This document shows, one piece after another, positions 1-64,000 of a stretch of DNA of 64,000 nt. The position numbers and the translations under genes are program-made. The notes below the pieces were generated by a model. That model was not told the DNA's origin. It saw nothing but the letters and a program-made list of their open reading frames with translations, and made no database searches. Source of the DNA: an uncultured Methylomirabilota bacterium (lineage in GTDB: Bacteria > Methylomirabilota > Methylomirabilia > Methylomirabilales > 2-02-FULL-66-22); the NCBI GenBank assembly GCA_963845565.1, contig CAWJSJ010000002.1, forward strand, positions 704,001-768,000, read 5' to 3'. Numbering within the stretch: position 1 is the stretch's first letter; each line of letters begins with the position of its first letter.

Positions 1-730
1 ACCTGTACATCCCGTGGGTGGATCAGGACTCGCTGCCGCAATTCAGCGGTGCCGACTTCGTCAGCGGCCAGAATCGGGTGGGGTACCGGTTGGCCAACCG
101 GCTCCTGGCGCGCCGGGAGGCGGGGGGGAAGTCCGCAACTACGAGCTCGCCAGCTTCTCCATCGCCCAGAGCGTGAACCTTCAGCCGCAGACCCGGGAAT
201 TCTCCAATCTGTACCTGGAGTCCCTGACGCCGGAGCGGGTGGATCAGGCGGTCACCGATGTGCGCCCGCTGCCAAAAAACGGGTTCAGCCAGGCGACGGA
301 GCGCCGCTGGTCCAACCTGGTCGTCAAAACGTCGGTGAGCCCGCTGCCGGACCTCAGCCTGTACGGGACGGTGGCGGTCGACGTGCAGTCGCCGGACGTG
401 GCGGGGATCAACTCGGGGATGGTGTTGCGATTCCTGGACGCCGTCACCTTGGACGTGGGGCAGTCCTATGTTCGAAAGGAGCGGATCGACGGCATCGTGG
501 GGAAGCTCTCCTGGCGGATCACCCGCGAGCTCACCCTCGACTGGCTGACCAGATATGACATCGCGACCAACACCTTCTGGGAAAACACGGGACACCTCCG
601 GTACAGCACGTGTTGTTGGAGCGCCACGTTGAATGTGACGAGCGTGGCGCAATCGGTCGGGGTGCCGGCCCAGACCAGCGTTTCGGTAGTCTTCGATCTG
701 ATATCCCCGACCACGACACCCACCCGCTGA
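1..730 (+). CDS. lptD: LPS-assembly outer-membrane protein LptD, C-terminal part (5' truncated; frameshift in the G run at ~121-130)
   Basis: Frame 3 reads LYIPWVDQDSLPQFSGADFVSGQNRVGYRLANRLLAR, then frame 2 continues with amphipathic beta strands and a Y-x-x-CCW motif typical of the LptD barrel end. Confidence 0.65.
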   Translation, partial: PVHPVGGSGLAAAIQRCRLRQRPESGGVPVGQPAPGAPGGGGEVRNYELASFSIAQSVNLQPQTREFSNLYLESLTPERVDQAVTDVRPLPKNGFSQATERRWSNLVVKTSVSPLPDLSLYGTVAVDVQSPDVAGINSGMVLRFLDAVTLDVGQSYVRKERIDGIVGKLSWRITRELTLDWLTRYDIATNTFWENTGHLRYSTCCWSATLNVTSVAQSVGVPAQTSVSVVFDLISPTTTPTR

Positions 731-795
731 CGAGCCGGCCGCGCGCGTCGCGCCTTGTCCCGAGCGAATGCCCGGCTGACCCCGGAATATAAGAG

Positions 796-825
796 TTGAC
801 CAGGCGGGCGAAGCCTCTCTAGAAT
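796..825 (+). promoter_or_regulatory. Putative sigma70 promoter
   Basis: TTGACC-18 nt-TAGAAT upstream of the ATG at 863. Confidence 0.4.
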
Positions 826-862
826 ACCGCTCTCGTTGGTAGGATCCGGGAGGGGGGATTCA

Positions 863-2020
863 ATGCAGGGGAGTGTCACCCACGCGCCACGTTTGGTCGC
901 CTGGGAGGTCACGCGGGCGTGCGACCTGGCGTGTCTCCATTGCCGTGCGGTGGCGCAACCGCACGCCGACCCGCGCCAGCTCTCCACGGACGAAGCCTTC
1001 CGGCTCGTCGACACTATCGCGACCTTCCGGCCTCCCGTGATCCTGATCCTGACCGGGGGCGATCCCCTGAAGCGCCCGGACATCTTCACCGTCGCCGCGC
1101 GAGCCAGTCAGGCCGGCCTCCGGGTGGTGATGTCGCCCAGCGGGACGCACGTCACCCCGGCCAGCGTGGCGGAGCTGAAGCGGGCCGGCGTCCAGCGTAT
1201 CTCGGTGAGCCTGGACGGGAGCGCGCCGGCGCTGCACGACAGCTTCCGGCAGGTGCCGGGCGCCTTCGAGCAGGCCATCGCGTCCCTGGCCTATGCCCGG
1301 GAAGGGGGACTGCCCTTCCAGATCAACACCACGGTGACCCGGCACAACCGGCACGACCTGGCAGACATGCTCCGGCTGGCGGTGGACCTGGGGGCCGCGA
1401 CCTGGGACGTCTTCATGCTGGTCCCCACCGGGCGCGGCAAGGTGCAAATGGAGATCACGCCCGAGGAGTACGAGGAGACTCTGCAGTGGGTCTACGGGGC
1501 CTCGCAGGGCGCCCCCATCCAGGTGAAGATGACCTGCGCCCCCCACTACAAGCGCATCCAGGTGCAGGAGCGCCGCCGGCAGCCCGCGGGCACGCGGCCC
1601 GCGCCGCCGGCGCACGGCTTCAGCCGAGGCTGTATGGCCGGGGTCGGCTTCTGCTTCGTCTCGCACATCGGCGAGGTGGGCGGTTGCGGCTACCTGCCGC
1701 TCCTGGCGGGCAACGTCCGGCAGGCGCCCCTGACGGAGATTTACCGGGAATCGCCCCTCTTCAAGAGCATCCGAGACGCCGACCTGCTGCAGGGGCGCTG
1801 CGGCATCTGCGAGTACCGGCTGCTGTGCGGGGGGTGTCGGGCGCGGGCCTTGGGGGCGACGGGGAACTACCTGGACGAGGAACCGTTCTGCACGTACCAG
1901 CCCGACCCGCGCGCCCCGCGGGAGCTGATCAACGTCGAGGATTTGCTGTCTCGGACACAGCCCCACGAAGGGCGACTCGAGGCCGTGCCGAACAAAGACT
2001 TCATCCCGCCGGCGTTCTGA
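863..2020 (+). CDS. ahbD: Radical SAM/SPASM heme biosynthesis protein (AhbD/NirJ-like)
   Basis: [17 protein letters not shown] (CxxxCxxC), TGGDPL, TCAPHY, SPASM Cys cluster [14 protein letters not shown]; next to hemB and hemL. Confidence 0.75.
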
Positions 2021-2148
2021 CCGGGCGCCGCCACGAGACAAAAAGACAACGGGTAACGAACAGGGGGCACCCCGTACGAGGAATGCTCCGGCGCTGGCCG
2101 GGTGTCGAAGGTCGACCTCTTACGTTCCATTTCCCCCCGGAGCTGACG

Positions 2149-3132
2149 ATGCACTATCCGATCTACCGCCCGCGACGCCTGCGGGAATCCGAGACGATCC
2201 GCCGCATGGTCCGCGAGACGCGGCTCTCCGTGGACGGTTTCGTGATGCCGTTCTTCGTCACGCACGGCCACGGGGTGCGCCGCGAGATCACCTCCATGCC
2301 GGGAAATTTCCAGCTGTCCGTGGACGAGCTGGTGCGGGAAGTCAAGGAGACGGCCGCCCTGGGGGTCCCGGCGGTGCTCCTCTTCGGCCTGCCTGCCAAC
2401 AAGGACGCCGTCGGCTCCGAGGCGTACGCGCGGGACGGGATCGTCCAGCAGGCGACCCGGGCCATCAAGGACTCCGTGTCGGACCTCCTGGTCATCACGG
2501 ACGTCTGCCTGTGCGAGTACACCAGCCACGGCCACTGTGGTGTGGTGGAGCGCGGACGGATCAAGAACGACCCCACGCTGGATCTCTTGGCCCGGACCGC
2601 CCTCTCCCACGCCGAGGCGGGCGCGGACGTCGTTGCCCCCTCGGACATGATGGACGGGCGTGTGGCGGCGATCCGGGAGGCGCTGGACGAGAGCGGGTGC
2701 GAGGAGACGCCCATCCTGGCGTACGCCGCGAAGTACGCCAGCAGCTTCTACGGCCCGTTCCGCGAGGCGGCAGGGTCGGCGCCGCAGTTCGGCGACCGCC
2801 GTTCCTACCAGATGGACCCGGCCAACGGCGACGAGGCGCTGCGCGAGGTGGCGCTGGACCTGGACGAGGGGGCCGACATGGTCATCGTCAAGCCCGCGCT
2901 TCCCTACCTCGATATCGTGTGGCGGGTGAAGGCGGAGTTCGGCGTCCCCGTGGCCGCCTACAACGTCAGCGGGGAGTTCGCCATGCTGAAGGCGGCCGCG
3001 CAGCAGGGATGGCTGGACGAGGAGCGGGCCATGCTGGAGATGCTCACCGCCATCAAGCGGGCGGGGGCCGACCTGATCGTGACCTACTTCGCCCGGGATG
3101 CGGCGCGCGCGCTTCGACAACAGGCGCGGTAG
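2149..3132 (+). CDS. hemB: Porphobilinogen synthase
   Basis: [42 protein letters not shown]; true start at ATG 2149 inside the longer listed ORF. Confidence 0.97.
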
Positions 3133-3230
3133 GGGGTTGGTGGCATGCGGGCTTCGGCGTGCGGAAGACACGCACCAGGGCCGCGTTCCGGTGGCGGGGG
3201 CTGACAGCAGGCGAGGACAACGCGGTCGGC

Positions 3231-3334
3231 AAGCCGTTGTCAAAGAACAAATTGAGCGGAGACACTCCGAAACGGCATAAGGAGCCGTAACGAAATAGAA
3301 AGAGATGTATAGGTTATTTCGTAACGGCTCCTAA
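3231..3334 (+). mobile_element. Dispersed ~104-bp MITE-like repeat, family A, copy 1
   Basis: AAGCCGTTGTCAAAGAA...ACGGCATAA followed by a 51-bp unit with inverted ends GGAGCCGTAACGAAATA / TATTTCGTAACGGCTCC flanked by TAA; homologous copies at 5741, 11449 and 62632. Confidence 0.85.
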
Positions 3335-3344
3335 CGGAGGAGGC

Positions 3345-4625
3345 ATGGGGGAGCGCTCTCGGCAATTGTTCCAGGAGGCGGCCCGGTATTTCCCCGGGGG
3401 TGTGAACAGTCCGGTGCGGGCGTTCCGCGCCGTCGGCGGGGAGCCGTTCTTCGTGGCCCGCGCGCTCGGCAGTCGGGTCACCGACGTGGACGGGCGGACC
3501 TACATCGACTACGTCGGGTCGTGGGGGCCCATGATCCTGGGCCACGCCCATCCGCGCGTGGTGGGCGCCATCCAGGCGGCCGCCGAGGCAGGCACCAGCT
3601 ACGGGGCGCCGACCGAACTGGAGACGCGCTTGGCCCAGCTGATCCAGGCGGCCGTCCCCAGCCTGGAGCGAATGCGCTTCGTGAGTTCGGGGACGGAAGC
3701 CTGCATGAGCGCCCTCCGGGTCGCCCGCGGCTTCACGGGGCGCTCCGCCATCGTGAAATTCGAGGGGGGGTACCACGGTCACGCCGACAGTCTGCTGGTG
3801 AAGGCGGGTTCGGGCGCCATGACCTTCGGCGTGCCGGATTCCCTGGGCGTACCGGAGGCCATCGCCCGCGCGACACTGACCCTGCCCTTCAATGATCTCG
3901 ACGCGATGCGGGCCGTGTTTGCCGCGCGCGGGCGCGAGATCGCGGCGGTCATCGTGGAGCCGGTGGCGGGCAACATGGGCGTGGTCCCGCCGCAACCGGG
4001 TTTCCTGGAGGGGCTGCGCGAGATCACGCGGGCGGACGGCGCCCTCTTGCTCTTCGACGAGGTCATCACGGGTTTCCGGGTCGCCATGGGCGGTGCGCAG
4101 CAGCGCTACGGGGTTACCCCCGATATGACCTGCCTGGGGAAGATCGTTGGCGGCGGCCTTCCCGTCGGGGTGTACGGCGGCCGTGCCGAGATCATGGAGC
4201 AGGTGGCGCCGTTGGGCGGCATCTACCAGGCGGGGACGCTCTCGGGCAACCCCGTGGCCATGGCAGCGGGGATCGCCACCCTGGAGGCACTCCGGGCGCC
4301 GGGCACCTATCAGGCGCTCGAGACGATGGGCGCGCGGTTGGCGGATGGGCTGATCGCCGCGGCGGCAGAGGCGGGGCTGGCCGCGCAGATCAACCGCGTG
4401 GGCTCGATGCTGACGGGGTTCTTCACCGCGACTCCGGTCACGGACTACGCCACGGCCAAGACGGCGGACGCCGCGCGATACGGAACGTTCTTCCGCGCCA
4501 TGCTGGAGCGGGGGGTGAGCCTGGCACCGTCGCAATTCGAGGCGGCTTTTCTCTCGTTGGCCCACACGACGGACGACGTGGACGTGACCATCGCGGCGGC
4601 GCGGGAGGCGTTGACATCGCATTGA
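3345..4625 (+). CDS. hemL: Glutamate-1-semialdehyde 2,1-aminomutase
   Basis: [50 protein letters not shown]. Confidence 0.97.
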
Positions 4626-4717
4626 ACTGAATGGACGGACGTGGTCCTGCGTCTGAGTCGTGAGACGGCGCTCGGCGCGCCCGGGGGGCGCCCGGCGGTC
4701 GAAAGGAGGTGAAGCGA

Positions 4718-5068
4718 ATGCAGCGCACGTGGAAGTCATGGCTGTGGTGTGCGGCGGTGCTCATGCTGATCGGGTTCGCGGGCGGCATCCTGACCCAGCA
4801 GGCGTGGGCCCAGGCCAAGGGACCTGCCGATTTCGACTTCGGCGGCGGATCTGAAGGGAAGGTGACCTTCAGTCACGAGAAACACTCGGCCAAGAGTCCG
4901 AAGTGCACCGATTGCCATACCAAGCTTTTCAAGATGGCCAAGGGGCAGCGATCGGCCCCCAAGATGGCCGACATGGAGAAGGGGCAGGCCTGCGGGTCGT
5001 GTCATAACGGTCAGGCCGCGTTCAGCGTCAAGGAGAAGGCCGACTGCGCCAAGTGTCACAAGAAGTAG
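4718..5068 (+). CDS. Periplasmic triheme c7-type (PpcA-like) cytochrome
   Basis: Signal peptide, VTFSHEKH, three CxxCH (CTDCH, CGSCH, CAKCH); RBS AGGAGG. Confidence 0.85.
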   Translation: MQRTWKSWLWCAAVLMLIGFAGGILTQQAWAQAKGPADFDFGGGSEGKVTFSHEKHSAKSPKCTDCHTKLFKMAKGQRSAPKMADMEKGQACGSCHNGQAAFSVKEKADCAKCHKK

Positions 5069-5089
5069 CGGTCCTCGGCGTTCCGATCC

Positions 5090-5124
5090 CGAAGCCCACC
5101 CCGGTTGTTCCGGGGTGGGCTTCG
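5090..5124 (+). terminator. Hairpin, probable terminator
   Basis: CGAAGCCCACCCCGG-TTGTT-CCGGGGTGGGCTTCG, 15-bp perfect stem. Confidence 0.6.
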
Positions 5125-5201
5125 CGTCTTCCGTGGCGCGCCACGTCCTGCCCCATTTGTCTGCCAGGCCGTTTCCCTTGGGCGGAGACGCCCATTTTTG
5201 G

Positions 5202-5229
5202 TTGACTTCACCGCCTCCGGGACTATCAT
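5202..5229 (+). promoter_or_regulatory. Putative sigma70 promoter of the nuoE-like operon
   Basis: TTGACT-16 nt-TATCAT. Confidence 0.4.
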
Positions 5230-5269
5230 CCGCCCCTGCGCGAGGTTCCAGCGCGTCGAGGAGGTTTCC

Positions 5270-5791
5270 ATGCAGATGGTGGCGAGCACGTATTTCGAGC
5301 AGGGCACCGTCGAGCTCTGCGCCGGCGATGCCAGTCAGGTGATCCCGCTTCTGCAGGTGGTGCAGGAGAAGACCGGCTACATTCCCGAGGACGCCATCGG
5401 CGCCATCGGCGAGATCACCGGGGCGGCGCCGAGCGACATTTATAGCGTGATCACCTTCTACAAGCAGTTCCGACTCCTACCGCCCGGCAAATTCACGATC
5501 AAGCTGTGCGACGGGACGGCCTGCCACGTGATGGGCTCCGTCACGCTCCTCAACGTGATCGTGGACGAACTCAAACTCGAAACCGGCGACACCACCCGGG
5601 ACGGGCTGTTCACCATCAGTCCGGTGGCCTGCGTGGGTTGCTGCAGCCTGGCCCCGGTCATCATGATCAACGAGGAGACCTACGGGGGCCTCACACCTCA
5701 GAAGGTGCGCAAGATCCTCAAGGACTACCAGCGCCGCGGCAAGCCGTTGTCAAAGAATAAGCCGACCGGAGAAATTCCGGAAACGGCATAA
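5270..5791 (+). CDS. NuoE/HydC-like [2Fe-2S] subunit (StnA/NfnABC-type)
   Basis: TFYKQF, CDGTACH, CVGCCSLAP; last ~16 aa are encoded by a repeat. Confidence 0.9.
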   Translation: MQMVASTYFEQGTVELCAGDASQVIPLLQVVQEKTGYIPEDAIGAIGEITGAAPSDIYSVITFYKQFRLLPPGKFTIKLCDGTACHVMGSVTLLNVIVDELKLETGDTTRDGLFTISPVACVGCCSLAPVIMINEETYGGLTPQKVRKILKDYQRRGKPLSKNKPTGEIPETA

Positions 5792-5845
5792 GGAGCCGTA
5801 ACGAAATTACAAGAAATGGACAAGGTATTTCGTAACGGCTCCTAA
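5741..5845 (+). mobile_element. MITE-like repeat, family A, copy 2 (overlaps the nuoE-like 3' end)
   Basis: Same architecture as 3231-3334; 51-bp inverted-repeat unit 5792-5842 flanked by TAA. Confidence 0.85.
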
Positions 5846-5867
5846 GGCGAAGTGAGGGGATAGGCCC

Positions 5868-7634
5868 ATGCTGAAGATCACGGTTGGGATGGCCACCTGC
5901 GGCGTGTCCGCGGGGGCGGCGAAGGTGTTCGAGACCTTCCGGGGCCTCGTGGAGGGAGACGGCGGCACGGCGACCCTCGGTTCCACCGGCTGTCTCGGGA
6001 TGTGCTACCGTGAGCCGCTGGTCGAGATCGACGACGGGAAGACCAAGTACCTCTACGGCAACGTGGACGAGAAGACGGCCCGGGCCATCTTCCGGGGCCA
6101 CGTCCTGGGCGGGACGCCCGTGGAGGCGCATCTGGTCCTCCGCGACTTCACCGAGGGTCCCGAGCAGGGGTATCTCGCCCGGCAGGTCAAGATCGTGCTG
6201 CGCAACTGCGGGTACCTCGATCCCGACTCCATCGAGGACTACGAGCGGCGCGACGGGTACCGGGCCATCCGCAAGGTCCTCGCCGAGATGACCCCCGAGC
6301 AGGTCATCCAGACGATCGCCGACTCGGGGCTGCGCGGTCGGGGCGGGGCGGGGTTCCCGACCGGCCAGAAGTGGAAGTTCGGGCGTGGGGCCCCCGGGAC
6401 CGAGAAGTACGTCGTCTGCAACGCCGACGAGGGGGATCCCGGCGCCTTCATGGACCGGAGCGTCCTGGAGGGGGATCCCCACACCGTGCTGGAAGGCATG
6501 ATGATCGCCGCGTATGCCATCGGGGCCAGCCACGGGTACGTCTATTGTCGGGCCGAGTACCCGCTGGCGGTGAAGCGGCTCAAGCGCGCCATTGCGCTGC
6601 TCACGGAAAAGGGCTACCTGGGCCGGAACATCTTCGGCTCCTCGATGTGCTTCGACGTGAAACTCAAGGAGGGGGCCGGCGCCTTCGTGTGCGGCGAGGA
6701 GACGGCGCTCATCGCCTCCATCGAGGGCAAGCGCGGGACGCCGCGGCCGCGGCCCCCCTTCCCGGCCGTCAAGGGGCTGTGGGGCAAACCCACCAGCATC
6801 AATAACGTCGAGACCTTCGCCAACGTGCCCTGGATCATCCTGAACGGCGCCGCCAAATATGCCGCCTGGGGAACCGAGAAGAGCAAGGGGACCAAGGTCT
6901 TCGCGGTCGCCGGGCGGGCCAAGCGCACCGGCTTGGTGGAGGTCCCCATGGGGATCACCATCGGCGAGGTCGTGAACGAGGTCTGCGGCGGCATCAAGGA
7001 GAACAAGCGGTTCAAGGCGGTGCAGATGGGCGGCCCCTCCGGCGGCTGCATCCCGGCGTCGCTGGGCGGGACGCAGATCGACTACGACCAGATCACCAAG
7101 ACGGGCGCCATCATGGGCTCGGGCGGCATGGTGGTGATGGACGAGACCACCTGCATGGTGGAGATGGCCCGCTTCTTCCTGCAGTTTACCCAGAACGAAT
7201 CCTGCGGCAAGTGCACCTCCTGCCGCATCGGCACGTTGCGCATGCTGGAGATTCTGGAGCAGATCGTGCTGGGGAAAGGCACCGAAGAGGATTTGGCGCA
7301 CCTGGAGGAGATCGCCCGCTTCGTCAAGGGCAGCTCCCAGTGCGGGCTGGGACAGACCGCGCCCAACCCGGTGCTGACCACGCTGCGCTACTTCCGCGAC
7401 GAGTACGAGGCGCACATCCGGGACCGCCGCTGCCCGGCGCACCAGTGCACGGCGCTGGTGAAATTCGTCATCGATCACGAGAAATGCAACGGGTGCATGC
7501 TGTGCGCCCGCCAGTGCCCCGCCCACTGCATCATCGGGGAGAAGAAGCAGCCGCACACCATCGTCGAGGATCAGTGCACCAAGTGCGGCAAGTGTTTCAC
7601 GGTCTGCAGCTCTGACGCGATCTACAAAGATTGA
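5868..7634 (+). CDS. NuoF/HydB-like FMN/NADH-binding subunit with N-terminal [2Fe-2S] and C-terminal 2x[4Fe-4S] domains
   Basis: SGLRGRGGAGFPTG, NADEGDPGAFMDR, GAGAFVCGEET, GGPSGG, ESCGKCTSCRIG, two C-terminal ferredoxin motifs. Confidence 0.93.
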   Translation: MLKITVGMATCGVSAGAAKVFETFRGLVEGDGGTATLGSTGCLGMCYREPLVEIDDGKTKYLYGNVDEKTARAIFRGHVLGGTPVEAHLVLRDFTEGPEQGYLARQVKIVLRNCGYLDPDSIEDYERRDGYRAIRKVLAEMTPEQVIQTIADSGLRGRGGAGFPTGQKWKFGRGAPGTEKYVVCNADEGDPGAFMDRSVLEGDPHTVLEGMMIAAYAIGASHGYVYCRAEYPLAVKRLKRAIALLTEKGYLGRNIFGSSMCFDVKLKEGAGAFVCGEETALIASIEGKRGTPRPRPPFPAVKGLWGKPTSINNVETFANVPWIILNGAAKYAAWGTEKSKGTKVFAVAGRAKRTGLVEVPMGITIGEVVNEVCGGIKENKRFKAVQMGGPSGGCIPASLGGTQIDYDQITKTGAIMGSGGMVVMDETTCMVEMARFFLQFTQNESCGKCTSCRIGTLRMLEILEQIVLGKGTEEDLAHLEEIARFVKGSSQCGLGQTAPNPVLTTLRYFRDEYEAHIRDRRCPAHQCTALVKFVIDHEKCNGCMLCARQCPAHCIIGEKKQPHTIVEDQCTKCGKCFTVCSSDAIYKD

Positions 7635-7667
7635 CGACCGGGAACCGCCAAGCGACAAGCCGCTTTG

Positions 7668-7766
7668 GCCACAAGACGCACAAGAGGCACACACCTCAGG
7701 GATGAATCAGGGCCGCCCGTCTCTGCGGGCCTGACCATACCTTGTGCATCATGTGCCTCTTGTGGC
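7668..7766. repeat. Intergenic palindromic element built from 9-bp GCACAAGAG-like units
   Basis: GCCACAAGACGCACAAGAGGCAC ... CTTGTGCATCATGTGCCTCTTGTGGC. Confidence 0.6.
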
Positions 7767-7822
7767 TACGATCGGACCCGGTGGCGTCTTGGCAGTTATT
7801 CACCATTCGGAGGTCGGGATTC

Positions 7823-10800
7823 ATGGCCAGCGTGACGGTGCGAATCGACGGCAGGGAGATCGCTGCCGATAGCAGTCAGACCATCCTCCAGGTGGCGCGC
7901 GCGAACGGGGTCCACATCCCCACGCTCTGCTACGACCCGCGCCTCCCACCCTACGGGAGCTGCCTGGTGTGCGTGGTGGAGGTGCGGAGCGCCGGTCGGC
8001 TGCTGATGTCCTGCACCACCCCGGTGGCCGACGGCATGGACATCTGGACCGAGAGCGAGCCGGCGGCCGCCGCCCGGCGCGCGGCGCTGGAGATGCTGCT
8101 CTCGAATCACTACGCCGACTGCCGCGGCCCGTGTTTCCTGGAGTGTCCCGCCAACGTGGACGTGCAGGGGTATCTCGCGCTCGCCAACGCGGGGATGTAC
8201 CGGGAGGCGCTCAACCTCATCCGCGAGACGAACCCGATGCCGCTGGCCTGCGGTCGCGTCTGCGTCCGCTACTGCGAGGCCAGCTGCCGGCGGAACGACG
8301 TGGACTCGCCCGCGGCCATCAACTTCATGAAGCGCTACGTGGCCGATCTGGAGTACGACAACCTGCCACAGCCGGCCCCGATCCCGGCGACCGGGAAGCG
8401 CGTGGCCGTCATCGGCGGCGGGCCCGCCGGCCTCACCTGCGGCTATTTTCTGGCCACCAAGGGCCACCGGGTGACCATCTTCGACAAGCAGCCCAAACTT
8501 GGGGGGATGCTGCGGTATGGGATCCCCGAGTACCGCCTGCCCGAGGCGGTACTGGACAAGGAAATCGGCTACCTCCTGGCGCACGGGATCGAGGCCAAGA
8601 CCGAGGTGCGGCTGGGCCAGGACTTCCGCCTCGACGATCTGCGGGGCCAGGGCTTCGAGGCGATCTATCTCGCCATGGGGTCCTGGATCGCCAAGGGGAT
8701 GGGAATCGAGAACGAAACGCACGCGAACATTCTGTCGGGGATCGCGTTCCTGGAGGGGGTCAAGCGCCAGGGCCCACCCCGGCTCCACGGCACGGTGGCC
8801 ATCGTGGGGGGCGGCAACACCGCCGTCGACGCCTCGCGCACCGCGCTCCGCTGCGGCGCCGAGAAGGTCGCCATCCTCTACCGCCGCACCGAGAGCGAAA
8901 TGCCTGCGGACGAAATCGAGGTCCAGGACGCGCGGGACGAAGGGGTGGCGATCCAGTTCCTGGTGGCCCCCAAGCGAGCGGTCATCGACAACGGACGGCT
9001 CATCGGCCTGGAGTGCTTCCGGATGGAACTGGGCGAGCCGGATGCCAGCGGCCGGCGCCGCCCCGTGCAGGTCCCCAACTCGGAATTCCTGTTCGCCTGC
9101 GACTGGGTGTTCTCGGCAATCGGCCAGGAGCCGGACCTCGCGGGGCTGGAGAACGCCACGCTCGGACCGATCGCGGTCACCAAGTGGAAGAGCATCGCGG
9201 CCGACCCCGAGACGTTCCTGACCAGCGCGCCCGGGGTCTTCGCCGGCGGCGACGCCATGACCGGGCCCGCGGCAGCCATCGACGCCATCGGCGGCGGGCG
9301 GAAGGCGGCCTGGGTGATCGACCGGTACCTCCAGACGGGGCAGGTCGAGAAGTTTCAAGCGGGCTTCGTCAGCAAGCGCGCGAGCCTGGCCCCGCTGGAC
9401 GAGTCGTTCTTCCGCCAGTTCGAGAAGACGACGCGCGAGTCCATGCCCAAGCTGGAGGGACGGGAACGCATTCACCACTGGGAGGAGGTGGACCTGGGGG
9501 TCAACGCCCTGCAGGTCAAGCACGAGACCTCGCGCTGCCTCTCGTGCGGCTGCACCAGCGTCTTCGATTGCGACCTCAAGGTGTTCGCGGGCAATTACGA
9601 CGCCAAGCAGGAGCACTACAAGGGCCGACTGCGGAAGCACAAGCTGGACGACCGGCACCCCTACATCCTGCTCGACAGCAACAAGTGCATCCTGTGCGGC
9701 CGGTGCGTGCGCTACTGCGGGGATCTCATCGGGGTGCATGCGCTGGGGTTCATCAACCGCGGGTACGAGACGGTGGTGAAGCCCGCGCTGGACAAGCCGC
9801 TCCGCGAGACGACCTGCATCGCCTGCGGCAACTGCATCGAGGTCTGTCCCACCGGCGCCATCACCTTCAACGCGACCCTGGACAAGCCCGGACCGTTTCG
9901 CACCGTGCCGCACCGCTCGGTCTGCTCCTTCTGCGGCGTGGGCTGCCAGATCGACGTCAACCACACCGGCCGGGATTTCTTCTTCGTCACGGCCCAGCCG
10001 ACCGACCCGTTCACCGAGGGGGAACTCTGCGCCAAGGGCCGGTTCGGTACGTCCTACGTCGGATCCCGCGACCGCCTCTACACCTGTATCGTCAAGGGGA
10101 CGGGGAGCGTCGGGATGGCCGACGCCGCCAAGGCGCTTGCCACGGGACTCGCCGGGATCCGGGATGCGCACGGACCGGACGCGATCCTCTTCCTGACGTC
10201 GCCCCGGGTCTCCACCGAGGCGGCCTGGCTCTTCGCCTCCCTGGCGAAGCAGTGCGGCTCCCGCTTCGTCTTCCCGGCGGAAGACCTGCGGCGCGCGGCG
10301 CTGCCGGATGTGCGTGGTCTGTCCGGGCACAACATCTCGACCGCCAAGCAGGACGATCTGTGCGGCGCGGATGTGGTGCTGACCGTCGGTGAGCAGGCTT
10401 TCGCGTATAACCCAGTGCTCGGATTCCATGTCCGCCGCGCCGCGCAGGCCGGTGCGACCTGGATCCACGTCGGGACGGCGCCGGCGGCTTGGAAGCGGAT
10501 GGTGACCATTCGCGTGGAGTGCGCGACGGGCGCGGAAGCCACGGCGCTCCGCGCGATCTGTGGGGCGGTCGTGGCCTCGGGCGTTTACGATGCGGCGGGC
10601 CTGGCCGCGGCCGCCAACGGACAGGCCTTCCTGTCGCATGCCTTCGGGCAGCCGGGGCCGAGCGTGGCGGAGGCCGCCGCCCACATCGCCGACGCATCGA
10701 AGAAAGCCATCCTGGTCGTCAACCAGGACGCGCCGGTGGGGGGCGACCACGCCGACGTCCGGTGGACCGCCGATCTGGCGCTCCTCACGGGGCGGACCGG

Positions 10801-11449
10801 TGGCGCGAAGGGTGGGCTCCTGGTCGTGAAGAACGAGGCGAACGGTCAGGGGGTTCAAGACGTTCTCTATGAGGGCGGTTTCACCAGCCCCGCCGATCTT
10901 GCCCGGGCGAAGTCGCTGCTCGACGCCGGGACGTTCAAGGCCATCGTCCTGTTGGGAGTGGACCCGGCGGGCATCGCGGGACTTACGGCCGGCCTCGCCG
11001 CCGCGCAGTTCACGGCCGCCATGGACCTGTTCAAGACCGCCGCGACAGAGCGGGCCGATGTGGTGGTCCCGCTGTGCCCGATCCAGGAGGAAGACGGCAG
11101 CGTGGTTTCCTTCGACGGGCGGATCACCCCGTTCCGAAGGGCGTTCAAGCCGCTGGCCGGGTTCGGCACCGTCGAGTTCCTGTCCGAGGCGCTCCTGCAG
11201 GCGGGAGGCGAACGGCTCGACCTGCCGGCGACCCGCCAGGCGATCGCCGGGGCGCTGCCGCTCTATCGGACGCTCGGAACCGACGCCCCGACGGCAACGT
11301 ACCTCTGCGACCAGTCGGCAGCCCGCGGCGCCGTGCCGAGATTCTCCATGGCCCCGGTATCGTCCGGTCCGGCCGGCGCGGCGTACCAACCGGCCACGAC
11401 CTTCTCGCGGGTGGTTGAGGCGAAGCTCCGCGCAGACCTGAAGGGCTGA
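7823..11449 (+). CDS. Large Fe-S flavoprotein: NuoG-like [2Fe-2S] + GltD-like FAD/NADPH domain + [4Fe-4S] clusters + degenerate molybdopterin-oxidoreductase-like domain (StnC/NsoC-like)
   Basis: IPTLC..GSCLVCVVE, CGRVCVRYCEASC, VIGGGPAGL, GGGNTAVD..YRRT, KCILCGRCVRYC, CIACGNCIEVCPTGA, CSFCGVGC. Confidence 0.85.
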   Translation: MASVTVRIDGREIAADSSQTILQVARANGVHIPTLCYDPRLPPYGSCLVCVVEVRSAGRLLMSCTTPVADGMDIWTESEPAAAARRAALEMLLSNHYADCRGPCFLECPANVDVQGYLALANAGMYREALNLIRETNPMPLACGRVCVRYCEASCRRNDVDSPAAINFMKRYVADLEYDNLPQPAPIPATGKRVAVIGGGPAGLTCGYFLATKGHRVTIFDKQPKLGGMLRYGIPEYRLPEAVLDKEIGYLLAHGIEAKTEVRLGQDFRLDDLRGQGFEAIYLAMGSWIAKGMGIENETHANILSGIAFLEGVKRQGPPRLHGTVAIVGGGNTAVDASRTALRCGAEKVAILYRRTESEMPADEIEVQDARDEGVAIQFLVAPKRAVIDNGRLIGLECFRMELGEPDASGRRRPVQVPNSEFLFACDWVFSAIGQEPDLAGLENATLGPIAVTKWKSIAADPETFLTSAPGVFAGGDAMTGPAAAIDAIGGGRKAAWVIDRYLQTGQVEKFQAGFVSKRASLAPLDESFFRQFEKTTRESMPKLEGRERIHHWEEVDLGVNALQVKHETSRCLSCGCTSVFDCDLKVFAGNYDAKQEHYKGRLRKHKLDDRHPYILLDSNKCILCGRCVRYCGDLIGVHALGFINRGYETVVKPALDKPLRETTCIACGNCIEVCPTGAITFNATLDKPGPFRTVPHRSVCSFCGVGCQIDVNHTGRDFFFVTAQPTDPFTEGELCAKGRFGTSYVGSRDRLYTCIVKGTGSVGMADAAKALATGLAGIRDAHGPDAILFLTSPRVSTEAAWLFASLAKQCGSRFVFPAEDLRRAALPDVRGLSGHNISTAKQDDLCGADVVLTVGEQAFAYNPVLGFHVRRAAQAGATWIHVGTAPAAWKRMVTIRVECATGAEATALRAICGAVVASGVYDAAGLAAAANGQAFLSHAFGQPGPSVAEAAAHIADASKKAILVVNQDAPVGGDHADVRWTADLALLTGRTGGAKGGLLVVKNEANGQGVQDVLYEGGFTSPADLARAKSLLDAGTFKAIVLLGVDPAGIAGLTAGLAAAQFTAAMDLFKTAATERADVVVPLCPIQEEDGSVVSFDGRITPFRRAFKPLAGFGTVEFLSEALLQAGGERLDLPATRQAIAGALPLYRTLGTDAPTATYLCDQSAARGAVPRFSMAPVSSGPAGAAYQPATTFSRVVEAKLRADLKG

Positions 11450-11507
11450 GCCGTTGTCAAAGAACCACTTGACCGGAGAAATTTCGGGGACGGCATAAGG
11501 AGCCGTT
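11449..11507 (+). mobile_element. MITE-like repeat, family A, truncated copy 3
   Basis: AGCCGTTGTCAAAGAA..ACGGCATAAGGAGCCGTT starting at the TGA stop of the upstream gene. Confidence 0.75.
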
Positions 11508-11667
11508 CCGGGGATTCGATCTGGCGAATGCCGGGCGGAAGTGGTACAGTCCGCCCGGTTTGTCTTTCCGGGCGCCGGGGTGGGGGGTCTGGCGCCCGCC
11601 AGATACATGTCGAGCCGGTCTGGATGTACATGGTCCTGGACATTCCCTGGCGATGGAGTGTGGGGCG

Positions 11668-13836
11668 ATGAAGCAAATCCTGGGGATCCTGCTTGCGGGG
11701 GCAGCGACTGCGCTTTGCCTCGTCGGGTTGGCGGTGGCGGCGCCGGCGGGGCCGACCAACGAGGACTGTCTGGGCTGTCACGCGGACAAGGGGCTGGTCA
11801 AAGAGGTCAGAGGTAAGAAGGTCTCCCTCTACGCCGACGAGGGCGTCCTCAAGGCCTCCGTCCACGGCCGCCTGGCCTGCACCGCCTGCCACGCGGGCAT
11901 CAAGGAGGTTCCCCACGCCGAGAAGGTTCCGCCGGTGTCGTGCTCCGGCTGCCACGGGCCGGCCAGCGGGAAGTTTGCCCAAAGCGTCCACGGTCGCAAG
12001 GACGGTCCGCAGCTCGACTGCCAGACCTGCCACGGCGCCCATGTCGTGAAGCCGGCCGCACAGCTCGGCCCGGCGGTCTGCGAGACGTGCCACCAGCCGA
12101 TGGTGCAGGGATGGCAGGCGAGCGTGCACGGGAAAGCGGTGGCGCAGGGCGTGAAGGAAGCCGCCCAGTGTCGGGACTGTCACGGCGCGACCCATGAACT
12201 GCTGTCGCAGCAGGATCCCGGGGCACCCACCAGCCGGGCGAAGATGGCGGAGACGTGCGCACGCTGCCACGCGGACCGGGCCCTGATCGAAAAGCGACAG
12301 ATCCCGGTTCCCCAGGCCTTCCAGCTCTATCAGAAGAGCGTCCACGGTCGGGCGGTGGCGGCCGGGAAACCGGCCGCGACGTGCAACAACTGCCATGCCA
12401 GCCACCAGATCCTCCGGGCCAACGACCCGAAATCCACCGTGTACCGAGAAAACATCCCCCAGATGTGCGGAAGCTGCCACGGCGAGGAGGCCAAGGTCTA
12501 CCTGGGAAGCATTCACGGGACCGCCATGCGCCACGGCGCCACCAAGTCGCCGGTCTGCACCGACTGCCACGGGGAGCACTCCATCACCGGGGCGCAGGAC
12601 CCGAACTCCCGGGTCAGCGTCGCCCAGGTGACCAAGACCTGCGCGAGTTGCCACCAGGCGCTGGAGATCACCGAGAAGTACGGCCTGCCGGGAAACCGGG
12701 TGGCGACGTACCAGGACAGCTTCCACGGGCTGGCGGCGCGCGGGGGAAATCTCACGGCAGCCAACTGCTCGAGCTGCCACGGCTTTCACGACGTCCGCCC
12801 ATCCGCGGATCCGAAATCCTCGATCCACGCAAACAACCTCCAGGCCACCTGCGGGAAATGCCATCCGGGCGCGAGCGAGAACTTCGCGAAGGGCAGCGTC
12901 CATGTCTCGGGCACACGCCAGGACGCGCCGATCCTCTACTACGCCCGCGCGTTCTACCTGTTGATGATCCTGGGCACGATCGGCGGCATGCTGGCACACA
13001 ACGGCTTGGACTTCTTGAAAAAGATGCGGCGGGAGTACCGCCGCCGGGGCGGCGGCAGGGGTGCGGTTACCGCCGACACGTACGCCGCCCACGCCGCGGA
13101 GCCACCGCGGTTCTATCTCCGCATGTCGGCCTTCGAGCGCTGGCAGCACGTCCTCCTGGCGGCGAGCTTCATCGTCCTGGTCTATACCGGTTTCGCCCTC
13201 AAGTTCCCGGAGAGCTGGCCGTTCGCCTGGCTGGTGGCCCTGGAGACAGGATACGCGTGGCGCGGGTGGGTCCACCGGGGGGCGGCCCTGGTGATGCTCC
13301 TGGCGTGTTTGCTCCACGTGGTCTATCTGCCGACCCGCCGGGGGCGCGCCCACGTCCTGGCCATGCTGCCGCGGCTCTCCGACGCGAAGGAGGTCATTCA
13401 GAACGCAGGGTACCTGCTCGGCATCCGGCGAGAAGGGCCGCGCTGCGACCGCTTCAGCTATATCGAGAAGGCGGAGTACTGGGCGGTGGTCTGGGGTTCC
13501 GTGGTCATGGCCGTCACCGGCTTCGTCCTGTGGTTCGAAACCGACGCGCTGCGCGTCCTGCCGCTGTGGGCGCTGGATCTGGCGACGCTGATCCACTATT
13601 ACGAAGCCTGGCTGGCCAGCCTGGCCATCCTGGTATGGCACTTCTACTTCGTGATCTTCAACCCGGACGTCTATCCGATGAACTGGACGTGGCTGACCGG
13701 GAAGATCTCGGAGGAGATGCTGCGCCACGAGCACCCGCGGGAGTACGAGCGGTTGCGCGCGGAGGAGGAGCTGGACGCCGGACCCAACGAATCCCCGCAG
13801 GCCCCCGGCCAACACGAGCCGCCCGCCGGAGGGTAG
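11668..13836 (+). CDS. Multiheme cytochrome c (13 CxxCH) fused to a membrane cytochrome b domain (CbcL-like quinol oxidoreductase)
   Basis: Signal peptide; 13 CxxCH counted; C-terminal helices with ERWQH, WVHR, EKAEYWA, IHYYEA, VWHFY as in FdnI/HydC-type diheme cytochrome b. Confidence 0.85.
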   Translation: MKQILGILLAGAATALCLVGLAVAAPAGPTNEDCLGCHADKGLVKEVRGKKVSLYADEGVLKASVHGRLACTACHAGIKEVPHAEKVPPVSCSGCHGPASGKFAQSVHGRKDGPQLDCQTCHGAHVVKPAAQLGPAVCETCHQPMVQGWQASVHGKAVAQGVKEAAQCRDCHGATHELLSQQDPGAPTSRAKMAETCARCHADRALIEKRQIPVPQAFQLYQKSVHGRAVAAGKPAATCNNCHASHQILRANDPKSTVYRENIPQMCGSCHGEEAKVYLGSIHGTAMRHGATKSPVCTDCHGEHSITGAQDPNSRVSVAQVTKTCASCHQALEITEKYGLPGNRVATYQDSFHGLAARGGNLTAANCSSCHGFHDVRPSADPKSSIHANNLQATCGKCHPGASENFAKGSVHVSGTRQDAPILYYARAFYLLMILGTIGGMLAHNGLDFLKKMRREYRRRGGGRGAVTADTYAAHAAEPPRFYLRMSAFERWQHVLLAASFIVLVYTGFALKFPESWPFAWLVALETGYAWRGWVHRGAALVMLLACLLHVVYLPTRRGRAHVLAMLPRLSDAKEVIQNAGYLLGIRREGPRCDRFSYIEKAEYWAVVWGSVVMAVTGFVLWFETDALRVLPLWALDLATLIHYYEAWLASLAILVWHFYFVIFNPDVYPMNWTWLTGKISEEMLRHEHPREYERLRAEEELDAGPNESPQAPGQHEPPAGG

Positions 13837-13891
13837 GCGAGACCTCGTCCCGCACCACGCCGCCGCTCGACGCACGGAAGAGGACACCACG

Positions 13892-13928
13892 AGGGCCCGG
13901 GGGATTTTCCCGGGCCCTGGCGTTTTCT
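13892..13928 (+). terminator. Probable intrinsic terminator
   Basis: AGGGCCCGGG..CCCGGGCCCT followed by GGCGTTTTCT. Confidence 0.5.
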
Positions 13929-14053
13929 CGTCTGCTGAGGTAAGGTGAGCCCGCCGCCCCGCCTCCAGGGAGACCGGCCGTTTTGAGCGCTGTCCCGGGG
14001 GCGAGTGGGGGCTTGCGGCCGGTTTGCAGGATGGGTTTCCGCGGGGGGCGGGA

Positions 14054-15612
14054 ATGCCACGCAACGCATCGGACGATCACAACCGCAGGTCGGCCCGGTC
14101 GTTCCTTTACAGCCTGAAGACCAGGTTCATCGCCGCCCTCCTCCTCTTGGTCGGTGTCGTCATCGGTCTGTCAACCTGGTGGAACCTCAGCCTGCATACA
14201 GGGCACATGGTTCGGGCGACGGAGGACAAAGTCCGGGCCCTGGCCGACGCGATCGACGGCGGGATCCAGGTCGCCATGCGCGAAGGGCACACCACCGAGG
14301 TGCAGCGCATCCTGGAAGGCATGGCGCGGGACCCGGATATCGAGCGGATCGTCATCTTCGACGACGGCGGGCGAATCCGACAGGCCTCCAACCGGGACCT
14401 GGTCGGACGGGTCATGGACCGCGACCGGTTGTCCCGGTATCTGGCGCAGCCGGATTTCACGGCGATCGGGCGCTACGAGGACGGGGAGCTCATTCAGTCG
14501 GTCGTCAAGAAGATCCGGAATCGCACCGAATGCCGCGCCTGTCACGGGACAGCGACGGAGTTCCTCGGCACCCTGCAGCTTGACATGTCTTTTCGCCAGA
14601 CCCAGGAGCAGATCGCTGACATGAAGCGCGCCGCCCTGTGGACCATGCTCCTGACGGGCCTGGTCCTGGCCGGGGGCGGCGGGGTCCTGATGATCCGCAT
14701 GGTGGACCGGCGCGTCACGCGACTGGCGGCGGCCATGGCGCGCGTGGAGACCGGCGATCTAGGCGTCCGGGCGATTCCGGGCGGACGCGACGAACTGGGT
14801 GGGCTGGCCGAGAGCTTCAACGCGATGGTGGAACGGTTGCGCGCGGCGCGCGAAGAGATCGAGGCCTATCACCAACAACGTCTGGCCCGAACCGAGCGGC
14901 TGGCGGGCCTTGGGGAGCTGGCCGCCTCGGTCGCTCACGAGATCAAGAACCCGCTGGCGGGGATCGCCGGAGCGGTCCGCATCCTGGCGGAGGACATGCC
15001 CGCCAGCGACCCGCGCAAGGAGATCATGGGCGAAGTCCTGGCACAGATCCGGAGGCTGGACGGCACGGTGCGCGACCTTCTGACGTTCGCGCGTCCCGGC
15101 GGCCCCGAGTTGGGTCCCTGTGCGTTACACCAAGTCCTGGATCGCGTCCTTTTGGTGCTGGCGGACGACCCGTCGGCTTCGAACGTTCGTGTGGTGCGGG
15201 AATACCAGTCGGACCTCCCCCCGGTATCCGCGGATGGGAAGCTGCTGGAGCAGGTCTTCTTCAATCTGTTGCTGAATGCCGTCCAGGCGATGGGTGGCCA
15301 CGGCACGATCACGCTGCGCACGGCCCGCGGCGAGGCGGGCGCGAGGCGGACCGATGGCACGCCGTTCGAGCCGCACGTCGAGATCCGCGTGATGGACACC
15401 GGTCCGGGCATCCCGGCGCATCTCCTGCGCGAGATCTTCACGCCGTTCTTCACGACCAAGCCGCGCGGCATCGGACTCGGTTTGGCGATCACGCGGCGGA
15501 TCGTGGAGGACCACGGCGGACGGATCAGCGGAGAGAACCTCCCGGGGCAGGGTGCGATGTTTCGCATCTGTCTCCCCCTGGAGGGGTCCGACGACGGTCC
15601 AGGAGAGAGAGC

Positions 15613-15616
<4 letters not shown>
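14054..15616 (+). CDS. Sensor histidine kinase (2 TM, periplasmic CxxCH, HAMP, HisKA, HATPase)
   Basis: ECRACHG, AHEIKNPL, NLLLNAVQA, DTGPGI, FFTTK..GIGLGL. Confidence 0.92.
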
Positions 15617-16998
<1,382 letters not shown>

Positions 16999-17039
16999 GC
17001 CCCGCCCCGTCCAAGCCACCGGCCGGCCCATCGTGCTGC

Positions 17040-17055
17040 TGGCATTCTGCTTGCT
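17040..17055 (+). promoter_or_regulatory. Sigma-54 (-24/-12) promoter
   Basis: TGGCATTCTGCTTGCT: GG-N10-GC. Confidence 0.7.
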
Positions 17056-17083
17056 TCTGCACGACTCCCAAAGGACGTCCCCC

Positions 17084-17476
17084 ATGGCCCTGCCCCTCGT
17101 CTTGATCGTCGATGACGATAAGCTCACCCGGTGGTCGGTCTCCAGGGTCCTCACCCGTGCGGGCTATCAGGTCCAGGAGGCGGCCACGGCCGCCGAGGGT
17201 TTGGCGGCGATCGCGGGCGAAAGGCCAGACGCCGTCCTGCTGGACATTGTGCTCCCCGACGGTGACGGGGTTTCCGCGTTGCGCACGATTCACGAGACGC
17301 ACCCCCGGCTTCCCGTGATCCTCATCACCGCCCACGGCTCGGAGGAGACCGTCAGAACGGCGCGCGATCTCGGCGCGCGAGGCCACCTGACCAAACCCTG
17401 CAATCCCGCGGAGCTCTGCGCAGCATTGGCGCTTGCGATCGGTCGGGCCTCCTCGCCAAATCACCCATTCCAGTAG
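17084..17476 (+). CDS. Single-domain response regulator (receiver only)
   Basis: LIVDDD, LLDIVLP, ITAHG, LTKP. Confidence 0.88.
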   Translation: MALPLVLIVDDDKLTRWSVSRVLTRAGYQVQEAATAAEGLAAIAGERPDAVLLDIVLPDGDGVSALRTIHETHPRLPVILITAHGSEETVRTARDLGARGHLTKPCNPAELCAALALAIGRASSPNHPFQ

Positions 17477-17496
17477 ACGGCTCTCGGGTGCGCGAC

Positions 17497-17546
17497 GTGC
17501 GGGGAATCTCGCACCCCGCCTGCACGGGGTGCGTGAAACCTCGCAG
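17497..17546. promoter_or_regulatory. Tandem palindromic enhancer-like sites for a sigma-54 activator
   Basis: GTGCGGGGAATCTCGCAC (17497) and GTGCGTGAAACCTCGCAG (17529), both TGCG-N8-CGCA, 32 bp apart. Confidence 0.55.
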
Positions 17547-17662
17547 GCGGGTCCGGCGATCGTTTGCGGCCAACGCCGGACGCCTGTGCCGGCGCTGGTG
17601 GGACTTCATTGTTTTGGAGGAATTAGCCCCCCCCTGGCGCTGCGGGCGCTCCTCCATCAAGT

Positions 17663-17678
17663 TGGCCCCAGGCTTGCT
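17663..17678 (+). promoter_or_regulatory. Sigma-54 promoter of the mtrAB-like genes
   Basis: TGGCCCCAGGCTTGCT: GG-N10-GC, ~40 bp before the ATG. Confidence 0.7.
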
Positions 17679-17717
17679 TTTCTCTGACGCAACGACATTT
17701 CTGTGTGGAGGAATGCC

Positions 17718-18708
17718 ATGCGGACGCACCCAACGATGAACTCAGGTATCCCATGTCTGACGGGGGCGTGGAGGCCGATCGGGCTCCTGCTCGGCCTCGC
17801 CGGGCTGGTGCTGATCGCCGGCCTGTGCCTCGGGGCACAGGGCGAGGCCGCCGCCCCGGCGGTTCCCGGGGCAACCTTTGTGGGGAGCGAGACCTGCAAG
17901 GGGTGTCATGAGGATCAGTTCAAGAAACTGGACGCCACCCTGCACAGCCGCGTGCTCGGGGAGCGGGGCCGGACTGCGCTGCAGCAACAGGCGTGCGAGT
18001 CCTGCCACGGCCCGGGGAGCAAACACCTGGAGGACCAGACGAATCCGGCGTATAGCGTCCGGTTCGGGCCGAAAGTCCGTGCAGTCCGTCGCAGATCGCA
18101 ATGCCGTCTGCCTGCAGTGCCACCAGAAAGGCAAGCGCGCATTCTGGCAGGGAAGCACCCATGAGACGCGAGACGTCTCTTGCACGACTTGCCACAGTGT
18201 CAAGAGCCCGAAGTCGCTGAAGGCCCAATTGGCGGCGCCGGACCAGCTCGCGCTGTGCAAGCAGTGCCACGTGGTGAGTGTCGGCCAGCAGGCGAACTGG
18301 TCGCACATGCCAGTGCGCGAAGGGAAAATGCAGTGCTCGAGCTGTCACAACGTGCACGGGACGGTCACCGAGAAGCTGATCGTGGACAACAGCATCAACG
18401 AAAACTGCTATCGCTGCCATACGGATAAGCGGGGACCGTTCCTGTGGGAGCACGCCCCCGTGCGTGAGAGCTGCATGAACTGCCATAAACCGCACGGCAG
18501 CAACAACATCCGGCTGCTCAGGCTCCGCGAGCCCCGACTCTGCCAGCAGTGCCACAACGAGAACCGGCACCCGTCCACGGCGTTCTCCGGGGGCAGCACC
18601 GGGCTCGGCGGGATCGCCGACCGGCGGGTGCTGGGGCGAAGCTGCGCACTCTGCCACTCGAACATCCACGGGTCGAACCATCCGTCCGGGTTCGCCTTCA
18701 CGCGATAG
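17718..18708 (+). CDS. Decaheme cytochrome c, DmsE/MtrA/MtoA/PioA family (apparent +1 frameshift at ~18073)
   Basis: 2 CxxCH in the first frame + 8 in the second = 10; GPFLWEHAPVRESCMNCH..HGS and IHGSNHPSG family motifs. Confidence 0.88.
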
Positions 18709-18722
18709 GGGGAGGCGTCGTG

Positions 18723-21020
18723 ATGCGATACGGAATTCGTCCTCTGTCTGGGCTGATGCGGCGATTGCCCACGGTGTTCGTGCTGGGGATAATGCTGGTA
18801 GTCGGAGGACTCGGCCTGTGGCCCCGGCCGGCCCCTGCCGGAGAACCGAGTGCCGGCGCGGCGTGGAAAGACGGACTGCCTTTCAATTTGAACGGGGAGA
18901 TCGAGGCGGGGTGGCAGTACGTCTATAAGTCGGAAAACTCCGCGACCTTCAATGAATACCGGGATCTGAATACCGGTTTCATCATGCCGAGCTTCCGAAT
19001 CCTGGGAGAGGACAAAGCTCGCCGCGGATTTTGGGAGATGGGCGGGACTCGCCTGACACAGACGGATGCCAACTACTACGCGAACGCGGGAATCTACAAC
19101 TGGTTCAGGTTTGACTTCGAATACGACCGAATCCCGCATGTCCTCGCCAACAACGCCCAGACCATCTACGCCGAGGCCGCGCCCGGCCTCTTCTTCATCA
19201 ACGGGTCCGTCGCCCAGACCGCCCAGCTCCAAACCGCGCTGAACGCCGCGATCTCGACCCCACCCACCGCGGCCCAACGACTCAACATTATCAACGCGGT
19301 GAACAGCCTCCTGCAGCCGACCCCGCTCCGTTTCCAGACCGACACCGCCAGGTTCGGCCTCAACTGGCTTCCCCTGCCCGACCTGGAGCTCGCGGCCGGA
19401 TACTCGTACGCGACGCGCGAGGGGAAGATCCCTCTCGGGACCGTCATCGGCTCTCCCGGGAGCAACGTGCTGGAGCTGGCCATCCCGCGGGACGAGCGGA
19501 TTCACGAGATCAAATTCGGCGCCGATTACATCCGGAACTGGTATCAGCTCCGTTTCAACTATACCTACTCGCTCTTCGAGAACGAGGTGAACCGGATCGA
19601 GTGGCAAAACCCGTGCGGCACGGGTCCCTCCTGCGGCAACCCCTCCGGGCTGGGTCGCTACTCCACGATGCCGGAGAATTATGCCAACACGCTCTCCGGA
19701 GCCGGGGCCGTCACGCTGCCCTGGTGGGCAACCCGGCTGACCGGGGCACTGTCCTACAGCATGTGGCGGCAGAACGAGACCTTTTTGCCGTACACGACGG
19801 TCCCGGGATATACCGGCAACACGAGCGATGCCGGGGCGAACAGCCCCGACGCCAGCATGAACGTGTTGCTCGTGAATCTTGGGCTGACCGCCCGCCCGCT
19901 CCGGGACGTGACCATTGCGGCCCGGTATCGCATGTACGACCTGGAGAACGATACGCCGGTACAAACCTTCACGAATATCCTCAATCCGGGCGATCTCACG
20001 CCGGCGAGCACCAACAACACTCACACCAGCGAACCCTACGCGTTCCGCAGACAGAACGCGGGCGGGGACGTGTCGTGGCGGATTGCCAAACCCATCACAC
20101 TGCGCGCCGGATACGAGTACGTGCAGTGGAACCGGAAAGACCGGGAGACCGCCAGTACCCATGAGAATATCGGCAAAGCGGTGATGGACGTCCAGCCCTG
20201 GTCGTGGCTGCTGGCCCGCCTCCAATACTCACACGGCGTCCGGGTCATCAACGGAACATACGAGCCGCTGGGCGGAAACGCCACCGCACTCCCGCAATTC
20301 CGGAAGTTCGATCAGGCGGACCGTACCCAGGACAAGGGCGATGTCCTGTTGCAGATCACTCCCATCGACACCCTGACCCTGAGCGGGTCGTTCTATATCG
20401 CAAATGACAACTACTTTAACACCACGTACGGCGTGAATGGCGTGCAGGCACTCGGCTATTCCTTCGACGCGTCGTGGGCGCCCCTGGAGCGGCTCAATCT
20501 TTACGCCGGATGGGTCCACGATCTCTACAAATCGAATCAGCAGAACTGCGCTATCGCCGCGGGGCCACCGACGCCCTGCGACCCGCTGAACAGCTTTGTC
20601 GTGGATCCTCAGGACATGTTGGACGTGGTCCGCGCCGGCGTTAACGTCGTCGTCATCCCGAGCGTACTCGATCTCAGCCTTGGCTATTCGTACTCCTTCG
20701 GGCGAAGCAAATACTCGTTCTCAAGCACTCCGGGTGGTGCGGCGACCGGCGAACCCGCGTCTGTGCCCGAGGTGGAGAACAAGTTCAACATTTTCAACGT
20801 GGTGGCACGCTACTTCATCAACAAGGAGTGGACTCTGAAGCTCGGGTTCCAGTACGAGCGGTACGACGAAAAGGACTTCACGACCGACACGATCCAACCG
20901 TCGGTGGCTGCCGTCCCCGGAACGACCGCCGCGGCGGATCTGCGATCCATCGTGCTCGGCGCGAAGCACCCTTCCTACTCGAATTACATTATGGCGCTGT
21001 CGTTGGCGTATCGGTTCTAG
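18723..21020 (+). CDS. MtrB/PioB family outer-membrane beta-barrel
   Basis: Signal peptide, FNEYRDL, RKFDQADR, alternating beta strands, C-terminal aromatic (AYRF); directly after the decaheme gene. Confidence 0.85.
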   Translation: MRYGIRPLSGLMRRLPTVFVLGIMLVVGGLGLWPRPAPAGEPSAGAAWKDGLPFNLNGEIEAGWQYVYKSENSATFNEYRDLNTGFIMPSFRILGEDKARRGFWEMGGTRLTQTDANYYANAGIYNWFRFDFEYDRIPHVLANNAQTIYAEAAPGLFFINGSVAQTAQLQTALNAAISTPPTAAQRLNIINAVNSLLQPTPLRFQTDTARFGLNWLPLPDLELAAGYSYATREGKIPLGTVIGSPGSNVLELAIPRDERIHEIKFGADYIRNWYQLRFNYTYSLFENEVNRIEWQNPCGTGPSCGNPSGLGRYSTMPENYANTLSGAGAVTLPWWATRLTGALSYSMWRQNETFLPYTTVPGYTGNTSDAGANSPDASMNVLLVNLGLTARPLRDVTIAARYRMYDLENDTPVQTFTNILNPGDLTPASTNNTHTSEPYAFRRQNAGGDVSWRIAKPITLRAGYEYVQWNRKDRETASTHENIGKAVMDVQPWSWLLARLQYSHGVRVINGTYEPLGGNATALPQFRKFDQADRTQDKGDVLLQITPIDTLTLSGSFYIANDNYFNTTYGVNGVQALGYSFDASWAPLERLNLYAGWVHDLYKSNQQNCAIAAGPPTPCDPLNSFVVDPQDMLDVVRAGVNVVVIPSVLDLSLGYSYSFGRSKYSFSSTPGGAATGEPASVPEVENKFNIFNVVARYFINKEWTLKLGFQYERYDEKDFTTDTIQPSVAAVPGTTAAADLRSIVLGAKHPSYSNYIMALSLAYRF

Positions 21021-21189
21021 CTGCTGGTAGCGAATCGGCCCGCCACGCCTTGACGGGGCGGCCGGTGCGGCCCATATTATCACCGGGGATCGCAGCGCGC
21101 GGGAACCAGACCCTCTGGCGATCGCAAACGAGAGGGGCGCAGCGTCCCGTGCCGACCATGCCTATCGGGCCTGTCGTGAGGAGGCTTCC

Positions 21190-21522
21190 ATGCGACACCG
21201 CATCGCCGTCGGTTTCTTGCTCGCTCTTCTCGCCGGGTGTGTTGCGCAACAGCAGACGGTGACCCCGCAGCGCTTGCCGGACGAAGCCGTCGGGACTCTG
21301 ACCGCGAAAGAGGCCATCGGGAAGCTCGGGGCGCCCACATACGAGCGGTTGTGCGAGGACGGGAGCACGACGCTTGGCTGGAAGCACGCCGCGCCCCCGC
21401 AAACGAAGCTGCCTGAGCCCGGACGGCTTCTGATTCTTCGGTCGCCGACCGAGCCCAAGGAGTCGCTGGTCTGCAAGTTCGATCAGAACGGCAAGCTCTT
21501 GTGGTGGCGCGAAGTGAAATAG
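21190..21522 (+). CDS. Small lipoprotein of unknown function
   Basis: Lipobox LLAGC; RBS GAGGAGG. Confidence 0.6.
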   Translation: MRHRIAVGFLLALLAGCVAQQQTVTPQRLPDEAVGTLTAKEAIGKLGAPTYERLCEDGSTTLGWKHAAPPQTKLPEPGRLLILRSPTEPKESLVCKFDQNGKLLWWREVK

Positions 21523-21591
21523 GGGCGGTGGCGCGCCGCCGCGGCGTTCACGGGACCTCGGCTCTGCTCGACTGACGACGATTCCGTACCT

Positions 21592-21650
21592 GAAATACAT
21601 GCGGCCCCTCCCGTCATGGTGGTCTTGGCGGAAGGGGCCGCATGTATTTC
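21592..21650. repeat. Long intergenic inverted repeat (REP-like)
   Basis: GAAATACATGCGGCCCCT ... AGGGGCCGCATGTATTTC, 18-bp perfect arms. Confidence 0.65.
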
Positions 21651-21932
21651 CAGCGATCGGGCGAGGACGCCGGTTCGAGCGGATGGGGCTTGGGCGCGCA
21701 CCGGTCCGGATAAGAGGTTGACGCGATCAGGTACGGCGTCCCGGCACTTGGCCGTGGCTGGGAAAGCGTGGTATAGTCCCGCCGCTCCCGGAAAACTCGG
21801 GGCCGGTACGGCCGCGGAGAGTGGCGCAGGGCGAGAATGGCCGCTCCTCGGGGCCTCACCCGGGGATCGGCGGCGCGGATCACAGATTGGCGGATACGGA
21901 CCGAAACTGCAGCAGACATAAGGAGACAAACG

Positions 21933-22961
21933 ATGAAGGCCTTGATCAAGGACAAGCCCGTCAGAGGCGCCACACTCACCGACCGCCCGATTCCGAAGAT
22001 CGGCGACAATGACCTCTTGGTGAAGGTCCGCGCGGCGGCGGTGTGCGGGACGGACATCCACATCTATCAGTGGAACGAGTACGCATCCTCCCGGATCAAG
22101 CTGCCCCTTCTGTTCGGCCACGAATATGCCGCCGAAGTGGTCGAGGTGGGGAAGAACGTGGGTCACTTCAAGACGGGGGATCGCGTGGCGGCCGAGACCC
22201 ACATTCCCTGCGGCCACTGCTTTCAGTGCACGACCGGGCTCCAGCACATCTGCCGCGACATGAAGATCATCGGTGTCCACACCGACGGGGCATTCTCTGA
22301 GTACTCCGTCCTGCCCGCGGTCTGCGCCTGGAAGCTGGACCCCGGGATCTCGTACGAGATCGGCTCGACCATGGAGCCGTTCGGGATCGGCGTGCACGCC
22401 GTCTCCAAGACCAAACCGGCCGGGAAGAAGGTGGTGGTCTATGGCTGCGGGCCGATCGGTATCTATGCCCAGATGGTGGCCAAATTCAGCGGCGCCGAGT
22501 GTGTGATCGGCGTGGATGTGGCGAAGGAGCGCCTGAGTCTCGCCAAGCAGATGGGGACCGATGTGGTTCTGAACCCCAAGGAGGTGTCGGTCGTCGACGA
22601 GGTCAACAAGATCACCAAGGGGTTCGGCGCCGACATCGTCATCGAGCTGACCGGGAACAAGAACGTAGTGAATGACGCCAGCCGGAACCTTCGCCGCGGA
22701 GGCGATATGGTTCTGGTCGGCCTCTACTCGGGGTCGGTCGAGTGGGATCTGGTGAACAACGTGATCTACAAGGAAGCCAATGTGTTCGGGGTCACGGGCA
22801 GGATCATGTGGGACAGCTGGTGGACAGCCCAAGGGATCCTGCTGTCGGGCAAGGTGGACGTGACCCCGGTGATCACGCACACCTTTGGCCTGGATGACTA
22901 CGATCGAGCGATCCAGGCGGCGGAGTCCGCGAGCGGCGGGAAAGTGGTGTTCAAGATCTAA
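21933..22961 (+). CDS. tdh: Zn-dependent dehydrogenase, L-threonine 3-dehydrogenase-like
   Basis: CGTDIHIY, GHE, ETHIPCGHCFQC..C, GCGPIG, GVTGR, PVITH. Confidence 0.7.
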   Translation: MKALIKDKPVRGATLTDRPIPKIGDNDLLVKVRAAAVCGTDIHIYQWNEYASSRIKLPLLFGHEYAAEVVEVGKNVGHFKTGDRVAAETHIPCGHCFQCTTGLQHICRDMKIIGVHTDGAFSEYSVLPAVCAWKLDPGISYEIGSTMEPFGIGVHAVSKTKPAGKKVVVYGCGPIGIYAQMVAKFSGAECVIGVDVAKERLSLAKQMGTDVVLNPKEVSVVDEVNKITKGFGADIVIELTGNKNVVNDASRNLRRGGDMVLVGLYSGSVEWDLVNNVIYKEANVFGVTGRIMWDSWWTAQGILLSGKVDVTPVITHTFGLDDYDRAIQAAESASGGKVVFKI

Positions 22962-23126
22962 CGGGCCGCTAAAAACGGCCCATCTGCGGGGATCCATCCT
23001 CTGGATGGGTACCCCGCCCGCTCGGGCCCTCGCTGCGGCGTACCCAGTGTACGCTCACTCGGCCCCGGGTACCCATCCGGAGGATGGGTGACGCCGCCTG
23101 GCATCTGGACCTTTTTGAGCGGCCCG
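22962..23126. mobile_element. MITE-like repeat, family B, with nested palindromes
   Basis: Termini CGGGCCGCTAAAAACGGCCCATCTGC / GCATCTGGACCTTTTTGAGCGGCCCG; homologous to 44911-45037 in the opposite orientation. Confidence 0.8.
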
Positions 23127-23283
23127 ACGCCAAGCAGGCTTTTCGGCGGCCTGATCGGCGAGCCGAGTCAATATCTTCCGCCCTGGAATTGCGCGAGTGC
23201 GAAACCAGGGCGGTTTTTTGTGCCGCCCTTCTGGAAGGCGACCAGGTGTCATGCTATAGTGCCAGACGGAGGGAGGGGTGGGC

Positions 23284-23577
23284 ATGATCTCGATGAGTGC
23301 CCCGGCACGGCGGGAGTTCGAGGAATTGCGACGGGCAGGCAAGCCACGCCTCGGCATTCAGGTCGGTTTCATCTATGGGTGCGGCGGCGCGGGGTTCCGC
23401 GTCGTGTTCACCGAGGAGCCGGCCGGGGTCTCCCGCCTGGAGATCGAGGGAATCCCGATCGGGCTGGATGCCGAGAGTCGGGAGCGGCTGCGCGGCGCCG
23501 TGATCGATTGGGAAGAGAGCCCTGAGCGAGGCTTCGTCCTTCGGCATCCGGACGCCGCGCTGGTGGAATTCTGCTGA
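23284..23577 (+). CDS. HesB/IscA-like (A-type Fe-S carrier-like) protein
   Basis: GCGGAGF, LRGAVIDW..GFVL, terminal Cys. Confidence 0.65.
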   Translation: MISMSAPARREFEELRRAGKPRLGIQVGFIYGCGGAGFRVVFTEEPAGVSRLEIEGIPIGLDAESRERLRGAVIDWEESPERGFVLRHPDAALVEFC

Positions 23578-23629
23578 GCGGGGCGCCAGTGGCCCGCACA
23601 TGCGATCCATGGAAAGGAGGCACAGTCAA

Positions 23630-24391
23630 TTGAAACTCAAGGGAAAAGCAGCGCTGGTGACCGGAGGCGGCACCGGGATGGGGCGCGCGATCACTCTGAA
23701 GCTCGCAGGGGAGGGGGCCGATGTGGCCATCAACTACTCCCGGCGCGCGAAGGAAGCGGAGGAAACCGTCGAGGCGGCTCGGCGCCTCGGGGTTCGGGCC
23801 TTCGCCATGAAAGCCGATGTTGCGGTGGACGCCGAGGCGGTCCGGCTGGTAGACGAGACGGCGAAACAATTCGGCCGGCTGGACGTCTTGATCAACAACG
23901 CCGGCTGGAGCACGGTGGTCCCGCACCGGCAGCTGGACGGACTCACTGAGGAGGTCCTGGAGCGGACCTGGCAGATCAATGTCAAGGGGCCGATCTACGT
24001 CACCCGGGCGGCCATTCCCCACTTGGTGAAGGCGGGCGGGGGCGCCATCGTCAACACCACCTCTGTCGCGGCCTATCACGGGGCGGGCAGCTCGATCATC
24101 TACGGTGCGTCGAAGGCCGCCTTGGGGGCGATCACGAAATCCCTGGCCCGCGCCTTTGCCAAAGACAACATTCGGGTCAACGCCATCGCGCCGGGCTTCG
24201 TGGATACCCAGTTCGTCAACTGGCCTGCCGGCGTGAAGGAAAAAGCCATCGCGGGGAGCCCCATGGGCCGGATCCCGACGGTGGACGACGCCGCCAACGC
24301 CGTCCTCTACCTTGCCTGCGATGCCACCGGAGTGACCGCCCAGACGATCCTTGTGGACTGCGGCGTCACGGTTCTGCTGCCGGTCGTCTGA
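23630..24391 (+). CDS. Short-chain dehydrogenase/reductase (FabG-like)
   Basis: TGGGTGMG, NNAG, YGASK, RVNAIAPG; TTG start after AGGAGG. Confidence 0.92.
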   Translation: MKLKGKAALVTGGGTGMGRAITLKLAGEGADVAINYSRRAKEAEETVEAARRLGVRAFAMKADVAVDAEAVRLVDETAKQFGRLDVLINNAGWSTVVPHRQLDGLTEEVLERTWQINVKGPIYVTRAAIPHLVKAGGGAIVNTTSVAAYHGAGSSIIYGASKAALGAITKSLARAFAKDNIRVNAIAPGFVDTQFVNWPAGVKEKAIAGSPMGRIPTVDDAANAVLYLACDATGVTAQTILVDCGVTVLLPVV

Positions 24392-24411
24392 TTCGTACGC
24401 CTCGCCAGCTT

Positions 24412-24453
24412 CCCCCACAGGCAGAGCTGCAGGCTCTGCCTGTGGGGGTTTGT
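24412..24453 (+). terminator. Intrinsic terminator
   Basis: CCCCCACAGGCAGAGC-TGCAG-GCTCTGCCTGTGGGGG-TTTGT. Confidence 0.7.
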
Positions 24454-24521
24454 CCTTACATTGCCCATAATCCCATATACATTACCGGTTAAGTCCTGTT
24501 AAATATTTGTAAAAAAAGGGC

Positions 24522-24580
24522 TTGACGGAACTGCAGACTTGTAACAGATTATGGGTGTTCCGGTCAGACCACCTTACCAT
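24522..24580 (+). promoter_or_regulatory. AT-rich promoter with a FadR-type operator
   Basis: TTGACG -35 after an A tract; GGTCAGACCACCTTACCA resembles FadR/PdhR/LldR GGT-N3-ACC boxes; upstream of a FadR gene. Confidence 0.5.
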
Positions 24581-24691
24581 CTCACCACAATTTCTTTCTT
24601 TGGAGTCTTCATTAGCCGTCGGACACTGATCGATATCGGGACCCAAGGGTAGCTGCTGACCCAGTTGTGCGCGATCCGCCGGAGGTGTTTT

Positions 24692-25470
24692 GTGGAATCG
24701 GTGAGTCGCAGGGCGTTCCGGGTTGTTCGGAAGACGCGGGTCTCCGAAGAGATCGTCGGACAGGTTCGCGACCTCATCACGTCCGGCCGCCTGAAGGTCG
24801 GGGACCGGCTCCCCGCAGAGCGGGAACTTGCCACGGTCCTCGGGGTGGGCCGATCCACCGTCCGAGAGGCCATTCGGGCTCTGGAATCGCTCGGGATCCT
24901 CGAGGCCCGACCCGGCGAAGGCACCTTCCTGGTTTCCAACCCCGCCGACGCACAGCCCGACCCCATCACCGCCAACGCATTCAAGTCCTGGGAAAATCAG
25001 CGCAAGCTCTTCGAGGTCCGGATGGTCATCGAGCCGGACCTGGCGGCACTGGCCGCCCGCCGCGCCTCGTTTGAGCAGATCCTGAAGATGCGGGACGTCC
25101 TCCGGGAACAAGAAACATCCGTCCGGCAGGGAGAAACCGGCATCAAGGCCGACTCGACGTTCCATTTTCTCATGGCGGAGGCCGCCGGGAACGAGATCCT
25201 GCTCCGCATCATGGACAGCCTGATGGATCTCCTGCGGGAGACGCGCGAGACGAGCTTGCAGGCCAGCGGCCGCTCGATCCGTTCCCTGAAGCAGCACAAG
25301 GCGCTCCTGCGCGCCATCGAGACCCGGGATCCCGCCGCCGCGGAGCGCCACATGCGCGAGCACATCACCGAAATGGAAAAACTGGTCTTCTCGACCCAGG
25401 AGTGGCCGGTGGGATCGACCGTCGAATCCGCTCCGCCCCGCCACTTTCCAGGGTGGGAGAATCTGCGTGA
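24692..25470 (+). CDS. GntR/FadR-family transcriptional regulator (3' end inferred; probable 1-bp indel ~25430-25450)
   Basis: GDRLPAERELA..GVGRSTVREA HTH and FCD domain; TGA at 25468 overlaps the GTG of the next gene. Confidence 0.85.
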
Positions 25471-27587
25471 ACGAGGTGGCATCGGAAGAGCGAAAATTCA
25501 AGGTCGCCGAGGCGTTCCTCGAGGACGTCGGCAAGGGGTACGCCCGCATGGATGCGGACGACCTGATCAAGCTGCGCGCCGCCCCGGGGGACGTGCTCTT
25601 GATCACGGGGCGTCGCCCCACGGTGGCGCGGGCGGTCCAGGCGCCCCCGAGTCACTGCGGCCAGTATCTGATCATGATGGACGGGACCACGCGCAACAAC
25701 GCGCAGGCCGGCGTGGACGAGTTCGTCACCGTCAAGAAGGTCCCCTTCAAGGCGGCCAATTCGGTCCTGCTGTCGCCAGTCCAGGCGAATCAGAGCGCCC
25801 CCACCGAGGAGGAGATCCCGCACATCCGGCAGCTCTTGCTCGGGCTTCCCGTCATCATCGGGGACAGCCTCCAGATCACGTTCCTGGGGTCGCGACCTCG
25901 GTCGTTCACGGTCGACGGCTCGAATCCGCGCGGTGCGGTCCTTATCTCCAACGACACCGTGATCGCCTTCCGTCCGCCCGAGGTGTCGGCGGAAAAAGCC
26001 TACCGCATTTCCTACGAGGACATCGGCGGCCTGGATCGGGAGGTCTCGCTGGTCCGGGAGATGGTCGAGCTGCCCTTGAAGTTTCCCCAGCTTTTCGGCA
26101 TGCTCGGCATCGATCCGCCGAGGGGCGTCCTGCTCACCGGACCTCCCGGCACGGGCAAGACGCTCATCGCCCGGGCCGTCTCCCACGAGGTGCGGGCCCA
26201 CTTCATCCATATCAACGGGCCCGAGGTCATCCACAAGTTCTATGGTGAGAGCGAAGCCAAGTTACGCCAGGTCTTCGAAGAGGCCCAACGGAACGCCCCC
26301 AGCATCATCTTCCTGGACGAGATCGACGCCCTGGCGCCCAAGCGCTCCGTGGTGGTGGGGGACGTGGAGAAGCGGGTAGTGGCCCAGTTGCTCGCCCTCA
26401 TGGATGGCCTGGTGGAGCGGGGCGAGGTGATGGTGATCGGGGCCACCAACATGCCGGACCTGGTGGACCCGGCCCTCCGGCGCCCTGGTCGGTTCGATCG
26501 CGAGATCACCATCGGCGTCCCGGGGCGCGAGGGGCGACGGCACATCCTGGGCATCCACTCGCGCCGGATGCCGCTGGCGTCGGACGTGGACCTGGACCAG
26601 TTGGCGGACATCACCCATGGGTACGTCGGCGCCGATCTGGCCGTCCTCTGCAAGGAGGCCGGAATGGTGGCCCTGCGCCGGCTGCTGCCCCAGGTGCGGT
26701 TCGAAGTGGACGGCAAGCCCGAACTGGACAATGTCAAGGCCCGGATCGTCCTCGACGACTTCATGGCGGCCTTCAAGGTCGTCGCGCCCACCGCCACGCG
26801 GGAGTTCCTGGCCGAGCGGCCGCGGATGACCCTCAAGGATGTGGGCGGCCTTGCCGAGACCAAGCGCACCTTGCTCTCCATCGTGCAGCTTTTCCGCGGG
26901 GGCGGTGCCCTGGTCGGTCACACCCGGTTCAGCCCGCCGAAGGGGATCCTCCTCACCGGTCCATCGGGGACCGGCAAGACCATCCTGGCCCGGGCCTTGG
27001 CCGGGGAGATGGGGCTCACCCTGATAACAGTGGATCAGCCGAGCCTGCTTTCCAAGTGGGTCGGCGAGTCGGAGAAGGGGTTGCGCGAGGTCTTCAAGCG
27101 GGCAAAGCAGGCCTCGCCCTGTATCCTCTTCTTCGACGAGATCGAATCCCTGGTCCCGGTCCGGTCCGCCCTGGAGGCCGGCAGTCTCTTCTCCCGTCTG
27201 GTCAGCCAGCTTTTCCGGGAACTGGACGACCTGCACGGGTCGCTGGGCGTGGTCGTCCTGGGAGCCACCAATCGGCCCGACATGATGGAGCCCGCACTCC
27301 TGCGGGCGGGCCGCTTCGACTACGTCCTGGAGCTGCCGCTTCCGACGCGGGACGAGCGGCGGGAGATCCTGGCCATCCAGACCGAGGGCCTGCCCCTCAC
27401 CGATGACGTGAACCTGGCGGAACTGGCGGACGCCACGGGCGGATGGACCGGGGCGGATCTGGAGCTGGTCTGCAAGAAGGCGGCGATCCTGGCGCTGGAG
27501 GAGTATCGTAACCGGCCGTCCGAGACCTTCCGCCTGACCGCGCGGCATCTTGCGGACGCCCGGGCGCAGGTGAAAACCATGAAATAG
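25467..27587 (+). CDS. CDC48/VCP/VAT-family double AAA+ ATPase
   Basis: N-domain (DVGKGYARMD), SYEDIGGL, GPPGTGKT/FLDEID, ALRRPGRFDRE, GPSGTGKT/FFDEIE, KWVGESEK. Confidence 0.92.
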   Translation: MNEVASEERKFKVAEAFLEDVGKGYARMDADDLIKLRAAPGDVLLITGRRPTVARAVQAPPSHCGQYLIMMDGTTRNNAQAGVDEFVTVKKVPFKAANSVLLSPVQANQSAPTEEEIPHIRQLLLGLPVIIGDSLQITFLGSRPRSFTVDGSNPRGAVLISNDTVIAFRPPEVSAEKAYRISYEDIGGLDREVSLVREMVELPLKFPQLFGMLGIDPPRGVLLTGPPGTGKTLIARAVSHEVRAHFIHINGPEVIHKFYGESEAKLRQVFEEAQRNAPSIIFLDEIDALAPKRSVVVGDVEKRVVAQLLALMDGLVERGEVMVIGATNMPDLVDPALRRPGRFDREITIGVPGREGRRHILGIHSRRMPLASDVDLDQLADITHGYVGADLAVLCKEAGMVALRRLLPQVRFEVDGKPELDNVKARIVLDDFMAAFKVVAPTATREFLAERPRMTLKDVGGLAETKRTLLSIVQLFRGGGALVGHTRFSPPKGILLTGPSGTGKTILARALAGEMGLTLITVDQPSLLSKWVGESEKGLREVFKRAKQASPCILFFDEIESLVPVRSALEAGSLFSRLVSQLFRELDDLHGSLGVVVLGATNRPDMMEPALLRAGRFDYVLELPLPTRDERREILAIQTEGLPLTDDVNLAELADATGGWTGADLELVCKKAAILALEEYRNRPSETFRLTARHLADARAQVKTMK

Positions 27588-27689
27588 TCCCGCGAGCGGG
27601 ACGATCGGAAGGAGGTGACGGCAGACTCGCGGTGCAACGCGAGATCCGGTGGAGGCGAGGTTAATAACTAGCAGGTCAAGGAGGGACTC

Positions 27690-28295
27690 ATGGCAAGTAT
27701 CAAACAGATCACGGTATGGGCTCGAGGCGTCATTCAGGATAAGGAAGGACGCGATATCTCTAATGGCATCGCGGCGGCCGCAGGTTTCGAGGGCAAGTTT
27801 AACCAGTCGTTCGACAACTACGTGGATCTTCCGGATCGGGTGAACGTCCCCCTGCGGAAGTACGCGCGGATCAGCGACGAGGAGATCGAGGAGCGGTACG
27901 AGTACGAGAACCTGCATCCGGAAATCGTCATTCTGGCGGATGCCACCATCGCGAAGGGGATGAACGTCCTGCTCGGGATGCAAAAAGGCGGCACGCTGTT
28001 GGTCAACACCAACCGGGCGCCTGAAGACATCCTGAAGTTCATCCCGAACAAGGACCTGCTGAAGCAGATCGTCTGCGTGGACGCCAACGCCATCTGCGGC
28101 GTTCAGACGGTGGACTTCTCCGGCTCCGAGGGCGGCGTGGACATGCTGGGTATGGGCTCGGGCGTCGCGGCCCCCATCCTGGGCGCGCTCGTCAAAGCCA
28201 CCAGTGTGGTGAAGCTCGAGAGCCTTGCCAAGGTGGTCAAGAACAGCGAGGCCATGTACAAGGGGTACGATCAGGCGAAGGTGAAGACCCTGTAG
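27690..28295 (+). CDS. Oxalate oxidoreductase-like 2-oxoacid:ferredoxin oxidoreductase, gamma-domain subunit
   Basis: KQITVWARGV, NYVDLPDR, YARIS, SGSEGG; matches my recollection of the Moorella OOR gamma domain. Confidence 0.8.
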   Translation: MASIKQITVWARGVIQDKEGRDISNGIAAAAGFEGKFNQSFDNYVDLPDRVNVPLRKYARISDEEIEERYEYENLHPEIVILADATIAKGMNVLLGMQKGGTLLVNTNRAPEDILKFIPNKDLLKQIVCVDANAICGVQTVDFSGSEGGVDMLGMGSGVAAPILGALVKATSVVKLESLAKVVKNSEAMYKGYDQAKVKTL

Positions 28296-28327
28296 GGACG
28301 GGGTCCATTTCAAGAGGAGGTTAGGCG

Positions 28328-28660
28328 ATGCCGCATTTCAAGATCCCGAAGGAAAAAGAGGTGCCCCTCGGTTGTATCACGCCGGCGCCGGTTGGCGAGC
28401 AGCCCATGATGATCACGGGCAACTGGCGGATCTATCGGCCGGTGCTCGACCCCGAGAAGTGCAACCTGTGCATGAGCTGTATCATCTTCTGCCCGGACGC
28501 CTGCTGGCAGCTCAACGCGGAAGAGGACGAGCCGGTGTGGAACGCGAAGTATTGCAAGGGTTGCGCGATCTGTGTCAACGAGTGCACCTCTGGCGCACTG
28601 ACCAGGGCCTATGAGCTGGATTTCGAGGACGGCGTGGTCCGACTGGAAAAACCGTTCTAA
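28328..28660 (+). CDS. OOR-like delta (2x[4Fe-4S]) subunit
   Basis: TGNWRIYRP, CNLCMSCIIFCPD, YCKGCAICVNECTSGAL, ELDFED. Confidence 0.85.
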   Translation: MPHFKIPKEKEVPLGCITPAPVGEQPMMITGNWRIYRPVLDPEKCNLCMSCIIFCPDACWQLNAEEDEPVWNAKYCKGCAICVNECTSGALTRAYELDFEDGVVRLEKPF

Positions 28661-28673
28661 GGAGGGAGTTCCC

Positions 28674-30971
<2,298 letters not shown>

Positions 30972-31052
30972 AGCCGGTTCCTGGTCACGTCGGGAGGGCA
31001 TGCGAGTTCCTGAGCAGGTAAGCATTGCGCACCCGAGACGGTTGGACAACTG

Positions 31053-31119
31053 GGGCAGAGGGGTCTCTCGGTCGTCCGGAAGAGCGGACGGGCGAGGTAC
31101 GACCCCTCTGCCCTTTTTT
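31053..31119 (+). terminator. Intrinsic terminator after the OOR operon
   Basis: GGGCAGAGGGGTC...GACCCCTCTGCCC followed by a T run. Confidence 0.7.
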
Positions 31120-31387
31120 GATGTGCGCCCCGCACGCCGGACGCGGGCCTGGGCATGGGGCGGCGCGGCGGTCGTTTCCGTCTCGGCGAGAGGCGGAGAG
31201 GCGGGATGCATCCTGGTGACGAAAACCGCAACCCTGGGCGTCTGATTCGGCGGAATCGCCCAGTGCGTTGATGTACTCTTGCTTTATCGGGCTCATGGTA
31301 TCGAGAACCCCGGTGGACATCTCGATGCCGTCGCTGTGGGCGCCAATGAAGACGCCCAGGCACTAACATCCGGGGCGGAGGGAACCC

Positions 31388-32390
31388 ATGAACAGACAGT
31401 GGGGACCGACAGCGTGGCGGCGGATGCTGGTCATCGCTCTGGCTCTTGGGATCGCCGGGCTATGGAGCGGAACGGCGCGCCGCGGCCTGGGAGCCGACCA
31501 AGCCGGTGGAGTTCAACGTGCCGCCGGCACCGGGGGCGGGGCCGACATCATGGCCCGCTTCATTTCCCCGCTCTTCCAGAAGAACAAAATCACGGACAAG
31601 CCATTTATCGTGACCAACCGGTCGGGCGGTGCGGGAGCGGAGGGCTTCCTGCACGTGAAGGGCAAGGCGGGCGACGACCATACGATCGTCATCACCCTGG
31701 ACAACCTCTTCACGACGCCGCTAGCGACGGGCATACCCTTCAACTGGAAAGACCTCACCCCGATCAGCCGGCTGGCCCTCGACTACTTCGTCCTCTGGGT
31801 GAACGCCGAGAGCCCGTACAAGACGGCCAAGGAGTACTTCGACGCCGTCAAGAAGGAGCCCGGCAAGTTCAAGATGGCCGGGACCGGGACCAAGCAGGAG
31901 GACCAGATCGTCACCGTCCAGTTGGAGCAGGCGTTCGGCGTCGAAGTGGGCCTACGTGCCCTTCAAGGGCGGCGGCGAGGTGTGCGTGGAGTTGGTGGGC
32001 AAGCATGTGGATTCCACCGTGAACAACCCCTCCGAGTGCCGTGAGCCACTGGCGGGCGGGGAAGGTGCGCCCGCTGGCGGTGATCGACCACGAGCGAATC
32101 CCGTTGCCCATGTGGGATCAGATCCCGACCCTGAAAGAGGCCACGGGCATCGATATCAGCTACCTGATGTTGCGCGGCATCTTCGCGGCGCCCAAGATCA
32201 AGAAGGAAGTCCAGGACGGGTACGTCGCACTCTTCAAGAAGGTGACGAAACCGAGGACTACAAGAAGTACCTGAAGGACAACGCCCTCAAGGGCGCCTTC
32301 CAGTCCGGCCCAGAGTTCGTGAACTGGGTCGAGGAGCAGGACACGCTCCACAAGACGTTGATGGAAAAAGGCGGAATGATGAAGCAGTAA
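31388..32390 (+). CDS. tctC: Tripartite tricarboxylate transporter substrate-binding protein TctC (several frameshifts)
   Basis: WEPTKPVEFNV/AGTGGGADIMAR, NRSGGAG, PFKGGGE, PTLKE across frames. Confidence 0.8.
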
Positions 32391-32520
32391 GCTTCTGTGC
32401 AGATAGGGCGTGACCGGCTTCGGATAGCGACCGAGCGGGGCCACGCGAACCGTGCAGCGTCTCCGGGGGGCGATGCGTCTCCCCGGAGACGCACGCTGTT
32501 GTGCTGAACGAGGAGAAGCC

Positions 32521-33002
32521 ATGACCTATAAGATGGCCGATCTCATGATCGCGGGCATCCTCTTATGACTTGGCGTCCTTGTCGTCGCGGATTCGTTTCG
32601 ACTCGGAAGCGGTTGGGGGATGGAAGGGCCCAAAGCCGGGTTCTTCCCGTTTTTCATGGCCGCGATCGCTGTGGTCGGTTGCGTGGTGGTCGTCGGCAGG
32701 CCATGAAAGGGACGTCCTCCGTGAAGGGCAACAAACCGTTCGTGCCTTCCGGCGGAATGAAGCCGGTCCTCACGGTGTTCGTCCCGGCCTGTGGGATGAT
32801 CCTTGCTGACCGAGGTCGTCGGATTGTATGTCGCGGCGATGATCTATCTCGCGGGCTACATCAGGATCGTCGGCGAATACCGCTGGAGGACCGTGCTGCT
32901 CGTCAGCATCCCCATTCCCCTGATCTTCTACTGGGTGTTCGAGAAGATCTTCCTCATTCCGATGCCTGCGGGGATGTTCGGGCGCAGATCCTTCGATTCT
33001 GA
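32521..33002 (+). CDS. tctB: TTT small permease TctB (frameshifted)
   Basis: GPKAGFFPF, four hydrophobic segments, VFEKIFLIPMPAG. Confidence 0.7.
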
Positions 33003-33023
33003 GCGGAAAGGAGTCATCCAGCC

Positions 33024-34551
33024 ATGGACATCCTTACCAACCTGACGTTCGGGCTCAAGGTCGCCGGCGAGCCCTATAATCTCATGGTCGCCGCCGCCGG
33101 GCTCATCCTCGGCGTCATCGTCGGCGTCCTGCCGGGGCTCGGCGGGGCCAACGGCTGCGCCATCCTGATCCCCGTGACCTTCGTCATGCCTCCGGTGGCG
33201 GCCGTGATCCTGCTCTCCTGCCTCTACTGGGGGTCGCTCTACGGAGGCTGCCATCTGCTCGATCCTCTTCAACATTCCCGGCGAGCCGTGGGCGGTGGCC
33301 ACCACCTTCGACGGCTATCCCATGGCCAAGAAGGGCCAGGCCGGACTGGCGCTCAGTGCCGCGTTCTTCGCGCATTTTGTGCGGCGCCGTTCTTGGCACG
33401 ATCGCTCTTGACGTTCTTCGCGCCCGTGCTGGCCGCCTTTGCCCTGCGCTTCGGCCCGCCGGAGGTCTTCGCGGTCATGCTCCTCACCTTCAGCGCCTTC
33501 GTCGGTCTGGTGGGAAAGTCGCCCATCAAGACGCTGGTCGCGACCGCCTTCGGATTCATCATGGCCTCGGTGGGCATCGACATCGTCAGCGGCGAGCTGC
33601 GCCTGACCTTCGGGTCCTGACGGCCCTGATGGGCGGCTTCAGCTTCATCGTCGCGGTCATCGGCCTCTTCGGCATCGGCGAGATCTTCCAGACCGTCGAG
33701 GAGGGCCTCAAGATCGAGGGGGTCAAGGCTACCGGATGCAATGGGAGCGACATCATCGACACCTTCAGAGACATGGCGACGGTACCGGAAGAACCTGCTC
33801 CTGAGCTCCATCGTCGGCTGCTGGATGGGCTTCAAGCCCGGCGGCGCCACGCCGGCCTCGTTCATGGCCTATGGCTTCGCCAAGGGGGCGCCGGAAAAGA
33901 AGAGGACGAGTACGGCAAGGGCCACGTTGCGGGCATCCTCTCGCCCGAGGTCGGCGGCGCACGGCGCCGGCACCTCGGCCATGCTTCCCATGATCACGCT
34001 GGGCATTCCCGGGGTCTCCCACGGCGGCGGTCATCATCGGCGGCCTGATGATCTGGGGCCTCCAGCCGGGCCCGATGCTCTTCAAGGACAACCCGGATTT
34101 CGTCTGGGGAATGATCGCCAGCACCTGGTACGCGAATATCCTCGGCCTGCGTCGTCGTCGTCGCGTTCGCGCCCGCTGTTCGCGTCGGTCCTCCGGATTC
34201 CGTTCGCGATCCTGATGCCCCTCCTGATCTTCATCTGCGCCATCGGCGCCTATGCGGTCAACAACCGGATGATCGACATCTGGTACATGATGCTCTTCGG
34301 GATCATCGGCTATTTCGTTCAAGAAGCTGAACTACACCATGGCCCCCATGCTGCTGGCGCTGGTGCTGGGCGACATGGCGGAATCGGCGCTGCGGCAAGG
34401 CCTGATCATGTCCCAGGGGTCGCTCTTGATCTTCCTCCGCCCGCCGATTACGCTGCCGCTGCGTCATCGGGGCAGCCGTGATCGGATTCTGGCCGCTGAT
34501 CCAGGCCACTAAGGCGTCGCCCCGACGGAACGGCAGGAGTGCCGCGGCTGA
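33024..34551 (+). CDS. tctA: TTT large permease TctA (many frameshifts; end approximate)
   Basis: GVLPGLG, ILFNIPGE, TTFDGYPMAKKG, FGPPE, PMITLGIPG, GLQPGP fragments. Confidence 0.8.
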
Positions 34552-34803
34552 ATGGGTGATACGGGGACGCCCAGCCCAACGCCAGCGCGGCACTCGGCTG
34601 GCGTTGGCGTCATCGCGGTCGGGTCGGCAGCCCGAGATTGGCCCGCCAGGGGATTTGCGTGCACGGATTGACCGTGGGGGTCCACGCCAAGGCGTGAGGA
34701 CAGGAACGCGGAAAACAGGCTGAGGGATTCTGCCCGGCACTGACATCGCGCGATCGGCCGTACGACGACCGGAACCTTTTGGAGTCATTGGAGGGAGCAT
34801 GTT

Positions 34804-35841
34804 GTGAATACCCATACCGTGTTTTGGTTCTCGTTTGTAGCGGTGTATGTGATCGTGTTCTTCATCGACATGTACGTCACCAGCCACCGCCAGGGAGAGA
34901 TTTCAGTGGGCGCGGCGCTGCGCTGGACCGCGCTCTGGATGTCGATTGCGCTCTTGTATGGCGGCGCGATTTATCTGTTTTATCCGCAAAATCCCGGCAG
35001 TACCGTCAACACGGCCACGGAAATCACGATCAAGTACATCGCCGGTTATCTGACCGAATACTCGCTCTCCGTCGACAACCTCTTCGTGTTCATCATGATC
35101 TTCTCGTTGATGGGGGTCCATGAGAAGAACCAGCCCCGCCTGCTCAAGCTGGGCATTCTGCTGTCCATCGTCCTCAGGATCCTGTTCATCCTGGTGGGCA
35201 TGGGGCTGGTGCAGCGGTTCGGCTGGATCCTCTATGTCTTCGGGGCGCTCCTGATCTGGACGGCCTGGAAGATGGCCTTTACGGCCGAAGACGACCATGT
35301 GGACCCGAAGAACAATATCCTGTACAAGCAAGCCTCGAAGATGTTCCCGGTGGATCCCGACCCTCACACGCCGAGATTCTTCACCAAGATCGACGGGAAG
35401 ATCCACATCACCAGCGTGTTGCTCGTTTTTCTTGTGATTGGATCCACCGACGTGCTATTTGCCATTGATTCCATCCCGGCCATCATCGGGGTCATCAAAG
35501 AAGGCGCGTCGAACGTCCTCACGCTTGAAGAGGAGAACTTCATCGCCATCACCTCGAACGTGTTCGCCGTGATGGGGCTGGTCTCGCTGTTCTTCGGCCT
35601 CAAGGGCATCATGGGCATGTTCCGCTACCTGAAGCACGGCGTCAGCTTCATCCTGTTCTTCATCGGGGTGAAGATGATGCTGGGCTTCGTCCCGGCCGTC
35701 GAGCACTTCTTCAAGGCTCATTCCTGGGTGTCGCTGGCCGTGATCGTGGCCACCCTCGCGATGTCCGTGGTGCTGTCGGCGATCATCAAGGAAGAGGTGG
35801 ACGAGGCGGTAAAAGCCGAAAAGGCGACCTCGTCCCACTAG
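34804..35841 (+). CDS. TerC/Alx-family integral membrane protein
   Basis: EYSLSVDNLFVF, DVLFAIDSIPA, TSNVFAVMGL, FRYLK. Confidence 0.9.
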   Translation: MNTHTVFWFSFVAVYVIVFFIDMYVTSHRQGEISVGAALRWTALWMSIALLYGGAIYLFYPQNPGSTVNTATEITIKYIAGYLTEYSLSVDNLFVFIMIFSLMGVHEKNQPRLLKLGILLSIVLRILFILVGMGLVQRFGWILYVFGALLIWTAWKMAFTAEDDHVDPKNNILYKQASKMFPVDPDPHTPRFFTKIDGKIHITSVLLVFLVIGSTDVLFAIDSIPAIIGVIKEGASNVLTLEEENFIAITSNVFAVMGLVSLFFGLKGIMGMFRYLKHGVSFILFFIGVKMMLGFVPAVEHFFKAHSWVSLAVIVATLAMSVVLSAIIKEEVDEAVKAEKATSSH

Positions 35842-35888
35842 CAGCCCGAGGACTGCGTCTCCAGGCGACGGGCTGTCACGGAGCCGCT

Positions 35889-36839
35889 ATGCGCATTCTG
35901 GTGACCGGCGGGAACGGGAGTGTGGGGCAGGGGTTGATCCCGCATCTGCTCGACCGCGGACACCACGTCGTGGTGCTGGATACCGAGCTGGGGGCGGTAC
36001 GAGCGATCGCCCACCCCCAGTTCGCCGTGGTGTCCGGCGGTGTCGAAGACGCGGCCGCGGTGGCCGCGGCAACGCGCGGGGTCGAGGCGATCATCCATCT
36101 CGCCTGGTCGTTCTCGGACGATCCCCTTCACCTCTTGGAGCATGACCTACGGGGCCACGCGTTGCTCCTGGGGGCGGTGCGCGACCAGGGGGTGCGCCAC
36201 TTCATCTACACCAGCACCGCGGTCGTGTACGGGAAACCGGTCCGCACCCCGATTGACGAGGAGCATCCGCTCCGGGTGCTGGACGCCCGCAAGCCCACCT
36301 ACGGGATAGCCAAAGAGTTCGCTGAGAAGTTGACAATCCTCGCCGCGCGGGATACGGCGCTCTCCGCCACGATCCTGCGATTTTGGTGGGCCTTCGGGGA
36401 CGAGATCGGCGGCAGACATCTGCGCGACATGCTCAAGACGGCGGCCTCCGGACAGCCCGTCCGGGTGCCGGCCGATTGCGGCGGAAGCTTTCTCAGCCAG
36501 GAAGATTTCAACCAGGCGGTCGAGACGATTCTCTTCATGCCCGCGACCGGCGGGCGCGTCTTCAACCTCGCCAGTGCCTACGTGACCTGGGAAGAGGTCG
36601 CCCGCATGGTCGTGAAGGTCACCGGAGGAAAGAGCGCGGTCGAAGTGGTGCCGCGCGAGGCCTGGACCGGCGCCGCCTTCTTGGCGGACCGGTGGGAGCT
36701 GACCGATCAACGGATACGGACAGCCGTAGGTTTCAAGCCAAGCCACGATACCGCCGAAGTCCGGGAGGCCCTCGGTCGGGCCATCGCCGGTACCTGGGAA
36801 CGACTTCGTTCTCGGGATGCCGCCTCCCGGACCAGGTGA
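35889..36839 (+). CDS. NAD-dependent epimerase/dehydratase
   Basis: VTGGNGSVG, HLA, SSTAVVYG-like, YGIAK. Confidence 0.88.
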   Translation: MRILVTGGNGSVGQGLIPHLLDRGHHVVVLDTELGAVRAIAHPQFAVVSGGVEDAAAVAAATRGVEAIIHLAWSFSDDPLHLLEHDLRGHALLLGAVRDQGVRHFIYTSTAVVYGKPVRTPIDEEHPLRVLDARKPTYGIAKEFAEKLTILAARDTALSATILRFWWAFGDEIGGRHLRDMLKTAASGQPVRVPADCGGSFLSQEDFNQAVETILFMPATGGRVFNLASAYVTWEEVARMVVKVTGGKSAVEVVPREAWTGAAFLADRWELTDQRIRTAVGFKPSHDTAEVREALGRAIAGTWERLRSRDAASRTR

Positions 36840-36957
36840 ACAGTCGGAGCGACAGGCAAGATCGGAACGCGCGTACGGTTGGCGGATCCGACGGAGAGAG
36901 GCTGCGGTTCGGAGCAAGACCCTCGGCACAGGCGGAAACGGAGGCGCTTACGAAACG

Positions 36958-38430
36958 ATGGAGGACTACTAGCGGGAGGATTGTTCCTCTTGGCGTGTGT
37001 CGTGGCGCCGCTCTGGTGGGCCGAGGAGGCCGCAGCGCAAGGCCGGCCGGCCCTGCCGGCCTTCGCAGGCGCCAAAGAGGGGGGCAGTGTGCATCGGCTG
37101 TCACAGCCGAATGAACAATGCGATGGTATACGAGTGGCGGGCGTCTCGGATGGGGCAAAAGGGAGTCAACTGCTTTGATTGCCATCGCGCGGAGAAAGGG
37201 GACCCCGACGCCTTCGAGCACAACGGTTTTCTCATCTCCGTCATCGTCTCTCCAAAGGATTGCGGCCGTTGCCACCAGAAGCAAGTCGACGAGCAAAAGG
37301 GAAGCCACCACGCCAAGGGCGGTCAGATCCTGGCCTCCATTGACAATTACTTGGGAGAGGTCGTGGGCGGACCCCCCGCCGTGGCCGTCGGCTGCATGCA
37401 ATGCCACGGATCGGAAATCAAGGTCCTGCCGGGCGGGAAGTTCGATCCGGCCACCTGGCCAAACAGCGGGATCGGCCGTATCAATCCCGACGGGAGCTGG
37501 GGGAGTTGCACGGCGTGCCATACGCGCCACCGATTCTCGGTGGAACAGGCCCGCCGCCCCGACGCCTGCGGCAAGTGCCACCTTGGGCCGGACCACCCTC
37601 AGATGGAAGTGTACAAGGAATCCAAGCACGGGATCCTGTACGAGGCGTTTCGAGATAAGCTGAACATGGATCGCCCCAGCTGGGTTGTGGGGAAGGATTA
37701 CACCACGGCGCCGACCTGCTCCACCTGTCACATGAGCGCCACACCGACCCAGGGCGCGACCCACGACGTTGGGGAACGGATCAGCTGGACACTCCGGCCG
37801 GCGATCTCGACTAAACTCAACATGGTGATCTACGAGGACCTGTGGAAAGAGGATCTGCCGGAAGGTGCCGCCCTGCCGAAGAAGGGAGAGGACGTCAAGG
37901 CGAAGGATGGGAAGACGCGGAAGGTCAAGGACGTCCTCACCTGGAAGCAACGGCGCGACCGCATGCAAGATGTCTGTTCGAGCTGTCATGCCGGCGGGCA
38001 GGTTGCAGGCTTCTACAAACAGTTCGACGAACTGGTGGAGCTGTATAACGACAAATTCGCCAAACCGGCCACGGCGATCATGAACGAGCTGTACCAGGCG
38101 AAAAAGCTGACGGCGGTCCCCATGGACGAGAAGCTGGAGTGGACCTACTGGGAGCTCTGGCACCACGAGGGTCGGCGGGCGCGGCACGGCGCCTCCATGT
38201 CCGGCCCGGACTACGCCTGGTGGCACGGCATCTACGACGTGGCCAAGAACTTTTACACCCACTTCATCCCGGAGGTGAAGCAGGTGGCGGGCGAGCCGCT
38301 GGCGACGCAGTTGCTCAACAAGCATGTCTATTCCCAGCCCGGCCACAAATGGGTGAAAGAGGGAATGACCAAGGAGCAATTGCAGCAGATCCAGGAGTTC
38401 TACCGCCAACGGTACGGCACGCAGAAATAG
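36958..38430 (+). CDS. Octaheme hydroxylamine-oxidoreductase-family cytochrome c (indels ~36961 and ~37080 in the signal region)
   Basis: 8 CxxCH; CTACHTRHRFS, CGKCHLGPDHPQ.E.Y.ESKHG, HHEGRRARHGASMSGPDYAWWHG. Confidence 0.85.
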
Positions 38431-38447
38431 CACGGTCGGTCATGTCC

Positions 38448-38485
38448 GCGTGGAGGTGAGGTCCGGTCGGACCTCACCTCCACGC
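38448..38485. terminator. Near-perfect hairpin after the HAO-like gene
   Basis: GCGTGGAGGTGAGGTCCG-GT-CGGACCTCACCTCCACGC. Confidence 0.6.
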
Positions 38486-38757
38486 ATCGGGCTGTGCGCC
38501 CTTGCCGGGTGAAGGCGAACCAGGCGCCGCGTGTGCCACCGGTCGAGATGCAGCCCTCCCGCATTTGTCCGCTTTCGCGTCCATTCCAGGCAGCACCACC
38601 CTTTCCCCTTGGCGAACCGGTCAGTTTGGTTTAGGGTAATCCTCGCTCTGTGGGACGAAGGTGGACCTCCAGCGGGTTTGACCTTTTCCGACATCGGCGG
38701 AAACAGGCATATGCCGGCCGAACGTCGTGCCGGAAATGGCGGAGTACGGGCGAACGC

Positions 38758-39405
38758 ATGGCACTGCTCAGCGACCGGGATGAAAAAGAGGTCCGGACAA
38801 AGCTGGCGGGCTTGACCAGCCGGGTGACGCTGGTCAACTTCACGCAAGAGCTGTCCTGCCAGTATTGCCGAGAGACCGAACAGCTCTTGAAAGAGGTCGC
38901 GGCACTCTCTGACAAGATCGCCCTGGAGGTATACAACTTCCAGCTCGACAAGGCCCAGGTCGCCCAGTACGGCGTGGACAAGATCCCGGCCACGGCCGTG
39001 GTGGGAGCCAAGGACTACGGGATCCGGTTTTACGGCATCCCCCTGGGGTACGAGTTCGGCGCATTCCTGTCGGCGATCGAGGACGTCTCGCGGGGCACCA
39101 CGGATCTGGCGCCCGAGAGCCGCACGGCCCTCGCCGAACTCGCGCAGCCGGTGCGCCTCCAGGTGTTCTCCACCCCCACCTGACCGCACTGCCCGGCCGC
39201 GGTGCGGCTGGCCCAGCAGTTGGCGGTGGAGAGCGATCTGGTCACGGCGGATCTGGTGGAGGTGACGGAATTTCCGTCCCTCGCCCAGCGCTACCAAGTC
39301 CGGGCGGTTCCCCGGACTGTCGTCAACGAGTCGGGGAGTATCGCCGGGGCGCTCCCCGAGGCCGAGTTCGTGAAAGCCGTCATCGCCGCGGCGCAATCGC
39401 GCTGA
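38758..39405 (+). CDS. Protein disulfide oxidoreductase (two thioredoxin folds; PDO/AhpF-NTD-like) with probable selenocysteine at TGA 39181
   Basis: CQYC, RFYGIPLGYEF, VFSTPT-TGA-PHCP; in-frame continuation with AVPRTV; SECIS-like hairpin. Confidence 0.85.
39193..39211 (+). promoter_or_regulatory. Putative bacterial SECIS element
   Basis: CCGGCCGC-GGT-GCGGCTGG; G-led apical loop starts 17 nt after the UGA. Confidence 0.6.
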
Positions 39406-39461
39406 GCGGCTTTCGTTCATACTGCCGGCCCCGCGACACCGCGGGCCAATGGAGATGTCCT

Positions 39462-43034
<3,573 letters not shown>

Positions 43035-43036
43035 CG

Positions 43037-44035
<999 letters not shown>

Positions 44036-44220
44036 GCCCGCGCCCCGCCCCGCTTTCGCAAGTGACAGACGGGCGTTAGGGCTATAGGTTGGAACCGAAA
44101 CAGGGATACGCCCTGGTGGAAAACACAATCTACCGCCAGGGCGTCCCTGTCTCTGCGGCCGCCCATCGACGGACCGTGCTCAGCGCATGATTCGCCTCGA
44201 ACCCCGAAAGGAGACGCCCC

Positions 44221-44886
44221 ATGGACGCTGCCACCGCAGGAGCATCCGTTCCGTCTCTGCCCCGCCTGGGCCAGCCCGCCCCCGCCTTCCAGGCCGAGAC
44301 CACCCACGGAACGCTCCGGCTCGAGGACTTCAAGGGCAGTTGGCTGATTCTGTTCTCTCATCCGGCGGACTTCACGCCCGTGTGCACCACCGAGTTCGTG
44401 GAATTCGCGAAGATCGCGGAGCCGCTCGGCAAGAGGAACGTCCAGTTGATGGGCCTCTCCATCGACAGCACCTATTCCCACATCGCCTGGGTTCGGAACA
44501 TCGAGCAGAATTTCAAGGTGACGATCCCGTTCCCGGTGATCGCGGATCTTAACAAGGAGGTCGCCACCCTGTACGGGATGATCATGCCCGGCGAGAGCAA
44601 GACGGAAACCAGCCGCTGCGTCTTCGTCATCGATCCGAACCAAATCATCCGGGCCATGATCTACTACCCGCTGACCACGGGCCGGAACATGGCCGAGATC
44701 CTGCGGCTCATCGATGCGCTGCAAACGACCGACAAGCACGGAGTGGCCACGCCGGCCAACTGGCGCCCCGGGGACCAGGTGATCGTTCCCCCTCCCAAGA
44801 CCGTCGAGGCGGCCGCCGAGCGCGCGCAGATGCCCGGGATCGAGTGCACCGACTGGTACTTCTCGAAACGGGATCTGCCGAAATAG
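44221..44886 (+). CDS. Peroxiredoxin (Prx6/TDXH type)
   Basis: FSHPADFTPVCTTE, YYPLTTGRN, TPANW, C-terminal CTDWY. Confidence 0.93.
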   Translation: MDAATAGASVPSLPRLGQPAPAFQAETTHGTLRLEDFKGSWLILFSHPADFTPVCTTEFVEFAKIAEPLGKRNVQLMGLSIDSTYSHIAWVRNIEQNFKVTIPFPVIADLNKEVATLYGMIMPGESKTETSRCVFVIDPNQIIRAMIYYPLTTGRNMAEILRLIDALQTTDKHGVATPANWRPGDQVIVPPPKTVEAAAERAQMPGIECTDWYFSKRDLPK

Positions 44887-44910
44887 CACGTCACTGATAA
44901 ATCCGTTTCC

Positions 44911-45037
44911 CCAGGCTGCTCAAAAAGGTCCAGATGCAAGGCGGAGCGCTGTAGCCCGAGCGAGGCGTACTGGAGGTACGTCGCAGCGAGCGGCGAAGCG
45001 CTCCAACGCCGCAGATGGGCCTTTTTCAGCAGCCTGG
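44911..45037. mobile_element. MITE-like repeat, family B
   Basis: ~27-bp imperfect terminal inverted repeats CCAGGCTGCTCAAAAAGGTCCAGATGC / GCAGATGGGCCTTTTTCAGCAGCCTGG. Confidence 0.8.
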
Positions 45038-45048
45038 TAGGAGAGCGC

Positions 45049-45276
45049 ATGCCCTGCGTGAGACCCGACGGGACGCTGGAACCCATGGCACAGGCCATCC
45101 TCCGGGCCCTCGGCACGCCTCGCACGGCGGAAGGGGTGTGTGATCACTTGCGCCTTCCCCTCTATCGCGTGCGAAGCACGGTCCGGGAGCTCGTCGAGGC
45201 AGGCCTGGTCGCGGACGCGGATGGAACGCTCCGCCTGACCGACGCAGGGGCCGCCAGAATCCTGGAGCAAGCGTGA
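45049..45276 (+). CDS. Small winged-helix protein
   Basis: MPCVRPDG; LPLYRVRSTVRELVEAGLV..LTDAG wHTH pattern; RBS AGGAG. Confidence 0.6.
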   Translation: MPCVRPDGTLEPMAQAILRALGTPRTAEGVCDHLRLPLYRVRSTVRELVEAGLVADADGTLRLTDAGAARILEQA

Positions 45277-45467
45277 CGGCTCGGCCGGCGTAACCGCGCC
45301 CCGACGCACCGTCTGGTGTGCCTCGACCGTCCCCACCCTGCCCCGCCCCAAGAGGTCTTTCCCGCGTCGCCCCCTTTTGATATGGTAAGGGCACGCCTGC
45401 GCCTCGCGTCGGGCATTTCCTCGGGATCGGCGCCTGCGCGTCGAGAGCACACGCCGGGAGGACCGCC

Positions 45468-46805
45468 ATGGACTATCCGCTCTTTCTCGTGCCGCACATC
45501 GGCGGAGGCTGGCTGATCGGCGGGATCGCGATCTTCCACGTCATCATCGCCCACTTCGCCATCGGCGGCGGACTGCTCATGGTGGCGACGGAGCAGGTCG
45601 CGGCGCGACGCAACGACGCGTTCTGGCTGGCCTTCGTCCGCAAACACTCCCTGTTCCTGGTTCTGTTGTCTGCGGTCCTCGGCGCCCTGAGCGGGGTGGG
45701 CATCTGGTTCACGATCGGGCTGGTCCACCCCGCGGCCACGGCGTCTCTCATCCGCACTTTCGTGTGGGGCTGGGCCATCGAGTGGGTCTTCTTCGTCGTG
45801 GAGCTCGCCGCGGCGCTGCTGTACGTGGGGACGTGGGACCGGGTGTCCAGGCGGACACACCTTGCCATAGGGTGGATCTACTTTGTGGCCGCCTATTTCA
45901 GCCTGGTCGTCATCAACGGCATTGTGACGTTCATGCTGACGCCGGGGCACTGGCTTCAGACGCGCACCTTCTGGGACGGCTTCTTCAATCCCACCTACTG
46001 GCCCTCCCTGGTCCTCCGCACCGGCATCGCCCTGATGCTGGCGGGCGCCTACGGCTGGCTGGTAGCGACCCGACTTCCCAGGAACGGCGAGCGCAACGGT
46101 CTGGTCCGGTACCTGTCCGCCTGGGGCGTCGCGGGGGTGGCCGTGACGGGGCTGGGCTTCGTCTGGTGGTCGGGGAACATCCCGGCGGACGCGCGGGACC
46201 TGATCTTCCCTGCGGCGGGGTTGCTGCGATCTACCTATGTCATGGGGCTCGCGGCCCTCGGGCTGCTGGCGGTGCTGCTGGTTACCGTCGGTTTCCTGGC
46301 GCCACGGGCGTTCGGGGTCACGGCGGCGATTCTGGCCGTCTTGTTGACGGGCGCGCACTTCGGCGCCTACGAGCGGGTCCGGGAGGGCGCACGCAAGCCG
46401 TACGTCATCCACGGCTACATGTACAGCAACGGGATCCGGGTGGATGAAGTGGATCGGCTGAACCGGGACGGGATCCTGAGCAAGGCCCGATGGGCGGCCG
46501 TGGGCGTCGCCCCCGGTCCGACATCCCTCGGACATCAGGTGTTCCGCGCCCAGTGCCAGATGTGCCACAGCCTGGACGGTTACCTGGCGATCCGGCCGCT
46601 CGTGGCGGGTCAGGATGCGGAGGGACTGGTGGCATTCCTGGAGGCGCTCCGCGCCGGGCGGCCGGGGATGCCGCCGATCGTGGGCACGGAAGAAGAGATC
46701 AAGGCCCTGGCCGAGTACCTGGTTTCTCTCCTCGGCGCCACCTCGAAGGTCGCGGTCGGACCAATTAGGACCGCCCAAGGGGCGGTCCTGGGAGGTGCGC
46801 AATGA
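45468..46805 (+). CDS. Cytochrome bd subunit I-like membrane protein fused to a C-terminal cytochrome c
   Basis: FHVIIAHFAIGGG, GVGIWF, WAIEWVFFVVE, FMLTPG, FFNPT, REGARKPY, CQMCH..GMPP. Confidence 0.75.
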   Translation: MDYPLFLVPHIGGGWLIGGIAIFHVIIAHFAIGGGLLMVATEQVAARRNDAFWLAFVRKHSLFLVLLSAVLGALSGVGIWFTIGLVHPAATASLIRTFVWGWAIEWVFFVVELAAALLYVGTWDRVSRRTHLAIGWIYFVAAYFSLVVINGIVTFMLTPGHWLQTRTFWDGFFNPTYWPSLVLRTGIALMLAGAYGWLVATRLPRNGERNGLVRYLSAWGVAGVAVTGLGFVWWSGNIPADARDLIFPAAGLLRSTYVMGLAALGLLAVLLVTVGFLAPRAFGVTAAILAVLLTGAHFGAYERVREGARKPYVIHGYMYSNGIRVDEVDRLNRDGILSKARWAAVGVAPGPTSLGHQVFRAQCQMCHSLDGYLAIRPLVAGQDAEGLVAFLEALRAGRPGMPPIVGTEEEIKALAEYLVSLLGATSKVAVGPIRTAQGAVLGGAQ

Positions 46806-47904
46806 TCGTTCCGCCGATTCCCGCCCTGGATCCGACGCCCCTGCCGGCTCCGGCCTGGCTGTTCCAGGTCCTCTTGTTCGTGACGTTCTTCGTCCACATC
46901 CTGTTCCTCAACGTGACCCTCGGGGGATCCGTCATCGGCGCCGTCCACGCGTCGCTGGCCAGGGGACAGGACGCGCCGGGACGCCGACTGGGACGGCTGC
47001 TGGCTGGGTTGTTGCCCGCGAGCGTCTCGTTCACCGTGACCACCGGCGTGGCGCCGCTCCTCTTCATCCAGCTCATGTACGGGCAGCTCTTCTACGCGTC
47101 CACGGTGTTGGTCGGCTGGATCTGGCTGGCCATACTGCCCATGATCGTGATGGGGTATTACGCCGTGTACCTTTACAAGTTCGAGGTCGGGTCGCCGGGC
47201 GGACACCCCGCCTGGCTGAGCGTCGCGGGGCTCTGCTTCATCGCCGTGGCGGCCGTCCAGGTGCTCGTGAACGTCCTGCAGCTCACGCCCCCGCGCTGGG
47301 CCGCGGTCGCGGTGGCGATCGGGTCCGCCCTCCAGGACCCGACCCTGCTGCCGCGATATCTGCACTTCCTGTTCGGGTCGCTGGCAGTGGCGGGGATCTT
47401 CCTGGCCGTCGTGGCGGTGGAGCGGGCGCACCGGACACCCGACCCCTTCTTCGACGTGGCTGGCCCGGCGGGGCATCTTCTGGGCCCTGGCCGCTACGGG
47501 TCTGCAGATGGTGGACGGGTTCTGGTTCCTCTTTTCGCTGCCCGCGGGAGGTGCTTGCTCGCGCTAGTGGGCGGGACAGCCGTGGCCCACGATTCACCTG
47601 GCCATCGGCATGGGCCTGGGGTTCCTGGCGCTGATCCTGCTGTCCGGTGCGCGACAGCCGGAGCGTCAGCGGAGCCTGGTCCGGTTCACGGCCGGCGTCC
47701 TGCTCGGCGACCATGCTCGCCATGGTCGGCCTGCGCGACGTGGTGCGGGGGTTGTACCTCGGATCGCTGATCAGAATCCGGGAGCTTCCCAGCCACATCC
47801 AGATGGATGTGACCATTCTGTTCCTGGTTGTCTTTGTCCTTGGGTTGGCCACGGTGGCCTGGATGGTGCGGACCGTCCTCCGAGGGCGTCGGACGCCCGC
47901 GTGA
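46802..47904 (+). CDS. Partner membrane subunit of the bd-like protein (frameshifts ~47450-47710)
   Basis: TFFVHILF, TTGVAPLLFIQLMYG, PRYLHF; overlapping start ATGA. Confidence 0.65.
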
Positions 47905-48111
47905 GAATGTCAAATCTTCTCCAGCTTCTGCTTTCGGTACCCATCTCACAATTGTGCTCCACGGCGTGCCGTCGGGAGGGACGATAACCACTGCCGGAGC
48001 GCCCGGGCGGCGAACCTTTCCGGCTATAGTTGGAACAGGCCGGTATCCTGCGATGGGGTCGTGCTTCCGCGAGCATTGACTACTCTTTCCCGAGGTCCCA
48101 AGGAGGCGCAA

Positions 48112-49389
48112 GTGGGCCGACGCATGTGGCGGATTGCCAGAGGCGCAGCGCTCGTTGGATGTCTTCTCGGGCTCGCGGCCGTTGCCCTCGCGTTCTTTCT
48201 TCGCCCCATCCCGGTGACGGTCGCCCGGGTCTCCGTGCGGGACCTCGCACCGAGAGTGCAGGGCGTGGGGACGGTGGAGGCGAAACTGGTCGTGCAGGTC
48301 GGGGCGAAGATCACGGGGCGCGTGATCGCCGTCCTGGTTGACCAGGGAGATACGGTCCGGCCCGGGCAGGTCCTGGTCCGCCTGGAGGATACCGAGCAAG
48401 CGGCGCAGGTTGACCAGGCCCAGGCCGCTGTGCTGCGGGCGCGGCTGACCGTCACGGCGCAAGAAGCGGCGCTCAAGAAGGCCCAGGCCGCCGTCGGGGC
48501 GGCGGAGGCGGCGGTTGCGCGGGTGCGGGCCACCGAAGCCCTGACCCGCGTCAATGCAGCGCGCTGGCGCCAACTCCATGCCGACGGCGGAGTCTCCCGA
48601 GCGGACATGGACGCCCGGGTGACCGAGGCGTTGGCCGCCGGCGAGGAGATCAAGAACATCGAGGCGCAGCGCCAGTCCGCCGGAGAAGAAGTGGCGTTTC
48701 TCAAGGCCAACCTAGAGGTGGTGCGGCAAGACATCCTGGTTGCAGAGGCGGCCCTCGCAGCCGCTCGGGCGCGTCAGGGGGATACGGTCATCCGGAGCCC
48801 GTTGGCCGGCATCGTGGTAAATCGAGACCTTGAGCCGGGAGCCACGGTGGGTCCCGGCGCCACCATCCTCAAGATTGCGGACCCGCGGACGGTCTGGGTG
48901 ACGGTTCACGTTGACGAACGAGAGACCGGCGCCATCGCCGTCGGCGATTCGGCGGAGGTCGCCTTGCGTTCGCTGCGCGGCCGAAACCTCCCCGGCCGGA
49001 TCGTCCGGATCCGCCGTGAGAGCGATCGGGTCACGGAGCAACTGGCGATCGACATCGCCTTCGAGGAACGGCCGCCGCGCCTGACGCTGGGGGAGCAGGC
49101 CGAGGCCACCATTCGGTCCCAGGGGCCGCAAGGTGCGGTGGCTCTCCCGCTGGCGGCACTCATCCGGACTCCTGACGGGCCCGCTGCAATTGCGGTGACG
49201 AACGGTCGGCTGCAGTTTCGCACGCTACGCATCGGGGTTGCCGACCCGGCTGGTTGGGTGCAGGTGCTGGACGGTTTCGGGGCCGGCGACGATGTGGTGC
49301 TCGCGCCCGGCAACCTGGCAGACCCCAAAAACAACGGGCGGCGAGTCAGAATCGTCAATGCAGAATCGACAACCGACAATCCCAAATGA
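48112..49389 (+). CDS. Efflux periplasmic adaptor (MFP, MacA-like)
   Basis: N-terminal TM, VDQGDTVRPGQVL, coiled coil, IRSPLAGIV. Confidence 0.9.
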   Translation: MGRRMWRIARGAALVGCLLGLAAVALAFFLRPIPVTVARVSVRDLAPRVQGVGTVEAKLVVQVGAKITGRVIAVLVDQGDTVRPGQVLVRLEDTEQAAQVDQAQAAVLRARLTVTAQEAALKKAQAAVGAAEAAVARVRATEALTRVNAARWRQLHADGGVSRADMDARVTEALAAGEEIKNIEAQRQSAGEEVAFLKANLEVVRQDILVAEAALAAARARQGDTVIRSPLAGIVVNRDLEPGATVGPGATILKIADPRTVWVTVHVDERETGAIAVGDSAEVALRSLRGRNLPGRIVRIRRESDRVTEQLAIDIAFEERPPRLTLGEQAEATIRSQGPQGAVALPLAALIRTPDGPAAIAVTNGRLQFRTLRIGVADPAGWVQVLDGFGAGDDVVLAPGNLADPKNNGRRVRIVNAESTTDNPK

Positions 49390-49461
49390 AAATAACCCGT
49401 TGGCCGGTTTTCGCGCGCTACCCTCGAAGCGAATCCGTGCTCCATTGACTGGATTTCTCGC

Positions 49462-50658
49462 GTGAACCTTGCCCTACGCGACGTTCGCTACCACCTTGGC
49501 CGGTTCCTGTTGACCGCCCTCGGCCTCAGTCTTCTCTTGGCCACTGTGATGTCCATGGGAGGCATCTACCGCGGAATGGTGGAGGACGCCCTCAGCATCG
49601 TCCGGGCGTCCGGCGCGGACCTGTGGGTCGTGCAGAAGAACACCAACGGGCCGTTTGCCGAGACCTCTCGAATTCCCGAAGACCTCTATCGCGTCATCCG
49701 GGCTGTGCCCGGGGTGCGCGATGCGAGCCCCATCGCCTTTCAATCGCTGCAGCTCCGAGTCGGCCCCAAGCCGTTCCGGGTGCAAATCATCGGCGCTCGG
49801 CCGGGCAGCCTTGGCTCCGCCCCAGCCGTGTCGGCCGGGCGACCCATCCTTCGTAGCCGCTATGACATGTTGGTTGACCGCAAGGCCGGTGTCCCCCTGG
49901 GAACCACAGTGCGGATCGGCGGCATGCTGTTCACGGTCGTGGGGCTGACCGAGGGCATCGTCTCCAATTCCGGCGACCCTGCCGTGTTCGTGGCTCTGCA
50001 AGACGCTCAGGAGATTCAATTCCTCAAGGCCAACGAGGCGATCCGGAACGACCGGGCCCGCCTGGCGGCTGACCTGCGGGACGAGCCGGCCCTGGCGGGG
50101 GTTCGGGCCGAGGCGTTCGCGCCGATCATGCAGACCACCCACCTGGCTAACGCCATCCTGGTCCGCCTTGAGTCATGGGCCAACCCGAGAGAGGTCGCCG
50201 GGCTGATCGAGCGCTGGAACCACTATCGAGCCATGACCACCGCGGAGCAGGAGGACGTGCTGGCCAAGAGCGTCATCGACCGCGCCCGCCAGCAGATCCT
50301 GCTCTTCCGGATCATCCTGCTGGCGGTTTCCACGGTGATCATCGCACTGATCGTCTACACGATGACGATGGAGAAGACCCGGGACATCGCCACGCTCAAA
50401 ATCATCGGCGCCTCCGATTGGAAGATCGGCGGTCTCATCCTGCAGGAGGCGCTCACGCTCGGTCTCCTGGGGTACGGCCTGGGGGCGATCCTGATCACGT
50501 TCACCTACGAGTACTTTCCGCGCCGCGTGGCCATTCTTCCTTTCGACCAGTATGTCCTTCTCGGGATCGTCATCATCATCTGCGTTCTGGCGAGCCTCCT
50601 CGGCATCCGGCGTGCGTTGGGTATCGACCCCACCACGGCGCTCGGGGGAGGGGCCTGA
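49462..50658 (+). CDS. ABC transporter permease (FtsX/MacB family)
   Basis: [21 protein letters not shown], 4 TM. Confidence 0.9.
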
Positions 50659-51332
50659 TGCCGGCGATCGTGGCGGAACATCTCGGCAAGGTATTCGGGC
50701 GGGGGGAGACCCAGGTGGTGGGCCTGCAGGACGCCAGCGTCACGGTCGCGGCGGGAGAGTTGGTGGCGCTGATGGGGCCGAGCGGGTCGGGCAAGACGAC
50801 GCTGCTGCGGGCCCTTTCCCTGATCGACCCGCCGACCACCGGACGCGTCGCCATCAGCGACGCGGTCATCTACGAAAACGGACAGGTTTTGGTCAACGAC
50901 CGGCGCCTGCGGCGGGAGCGGATGGGGATCATCTTCCAAGCCTACAACCTGATCCCGTTCCTGACGGCCGCCGAAAACGTGGCGCTGGTCCTCACGCTAA
51001 ATGACATCTCTCGGCGTGAAGCGATGCGACGGGCGCGCGACCTCCTCGTGCAGATGGACCTCGGCCACCGCGCCGATGTCCACCCGCCTACACTGTCGGG
51101 CGGCGAGCAGCAGCGCCTGGCCGTGGCCCGGGCCGTCATCAACGATCCGGCCGTGATTCTGGCGGACGAGCCCACCGCCGCCTTGGATACGGAGCGGGGC
51201 AGGGCCGTCATGGCCCTTCTTCGGCGGCTGGGCAAGGAACGGCGCGCTGCGGTCATCGTGGTCACCCACGACGAGCGGATGATTGAGGGCTTCGACCGGG
51301 TGTACCACATGACCGACGGCCGGATCAGCTAG
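50658..51332 (+). CDS. ABC transporter ATP-binding protein (LolD/MacB-like)
   Basis: [26 protein letters not shown]. Confidence 0.95.
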
Positions 51333-51576
51333 GAATGCCTATCCAACGGACGAGGCTTTTGACGGGCCCGCATCGGGGGTTTGCCGAAGCGAAGGACTCG
51401 GGATATAGTGTCCTCGTCACCGGAACCAGCCGCACGGCCGACATCGAGCTGACGTTGACCCTCGGTGTGCACGGCCCGAAATCCCTGTATGCATGGGTGA
51501 TGAACGAGCCGTGATCCGGGCGACCCGGTCCCCCGATCCCGCCGCCGCTGATCCCGATTCCCCCGGAGGCCGATCC

Positions 51577-54454
51577 ATGTCCACCGCGTCTCCCGCTCCT
51601 GCCGCATCCCTCGATCCCCGTGACCTCGGGAACGCTCTGGCGCGGATCGTCGAGCCGGAGCGGGTCCTCACGCGCCCGATTGAACGCATCGCCTACGCTG
51701 CGGATGCGAGCTTCTATCGCCTGATCCCGCAGGCGGTGGTCCTGGCCAAGAGCGTTGAGGAGGTCCAGGGCCTCTTTCGGTTCAGCCGGACGCACCGCGT
51801 GCCGATGACCTTCCGCGCGGCGGGGACAAGTCTGTCCGGCCAAGCCGTCACCGACGGCATCCTGGTCGAGGCGGCCAAGCACTGGCGGCAGATCCGGGTC
51901 GAAGACGGAGGCAAGCGAGTTCGCGTGCAGCCCGGGGTGATCGGCGGCCACGTGAACCAGGCCCTCAAGGCCTACCGGGCGAAAATCGGGCCGGACCCCG
52001 CTTCCATCAACGCCTGCATGATGGGCGGCATCCTGGCCAACAACTCCAGCGGAATGTGCTGCGGCGTCACGCAGAACGCGTACCACACAATTCACTCCAT
52101 CACCTTCGTCCTGCCCTCGGGCACTGTGATCGACACCGGCCATCCCGATGCCGATGCGATCTTTCGCCAGCGAGAACCGCGGCTGGCGCAGGGTCTGCTG
52201 GATCTCCGATTCGAGATTCAGGGGAATCCGCGGCTCGCCGACCGCATCCGCGCCAAGTACAAGATGAAGAACACCACCGGCTATTCGCTCAACGCTTTCC
52301 TGGACTTTGAGCGCCCGGTGGACATTTTTCGCAATCTTCTCGTGGGCTCGGAGGGGACGCTGGCCTTCATCGCCGAGGCCGTGCTCAACACGGTTCCGGA
52401 CCTGCCGGTGAAATACACGGGCCTCCTGCTGTTTCCAAACATCCACGCCGCCTGCACCGCCATCGCCCCGCTGCGAGACGCGGACGCCAAGGCCCTGGAG
52501 TTGATGGACCGAGCCTCGCTCTCTTCGGTGGAGGATCAGCCCGGCGTTCCCCCAACCATCAAGGGGCTTTCGCCGGACGCCGCGGGGCTCTTGGTGGAAT
52601 TCCAGGCCGCCGAGGAGCGGGAGCGGACCACGCTGGAGCGGTTGGCCACCGAGTCCGTCGGTGGCCTCTCTTTGCTCGCGCCGGCCGCCTTCAGCCACGA
52701 CCCCACGGAGCAGGCCCTTCTCTGGAAGATCCGGCAGGGGCTCCTCCCCTCGGTCGGCGCCATCCGGAAGCGAGGGAGCACGGTCCTCATCGAGGACGTT
52801 GTTTTTCCGGTGGAGCGGCTGGGGAATGCCACCACCGATCTGATCCAGGCGGCCGCCCGGCACGGTTACGCCGATGCCATTCTCTTCGGACACGCCAAGG
52901 ATGGAAACCTTCACCTCATCCTGACGCAGTCTTTCAATACCGGAGCCGAGACGGACCGCTACGCACGGTTCATGGATGACCTGGCCCGTTTGGTGGTGGA
53001 GCGGTACGACGGGGCGCTCAAAGGAGAACATGGGACCGGCCGCAACATGGCGCCCTTCGTCGAGACCGAGTGGGGCCCAGAGGCGTACGCCATCATGCAG
53101 CGCCTCAAGCTGTTGGTAGACCCCGAGGGACTGCTGAATCCGGGCGTGATTCTCAATCCCGATCCCAAGGCCCACCTTGCCGACCTCAAGTCTATGCCCG
53201 GGGTCGAGGACGAGGTGGACAAGTGCATCGAGTGCGGGTATTGCGAGTCGAAGTGCCCGAGCCAGGATCTCACGCTCACACCGCGCCAGCGCATCGTGGT
53301 GCGCCGGGAGATGATGCGGCTGCAGGGGGACAGGGACGGAGACAGGGGTATTCTCCGGGAATTGGAGGACACGTTTCCGTACATGGCTCTGGACACCTGT
53401 GCCGTGGATGGGTTGTGCGCCACGGCCTGTCCCGTCGGCATCAACACCGGGGATCTGACCAAGCGATTCCGACAGTTGCGCCACCCCCAGTGGGCGCACG
53501 GCGTGGCCCGTCATCTGGCGAAGCATTTCGCGTGGCTGGAGCCCGCGATGCGGCTCGGCCTGTGGACGGGCCACGCGGTCCAGTCGGTGCTAGGCGCCGG
53601 GGCGATGGTCGGTCTCACCCGAACCGTCCGGACGCTCCTCCGTCAGCCGTTCCCGCAATGGAGCCAAGAGATGCCGCATCCGGCGTCCGGTCGCCTGCCG
53701 ACCACACAGCGGCCGGGCGCCCAGGCCGTGTACTTCCCTGCCTGCATCTCGCGCGTGATGGGTCACCTTCCGGGCGAGTCGGACGAGATGAGCCTGATGG
53801 AGGCCTTCGTCGCGGTGGCGCGGCGGGCGGGGAAGCCGGTGTGGATCCCGGAGGACGTGGAAGGGGCTTGCTGTGGCGTGCCCTTCTCGTCGAAAGGGTA
53901 TGATGAGGCGCATGCCGTCGCGGTGAATCGGGCCATGGAGCGATTCTGGGAGTGGTCCGACGAGGGGAGCGCTGCCGATCGTGATCGATACCAGCCCCTG
54001 CACCTACGGGCTGACGACATGCCGCGCTCATCTCACGGCAGCCAATCAGACGCGATTTGATCGCCTCAGGATTCTCGATGGCGTCGCCTTCGTCCACGAC
54101 GAGATCCTGCCCCGGCTCACGATCCGACGACGGTTCCGGTCCGTGGCGCTCCATCCGGTCTGCTCTTTGGTGAAAATGAATCTCACCGGGAAACTGGAGG
54201 GCATCGCGCGGTTCTGCTGCGATCAGGTCACCCTTCCGGTGTCGGCGGGTTGCTGCGGGTTTGCAGGGGACAGCGGTTTCCTGTTCCCGGAACTCACGGA
54301 GTCGGCAACGCGACGAGAGGCGGCCGAGGTCACTGCGAGTCAGCACGACGGGTTTTTCTCGAGCAGCCGGACGTGTGAGGTCGGAATGACCCGGGCGACC
54401 GGTCAGATCTACCGGTCGTATCTGTACTTGCTGGAACAGGCTACGCGCGACTGA
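51577..54454 (+). CDS. FAD-linked Fe-S D-lactate dehydrogenase-like protein (GlcD+GlcF fusion, Dld-II type); frameshift ~53968
   Basis: RAAGTSLSGQA, GPDPAS, NNSSGMCCG, GHAKDGNLH, KGEHGTGRN, CIECGYCE, two CCG motifs. Confidence 0.85.
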
Positions 54455-54716
54455 CCGCCCACCGGTGAGGCCGGCTCCTGGGGGTGCATTTTCCAAGACA
54501 ATTGGCGGCCAATTGGCCGCCGGCCCACTCCAGCGAACGGCGGGCGCGAGCACTCGCACCCGTCGTGCGCTTTCCGGCTCTCATGTACCGCTGACCACAC
54601 GAATGCTCCTGCGGCACACAGCAGGCTTGACCCTGGGTCCATTCCTGAAGTAAATAAGTGTGCGCTTGAGAGGCCGCGCCGGCTTGGTCCAGCGGTCTCG
54701 CGTGGTGAGAGGAGGG

Positions 54717-55175
54717 ATGTGCCCCGTGAAATCGTGGCAGCGGGTCTCCGGGATCGTGCTCCTGCTCGTTTCGGGAGTGGTGATCCAGCAATCGGTGTGG
54801 GTCCTCCGCCTCTTCGATCATGGCCAGCCAGGCTCCGGCTTCATGCCCTTCGGCCTCGGGGTGATTCTTGCGGTGCTGGCCTCCTTGATCATCCTCACGA
54901 ATCTGGGCCCTGATGAGAAGCGCGTTTCGTTCTGGCAGCCGAAGGCGTGGCTCCGCCCACTCCTCTCCCTCGTCATCATGGCAGCCTACGTGATCGCCTT
55001 CGACGATCTGGGGGCGGTGACGAGTGTCGTGATCCTCGTCACGGCCTGGCTGCTCCTCCTGGAGAAGAAGCCGGTGTGGGTGGCCGCCCTCACCGGGGTT
55101 GCCACAGGCCTCGTGGTATATGTCGTCTTCGAGCGACTGCTCATGACCCCGTTCCCCAGAGGGTTGCTCTTCTAG
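54717..55175 (+). CDS. tctB: TTT small permease TctB
   Basis: PGSGFMP, 4 TM, VFERLLMTPFPRG. Confidence 0.85.
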   Translation: MCPVKSWQRVSGIVLLLVSGVVIQQSVWVLRLFDHGQPGSGFMPFGLGVILAVLASLIILTNLGPDEKRVSFWQPKAWLRPLLSLVIMAAYVIAFDDLGAVTSVVILVTAWLLLLEKKPVWVAALTGVATGLVVYVVFERLLMTPFPRGLLF

Positions 55176-55204
55176 ACGGTACACCGCACAAAGGACGCGC
55201 ATCG

Positions 55205-56704
55205 ATGTTCGATTTCGCCGGCCTCCTGCAAGGGTTCCAGATCGCCCTCAGTCCGGTCAATCTCCTCTGGTGTCTCATCGGGTCCGTCCTCGGCACCGCG
55301 GTGGGGGTTCTGCCCGGGCTGGGCCCCGCGGCGACCATCGCCTTGTTGCTGCCGATCAGCATGAAGATGGGGTCGCCGATCACCGCCATCATCCTGATGT
55401 CCGGCATCTTCTACGGGGCCATGTACGGGGGCTCCACCACGTCGATCCTGCTCAACATTCCCGGCGAAGCGGCCTCGGTCGTTACCTGCATCGACGGCTA
55501 CCAGATGGCCAGGAAGGGGCGCGCGGGGGCGGCCCTGGGCGTCGCCGCCATTGGGTCGTTCATCGCCGGGACGGTCGGCGTCATCGGCTTGACCATGATG
55601 GCGCCCCCTCTGGCGGAGTTCGCCCTGAAGTTCGGCCCGCCCGAGTACGTGGCCCTCACGGTATTGGGCCTGCTGCTGGCCACGTATCTGGCGGGGGCGT
55701 CACCCCTCCGGGGTCTGACCATGGCGATCATGGGGCTGATCCTGGGATCGGTCGGCCTGGATCCGCTGTCCGGCGCGGTGCGCTTCGATTTCGGCGTTCC
55801 CGACCTGCAGAGCAACATCGACTTCGTGACCATCGCCATGGGGCTGTTCGGGGTGGGGGAGATCCTGATCAGTCTGGAACAATCAGAGGCCGCCAGCATC
55901 CTGACCACCAAGATCAAGAACGTGTTCCCGACGATGGCCGATCTCGCCCGGAGCGGGTGGGCCATGTTCCGCGGCTCGGTCATCGGCTTCCTGGTCGGCA
56001 TCCTGCCCGGCGGCGGCGCGGTTCTCTCGTCGTTGATCTCCTACGCCGTCGAGAAGAAAGTATCGAAGCACCCCGAGGAGTTCGGGCATGGAGCTATCGA
56101 GGGGGTCGCGGGGCCCGAGGCGGCCAATAACTCGGCCGCGTCGTCGTCGTTTATTCCCCTCCTGACCCTCGGTATCCCGGGAAACGCCTCGACGGCGATG
56201 ATCTTCGCCGCTCTGCTGATCCACGGGATCACGCCTGGGCCGTTCCTCCTCAAGGAGCACGCGCCGGTCTTCTGGGGCGTCGTCGCCTCCATGTACATCG
56301 GCAACGTCATGCTGCTGGTCTTGAATCTTCCCCTGGTCGGCATGTGGGCTCAGCTCCTCAAGGTGCCCTACGCCTTCATGGCTCCCATGATCATGATCCT
56401 CACCCTGGTCGGCGTGTACAGCGTCAACAACAGCGTGTTCGACATCTGGGTCATGCTGATCATGGGGGTCTTTGGGTACCTGGCGCGCAAACTGCAGTTC
56501 GACCTGGGGCCCCTCCTCTTGGCCTTCGTCCTTGGGCCCATCATGGAGCGATCGCTCCGCCAGGCGCTCCTCATGAGCCACGGATCGTTCGGCATCTTCT
56601 TCACCCGGCCGATCTCGGGCGTGCTGCTGGGCGTGGCCGTCCTGTTCGTCCTGGGGAACCTGGTGGCGGCATTCCGGGCCAAGCAGAAAGTGGCGGCCGC
56701 GTGA
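55205..56704 (+). CDS. tctA: TTT large permease TctA
   Basis: GVLPGLGP, YGAMYGGSTTSILLNIPGE, GPEAANN, LTLGIPG. Confidence 0.95.
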   Translation: MFDFAGLLQGFQIALSPVNLLWCLIGSVLGTAVGVLPGLGPAATIALLLPISMKMGSPITAIILMSGIFYGAMYGGSTTSILLNIPGEAASVVTCIDGYQMARKGRAGAALGVAAIGSFIAGTVGVIGLTMMAPPLAEFALKFGPPEYVALTVLGLLLATYLAGASPLRGLTMAIMGLILGSVGLDPLSGAVRFDFGVPDLQSNIDFVTIAMGLFGVGEILISLEQSEAASILTTKIKNVFPTMADLARSGWAMFRGSVIGFLVGILPGGGAVLSSLISYAVEKKVSKHPEEFGHGAIEGVAGPEAANNSAASSSFIPLLTLGIPGNASTAMIFAALLIHGITPGPFLLKEHAPVFWGVVASMYIGNVMLLVLNLPLVGMWAQLLKVPYAFMAPMIMILTLVGVYSVNNSVFDIWVMLIMGVFGYLARKLQFDLGPLLLAFVLGPIMERSLRQALLMSHGSFGIFFTRPISGVLLGVAVLFVLGNLVAAFRAKQKVAAA

Positions 56705-56791
56705 AGAATGCGGTGGCCGGAGGCGTCCAATCGCGGGGAGCATCAGGCGTCCCGCAACCCTGAAACCTTTAACTGTACGGGGGGTGTGATC

Positions 56792-57760
56792 ATGAAACGA
56801 GCGATGTGGAGTCTTGCCCTCGTCGCTTTCGCGATCGTGGGAATCGCCACGACCGCGATGGCGGCCTATCCGGACAAACCCATTCAGTTGATCGTACCCT
56901 ACTCGGCCGGCGGTTCCACCGACGTGCTGGCGCGGGCCATCGGCCAGGTGGCGCCCCGCTTCTTCCCGCAGCCGGTGGTGATCGTGAACAAGGCCGGCGG
57001 CGGCGGGATTCCCGGCCGGGTGGACGTGGCGAAGTCCCGGCCGGACGGCTACACCTTGCTCTTCGGCTGGGGCTCGGGCGAGGACCTGGTGGTGCCTCAC
57101 CAGCGCGCCCTGCCGTACGACATCTTCAAGGATTTCGAGACCGTCTGCCGGATGTCCGTCCACTCCATCGTTCTGGCGGTTCCGGCCAGCGCGCCCCACA
57201 AGACTCTGGCCGACCTGGTGAAGTGGGCCAAGGCGAATGAGCCCGTCACCGCGACGGTCTCGACCAAGGGCGGATCGGTCGATATCACCCTCCTCCTCTT
57301 CGCCAAGGCGGCGGGCTTCAAGCTCACGACGGTCCCGGGTTCCGGCGGAGCGGATGCCATCACCAAGCTCGTGGGCGGCCACGTGCCGTTCGGCGGCCAG
57401 CACCCAAGCGAGGTGCTGCCGCACTTCAAGGCCGATCGTCTGCGTGGTCTGGCCGTGGCCTTCGACAAGCGCGACCCCTCGGTGCCGGAGATCCCCACCT
57501 TCAAGGAGTTCGGCTACGACGTGGTGACGGCCGGCTCGGTGAAGGGTGTGGCGGTCCCGAAGGGCACGCCGAAGGAGATCACCACCTACCTCGAGAAGAA
57601 GTTCAAGGAGATCGCCGACGACGCCGAGTTCCAGAAGATCATGAAGGACCTCGGGCAGCCGGTGATGTACCAGACGGCCGCAGAGTACACGACCTGGTTC
57701 AAGGCGGCCTACGATCAATACGGGCAGTTGATCAAGAGCCTGGGGATCGAGGCCAAATAG
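56792..57760 (+). CDS. tctC: TctC substrate-binding protein, paralog 1
   Basis: YPDKPIQLIVPYSAGGSTD, PDGYTL, PTFKE. Confidence 0.92.
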   Translation: MKRAMWSLALVAFAIVGIATTAMAAYPDKPIQLIVPYSAGGSTDVLARAIGQVAPRFFPQPVVIVNKAGGGGIPGRVDVAKSRPDGYTLLFGWGSGEDLVVPHQRALPYDIFKDFETVCRMSVHSIVLAVPASAPHKTLADLVKWAKANEPVTATVSTKGGSVDITLLLFAKAAGFKLTTVPGSGGADAITKLVGGHVPFGGQHPSEVLPHFKADRLRGLAVAFDKRDPSVPEIPTFKEFGYDVVTAGSVKGVAVPKGTPKEITTYLEKKFKEIADDAEFQKIMKDLGQPVMYQTAAEYTTWFKAAYDQYGQLIKSLGIEAK

Positions 57761-57812
57761 TCCCACGCTGCATGATCGGGGGAGGGAAGCCCGCTTCCCC
57801 GGATGGTCTGGC

Positions 57813-57853
57813 GGCAATCGGGCCACCCGCTGTCGGGTGGCCCGATTGCCTTT
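57813..57853 (+). terminator. Intergenic hairpin
   Basis: GGCAATCGGGCCACCCG-CTGT-CGGGTGGCCCGATTGCC-TTT. Confidence 0.6.
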
Positions 57854-57892
57854 CGGGTTCGCCGGTGAGTGTCAGGTGGAGGTGAAATCGTC

Positions 57893-58864
57893 ATGCGGAT
57901 GAACTTCGGTAAGGTGATGCTCGTGGGGTTGGCCCTGCTCTGTGGTACCGGAATGGCATCGGCGGCCGCTTTCCCCGACAGGCCGATTCAGTTCATCGTG
58001 CCCTACCGGCTGGCGGCGCGACCGACCTCTGGGCCCGGGCCATCGCCCAGGTGGCGCCGCGCTTCTTCCCCGTCCCGACCGTCGTGGTGAACAAGGCGGG
58101 TGGCGGGGCCATTCCCGGGCGCGTGGACGTGGTGAAGTCGCGGCCGGACGGCTACACGTTGCTGATGGGGTGGGGGTCGGGTGAGGACCTGGTGGTCCCC
58201 CACCAGCGGCAACTCCCCTACGACGTCTTCGTGGACCTGGTGCCGGTGTGCCGGATGTCGGTCCATTCGATCGTCATGGTCGTGCCAGGTTCCTCTCCAC
58301 ACAAGGACATCCCGGAGTTCGTGAAGTGGGCGAAGACCAAAGAGCACGTCACGGCGGCGGTCTCCACCAAGGGCGGCTCGCCGGACATCAGCATGCAGCT
58401 CTTCGCGAAGGCGGCGGGGTTCAAGCTGACCTCGATCCCCGGCTCGGGCGGGGCCGACTCGATGACGCGGCTGGCGGGCGGCCACGTGGACATCAGCGGC
58501 GCGCACCCGAGCGAGATTCTGACCCACGTCAAGGCGGGTCGGATGCGGCCCCTCGGCGTGGCCTTCGCGGAGCGGGACCCCTCCGCGCCCGACGTGCCCA
58601 CCTTCAGGGAGTTCGGCTACGACGTGGTGACGGCCGGCTCGGTGAAGGGTGTCGCGGTCCCCAAGGGCACCCCCAAGGAAGTCATCGCCTACCTGGAGAA
58701 GAAGTTCAAGGAGATCGCCGAGGACGCCGAGTTCCAGAAGATCATGAAGGACATCGCCCAGCCGGTGCTGTACCAGAACGCCGAAGAGTACCGCGTCTGG
58801 GCCAAGCAGGCCTCCGATCAGTACGCGGCAGCTCATCAAGACGTTGGGGATCGAGACGAAGTAG
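57893..58864 (+). CDS. tctC: TctC paralog 2 (frameshifts ~58008-58028 and ~58830)
   Basis: FPDRPIQFIVPY; highly similar to paralog 1. Confidence 0.85.
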
Positions 58865-58891
58865 AGGGAATTCACAAGAGGAGGACGGCCG

Positions 58892-59872
58892 ATGCGAACC
58901 TGGCGCTGTGTACGACCTCTCGGAATCGCGGTTGCGGTGTGCCTGGGAGTCCTGGCCGTCTCGGCCGGCGCGGCGGATTTCCCCAACAAGCCCATCAATC
59001 TCATCGTCCCGTACGGGGCGGGCGGCTCGACCGACGTGATGGCCCGCGCCATTGCGACGGTAGCGCCGAAGCACTTCCCGCAACCCCTCGTGGTGATCAA
59101 CAAGCCGGGTGGGGGCGGGATTCCGGGCCGTGTGGATGTGGTCAAGTCCAAGGCGGACGGCTACACCATCCTCGTCGGCTGGGGCTCGGGCGAGGACCTG
59201 ACCGTCCCGCACCAGCGGCCTCTGCCCTACGATCCCTTCAAGGCGCTTGAGACGCTCTGCCGAATCTCGGTTCACACCCATGCGCTCTTCGTCGAGGCGA
59301 ATTCGCCCCACAAGAGCCTGAAAGAACTGGTGGCCTGGGCGAAGACGAGGGAATTCGTCACCTCTTCGGTAGCCACCAAGGGGAGCGGTGGAGATATCGG
59401 TTTGTACGTGTTCGGGAAGGTGGGAGGCTTCAAGATGCAGACGGTGCCGGGCGCCGGCGGGGCCGAGGCCATCACCCGGCTGGTAGGGGGGCATGTGGAC
59501 ATGGGCGTCGTGCATCCCAGCGAGGGGCTCCCACACCTCAAGGCGGGGCGGGTGCGCGGCTTGGCGGTGATGTTCGAGACCCGAGACCCGGCGATCCCGG
59601 ATGTTCCGACGTTCCGGGAGATGGGGGTCGATCTGGCGACGGCGGGTTCGGTCAAGGGGCTCGCCCTCCCGGCGGGAACCCCCAAGGAGATCATCCAGTA
59701 CCTTGCGGCGGGATTCAAGAAGATCGCCGAGGATCCCGAATTCCAGAAGATCATGAAGGATGTCGGGCAGCCGGTGCTGTACATGGGGCCCGCCGAGTAC
59801 CACCCGTGGCTGTTGAAGGCGTACGACGACTACGGAAAGTTCATCAAGCTGGCAGGTATTGACACCAAGTAA
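58892..59872 (+). CDS. tctC: TctC paralog 3
   Basis: FPNKPINLIVPYGAGGSTD, GWGSGEDL, PTFRE. Confidence 0.92.
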   Translation: MRTWRCVRPLGIAVAVCLGVLAVSAGAADFPNKPINLIVPYGAGGSTDVMARAIATVAPKHFPQPLVVINKPGGGGIPGRVDVVKSKADGYTILVGWGSGEDLTVPHQRPLPYDPFKALETLCRISVHTHALFVEANSPHKSLKELVAWAKTREFVTSSVATKGSGGDIGLYVFGKVGGFKMQTVPGAGGAEAITRLVGGHVDMGVVHPSEGLPHLKAGRVRGLAVMFETRDPAIPDVPTFREMGVDLATAGSVKGLALPAGTPKEIIQYLAAGFKKIAEDPEFQKIMKDVGQPVLYMGPAEYHPWLLKAYDDYGKFIKLAGIDTK

Positions 59873-59957
59873 ACGCGGCGCGGCAGTCACACACATTCAC
59901 CCAAGACGGTCCGACTGGTGTTCCAGCCCGACCGCGGTGCGCGGAGGCACGACAACG

Positions 59958-60923
59958 ATGGCAAAAGGCAAGATCCTGATGTCCCAGCCGATCCACGAGG
60001 CGGGGATCAAGCTCATCACCGACCAGGGGTACGTTCCGCGGGTCGCACCCGATTTCACCGAGGCGACGCTGATCAAGGAAGTCCAGGACGCCGGCGGGTT
60101 CCTGGTGCGGACGGCGGAGATCCCGGCTTCGGTGATCAACGCCGGGAAGGTTCTCAAGGTTATCGCCCGGCACGGCGTGGGTTACGACAACATCGACGTC
60201 AAGGCTGCCACGGCGCGGAAGATCCCGGTGTGCATCACGCCCCGGGCCAATGCCCTGTCGGTGGCGGAGCATGTCATCGCCCTGATGCTGGCTCTGGCCA
60301 AGCGGATGCTGCCGTTCGATGCGGCCACACGGAAGAACGAGTGGGACGTCCGGAACAGCTACAGCGCCTTCGACTTGGACGGAAAGACGCTGGGGATTCT
60401 CGGCATGGGTCGGATCGGGATGTTGGTATGTCAGAAAGCGAAGGCCGCCTTCAACATGGAGATTCTGGCCTACGACCCGCTGGTCCCGAAGGAGGCGATG
60501 GAGAAGGCGGGAGCAAGAGTCGCGACGATTGCCGAGATTCTGAAGGCGTCGGACTTCGTCACGCTCCACGTCCCCTCCATGGCCGAGACGAAGGGGTTGA
60601 TCGGCACGGCGCAGCTCAAGACGATGAAGCGCTCGGCATTCCTCATCAACTGCGCCCGCGGACCCATCGTGGACGAGGCGGCGCTGGTCAAGGCCCTGAA
60701 AGACGGTACCATCGCCGGCGCGGGGCTGGACGTGTTCGATCCCGAGCCGCCGAAGGCCGATAACCCACTCTTCGGCCTCCCGAACGTGGTGTTGAGCCCC
60801 CACTCGGCCGGTCTCACGGTGGAGTGCGTGATCCGCATGGCCACCCACGCTGCGCAGGCCATCATCGACGCCCTCGAGGGGCGGCGACCCGAGGGCGTGA
60901 TCAATCCAGAGGCGTTGAAGTAA
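59958..60923 (+). CDS. D-isomer-specific 2-hydroxyacid dehydrogenase
   Basis: RHGVGYDNID, GMGRIG, INCARG, LDVFDPEP, SPHSAG. Confidence 0.92.
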   Translation: MAKGKILMSQPIHEAGIKLITDQGYVPRVAPDFTEATLIKEVQDAGGFLVRTAEIPASVINAGKVLKVIARHGVGYDNIDVKAATARKIPVCITPRANALSVAEHVIALMLALAKRMLPFDAATRKNEWDVRNSYSAFDLDGKTLGILGMGRIGMLVCQKAKAAFNMEILAYDPLVPKEAMEKAGARVATIAEILKASDFVTLHVPSMAETKGLIGTAQLKTMKRSAFLINCARGPIVDEAALVKALKDGTIAGAGLDVFDPEPPKADNPLFGLPNVVLSPHSAGLTVECVIRMATHAAQAIIDALEGRRPEGVINPEALK

Positions 60924-60964
60924 GCTGGCTGTCTGGGCTGCAATTCACGTGGACCCGTATCCCG

Positions 60965-60998
60965 AGGCCCCGTCGGTACCGCGCCGACGGGGCCTTTC
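60965..60998 (+). terminator. Intrinsic terminator
   Basis: AGGCCCCGTCGG..CCGACGGGGCCT-TTCC. Confidence 0.6.
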
Positions 60999-61001
60999 CG
61001 C

Positions 61002-61030
61002 TTGACAAGGGGCGGGTGCTCCTCGATAGT
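61002..61030 (+). promoter_or_regulatory. Sigma70 promoter
   Basis: TTGACA-17 nt-GATAGT. Confidence 0.55.
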
Positions 61031-61249
61031 CCGGGCGGAGGGCCGAGCGCGTGCGCCCCATCGCGTACACGCGCGAGGGCCTTCCCCACGAACGGAGCAG
61101 CGCGGCGGGCGATGTAGCCATTATTCCGCGCTGCGTAGTATGGGGGCTGCTGAGCTTCTGATGTGGAGTGGTGGACGCCCTGAGGCTGGCGGCTTCGGGG
61201 CGTTTCATTTGGCGACGTGGGCCGGCCGACGGCGCGGCCAGGATCGGGC

Positions 61250-62635
61250 GTGATCGTGACGGAAATCGACGTGGCACTCTCCCGTCTGTTCGAGGTGTTC
61301 GTCGGCGCAGGGCACGAACTGTATCTCGTGGGCGGCGCGGTGCGGGATCACCTGCTCGGAGCCCCGCTCGAGAGCCTCGGCGATCTGGATTTCGCCACCA
61401 GCGCCATGCCTGCCGACAGCGCGCGTATCCTGCGCGCTGCCAAGTTGCCGGTCTTCACCGTGGGGAGCCGGTTCGGCACGGTGGGCACCATCAGCGACGC
61501 TGGGGGCCTTCGCCGCGAGATCCAGATCACCACCTATCGGGGGGAGGCATATTCTAACGGAAGCCGGAAGCCTCGAGTCACCTTTGGCCAAGATCTGGAG
61601 TCGGATCTGGCGCGGCGGGACTTTTCGATCAATGCCATGGCGATGACGGCCGATCGCCACCTGATCGACCCCTTCGGCGGCGAGAAGGACCTCCGGCAGC
61701 GTACCCTGCGTACCGTGGGCGATCCGCGCGTCATCTTCCGGGAGGATCCGCTACGGACGCTTCGCGCCGCGCGCTTCATTGCCACGCTGGGCATGCGGCC
61801 GGAGGCGGGACTCCCCGAGGTGGTCCGAGAGGTGGCCGGAGAGATCTTGACGGTCAGCCGCGAGCGATGGTTGCTCGAGATGAACAAGATCCTGGTGGGC
61901 AGCGCCGCTGCGGAGGGCCTGTCGTTCCTTGAGAGTACGGGGGTCCTGGCCCACCTCTGGCCGGCAGGGCAGGCCATGGTCGAGTTCCGGGCGGATCAGG
62001 GGCGGTACCACCACAAGGCACTATGGCCGCACACCCTGGGGGTGGTGAGCCAAGCGCCCCCGCGGGTGGCCGTGCGGTGGGCGGCCCTCCTGCACGATGC
62101 CGGCAAGGTCACGACCCGCTCGGTGGACGCGGCGGGGGACGTGCACTTCTTCGGGCACGAGGCCGTGGGGGCCGCCATCGTGGACGATGCAGCCCGCCGC
62201 TTCCGGTTCGATCGCGCCTTGCACCAGCGGGTGCGGACGCTGGTGTGGCTGCACCAGCGTCCGGCGCTCTACGACGGCACCTGGACCGACGGGGCCGTCC
62301 GACGCCTCATCCGCGAAGCCGGAGACGTGCTGGACGATCTGCTGGATCTCAGTCGCGCCGACGTGACCTCGCATCGGCCCGGCGTCCGGGACGCGGTGCT
62401 GGTCCGGCTTGCGGAGTTGCAGGCTCGGGCGGCGGACCTGAAGGCGAAAGACGGCCAGGCGCCTCTGCTGCCAAAGGGGATCGGGCAGGCCATCATGGCC
62501 CATTTCGGCATCGCGGCGGGGCCGCGCGTGGGACAACTGAAAGAGCGGCTGGAGCAAGCGGTCCTGGACGGCGAGCTGTCCCGGGATGCCGCACCTGCGG
62601 CCTACCTCACCTATCTGCAAGGCGTTCTAGGTTAG
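61250..62635 (+). CDS. cca: CCA tRNA nucleotidyltransferase / poly(A) polymerase family with HD domain
   Basis: LVGGAVRD, DLDFAT, DLARRDFSINAMA, EDPLRTLRAARF, LLHDAGK. Confidence 0.88.
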   Translation: MIVTEIDVALSRLFEVFVGAGHELYLVGGAVRDHLLGAPLESLGDLDFATSAMPADSARILRAAKLPVFTVGSRFGTVGTISDAGGLRREIQITTYRGEAYSNGSRKPRVTFGQDLESDLARRDFSINAMAMTADRHLIDPFGGEKDLRQRTLRTVGDPRVIFREDPLRTLRAARFIATLGMRPEAGLPEVVREVAGEILTVSRERWLLEMNKILVGSAAAEGLSFLESTGVLAHLWPAGQAMVEFRADQGRYHHKALWPHTLGVVSQAPPRVAVRWAALLHDAGKVTTRSVDAAGDVHFFGHEAVGAAIVDDAARRFRFDRALHQRVRTLVWLHQRPALYDGTWTDGAVRRLIREAGDVLDDLLDLSRADVTSHRPGVRDAVLVRLAELQARAADLKAKDGQAPLLPKGIGQAIMAHFGIAAGPRVGQLKERLEQAVLDGELSRDAAPAAYLTYLQGVLG

Positions 62636-62735
62636 GAGCCGTTACGAAATAACCTATACATCTCTTCCTATTTCGTTACGGCTCCTTATGCCGTTTCGGA
62701 ATGTCTCCGCTCAACTAATTCTTTGACAACGGCTT
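62632..62735 (-). mobile_element. MITE-like repeat, family A, copy 4 (inverted)
   Basis: Reverse complement nearly identical to 3231-3334; overlaps the cca TAG stop. Confidence 0.85.
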
Positions 62736-62753
62736 AGTGCTTCTGCCCGCAAT

Positions 62754-62963
62754 TACGGTGACGTATCGCCGGTCCCCCGGACCGACCCTCGGACGCCTGG
62801 CGCCTCGTCGATGCCGGCTCGCCCTTACCCCGGGTCGGTCCGCTCAGACGCGGCCCTCCGTACCGGGGACGGCTCGCCGGGTACCCATGCGGAGCATGGG
62901 TGTGGCGCGGCGTCTCGGGTCGGCCCGGGGGGACCTGGACTTATGCGGCCACCGTATACGTCA
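62754..62963. repeat. Large imperfect palindrome between convergent cca and aroG
   Basis: GGTCCCCCGGACCGACCC (62771) pairs with GGGTCGGCCCGGGGGGACC (62917); contains a GGGTACCCAT..ATGGGTG unit. Confidence 0.55.
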
Positions 62964-62985
62964 TCGAATTTATGTCCGCGTGTAC

Positions 62986-64000
62986 TTAGGCGGCAGGCTG
63001 CGCGGACACTCGCTGCGGGAGGATGTCGCGCAGGTTCTCCCGCGCCTTGCGGATCATGGTCTCGGTGGTGGGCCAATCCACGCACGGGTCGGTCACAGAA
63101 CAGCCGTACGTCAGCTTGGTCAGGTCGTCCGGGATCGGCTGACTCCCCCCCTCCAGGTTGCTCTCGATCATCAAGCCGACGATGGAACGGTTCCCTTCGC
63201 GGACCTGGTGGACGCAGTCCGACATCACGAGGGGCTGCAGCTCCACGTCCTTGTACGAGTTGGCATGGGAGCAGTCCACGACGATGTTGTGCGGCAGTCC
63301 TGCCTTGGCGAGGGCCCTCTCCGTGATGGAAATACTCACCGTATCGTAATTCGGCCGCCCGGCGCCGCCCCGGAGGACGATATGGCTGTACATGTTCCCC
63401 TGGGTCCGCACGATGGCCGAGCGTCCCTGAAAGCTGAGTCCGAGGAAGCTGTGGGGTCTGGCGGCGGACTGGATGGCATTGATGGCCACCTGGATGTCGC
63501 CGTCGGTGCCGTTCTTGAATCCGACGGGCGTCGATAAACCGCTCGCCATCTCCCGATGGGTCTGGGACTCGGACGTGCGGGCGCCGATGGCTGTCCAGGC
63601 CACAAGATCGCCCAGGTACTGCGGTGTGATGGGGTCCAGGGCCTCGGTAGCCGTGGGCAGTCCCAGCTCCGCCACCTTGAGGAGAAAGGCGCGGGCCTTT
63701 TCTATTCCCTCCTCGATGCGAAAGGAGTCGTCCATGTACGGATCGTTGATGAACCCTTTCCATCCCGTCGAGGTGCGCGGCTTCTCGAAGTAGACCCGCA
63801 TCACCAGGCACAAGGTGTCTCGGACGCTCTCCGCGAGGGCGCTCAGGCGCTCGGCGTAGTCGTACCCGGCGACCGGGTCGTGGATGGAGCAGGGGCCGAC
63901 GATGATGAAGATGCGCGGATCCGAACGATCGAGGATGCGTTTGAGCGCCTCCCGCCCCCCGTAGACCGCGTCCGAGGCTCGCTCCGAGATCGGCAGCCGC
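62986..64000 (-). CDS. aroG: Class I DAHP synthase (5' end outside the window)
   Basis: VGPCSIHD, RVYFEKPRT, GWKG, IGARTSESQTHR, VDCSHANS, YGCSVTDPC. Confidence 0.95.
   Translation of the reverse strand, partial: RLPISERASDAVYGGREALKRILDRSDPRIFIIVGPCSIHDPVAGYDYAERLSALAESVRDTLCLVMRVYFEKPRTSTGWKGFINDPYMDDSFRIEEGIEKARAFLLKVAELGLPTATEALDPITPQYLGDLVAWTAIGARTSESQTHREMASGLSTPVGFKNGTDGDIQVAINAIQSAARPHSFLGLSFQGRSAIVRTQGNMYSHIVLRGGAGRPNYDTVSISITERALAKAGLPHNIVVDCSHANSYKDVELQPLVMSDCVHQVREGNRSIVGLMIESNLEGGSQPIPDDLTKLTYGCSVTDPCVDWPTTETMIRKARENLRDILPQRVSAQPAA

Follow-up and report, generated by a model that had tools for sequence, protein, structure and literature searches.

Organization of the locus

The window (the whole stretch of 64,000 nucleotides of Methylomirabilota DNA that we analyzed) contains an operon for a four-subunit enzyme, together with genes for a regulator, an ATPase, and a transporter. 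All of the operon genes listed here lie on the + strand, and a strong hairpin (24412-24448) is located between the operon and an upstream gene for a short-chain dehydrogenase. The start of the regulator gene was placed by inference from its ribosome-binding site.

24522..24550, + strand: promoter-like TTGACG-N17-CAGATT with a weak -10, recognized by eye
24562..24570, no strand: palindrome GGTCAGACC; from the conservation of GGTCnGACC, a likely operator for the FadR-type regulator
~24692-25470, + strand: FadR-subfamily GntR regulator (GntR + FCD), with an indel in its tail
25467-27587, + strand: Cdc48/VAT-type AAA+ ATPase, N-D1-D2, 706 aa
27690-28295, + strand: oxalate oxidoreductase (OOR) gamma (domain III), from its match to 5c4i and NF045790
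28328-28660, + strand: OOR delta (domain V), with two [4Fe-4S] motifs and its own ribosome-binding site
28674-29872, + strand: OOR alpha (domains I-II), with R31, E59, R109, D116, F117, and Q211
29952-30971, + strand: OOR beta (domain VI), with TPP-binding GDG...N and four proximal-cluster Cys
31388-32390, + strand: TctC periplasmic binding protein, with indels
32521-33002, + strand: TctB small membrane subunit, with indels, from comparison with the relative L013
33024-34551, + strand: TctA large membrane subunit, with many indels
34804-35841, + strand: TerC/Alx-family membrane protein
35889-36839, + strand: OOR-associated extended SDR of a discrete, uncharacterized family
39462..43034, + strand: single-chain PFOR with YPITP

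A consensus scan returned no promoter at the head of the operon, and the TTGACG-N17-CAGATT element was not among its hits. The first-pass annotation had bounded the unit at 24522..34551. The genes that it placed there are indeed present, but the conserved unit extends to the TerC-family gene, which is found at the same place in many relatives, and to the SDR gene, which had been missed; Cdc48 had been named but was given no role. On the 3' side of the SDR gene, also on the + strand, are genes for a multiheme cytochrome, a thioredoxin-like protein, the single-chain PFOR, and a DHOD-like protein. PFOR follows closely behind the SDR in the genus relatives L013, L014, L115, L120, L122, L123, and L125.

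The proposal that the operon has its own regulator and importer was borne out at the level of genes. The regulator is a FadR-subfamily GntR protein, and a palindrome of the FadR type is conserved at the head of the operon: in 24 of 69 loci, among them that of the window, GGTCnGACC, which resembles the operators of the FadR family, lies in the 350 bp that precede the operon, as compared with 0.36 expected from shuffled sequences and 0 of 69 coding controls. It was absent from the Bacillota loci. As for the importer, all three genes of a tripartite tricarboxylate (TTT) transporter (TctA, TctB, and TctC) are present, and the transporter likely imports oxalate. In relatives, the slot after the beta gene is occupied by carriers of the TTT, MFS, lactate permease, CitMHS, or TauE type, and in one locus (L147) the MFS protein there exceeds the cut-off of TIGR04259, a model for oxalate/formate antiporters. 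Also seen near the enzyme, in 15 of 80 loci, were GGT-like genes, which we tried as oxamate hydrolases and which gave generic GGT matches only.

Identity of the four-subunit enzyme

The best PDB match of all four subunits is 5c4i, the OOR of Moorella thermoacetica (E values of 2e-154 for beta, 7e-103 and 1.5e-27 for the two pieces of alpha, 1e-59 for gamma, and 7e-27 for delta), and the next, PFOR 9bt4, is far behind. NCBIfam models for OOR also rank first. The gamma subunit scores 245.7 and so exceeds the cut-off of NF045790 (230); beta, at 582.8, falls just short of its cut-off of 590, by 7 bits; and alpha was scored as two pieces (107 + 405 against a cut-off of 500). The intact alpha and beta subunits of a relative (L016) exceed their equivalog cut-offs (601 against 500 and 599.5 against 590, respectively).

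The active site leads to the same assignment. The first-pass annotation had pointed to YPIRP in alpha (codons 28755-28769) where the PFOR at 39462 has YPITP, to a 12-residue loop (codons from 28994), and to an Arg and an Asp that bind substrate. On re-reading, both motifs and the loop are as described, and the Arg and the Asp are retained as Arg31 and Asp116, along with Arg109, E59, F117, and Q211. Arg31 in YPIRP, Arg109, and Asp116 are named features of OOR, an enzyme that does not need CoA, in the accessible text of PMC5020499. The gamma subunit retains the Glu154 loop (93 of 94 aligned relatives have E154 too) and has WARGVIQDK in place of GRGGQG, which reads HGRGGQG in PorC-type subunits of the same order. 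The beta subunit has the TPP motif, and the ligand Cys for three [4Fe-4S] clusters are all kept. The remaining subunits are thus OOR-like too, as the first-pass annotation had it, by best match, Glu154, cluster Cys, and shared synteny, and every active-site position that we checked in the alignment equals that of the characterized enzyme. The roles of the Glu154 loop and of the loss of GxGGQG in OOR are reportedly treated by Gibson 2015/2016 and Chen 2018.

A search of 301 Bacillota genomes revealed one (G126) with a near-identical copy of the crystallized enzyme: its beta subunit matches 5c4i_C over the stretches displayed, and its alpha subunit differs at few positions. The window subunits are 50-72% identical to this copy. 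In a quick tree computed from 53 of the 119 beta rows, with SH-aLRT supports and no bootstrap, the window and G126 fall in a clade of 37 rows (SH-aLRT 99) that stands apart from the YPITP enzymes and from a sister clade that has YPIRP as well. Members of the sister clade have Ala in place of D116, and none of its four loci has Cdc48. Thus, YPIRP is not by itself diagnostic of OOR.

Could the four genes nevertheless encode an ordinary CoA-dependent enzyme of the PFOR/VOR type? They have the order gamma-delta-alpha-beta, which four-subunit PFORs share according to the accessible text of PMC13768988. Against this, the subunits score far lower with PFOR/VOR models than with those for OOR, the YPITP and GxGGQG motifs of four-subunit PFOR/VOR enzymes are absent (another sequence stands in place of GRGGQG, and alpha has R31), the tree separates the two groups, and a bona fide PFOR already exists at 39462; we give this alternative almost no credence. 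Because of the profile scores, the active-site residues, the tree, and the shared synteny, we regard the orthology of the four genes to Moorella OOR as confirmed at the level of sequence. The enzyme adds one more member to a family that is already known and covered by NCBI models.

The assembly interrupts several of the genes. Compared with the closest relative (L013), single-base indels occur in alpha (near 28883, 28957, 29502, 29532, and 29539), in tctC, tctB, and tctA, and in the tail of the FadR gene. The extra base at 28883, 28957, 29502, 29532, 29539, 33951, 34006, and 34317 is absent from the contigs of one or both of two sequencing runs (X1 and X2), contigs of near-identical strains, which also add one base at 32246. 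Since these contigs restore the length seen in relatives at these nine places, which are those among the contig differences listed and do not cover every break, the frameshifts in alpha and the transporter genes are probably assembly errors. The contigs of two other runs (X18 and X5) have no such differences listed at those rows. The view that the operon in this genome is decaying, as a frameshifted pseudo-operon, can appeal to the broken alpha and tct genes and to the G126 copy, which has an in-frame stop in gamma-delta. It strikes us as very improbable, since the strains' contigs lack the extra bases, the breaks are single-base and form compensating sets within alpha, and similar breakage occurs in other regions of the same assembly. 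The RNA runs X1 and X18 yielded contigs over the operon; contigs cannot show transcription.

Separate gamma and delta genes, as in the window, are commoner than fused ones (45 split and 12 fused among matched ORFs). The beta subunit was found at 72% identity or higher in 16 of 20 relatives from the Methylomirabilales genus of the host and, among 40 genomes from the rest of the order, in one; G002 and G022 have gamma-delta-alpha at contig ends, which brings the count for OOR to 17 of the 20 genus relatives. OOR is thus near-core in this genus, which was itself detected in sediment and wetland runs, and the GC content of the operon is like that of the rest of the window, so that "island," the term used for it at first, is an overstatement. 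OOR is also present in Myxococcota, Thermodesulfobacteriota, Nitrospirota, Pseudomonadota, Chloroflexota, and Bacillota.

The associated Cdc48 and SDR genes

Cdc48 accompanies OOR in 66 of the 72 loci that have at least 5.5 kb of upstream sequence and in 75 of 100 loci overall, counts that include kin and so are not independent. Among the 301 Bacillota genomes, the Cdc48 N domain is present in 24 of the 26 that carry OOR, and the six other carriers of the domain have it in gas-vesicle clusters. The locus of G126 has GntR, Cdc48, OOR, MFS, and SDR genes, the SDR being 44% identical to that of the window. The window Cdc48, which is the sole full-length copy in the genome and scores 763 with TIGR01243 (cut-off 802.65), has both ATPase sites and the aromatic pore loops intact. 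The Walker A motif, pore loop, and Arg finger of D1 are found in all 74 of the OOR-linked copies; D2 is more variable. Cdc48 is not indispensable to OOR, as it was not found in any of five OOR genomes selected for having a locus without it or in the four loci of the sister clade.

As possible functions for Cdc48 we considered general quality control and remodeling of OOR. In the former case, the ATPase would simply be co-regulated with an abundant, oxygen-labile enzyme and might, for example, feed a 20S proteasome, subunits of which are present in the host genome and three relatives. Consistent with a general role, homologues that are 46-54% identical serve gas-vesicle clusters, and some OOR genomes have no Cdc48. 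The gas-vesicle proteins fall among the OOR-linked ones at midpoint rooting, so that the latter do not form a clade in the tree rooted this way. Arguing for a more specific role, the HbYX tail was seen in none of 79 Cdc48 C-termini, that of the window included, and G126 pairs Cdc48 with OOR but has a single match to the proteasome family and no alpha/beta pair. Moreover, all 30 Bacillota genomes with the N domain either have OOR (24) or hold the domain in a gas-vesicle cluster (6), and betaproteobacterial loci have retained Cdc48 after rearrangement, their Cdc48 grouping with the Methylomirabilota copies, as do their beta subunits. On this evidence we consider quality control somewhat unlikely as the whole explanation, and we lean slightly towards Cdc48 being a dedicated remodeler that would open OOR to load or exchange its cofactor. 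This reading follows from the chemistry of the enzyme, since an enzyme that works without CoA cannot discharge the acyl-thiamine adduct formed from pyruvate.

Two further observations were made on the pair. The divergence of the Cdc48 N domain tracks that of the OOR subunits with a Spearman coefficient of 0.62-0.67, as compared with 0.70-0.79 among the subunits themselves, values that are confounded by kinship. A predicted complex of the N domain with gamma, delta, and beta, alpha being omitted, reached 0.27 against a mark of 0.32, which speaks neither for nor against binding.

The second gene belongs to a discrete family of SDR proteins (958 at an E value of 1e-40 or better among 8000 scored) with GxxGxxG, D31, T110-Y138-K142, an invariant R134-K135-P136 before the catalytic Tyr, W166-W167, and several invariant Trp, one of which replaces the Asn of the R-x-x-N motif. 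The database label of UDP-glucose 4-epimerase (GalE) does not fit, in view of this replacement and of a TIGR01179 score of 77 bits against a cut-off of 262. Identity to solved structures is at most 25% among the matches listed, and structure and Atlas searches gave generic epimerase-fold matches only.

The SDR occurs almost exclusively with OOR, which is present in 33 of 36 SDR carriers (13 of 14 in Bacillota, all five in the phylum of G064, and 15 of 17 in Methylomirabilales), counts that include kin and rest on profiles (A1 and A2) built from OOR-linked members. None of the other 345 genomes of the phylum of G064, all of them without OOR, has the SDR. Among OOR loci with at least 6 kb of downstream sequence, 34 of 67 contain it. 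Genes for thiamine synthesis are also found nearby: thiE, thi4, or a gene that we take to be thiG-like, in part from its position beside thiH, lies within 600 bp of the SDR in L040, L160, L161, L190, L191, and L192, and all three Bacillota SDR copies on contigs without OOR adjoin such genes. The detached Methylomirabilales copies (L114, L117, and L119) have no thiamine genes nearby. In all, 10 of 100 OOR loci (one of them weak) have genes for thiamine synthesis, as against none of 22 control loci, when about one to three would be expected by chance from the four thi sites in the 5.4 Mb of the host genome; several of the thiamine-linked loci are kin.

The SDR likely acts either on a thiamine derivative once it is released or on a 2-oxoacid that is inhibitory. 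Taken singly, removal of an inhibitory 2-oxoacid or supply of a substrate is quite possible, if short of probable, and recycling of a thiamine derivative is doubtful; the protein may also have some other function. The link to thiamine genes may only reflect thiamine demand.

OOR has a single characterized family member, and other members could therefore differ in substrate. The window enzyme might act on another small 2-oxoacid (glyoxylate, mesoxalate, or one derived from oxamate) that the SDR makes from an imported hydroxy-acid. In favor of this, different carriers fill the transporter slot (lactate permease, CitMHS, TauE, and MFS), an Arg-Lys pair next to the catalytic Tyr is invariant in the SDR, and systems for hydroxy- and dicarboxylic acids often use TTT carriers and FadR regulators. 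Nevertheless, the active-site positions checked are identical to those of the characterized enzyme, the SDR is also found beside the near-identical copy of the crystallized enzyme, and half of the well-covered OOR loci have no SDR. We therefore judge a different substrate to be quite improbable, and we retain oxalate.

Proposed pathway and comparison with known systems

We think it very probable that oxalate enters through the TTT transporter, that the FadR-type protein, which would repress the operon at GGTCAGACC until an inducer is present, is released, and that OOR oxidizes oxalate to two CO2 on TPP, free of CoA, with electrons passing via three iron-sulfur clusters to reduce ferredoxin. 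We infer every activity in this scheme from the genes, residues, tree, synteny, and co-occurrence, which are what was observed. For most members of the genus, the electrons would then pass to respiration, to hydrogenase, or to the neighboring PFOR, which would take them in reductive use, and not to acetogenesis, since acetyl-CoA synthase was found in only 2 of the 20 genus relatives; OOR thus appears to be mostly uncoupled from acetogenesis there. The host itself was rejected as a Moorella-type acetogen, as its CODH/ACS region is frameshifted and FTHFS was not found in its genome. That genome has genes of the heme-copper oxidase family and partial matches to NiFe-hydrogenase (the N-terminal ~80 positions only), and it contains no oxalyl-CoA decarboxylase over the cut-off. 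No narG was found in any of five genomes examined, that of the host included.

Pyruvate is reportedly, from the title of a paper, a suicide inactivator of OOR, and from this comes the idea of a reactivase. In its fullest form, Cdc48 would free OOR trapped by a 2-oxoacid in a dead-end adduct and the SDR would recycle the thiamine derivative, giving OOR a dedicated thiamine repair. We regard this as speculative and unlikely; if true, thiamine enzymes would have an example of an activase, bacterial Cdc48 would gain a function, and the repair would serve an anaerobic oxalate sink that is invisible to surveys based on oxc/frc markers. The markers of oxalotrophy given in the accessible part of a review from 2024 are oxdC, oxc, frc, oxlT, odc, and oxo, its single mention of "oxidoreductase" there being oxalate oxidase (PMC13409138), and a gut survey, in its accessible text, explicitly excluded OOR (PMC8062136). 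As far as these sources go, an enzyme with one characterized member has been left out of surveys of oxalotrophy.

What is new here is an SDR that occurs almost only with OOR; to this can be added the conserved GGTCnGACC, a likely operator, and a YPIRP sister clade without Asp116 or Cdc48. The accessory module of Cdc48 and SDR with OOR was not found in the accessible literature searched, and Pierce 2010 may mention an ATPase neighboring OOR. Both genes accompany the near-identical copy of the crystallized enzyme as well, which makes their roles accessible to experiment in an organism that can be cultured and for which an assay exists.

Among known systems, Rubisco activase and diol dehydratase reactivase are ATPases of comparable logic. 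As with ClpX and ALA synthase, the cofactor of one enzyme would, in our proposal, be freed or loaded by an ATPase, but the likeness is one of analogy and not of membership, because other ATPase families and other cofactors are involved. ClpX acting on ALA synthase is a case of unfoldase-assisted cofactor handling in the accessible text of PMC10743472; no case of unfoldase-assisted cofactor exchange for a thiamine enzyme was found in the literature searched. Cdc48 of the window shares N-D1-D2, Walker motifs, pore loops, and Arg fingers with VAT of Thermoplasma and Cdc48-p97 (5g4f) but is bacterial, resides in a metabolic operon, and has neither an HbYX tail nor a described substrate. The SDR has the fold (TM ~0.78), NAD-type Rossmann motif, and Ser/Thr-Tyr-Lys triad of extended SDRs such as the GalE-like epimerases (8rdg), whereas none of their sugar-nucleotide gene context was seen. 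The closest system is the OOR of M. thermoacetica (5C4I/5EXD/5EXE; NF045790-NF045792), which has in common with the window enzyme all of the domains, R31, R109, D116, the E154 loop, and the cluster Cys, and whose near-identical copy in G126 has in common with it the neighboring GntR, Cdc48, transporter, and SDR genes. The two differ in that gamma and delta are separate genes in the window and fused in 5c4i, that the importer is TTT and not MFS as beside the near-copy, that the FadR gene of the window comes with a likely GGTCnGACC operator, a motif that the Bacillota loci do not have, and that the host is without FTHFS and 18 of its 20 genus relatives are without ACS.

A sister clade of the OOR in Methylomirabilales

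Loci L166 (2071-8760, in genome G014), L167, L171 and L172, all from Methylomirabilales, carry a sister clade of the oxalate oxidoreductase (OOR). In these loci the alpha-subunit YPIRP motif, R109, F117 and Q211 are retained, with Ala at the position of Asp116, and the gamma and delta subunits are fused. A GntR gene lies upstream, and either an oxalate/formate antiporter (that of L166 exceeds the TIGR04259 cut-off) or a TTT system lies downstream; Cdc48 is absent from all four loci. The clade is possibly a second oxalate-type enzyme.

Other features of the window and its genome

The window also contains the following:

18549-21020, MtrB/PioB-type porin
23278-23577, small ORF carrying a CGG motif and resembling HesB on visual inspection
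36997-38430, multihaem cytochrome c
54729-59812, second TTT system, in which tctC is present in several copies

The small ORF, which had zero Pfam matches, is kept ahead of the upstream SDR gene in L013 (the closest relative), L118 and L121, and the multihaem cytochrome c is missing from the corresponding place in L013. The palindrome GGTCnGACC, ahead of the operon the likely operator of the FadR-type regulator, recurs at three additional window sites (38465, 46754 and 55712), the first immediately preceding a thioredoxin-like gene and the single-chain PFOR. Elsewhere in the same genome (G000:C2:491000-503000, locus L111) is a heavily frameshifted CODH/ACS cluster adjoined by corrinoid and UroD-like genes; FTHFS was not found genome-wide.

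Rearranged OOR loci and Cdc48 in other settings

In three Betaproteobacteria-type records (L020, L035 and L079) the OOR genes are followed by a second, YPITP-type OFOR with a DHODB-like Fe-S protein and then by Cdc48; L020 has a LysR gene in place of FadR. Locus L114 (G023:C12) lacks OOR genes and holds TerC, the SDR and an N-terminal remnant of Cdc48; the enzyme was apparently lost there while the SDR was retained. Separately, gamma-glutamyltransferase-family genes adjoin OOR in 15 of 80 loci (including L058-L062, L077, L078, L080 and L082).

All 11 non-OOR bacterial Cdc48 loci examined (L177-L181 and L193-L198) look like gas-vesicle clusters, as judged from GvpA/N/L-like genes identified by eye, which are accompanied by Hsp20- and ArsA-like genes.

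Follow-up and report, generated by a model that had tools for sequence, protein, structure and literature searches.

Archaeal Cdc48, represented by VAT of Thermoplasma acidophilum (PDB 5g4f, 5vc7), combines an N domain with two AAA+ rings, D1 and D2, both of which carry aromatic pore loops, and VAT is described as a processive unfoldase (PMC5476697, in part). An aromatic D1 pore-loop residue is given as a feature of archaeal Cdc48 that is absent from eukaryotic Cdc48 (PMC5511170, in part). Bacterial Cdc48s outside the Actinobacteria have been described as sporadic archaeal imports that fall in the archaeal branch; actinobacterial Cpa, likewise a Cdc48-like ATPase in an operon of metabolic genes and without an HbYX tail, forms a cluster of its own, binds the 20S proteasome and is set apart by that description (PMC6017811, in part). 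Further CDC48 ATPases are annotated in gas-vesicle clusters of Methylocella and Methylosinus plasmids.

A known case of an AAA+ motor that serves a metabolic enzyme is that of the Rubisco activases, which besides Rca include CbbX and CbbQO. Rca is a motor that frees an inhibited enzyme (bioRxiv 2020.05.16.099382, in part). The enzyme at issue here, oxalate oxidoreductase (OOR), works without CoA (PMC5020499, PMC12337175, both in part), carries a plug loop in its active site and has a YPIRP motif reported as unique to it (PMC5020499, in part).

The cdc48 gene and its operon

The window is a stretch of 64,000 nucleotides from an uncultured Methylomirabilota bacterium (GCA_963845565.1, CAWJSJ010000002.1:704001-768000). 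Its plus strand encodes, at 25467..27587 and with a GTG start, a Cdc48/VAT-type double-ring AAA+ ATPase of 706 amino acids, the only full-length Cdc48 in this genome. Pfam places CDC48_N at residues 10-92 (PF02359), CDC48_2 at 115-171 (PF02933; 24.2 bits, cut-off 22.4) and then two AAA domains (PF00004), the type II AAA+ layout, in which a double-psi barrel and second subdomain precede two AAA domains. Walker A and B, sensor 1, arginine fingers and pore loops are complete in both rings (GPPGTGKT, IIFLDEID, KFYG and ALRRPGRFD in D1; GPSGTGKT, ILFFDEIE, KWVG and ALLRAGRFD in D2). Domain searches and motif inspection thereby bear out the description in an earlier note on this DNA of a full N-D1-D2 Cdc48 with intact Walker motifs and aromatic pore loops. 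That note had also called the protein ‘archaeal/eukaryotic-type’; the archaeal half of the label stands and the eukaryotic half does not, because the D1 pore loop contains an aromatic residue missing in eukaryotic Cdc48. The nearest solved structure in sequence is VAT (5g4f, E 4.6e-185), with p97 ranking below it. The predicted structure (mean pLDDT 81, pTM 0.46) has p97 as its fold match. Against TIGR01243 the protein scores 763.1 bits (curated cut-off 802.65) over model positions 2-676 of 733, leaving the last 57 positions unmatched, and a related protein of the same clade (L139) reaches 834.4 bits, above the cut-off. The C-terminus, VKTMK, is shorter than that of VAT and lacks the HbYX tail for 20S docking, as the earlier note had it; the gene also differs from that for VAT in its setting within a substrate-specific bacterial operon.

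Directly upstream, at 24692..25470 (plus strand), lies a FadR/GntR-FCD repressor gene (Pfam GntR and FCD) whose stop had been proposed to overlap the cdc48 start. As assembled, the fadR frame has no stop there and continues to 26248; the overlapping TGA, at 25468-25470, belongs to a different frame, so that for fadR to end there a one-base indel in its variable tail is required. The proposed overlap thus fails in the sequence as it stands and holds in the relatives checked, where fadR ends with a 4-nt overlap on the cdc48 start in six of six. A candidate operator, GGTCAGACCA, likely of the FadR family by motif match, is found at 24562..24571 on the plus strand; the window has 3 matches of this type where 1.1 would be expected, which is weak alone. 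Of 60 listed loci, 21, from both main gene orders, have a GGT-N3-ACC match in the 330 nt that precede the first gene of the operon (a raw count). A scan for a sigma-70 promoter found none.

The four genes 3′ of cdc48, all on the plus strand, score best as OOR subunits, in agreement with the earlier placement of cdc48 directly before OOR genes. They encode a gamma-type subunit (27690..28295; N-terminal part of NCBIfam OxalOxreddelta, 245.7 bits, cut-off 230), a ferredoxin (delta) subunit (28328..28660; an OOR subunit is its best score), an alpha subunit with YPIRP (28674..29872) and the TPP-binding beta subunit (29952..30971; OxalOxredbeta, 582.8 bits, cut-off 590; E 2.4e-154 against PDB 5c4i_C). 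The alpha gene is frameshifted in the assembly near 28880-28960, which splits its OxalOxred score into 108 and 405 bits (cut-off 500); this is likely an assembly error, because the extra bases at 28883 and 28957 are absent from contigs of three public runs. In three parts of the window (25400-25466, 28880-28960 and 31388-34481) genes that are otherwise conserved are interrupted by several single-base indels, which are likely to be long-read assembly errors. Across 114 OOR loci the alpha motif is YPIRP in 92, FPIRP in 21 and absent in 1, and R31, R109 and D116, the residues of the OOR criterion (PMC5020499, in part), are invariant in 48 Cdc48-linked alpha subunits.

The OOR genes are followed at 31388..34481 (plus strand) by tripartite tricarboxylate transporter (TTT) genes, tctC, tctB-like and tctA (Pfam TctC and TctA), which contain several frameshifts and likely serve oxalate uptake; in other OOR loci this slot holds an oxalate/formate antiporter or an LctP-type permease. 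Contigs from RNA libraries extend over the operon and join cdc48 to the gamma gene. We discarded them as evidence of transcription, since a control stretch is covered too and such contigs cannot show transcription. A gene of the NAD-dependent epimerase/dehydratase family (35889-36839) lies farther downstream, as it often does 3′ of the oor operon across phyla, and a single-chain pyruvate:ferredoxin oxidoreductase gene (39462-43034), 8.5 kb downstream of oor, is also present in loci L001 and L002.

Linkage of cdc48 to OOR genes

We surveyed the gene neighbourhoods of OOR in a locus set chosen by OOR itself (the best 80 of 475 beta loci), counting a Cdc48 match within 10 kb. Eighteen of the 80 were too short; among the 62 that could be judged (at least 5.5 kb of upstream sequence, or a match), 56 have Cdc48, and six lack it despite at least 5.5 kb of upstream sequence. 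Record titles of the 80 loci name Methylomirabilota, Pseudomonadota, Myxococcales, Syntrophales and other deltaproteobacteria, Nitrospirota and Bacillota, those nearest to the window being labelled Methylomirabilota. The order is cdc48-fadR-oor in 34 loci, fadR-cdc48-oor in 11 and cdc48-oor in 8; cdc48 lies downstream of a second oxidoreductase in three, once on the opposite strand, and oor-fadR-cdc48 is found in loci L227 and L232. The survey that the earlier note had called for therefore found linkage to YPIRP/FPIRP-type OOR across several phyla and at least four gene orders, with motors intact even where identity falls to about 45-50%.

Genome samples gave the same picture; we attach no p-value to them because kin are not independent. 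In the window's own phylum (201 genomes, including the unpublished G047, G029 and G152, which enter the denominator only), 13 genomes have an OOR-type beta (72% or more) and cdc48 is adjacent in all 13, with three more close Cdc48s on contigs that end in or before oor genes. Where only a generic PorB-like match was present, a Cdc48 could be assigned to that enzyme in none of 125 genomes, among the matches listed. The class of G208 (151 genomes) includes 13 OOR genomes, each with cdc48 adjacent, 137 genomes with neither gene and one further genome with a gas-vesicle copy. Across the phylum of G208 (301 genomes), 26 have a beta subunit (19 over the cut-off) and 25 of these have Cdc48, adjacent in 24; the pair is split by contig ends in G394, G377 is without Cdc48, and all six Cdc48-only genomes hold gas-vesicle loci. 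In the phylum of G653 (251 genomes) adjacency is found in five of five, and the 24 Cdc48-only genomes comprise 12 with gas-vesicle-type neighbours, 10 with copies outside the clade and 2 with clade members cut by contig ends. Two apparent exceptions, G054 and G141, were dismissed, their OOR operons being cut by contig ends.

The earlier note had mentioned an AAA ATPase beside the oor genes of Moorella. This proved right: in G420, where the beta subunit is identical to PDB 5c4i_C over 309 residues, gntR-cdc48 lies directly upstream of oor. We take 5c4i, whose alpha subunit has YPIRP, to be the OOR of Moorella thermoacetica, which fits PMC5020499. The window differs from this locus in that gamma and delta, fused in Moorella-like loci, are separate genes and in that a TTT transporter follows.

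OOR is the sole constant neighbour of these cdc48 genes. Transporters vary (TTT, OxlT-type, LctP-type), as do regulators (FadR, other GntR, LysR, two-component), and the epimerase-family gene is near oor in 34 of 69 well-flanked loci. Tree distances correlate at 0.44 between Cdc48 and beta, 0.81 between alpha and beta and 0.64 between FadR and beta, and 40 of 47 supported splits are compatible. We rejected this mirror-tree signal as a sign of co-evolution, Cdc48 doing no better than the repressor control; the agreement of the trees shows co-inheritance, not contact.

Several loci depart in detail from the usual arrangement. Two metagenome loci have an RraA-like/aldolase gene separating cdc48 from oor (L210:10180-10884 and L223:10395-10871). 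Sporomusa acidovorans (L076, L077) carries oor twice, in blocks some 20 kb from each other, and the copy without cdc48 starts inside the last 15 cdc48 codons (L076:7617-7661). In five betaproteobacterial loci (L008, L012, L014, L023, L067) the genes after OOR encode a second, fused 2-oxoacid oxidoreductase and an NfnAB-like pair, and the regulator is a CbbR-like LysR.

OOR also occurs without Cdc48. In the myxococcal family of G203 (34 genomes) we found no Cdc48 match in four of five OOR genomes and none in the 29 OOR-less genomes, and the OOR genomes G201, G205 and G206 likewise gave no match; the completeness of these genomes is uncertain. In loci L012, L020 and L024 the usual cdc48 positions are sequenced and hold no remnant. 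OORs from Cdc48-less genomes keep conserved residues at the normal rate and deviate no more than linked ones (a comparison that left out the L012 alpha, which is frameshifted, and the L024 beta), and inspection by eye revealed no recognition tail exclusive to Cdc48-linked OORs. In G207 and G209 cdc48 is detached from OOR and lies near frc/oxc (L110) and fdh/fhs (L109). With four of five myxococcal OOR genomes lacking a match and their OOR intact, Cdc48 is probably not an obligatory maturase, and the suggestion in the earlier note of a maturation factor is disfavoured in that strict form.

The Cdc48 clade and its other branches

The OOR-linked Cdc48s form one clade (FastTree support 100, 188 rows; IQ-TREE 100/100, 50 rows; partial, frameshifted and duplicate rows were removed beforehand), adjoining the gas-vesicle Cdc48s, which may be paraphyletic in these trees. 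Every D1 catalytic position is invariant in the 118 OOR-clade rows and the D1 pore aromatic is present in all; the D2 Walker B Glu is kept in 113 and the D2 pore aromatic in 116. Mean identity is 42% in N, 70% in D1 and 52% in D2, and no clade-specific conserved column was found among these rows in the N domain, the least conserved part.

The gas-vesicle Cdc48s, the nearest branch at about 47-55% identity, are likewise embedded in operons and without HbYX; they differ in their neighbours (gvp and Hsp20 genes) and stand apart from the OOR clade. HbYX is absent from all 118 OOR-clade rows and from all 41 gas-vesicle rows, for which reason we no longer read its loss as marking specialisation. Among the remaining bacterial Cdc48s sampled, most sit in gas-vesicle clusters, together with genes of Hsp20 type and ArsA-like genes (L081-L094, L125, L130, L158-L166, L254-L264); copies were labelled ‘gvp’ by hand where neighbours were of gvp/Hsp20 type, and L159 received the label without a called neighbour.

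Nineteen clade rows lie away from OOR: 12 are amidase-type, 4 precede an LptC-like gene, 1 is in an FAD-oxidoreductase operon and 2 are on short contigs. A metagenome scan, seeded with one row of a non-OOR sub-branch and hence enriched for it, returned 80 loci, of which 30 are OOR, 17 gas-vesicle-type, 16 amidase-type (with amiE itself in 12), 5 with a regulator only and 12 without a recognised neighbour. The amidase-type loci (L088:7036-12250, L169, L174-L189, L195, L196, L198) combine cdc48, in at least two gene orders, with an amide/urea ABC transporter or AmiS, an aliphatic amidase, a GcvH-like gene and two genes that match no Pfam family, one of about 90-170 aa starting with CxxC and one of 209 aa. 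Their conserved neighbours led us to drop a reading of L088 as a methylamine-pathway Cdc48. Ten of 12 amidase-branch Cdc48s have lost the first D2 arginine finger. The branch is nested inside the OOR clade in the free tree (88/83, 90/85), with a sister position not rejected (AU p 0.144). The word ‘dedicated’, which the earlier note had applied to the tie with OOR, accordingly suits most of the clade and does not suit this sub-branch beside aliphatic amidase or other genes.

A matching operon context is that of AmiB, a Clp-type protein; the likeness drawn here is one of context. AmiB is the ATPase kept in the amidase operon (amiE/amiS) of Pseudomonas aeruginosa, where it is hypothesised to be a chaperone (PMC12591593, in part). 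Most sampled Cdc48 copies fall into three recurring operon types (gas vesicles, OOR and amidase), which makes their neighbours candidate clients. A broader reading, in which this bacterial branch would consist of single-client metabolic repair motors, with an OOR activase acting against pyruvate inactivation and an offshoot re-aimed at aliphatic amidase, is less likely than not.

Possible roles of Cdc48 beside OOR

OOR is said, in the title of Pierce 2017, to be subject to ‘suicide inactivation by pyruvate’. Pyruvate would leave hydroxyethyl-TPP stranded in the enzyme. We propose, at a probability of roughly 45%, that Cdc48 is an optional ATP-driven repair motor for pyruvate-jammed OOR. Under the FadR-type repressor, cdc48 would be induced together with OOR; the Cdc48 hexamer would recognise OOR through its N domain, grip a terminus or loop and thread it through the aromatic pore loops; and the pull would open the plugged site, letting the dead TPP adduct leave or be exchanged, with the client released rather than destroyed. 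Repair is the best fit because the motor has stayed intact next to a single enzyme despite rearrangements, yet is dispensable in some lineages. The likeness to Rubisco activases is in the proposed job; those are single-ring AAA+ proteins of other families whereas Cdc48 has two rings, and their inhibitor is a non-covalent sugar-phosphate rather than the presumed covalent TPP adduct of OOR.

Assistance at an earlier stage, with Cdc48 aiding OOR folding, assembly or the uptake of TPP and Fe-S clusters and having no role on the finished enzyme, is in our view unlikely. The position of cdc48 as first or second gene of most operons would suit it, as would the Hsp20-type genes that accompany the neighbouring gas-vesicle branch and the echo of AmiB in the amidase sub-branch, but the OORs of Cdc48-less genomes depart from conserved columns to no greater extent than linked ones, so repair fits better than obligatory assembly, and the generic PorB-like enzyme has no assignable Cdc48 in any of the 125 own-phylum genomes, among the matches listed. 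By analogy with VAT, processive unfolding would suit destruction of OOR as well as its repair, and both rings have aromatic pore loops, as in VAT. A dedicated disposal route, in which dead OOR is fully unfolded and passed to a protease with TPP and iron recycled, nonetheless strikes us as quite unlikely: the recurring neighbours of cdc48-OOR loci include no protease gene, HbYX is missing throughout the clade, and four of five carrier genomes tested, which retain this Cdc48, have one proteasome-family match of about 175-195 aa-type size, apparently HslV, and no 20S alpha/beta pair. The window's own genome does have such a pair, and Cpa binds the 20S proteasome without HbYX (PMC6017811, in part), which, together with its absence from gas-vesicle Cdc48s, deprives the missing tail of diagnostic value.

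The client might instead be another product of oxalate metabolism (transporter, repressor or epimerase-family neighbour) or proteins damaged by growth on oxalate. Members of the clade serve other operons, and the detached copies near frc/oxc and fdh/fhs are in genomes with OOR elsewhere; we hold this very unlikely, given that OOR alone is constant while transporter and regulator families vary and the epimerase-family gene is found in only about half of the loci. Least probable of all is that Cdc48 is a general chaperone that travels as part of a mobile cassette and is functionally unconnected. Its losses and a tree congruence no better than the repressor's are what such a passenger would show, but it is kept with intact motors through at least four rearrangements, and close relatives are rare without OOR (0 of 29 OOR-less myxococcal genomes; 137 of 151 genomes in the class of G208 with neither gene).

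The Cdc48 family is known; its partnership with OOR is undescribed. The Moorella oor cluster as drawn in Pierce 2010 reportedly includes an AAA ATPase gene, so that the adjacency in one species, but not the function, is probably already in print. In the literature that our searches covered, no paper connected OOR with Cdc48 or an AAA ATPase; the primary reports on OOR (Pierce 2010, Pierce 2017, Gibson 2015) may mention the gene. OOR is a crystallised, CoA-independent enzyme reportedly killed by pyruvate, a metabolite that its hosts must make, and the gene next door makes its continued working in cells directly testable. If this Cdc48 is a repair motor for a TPP enzyme, it would carry the activase concept beyond Rubisco and might be relevant to the use of OOR in CO2/oxalate interconversion.

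The 20S alpha/beta pair of the window's genome is part of a locus at G000:C4:139186-146366 that comprises a small, Pup-like gene ending in GGE, an ATPase ending in GHYL, the beta and alpha genes and two ligase-like genes; judging from these inferred gene names, it is of the Pup-proteasome type.
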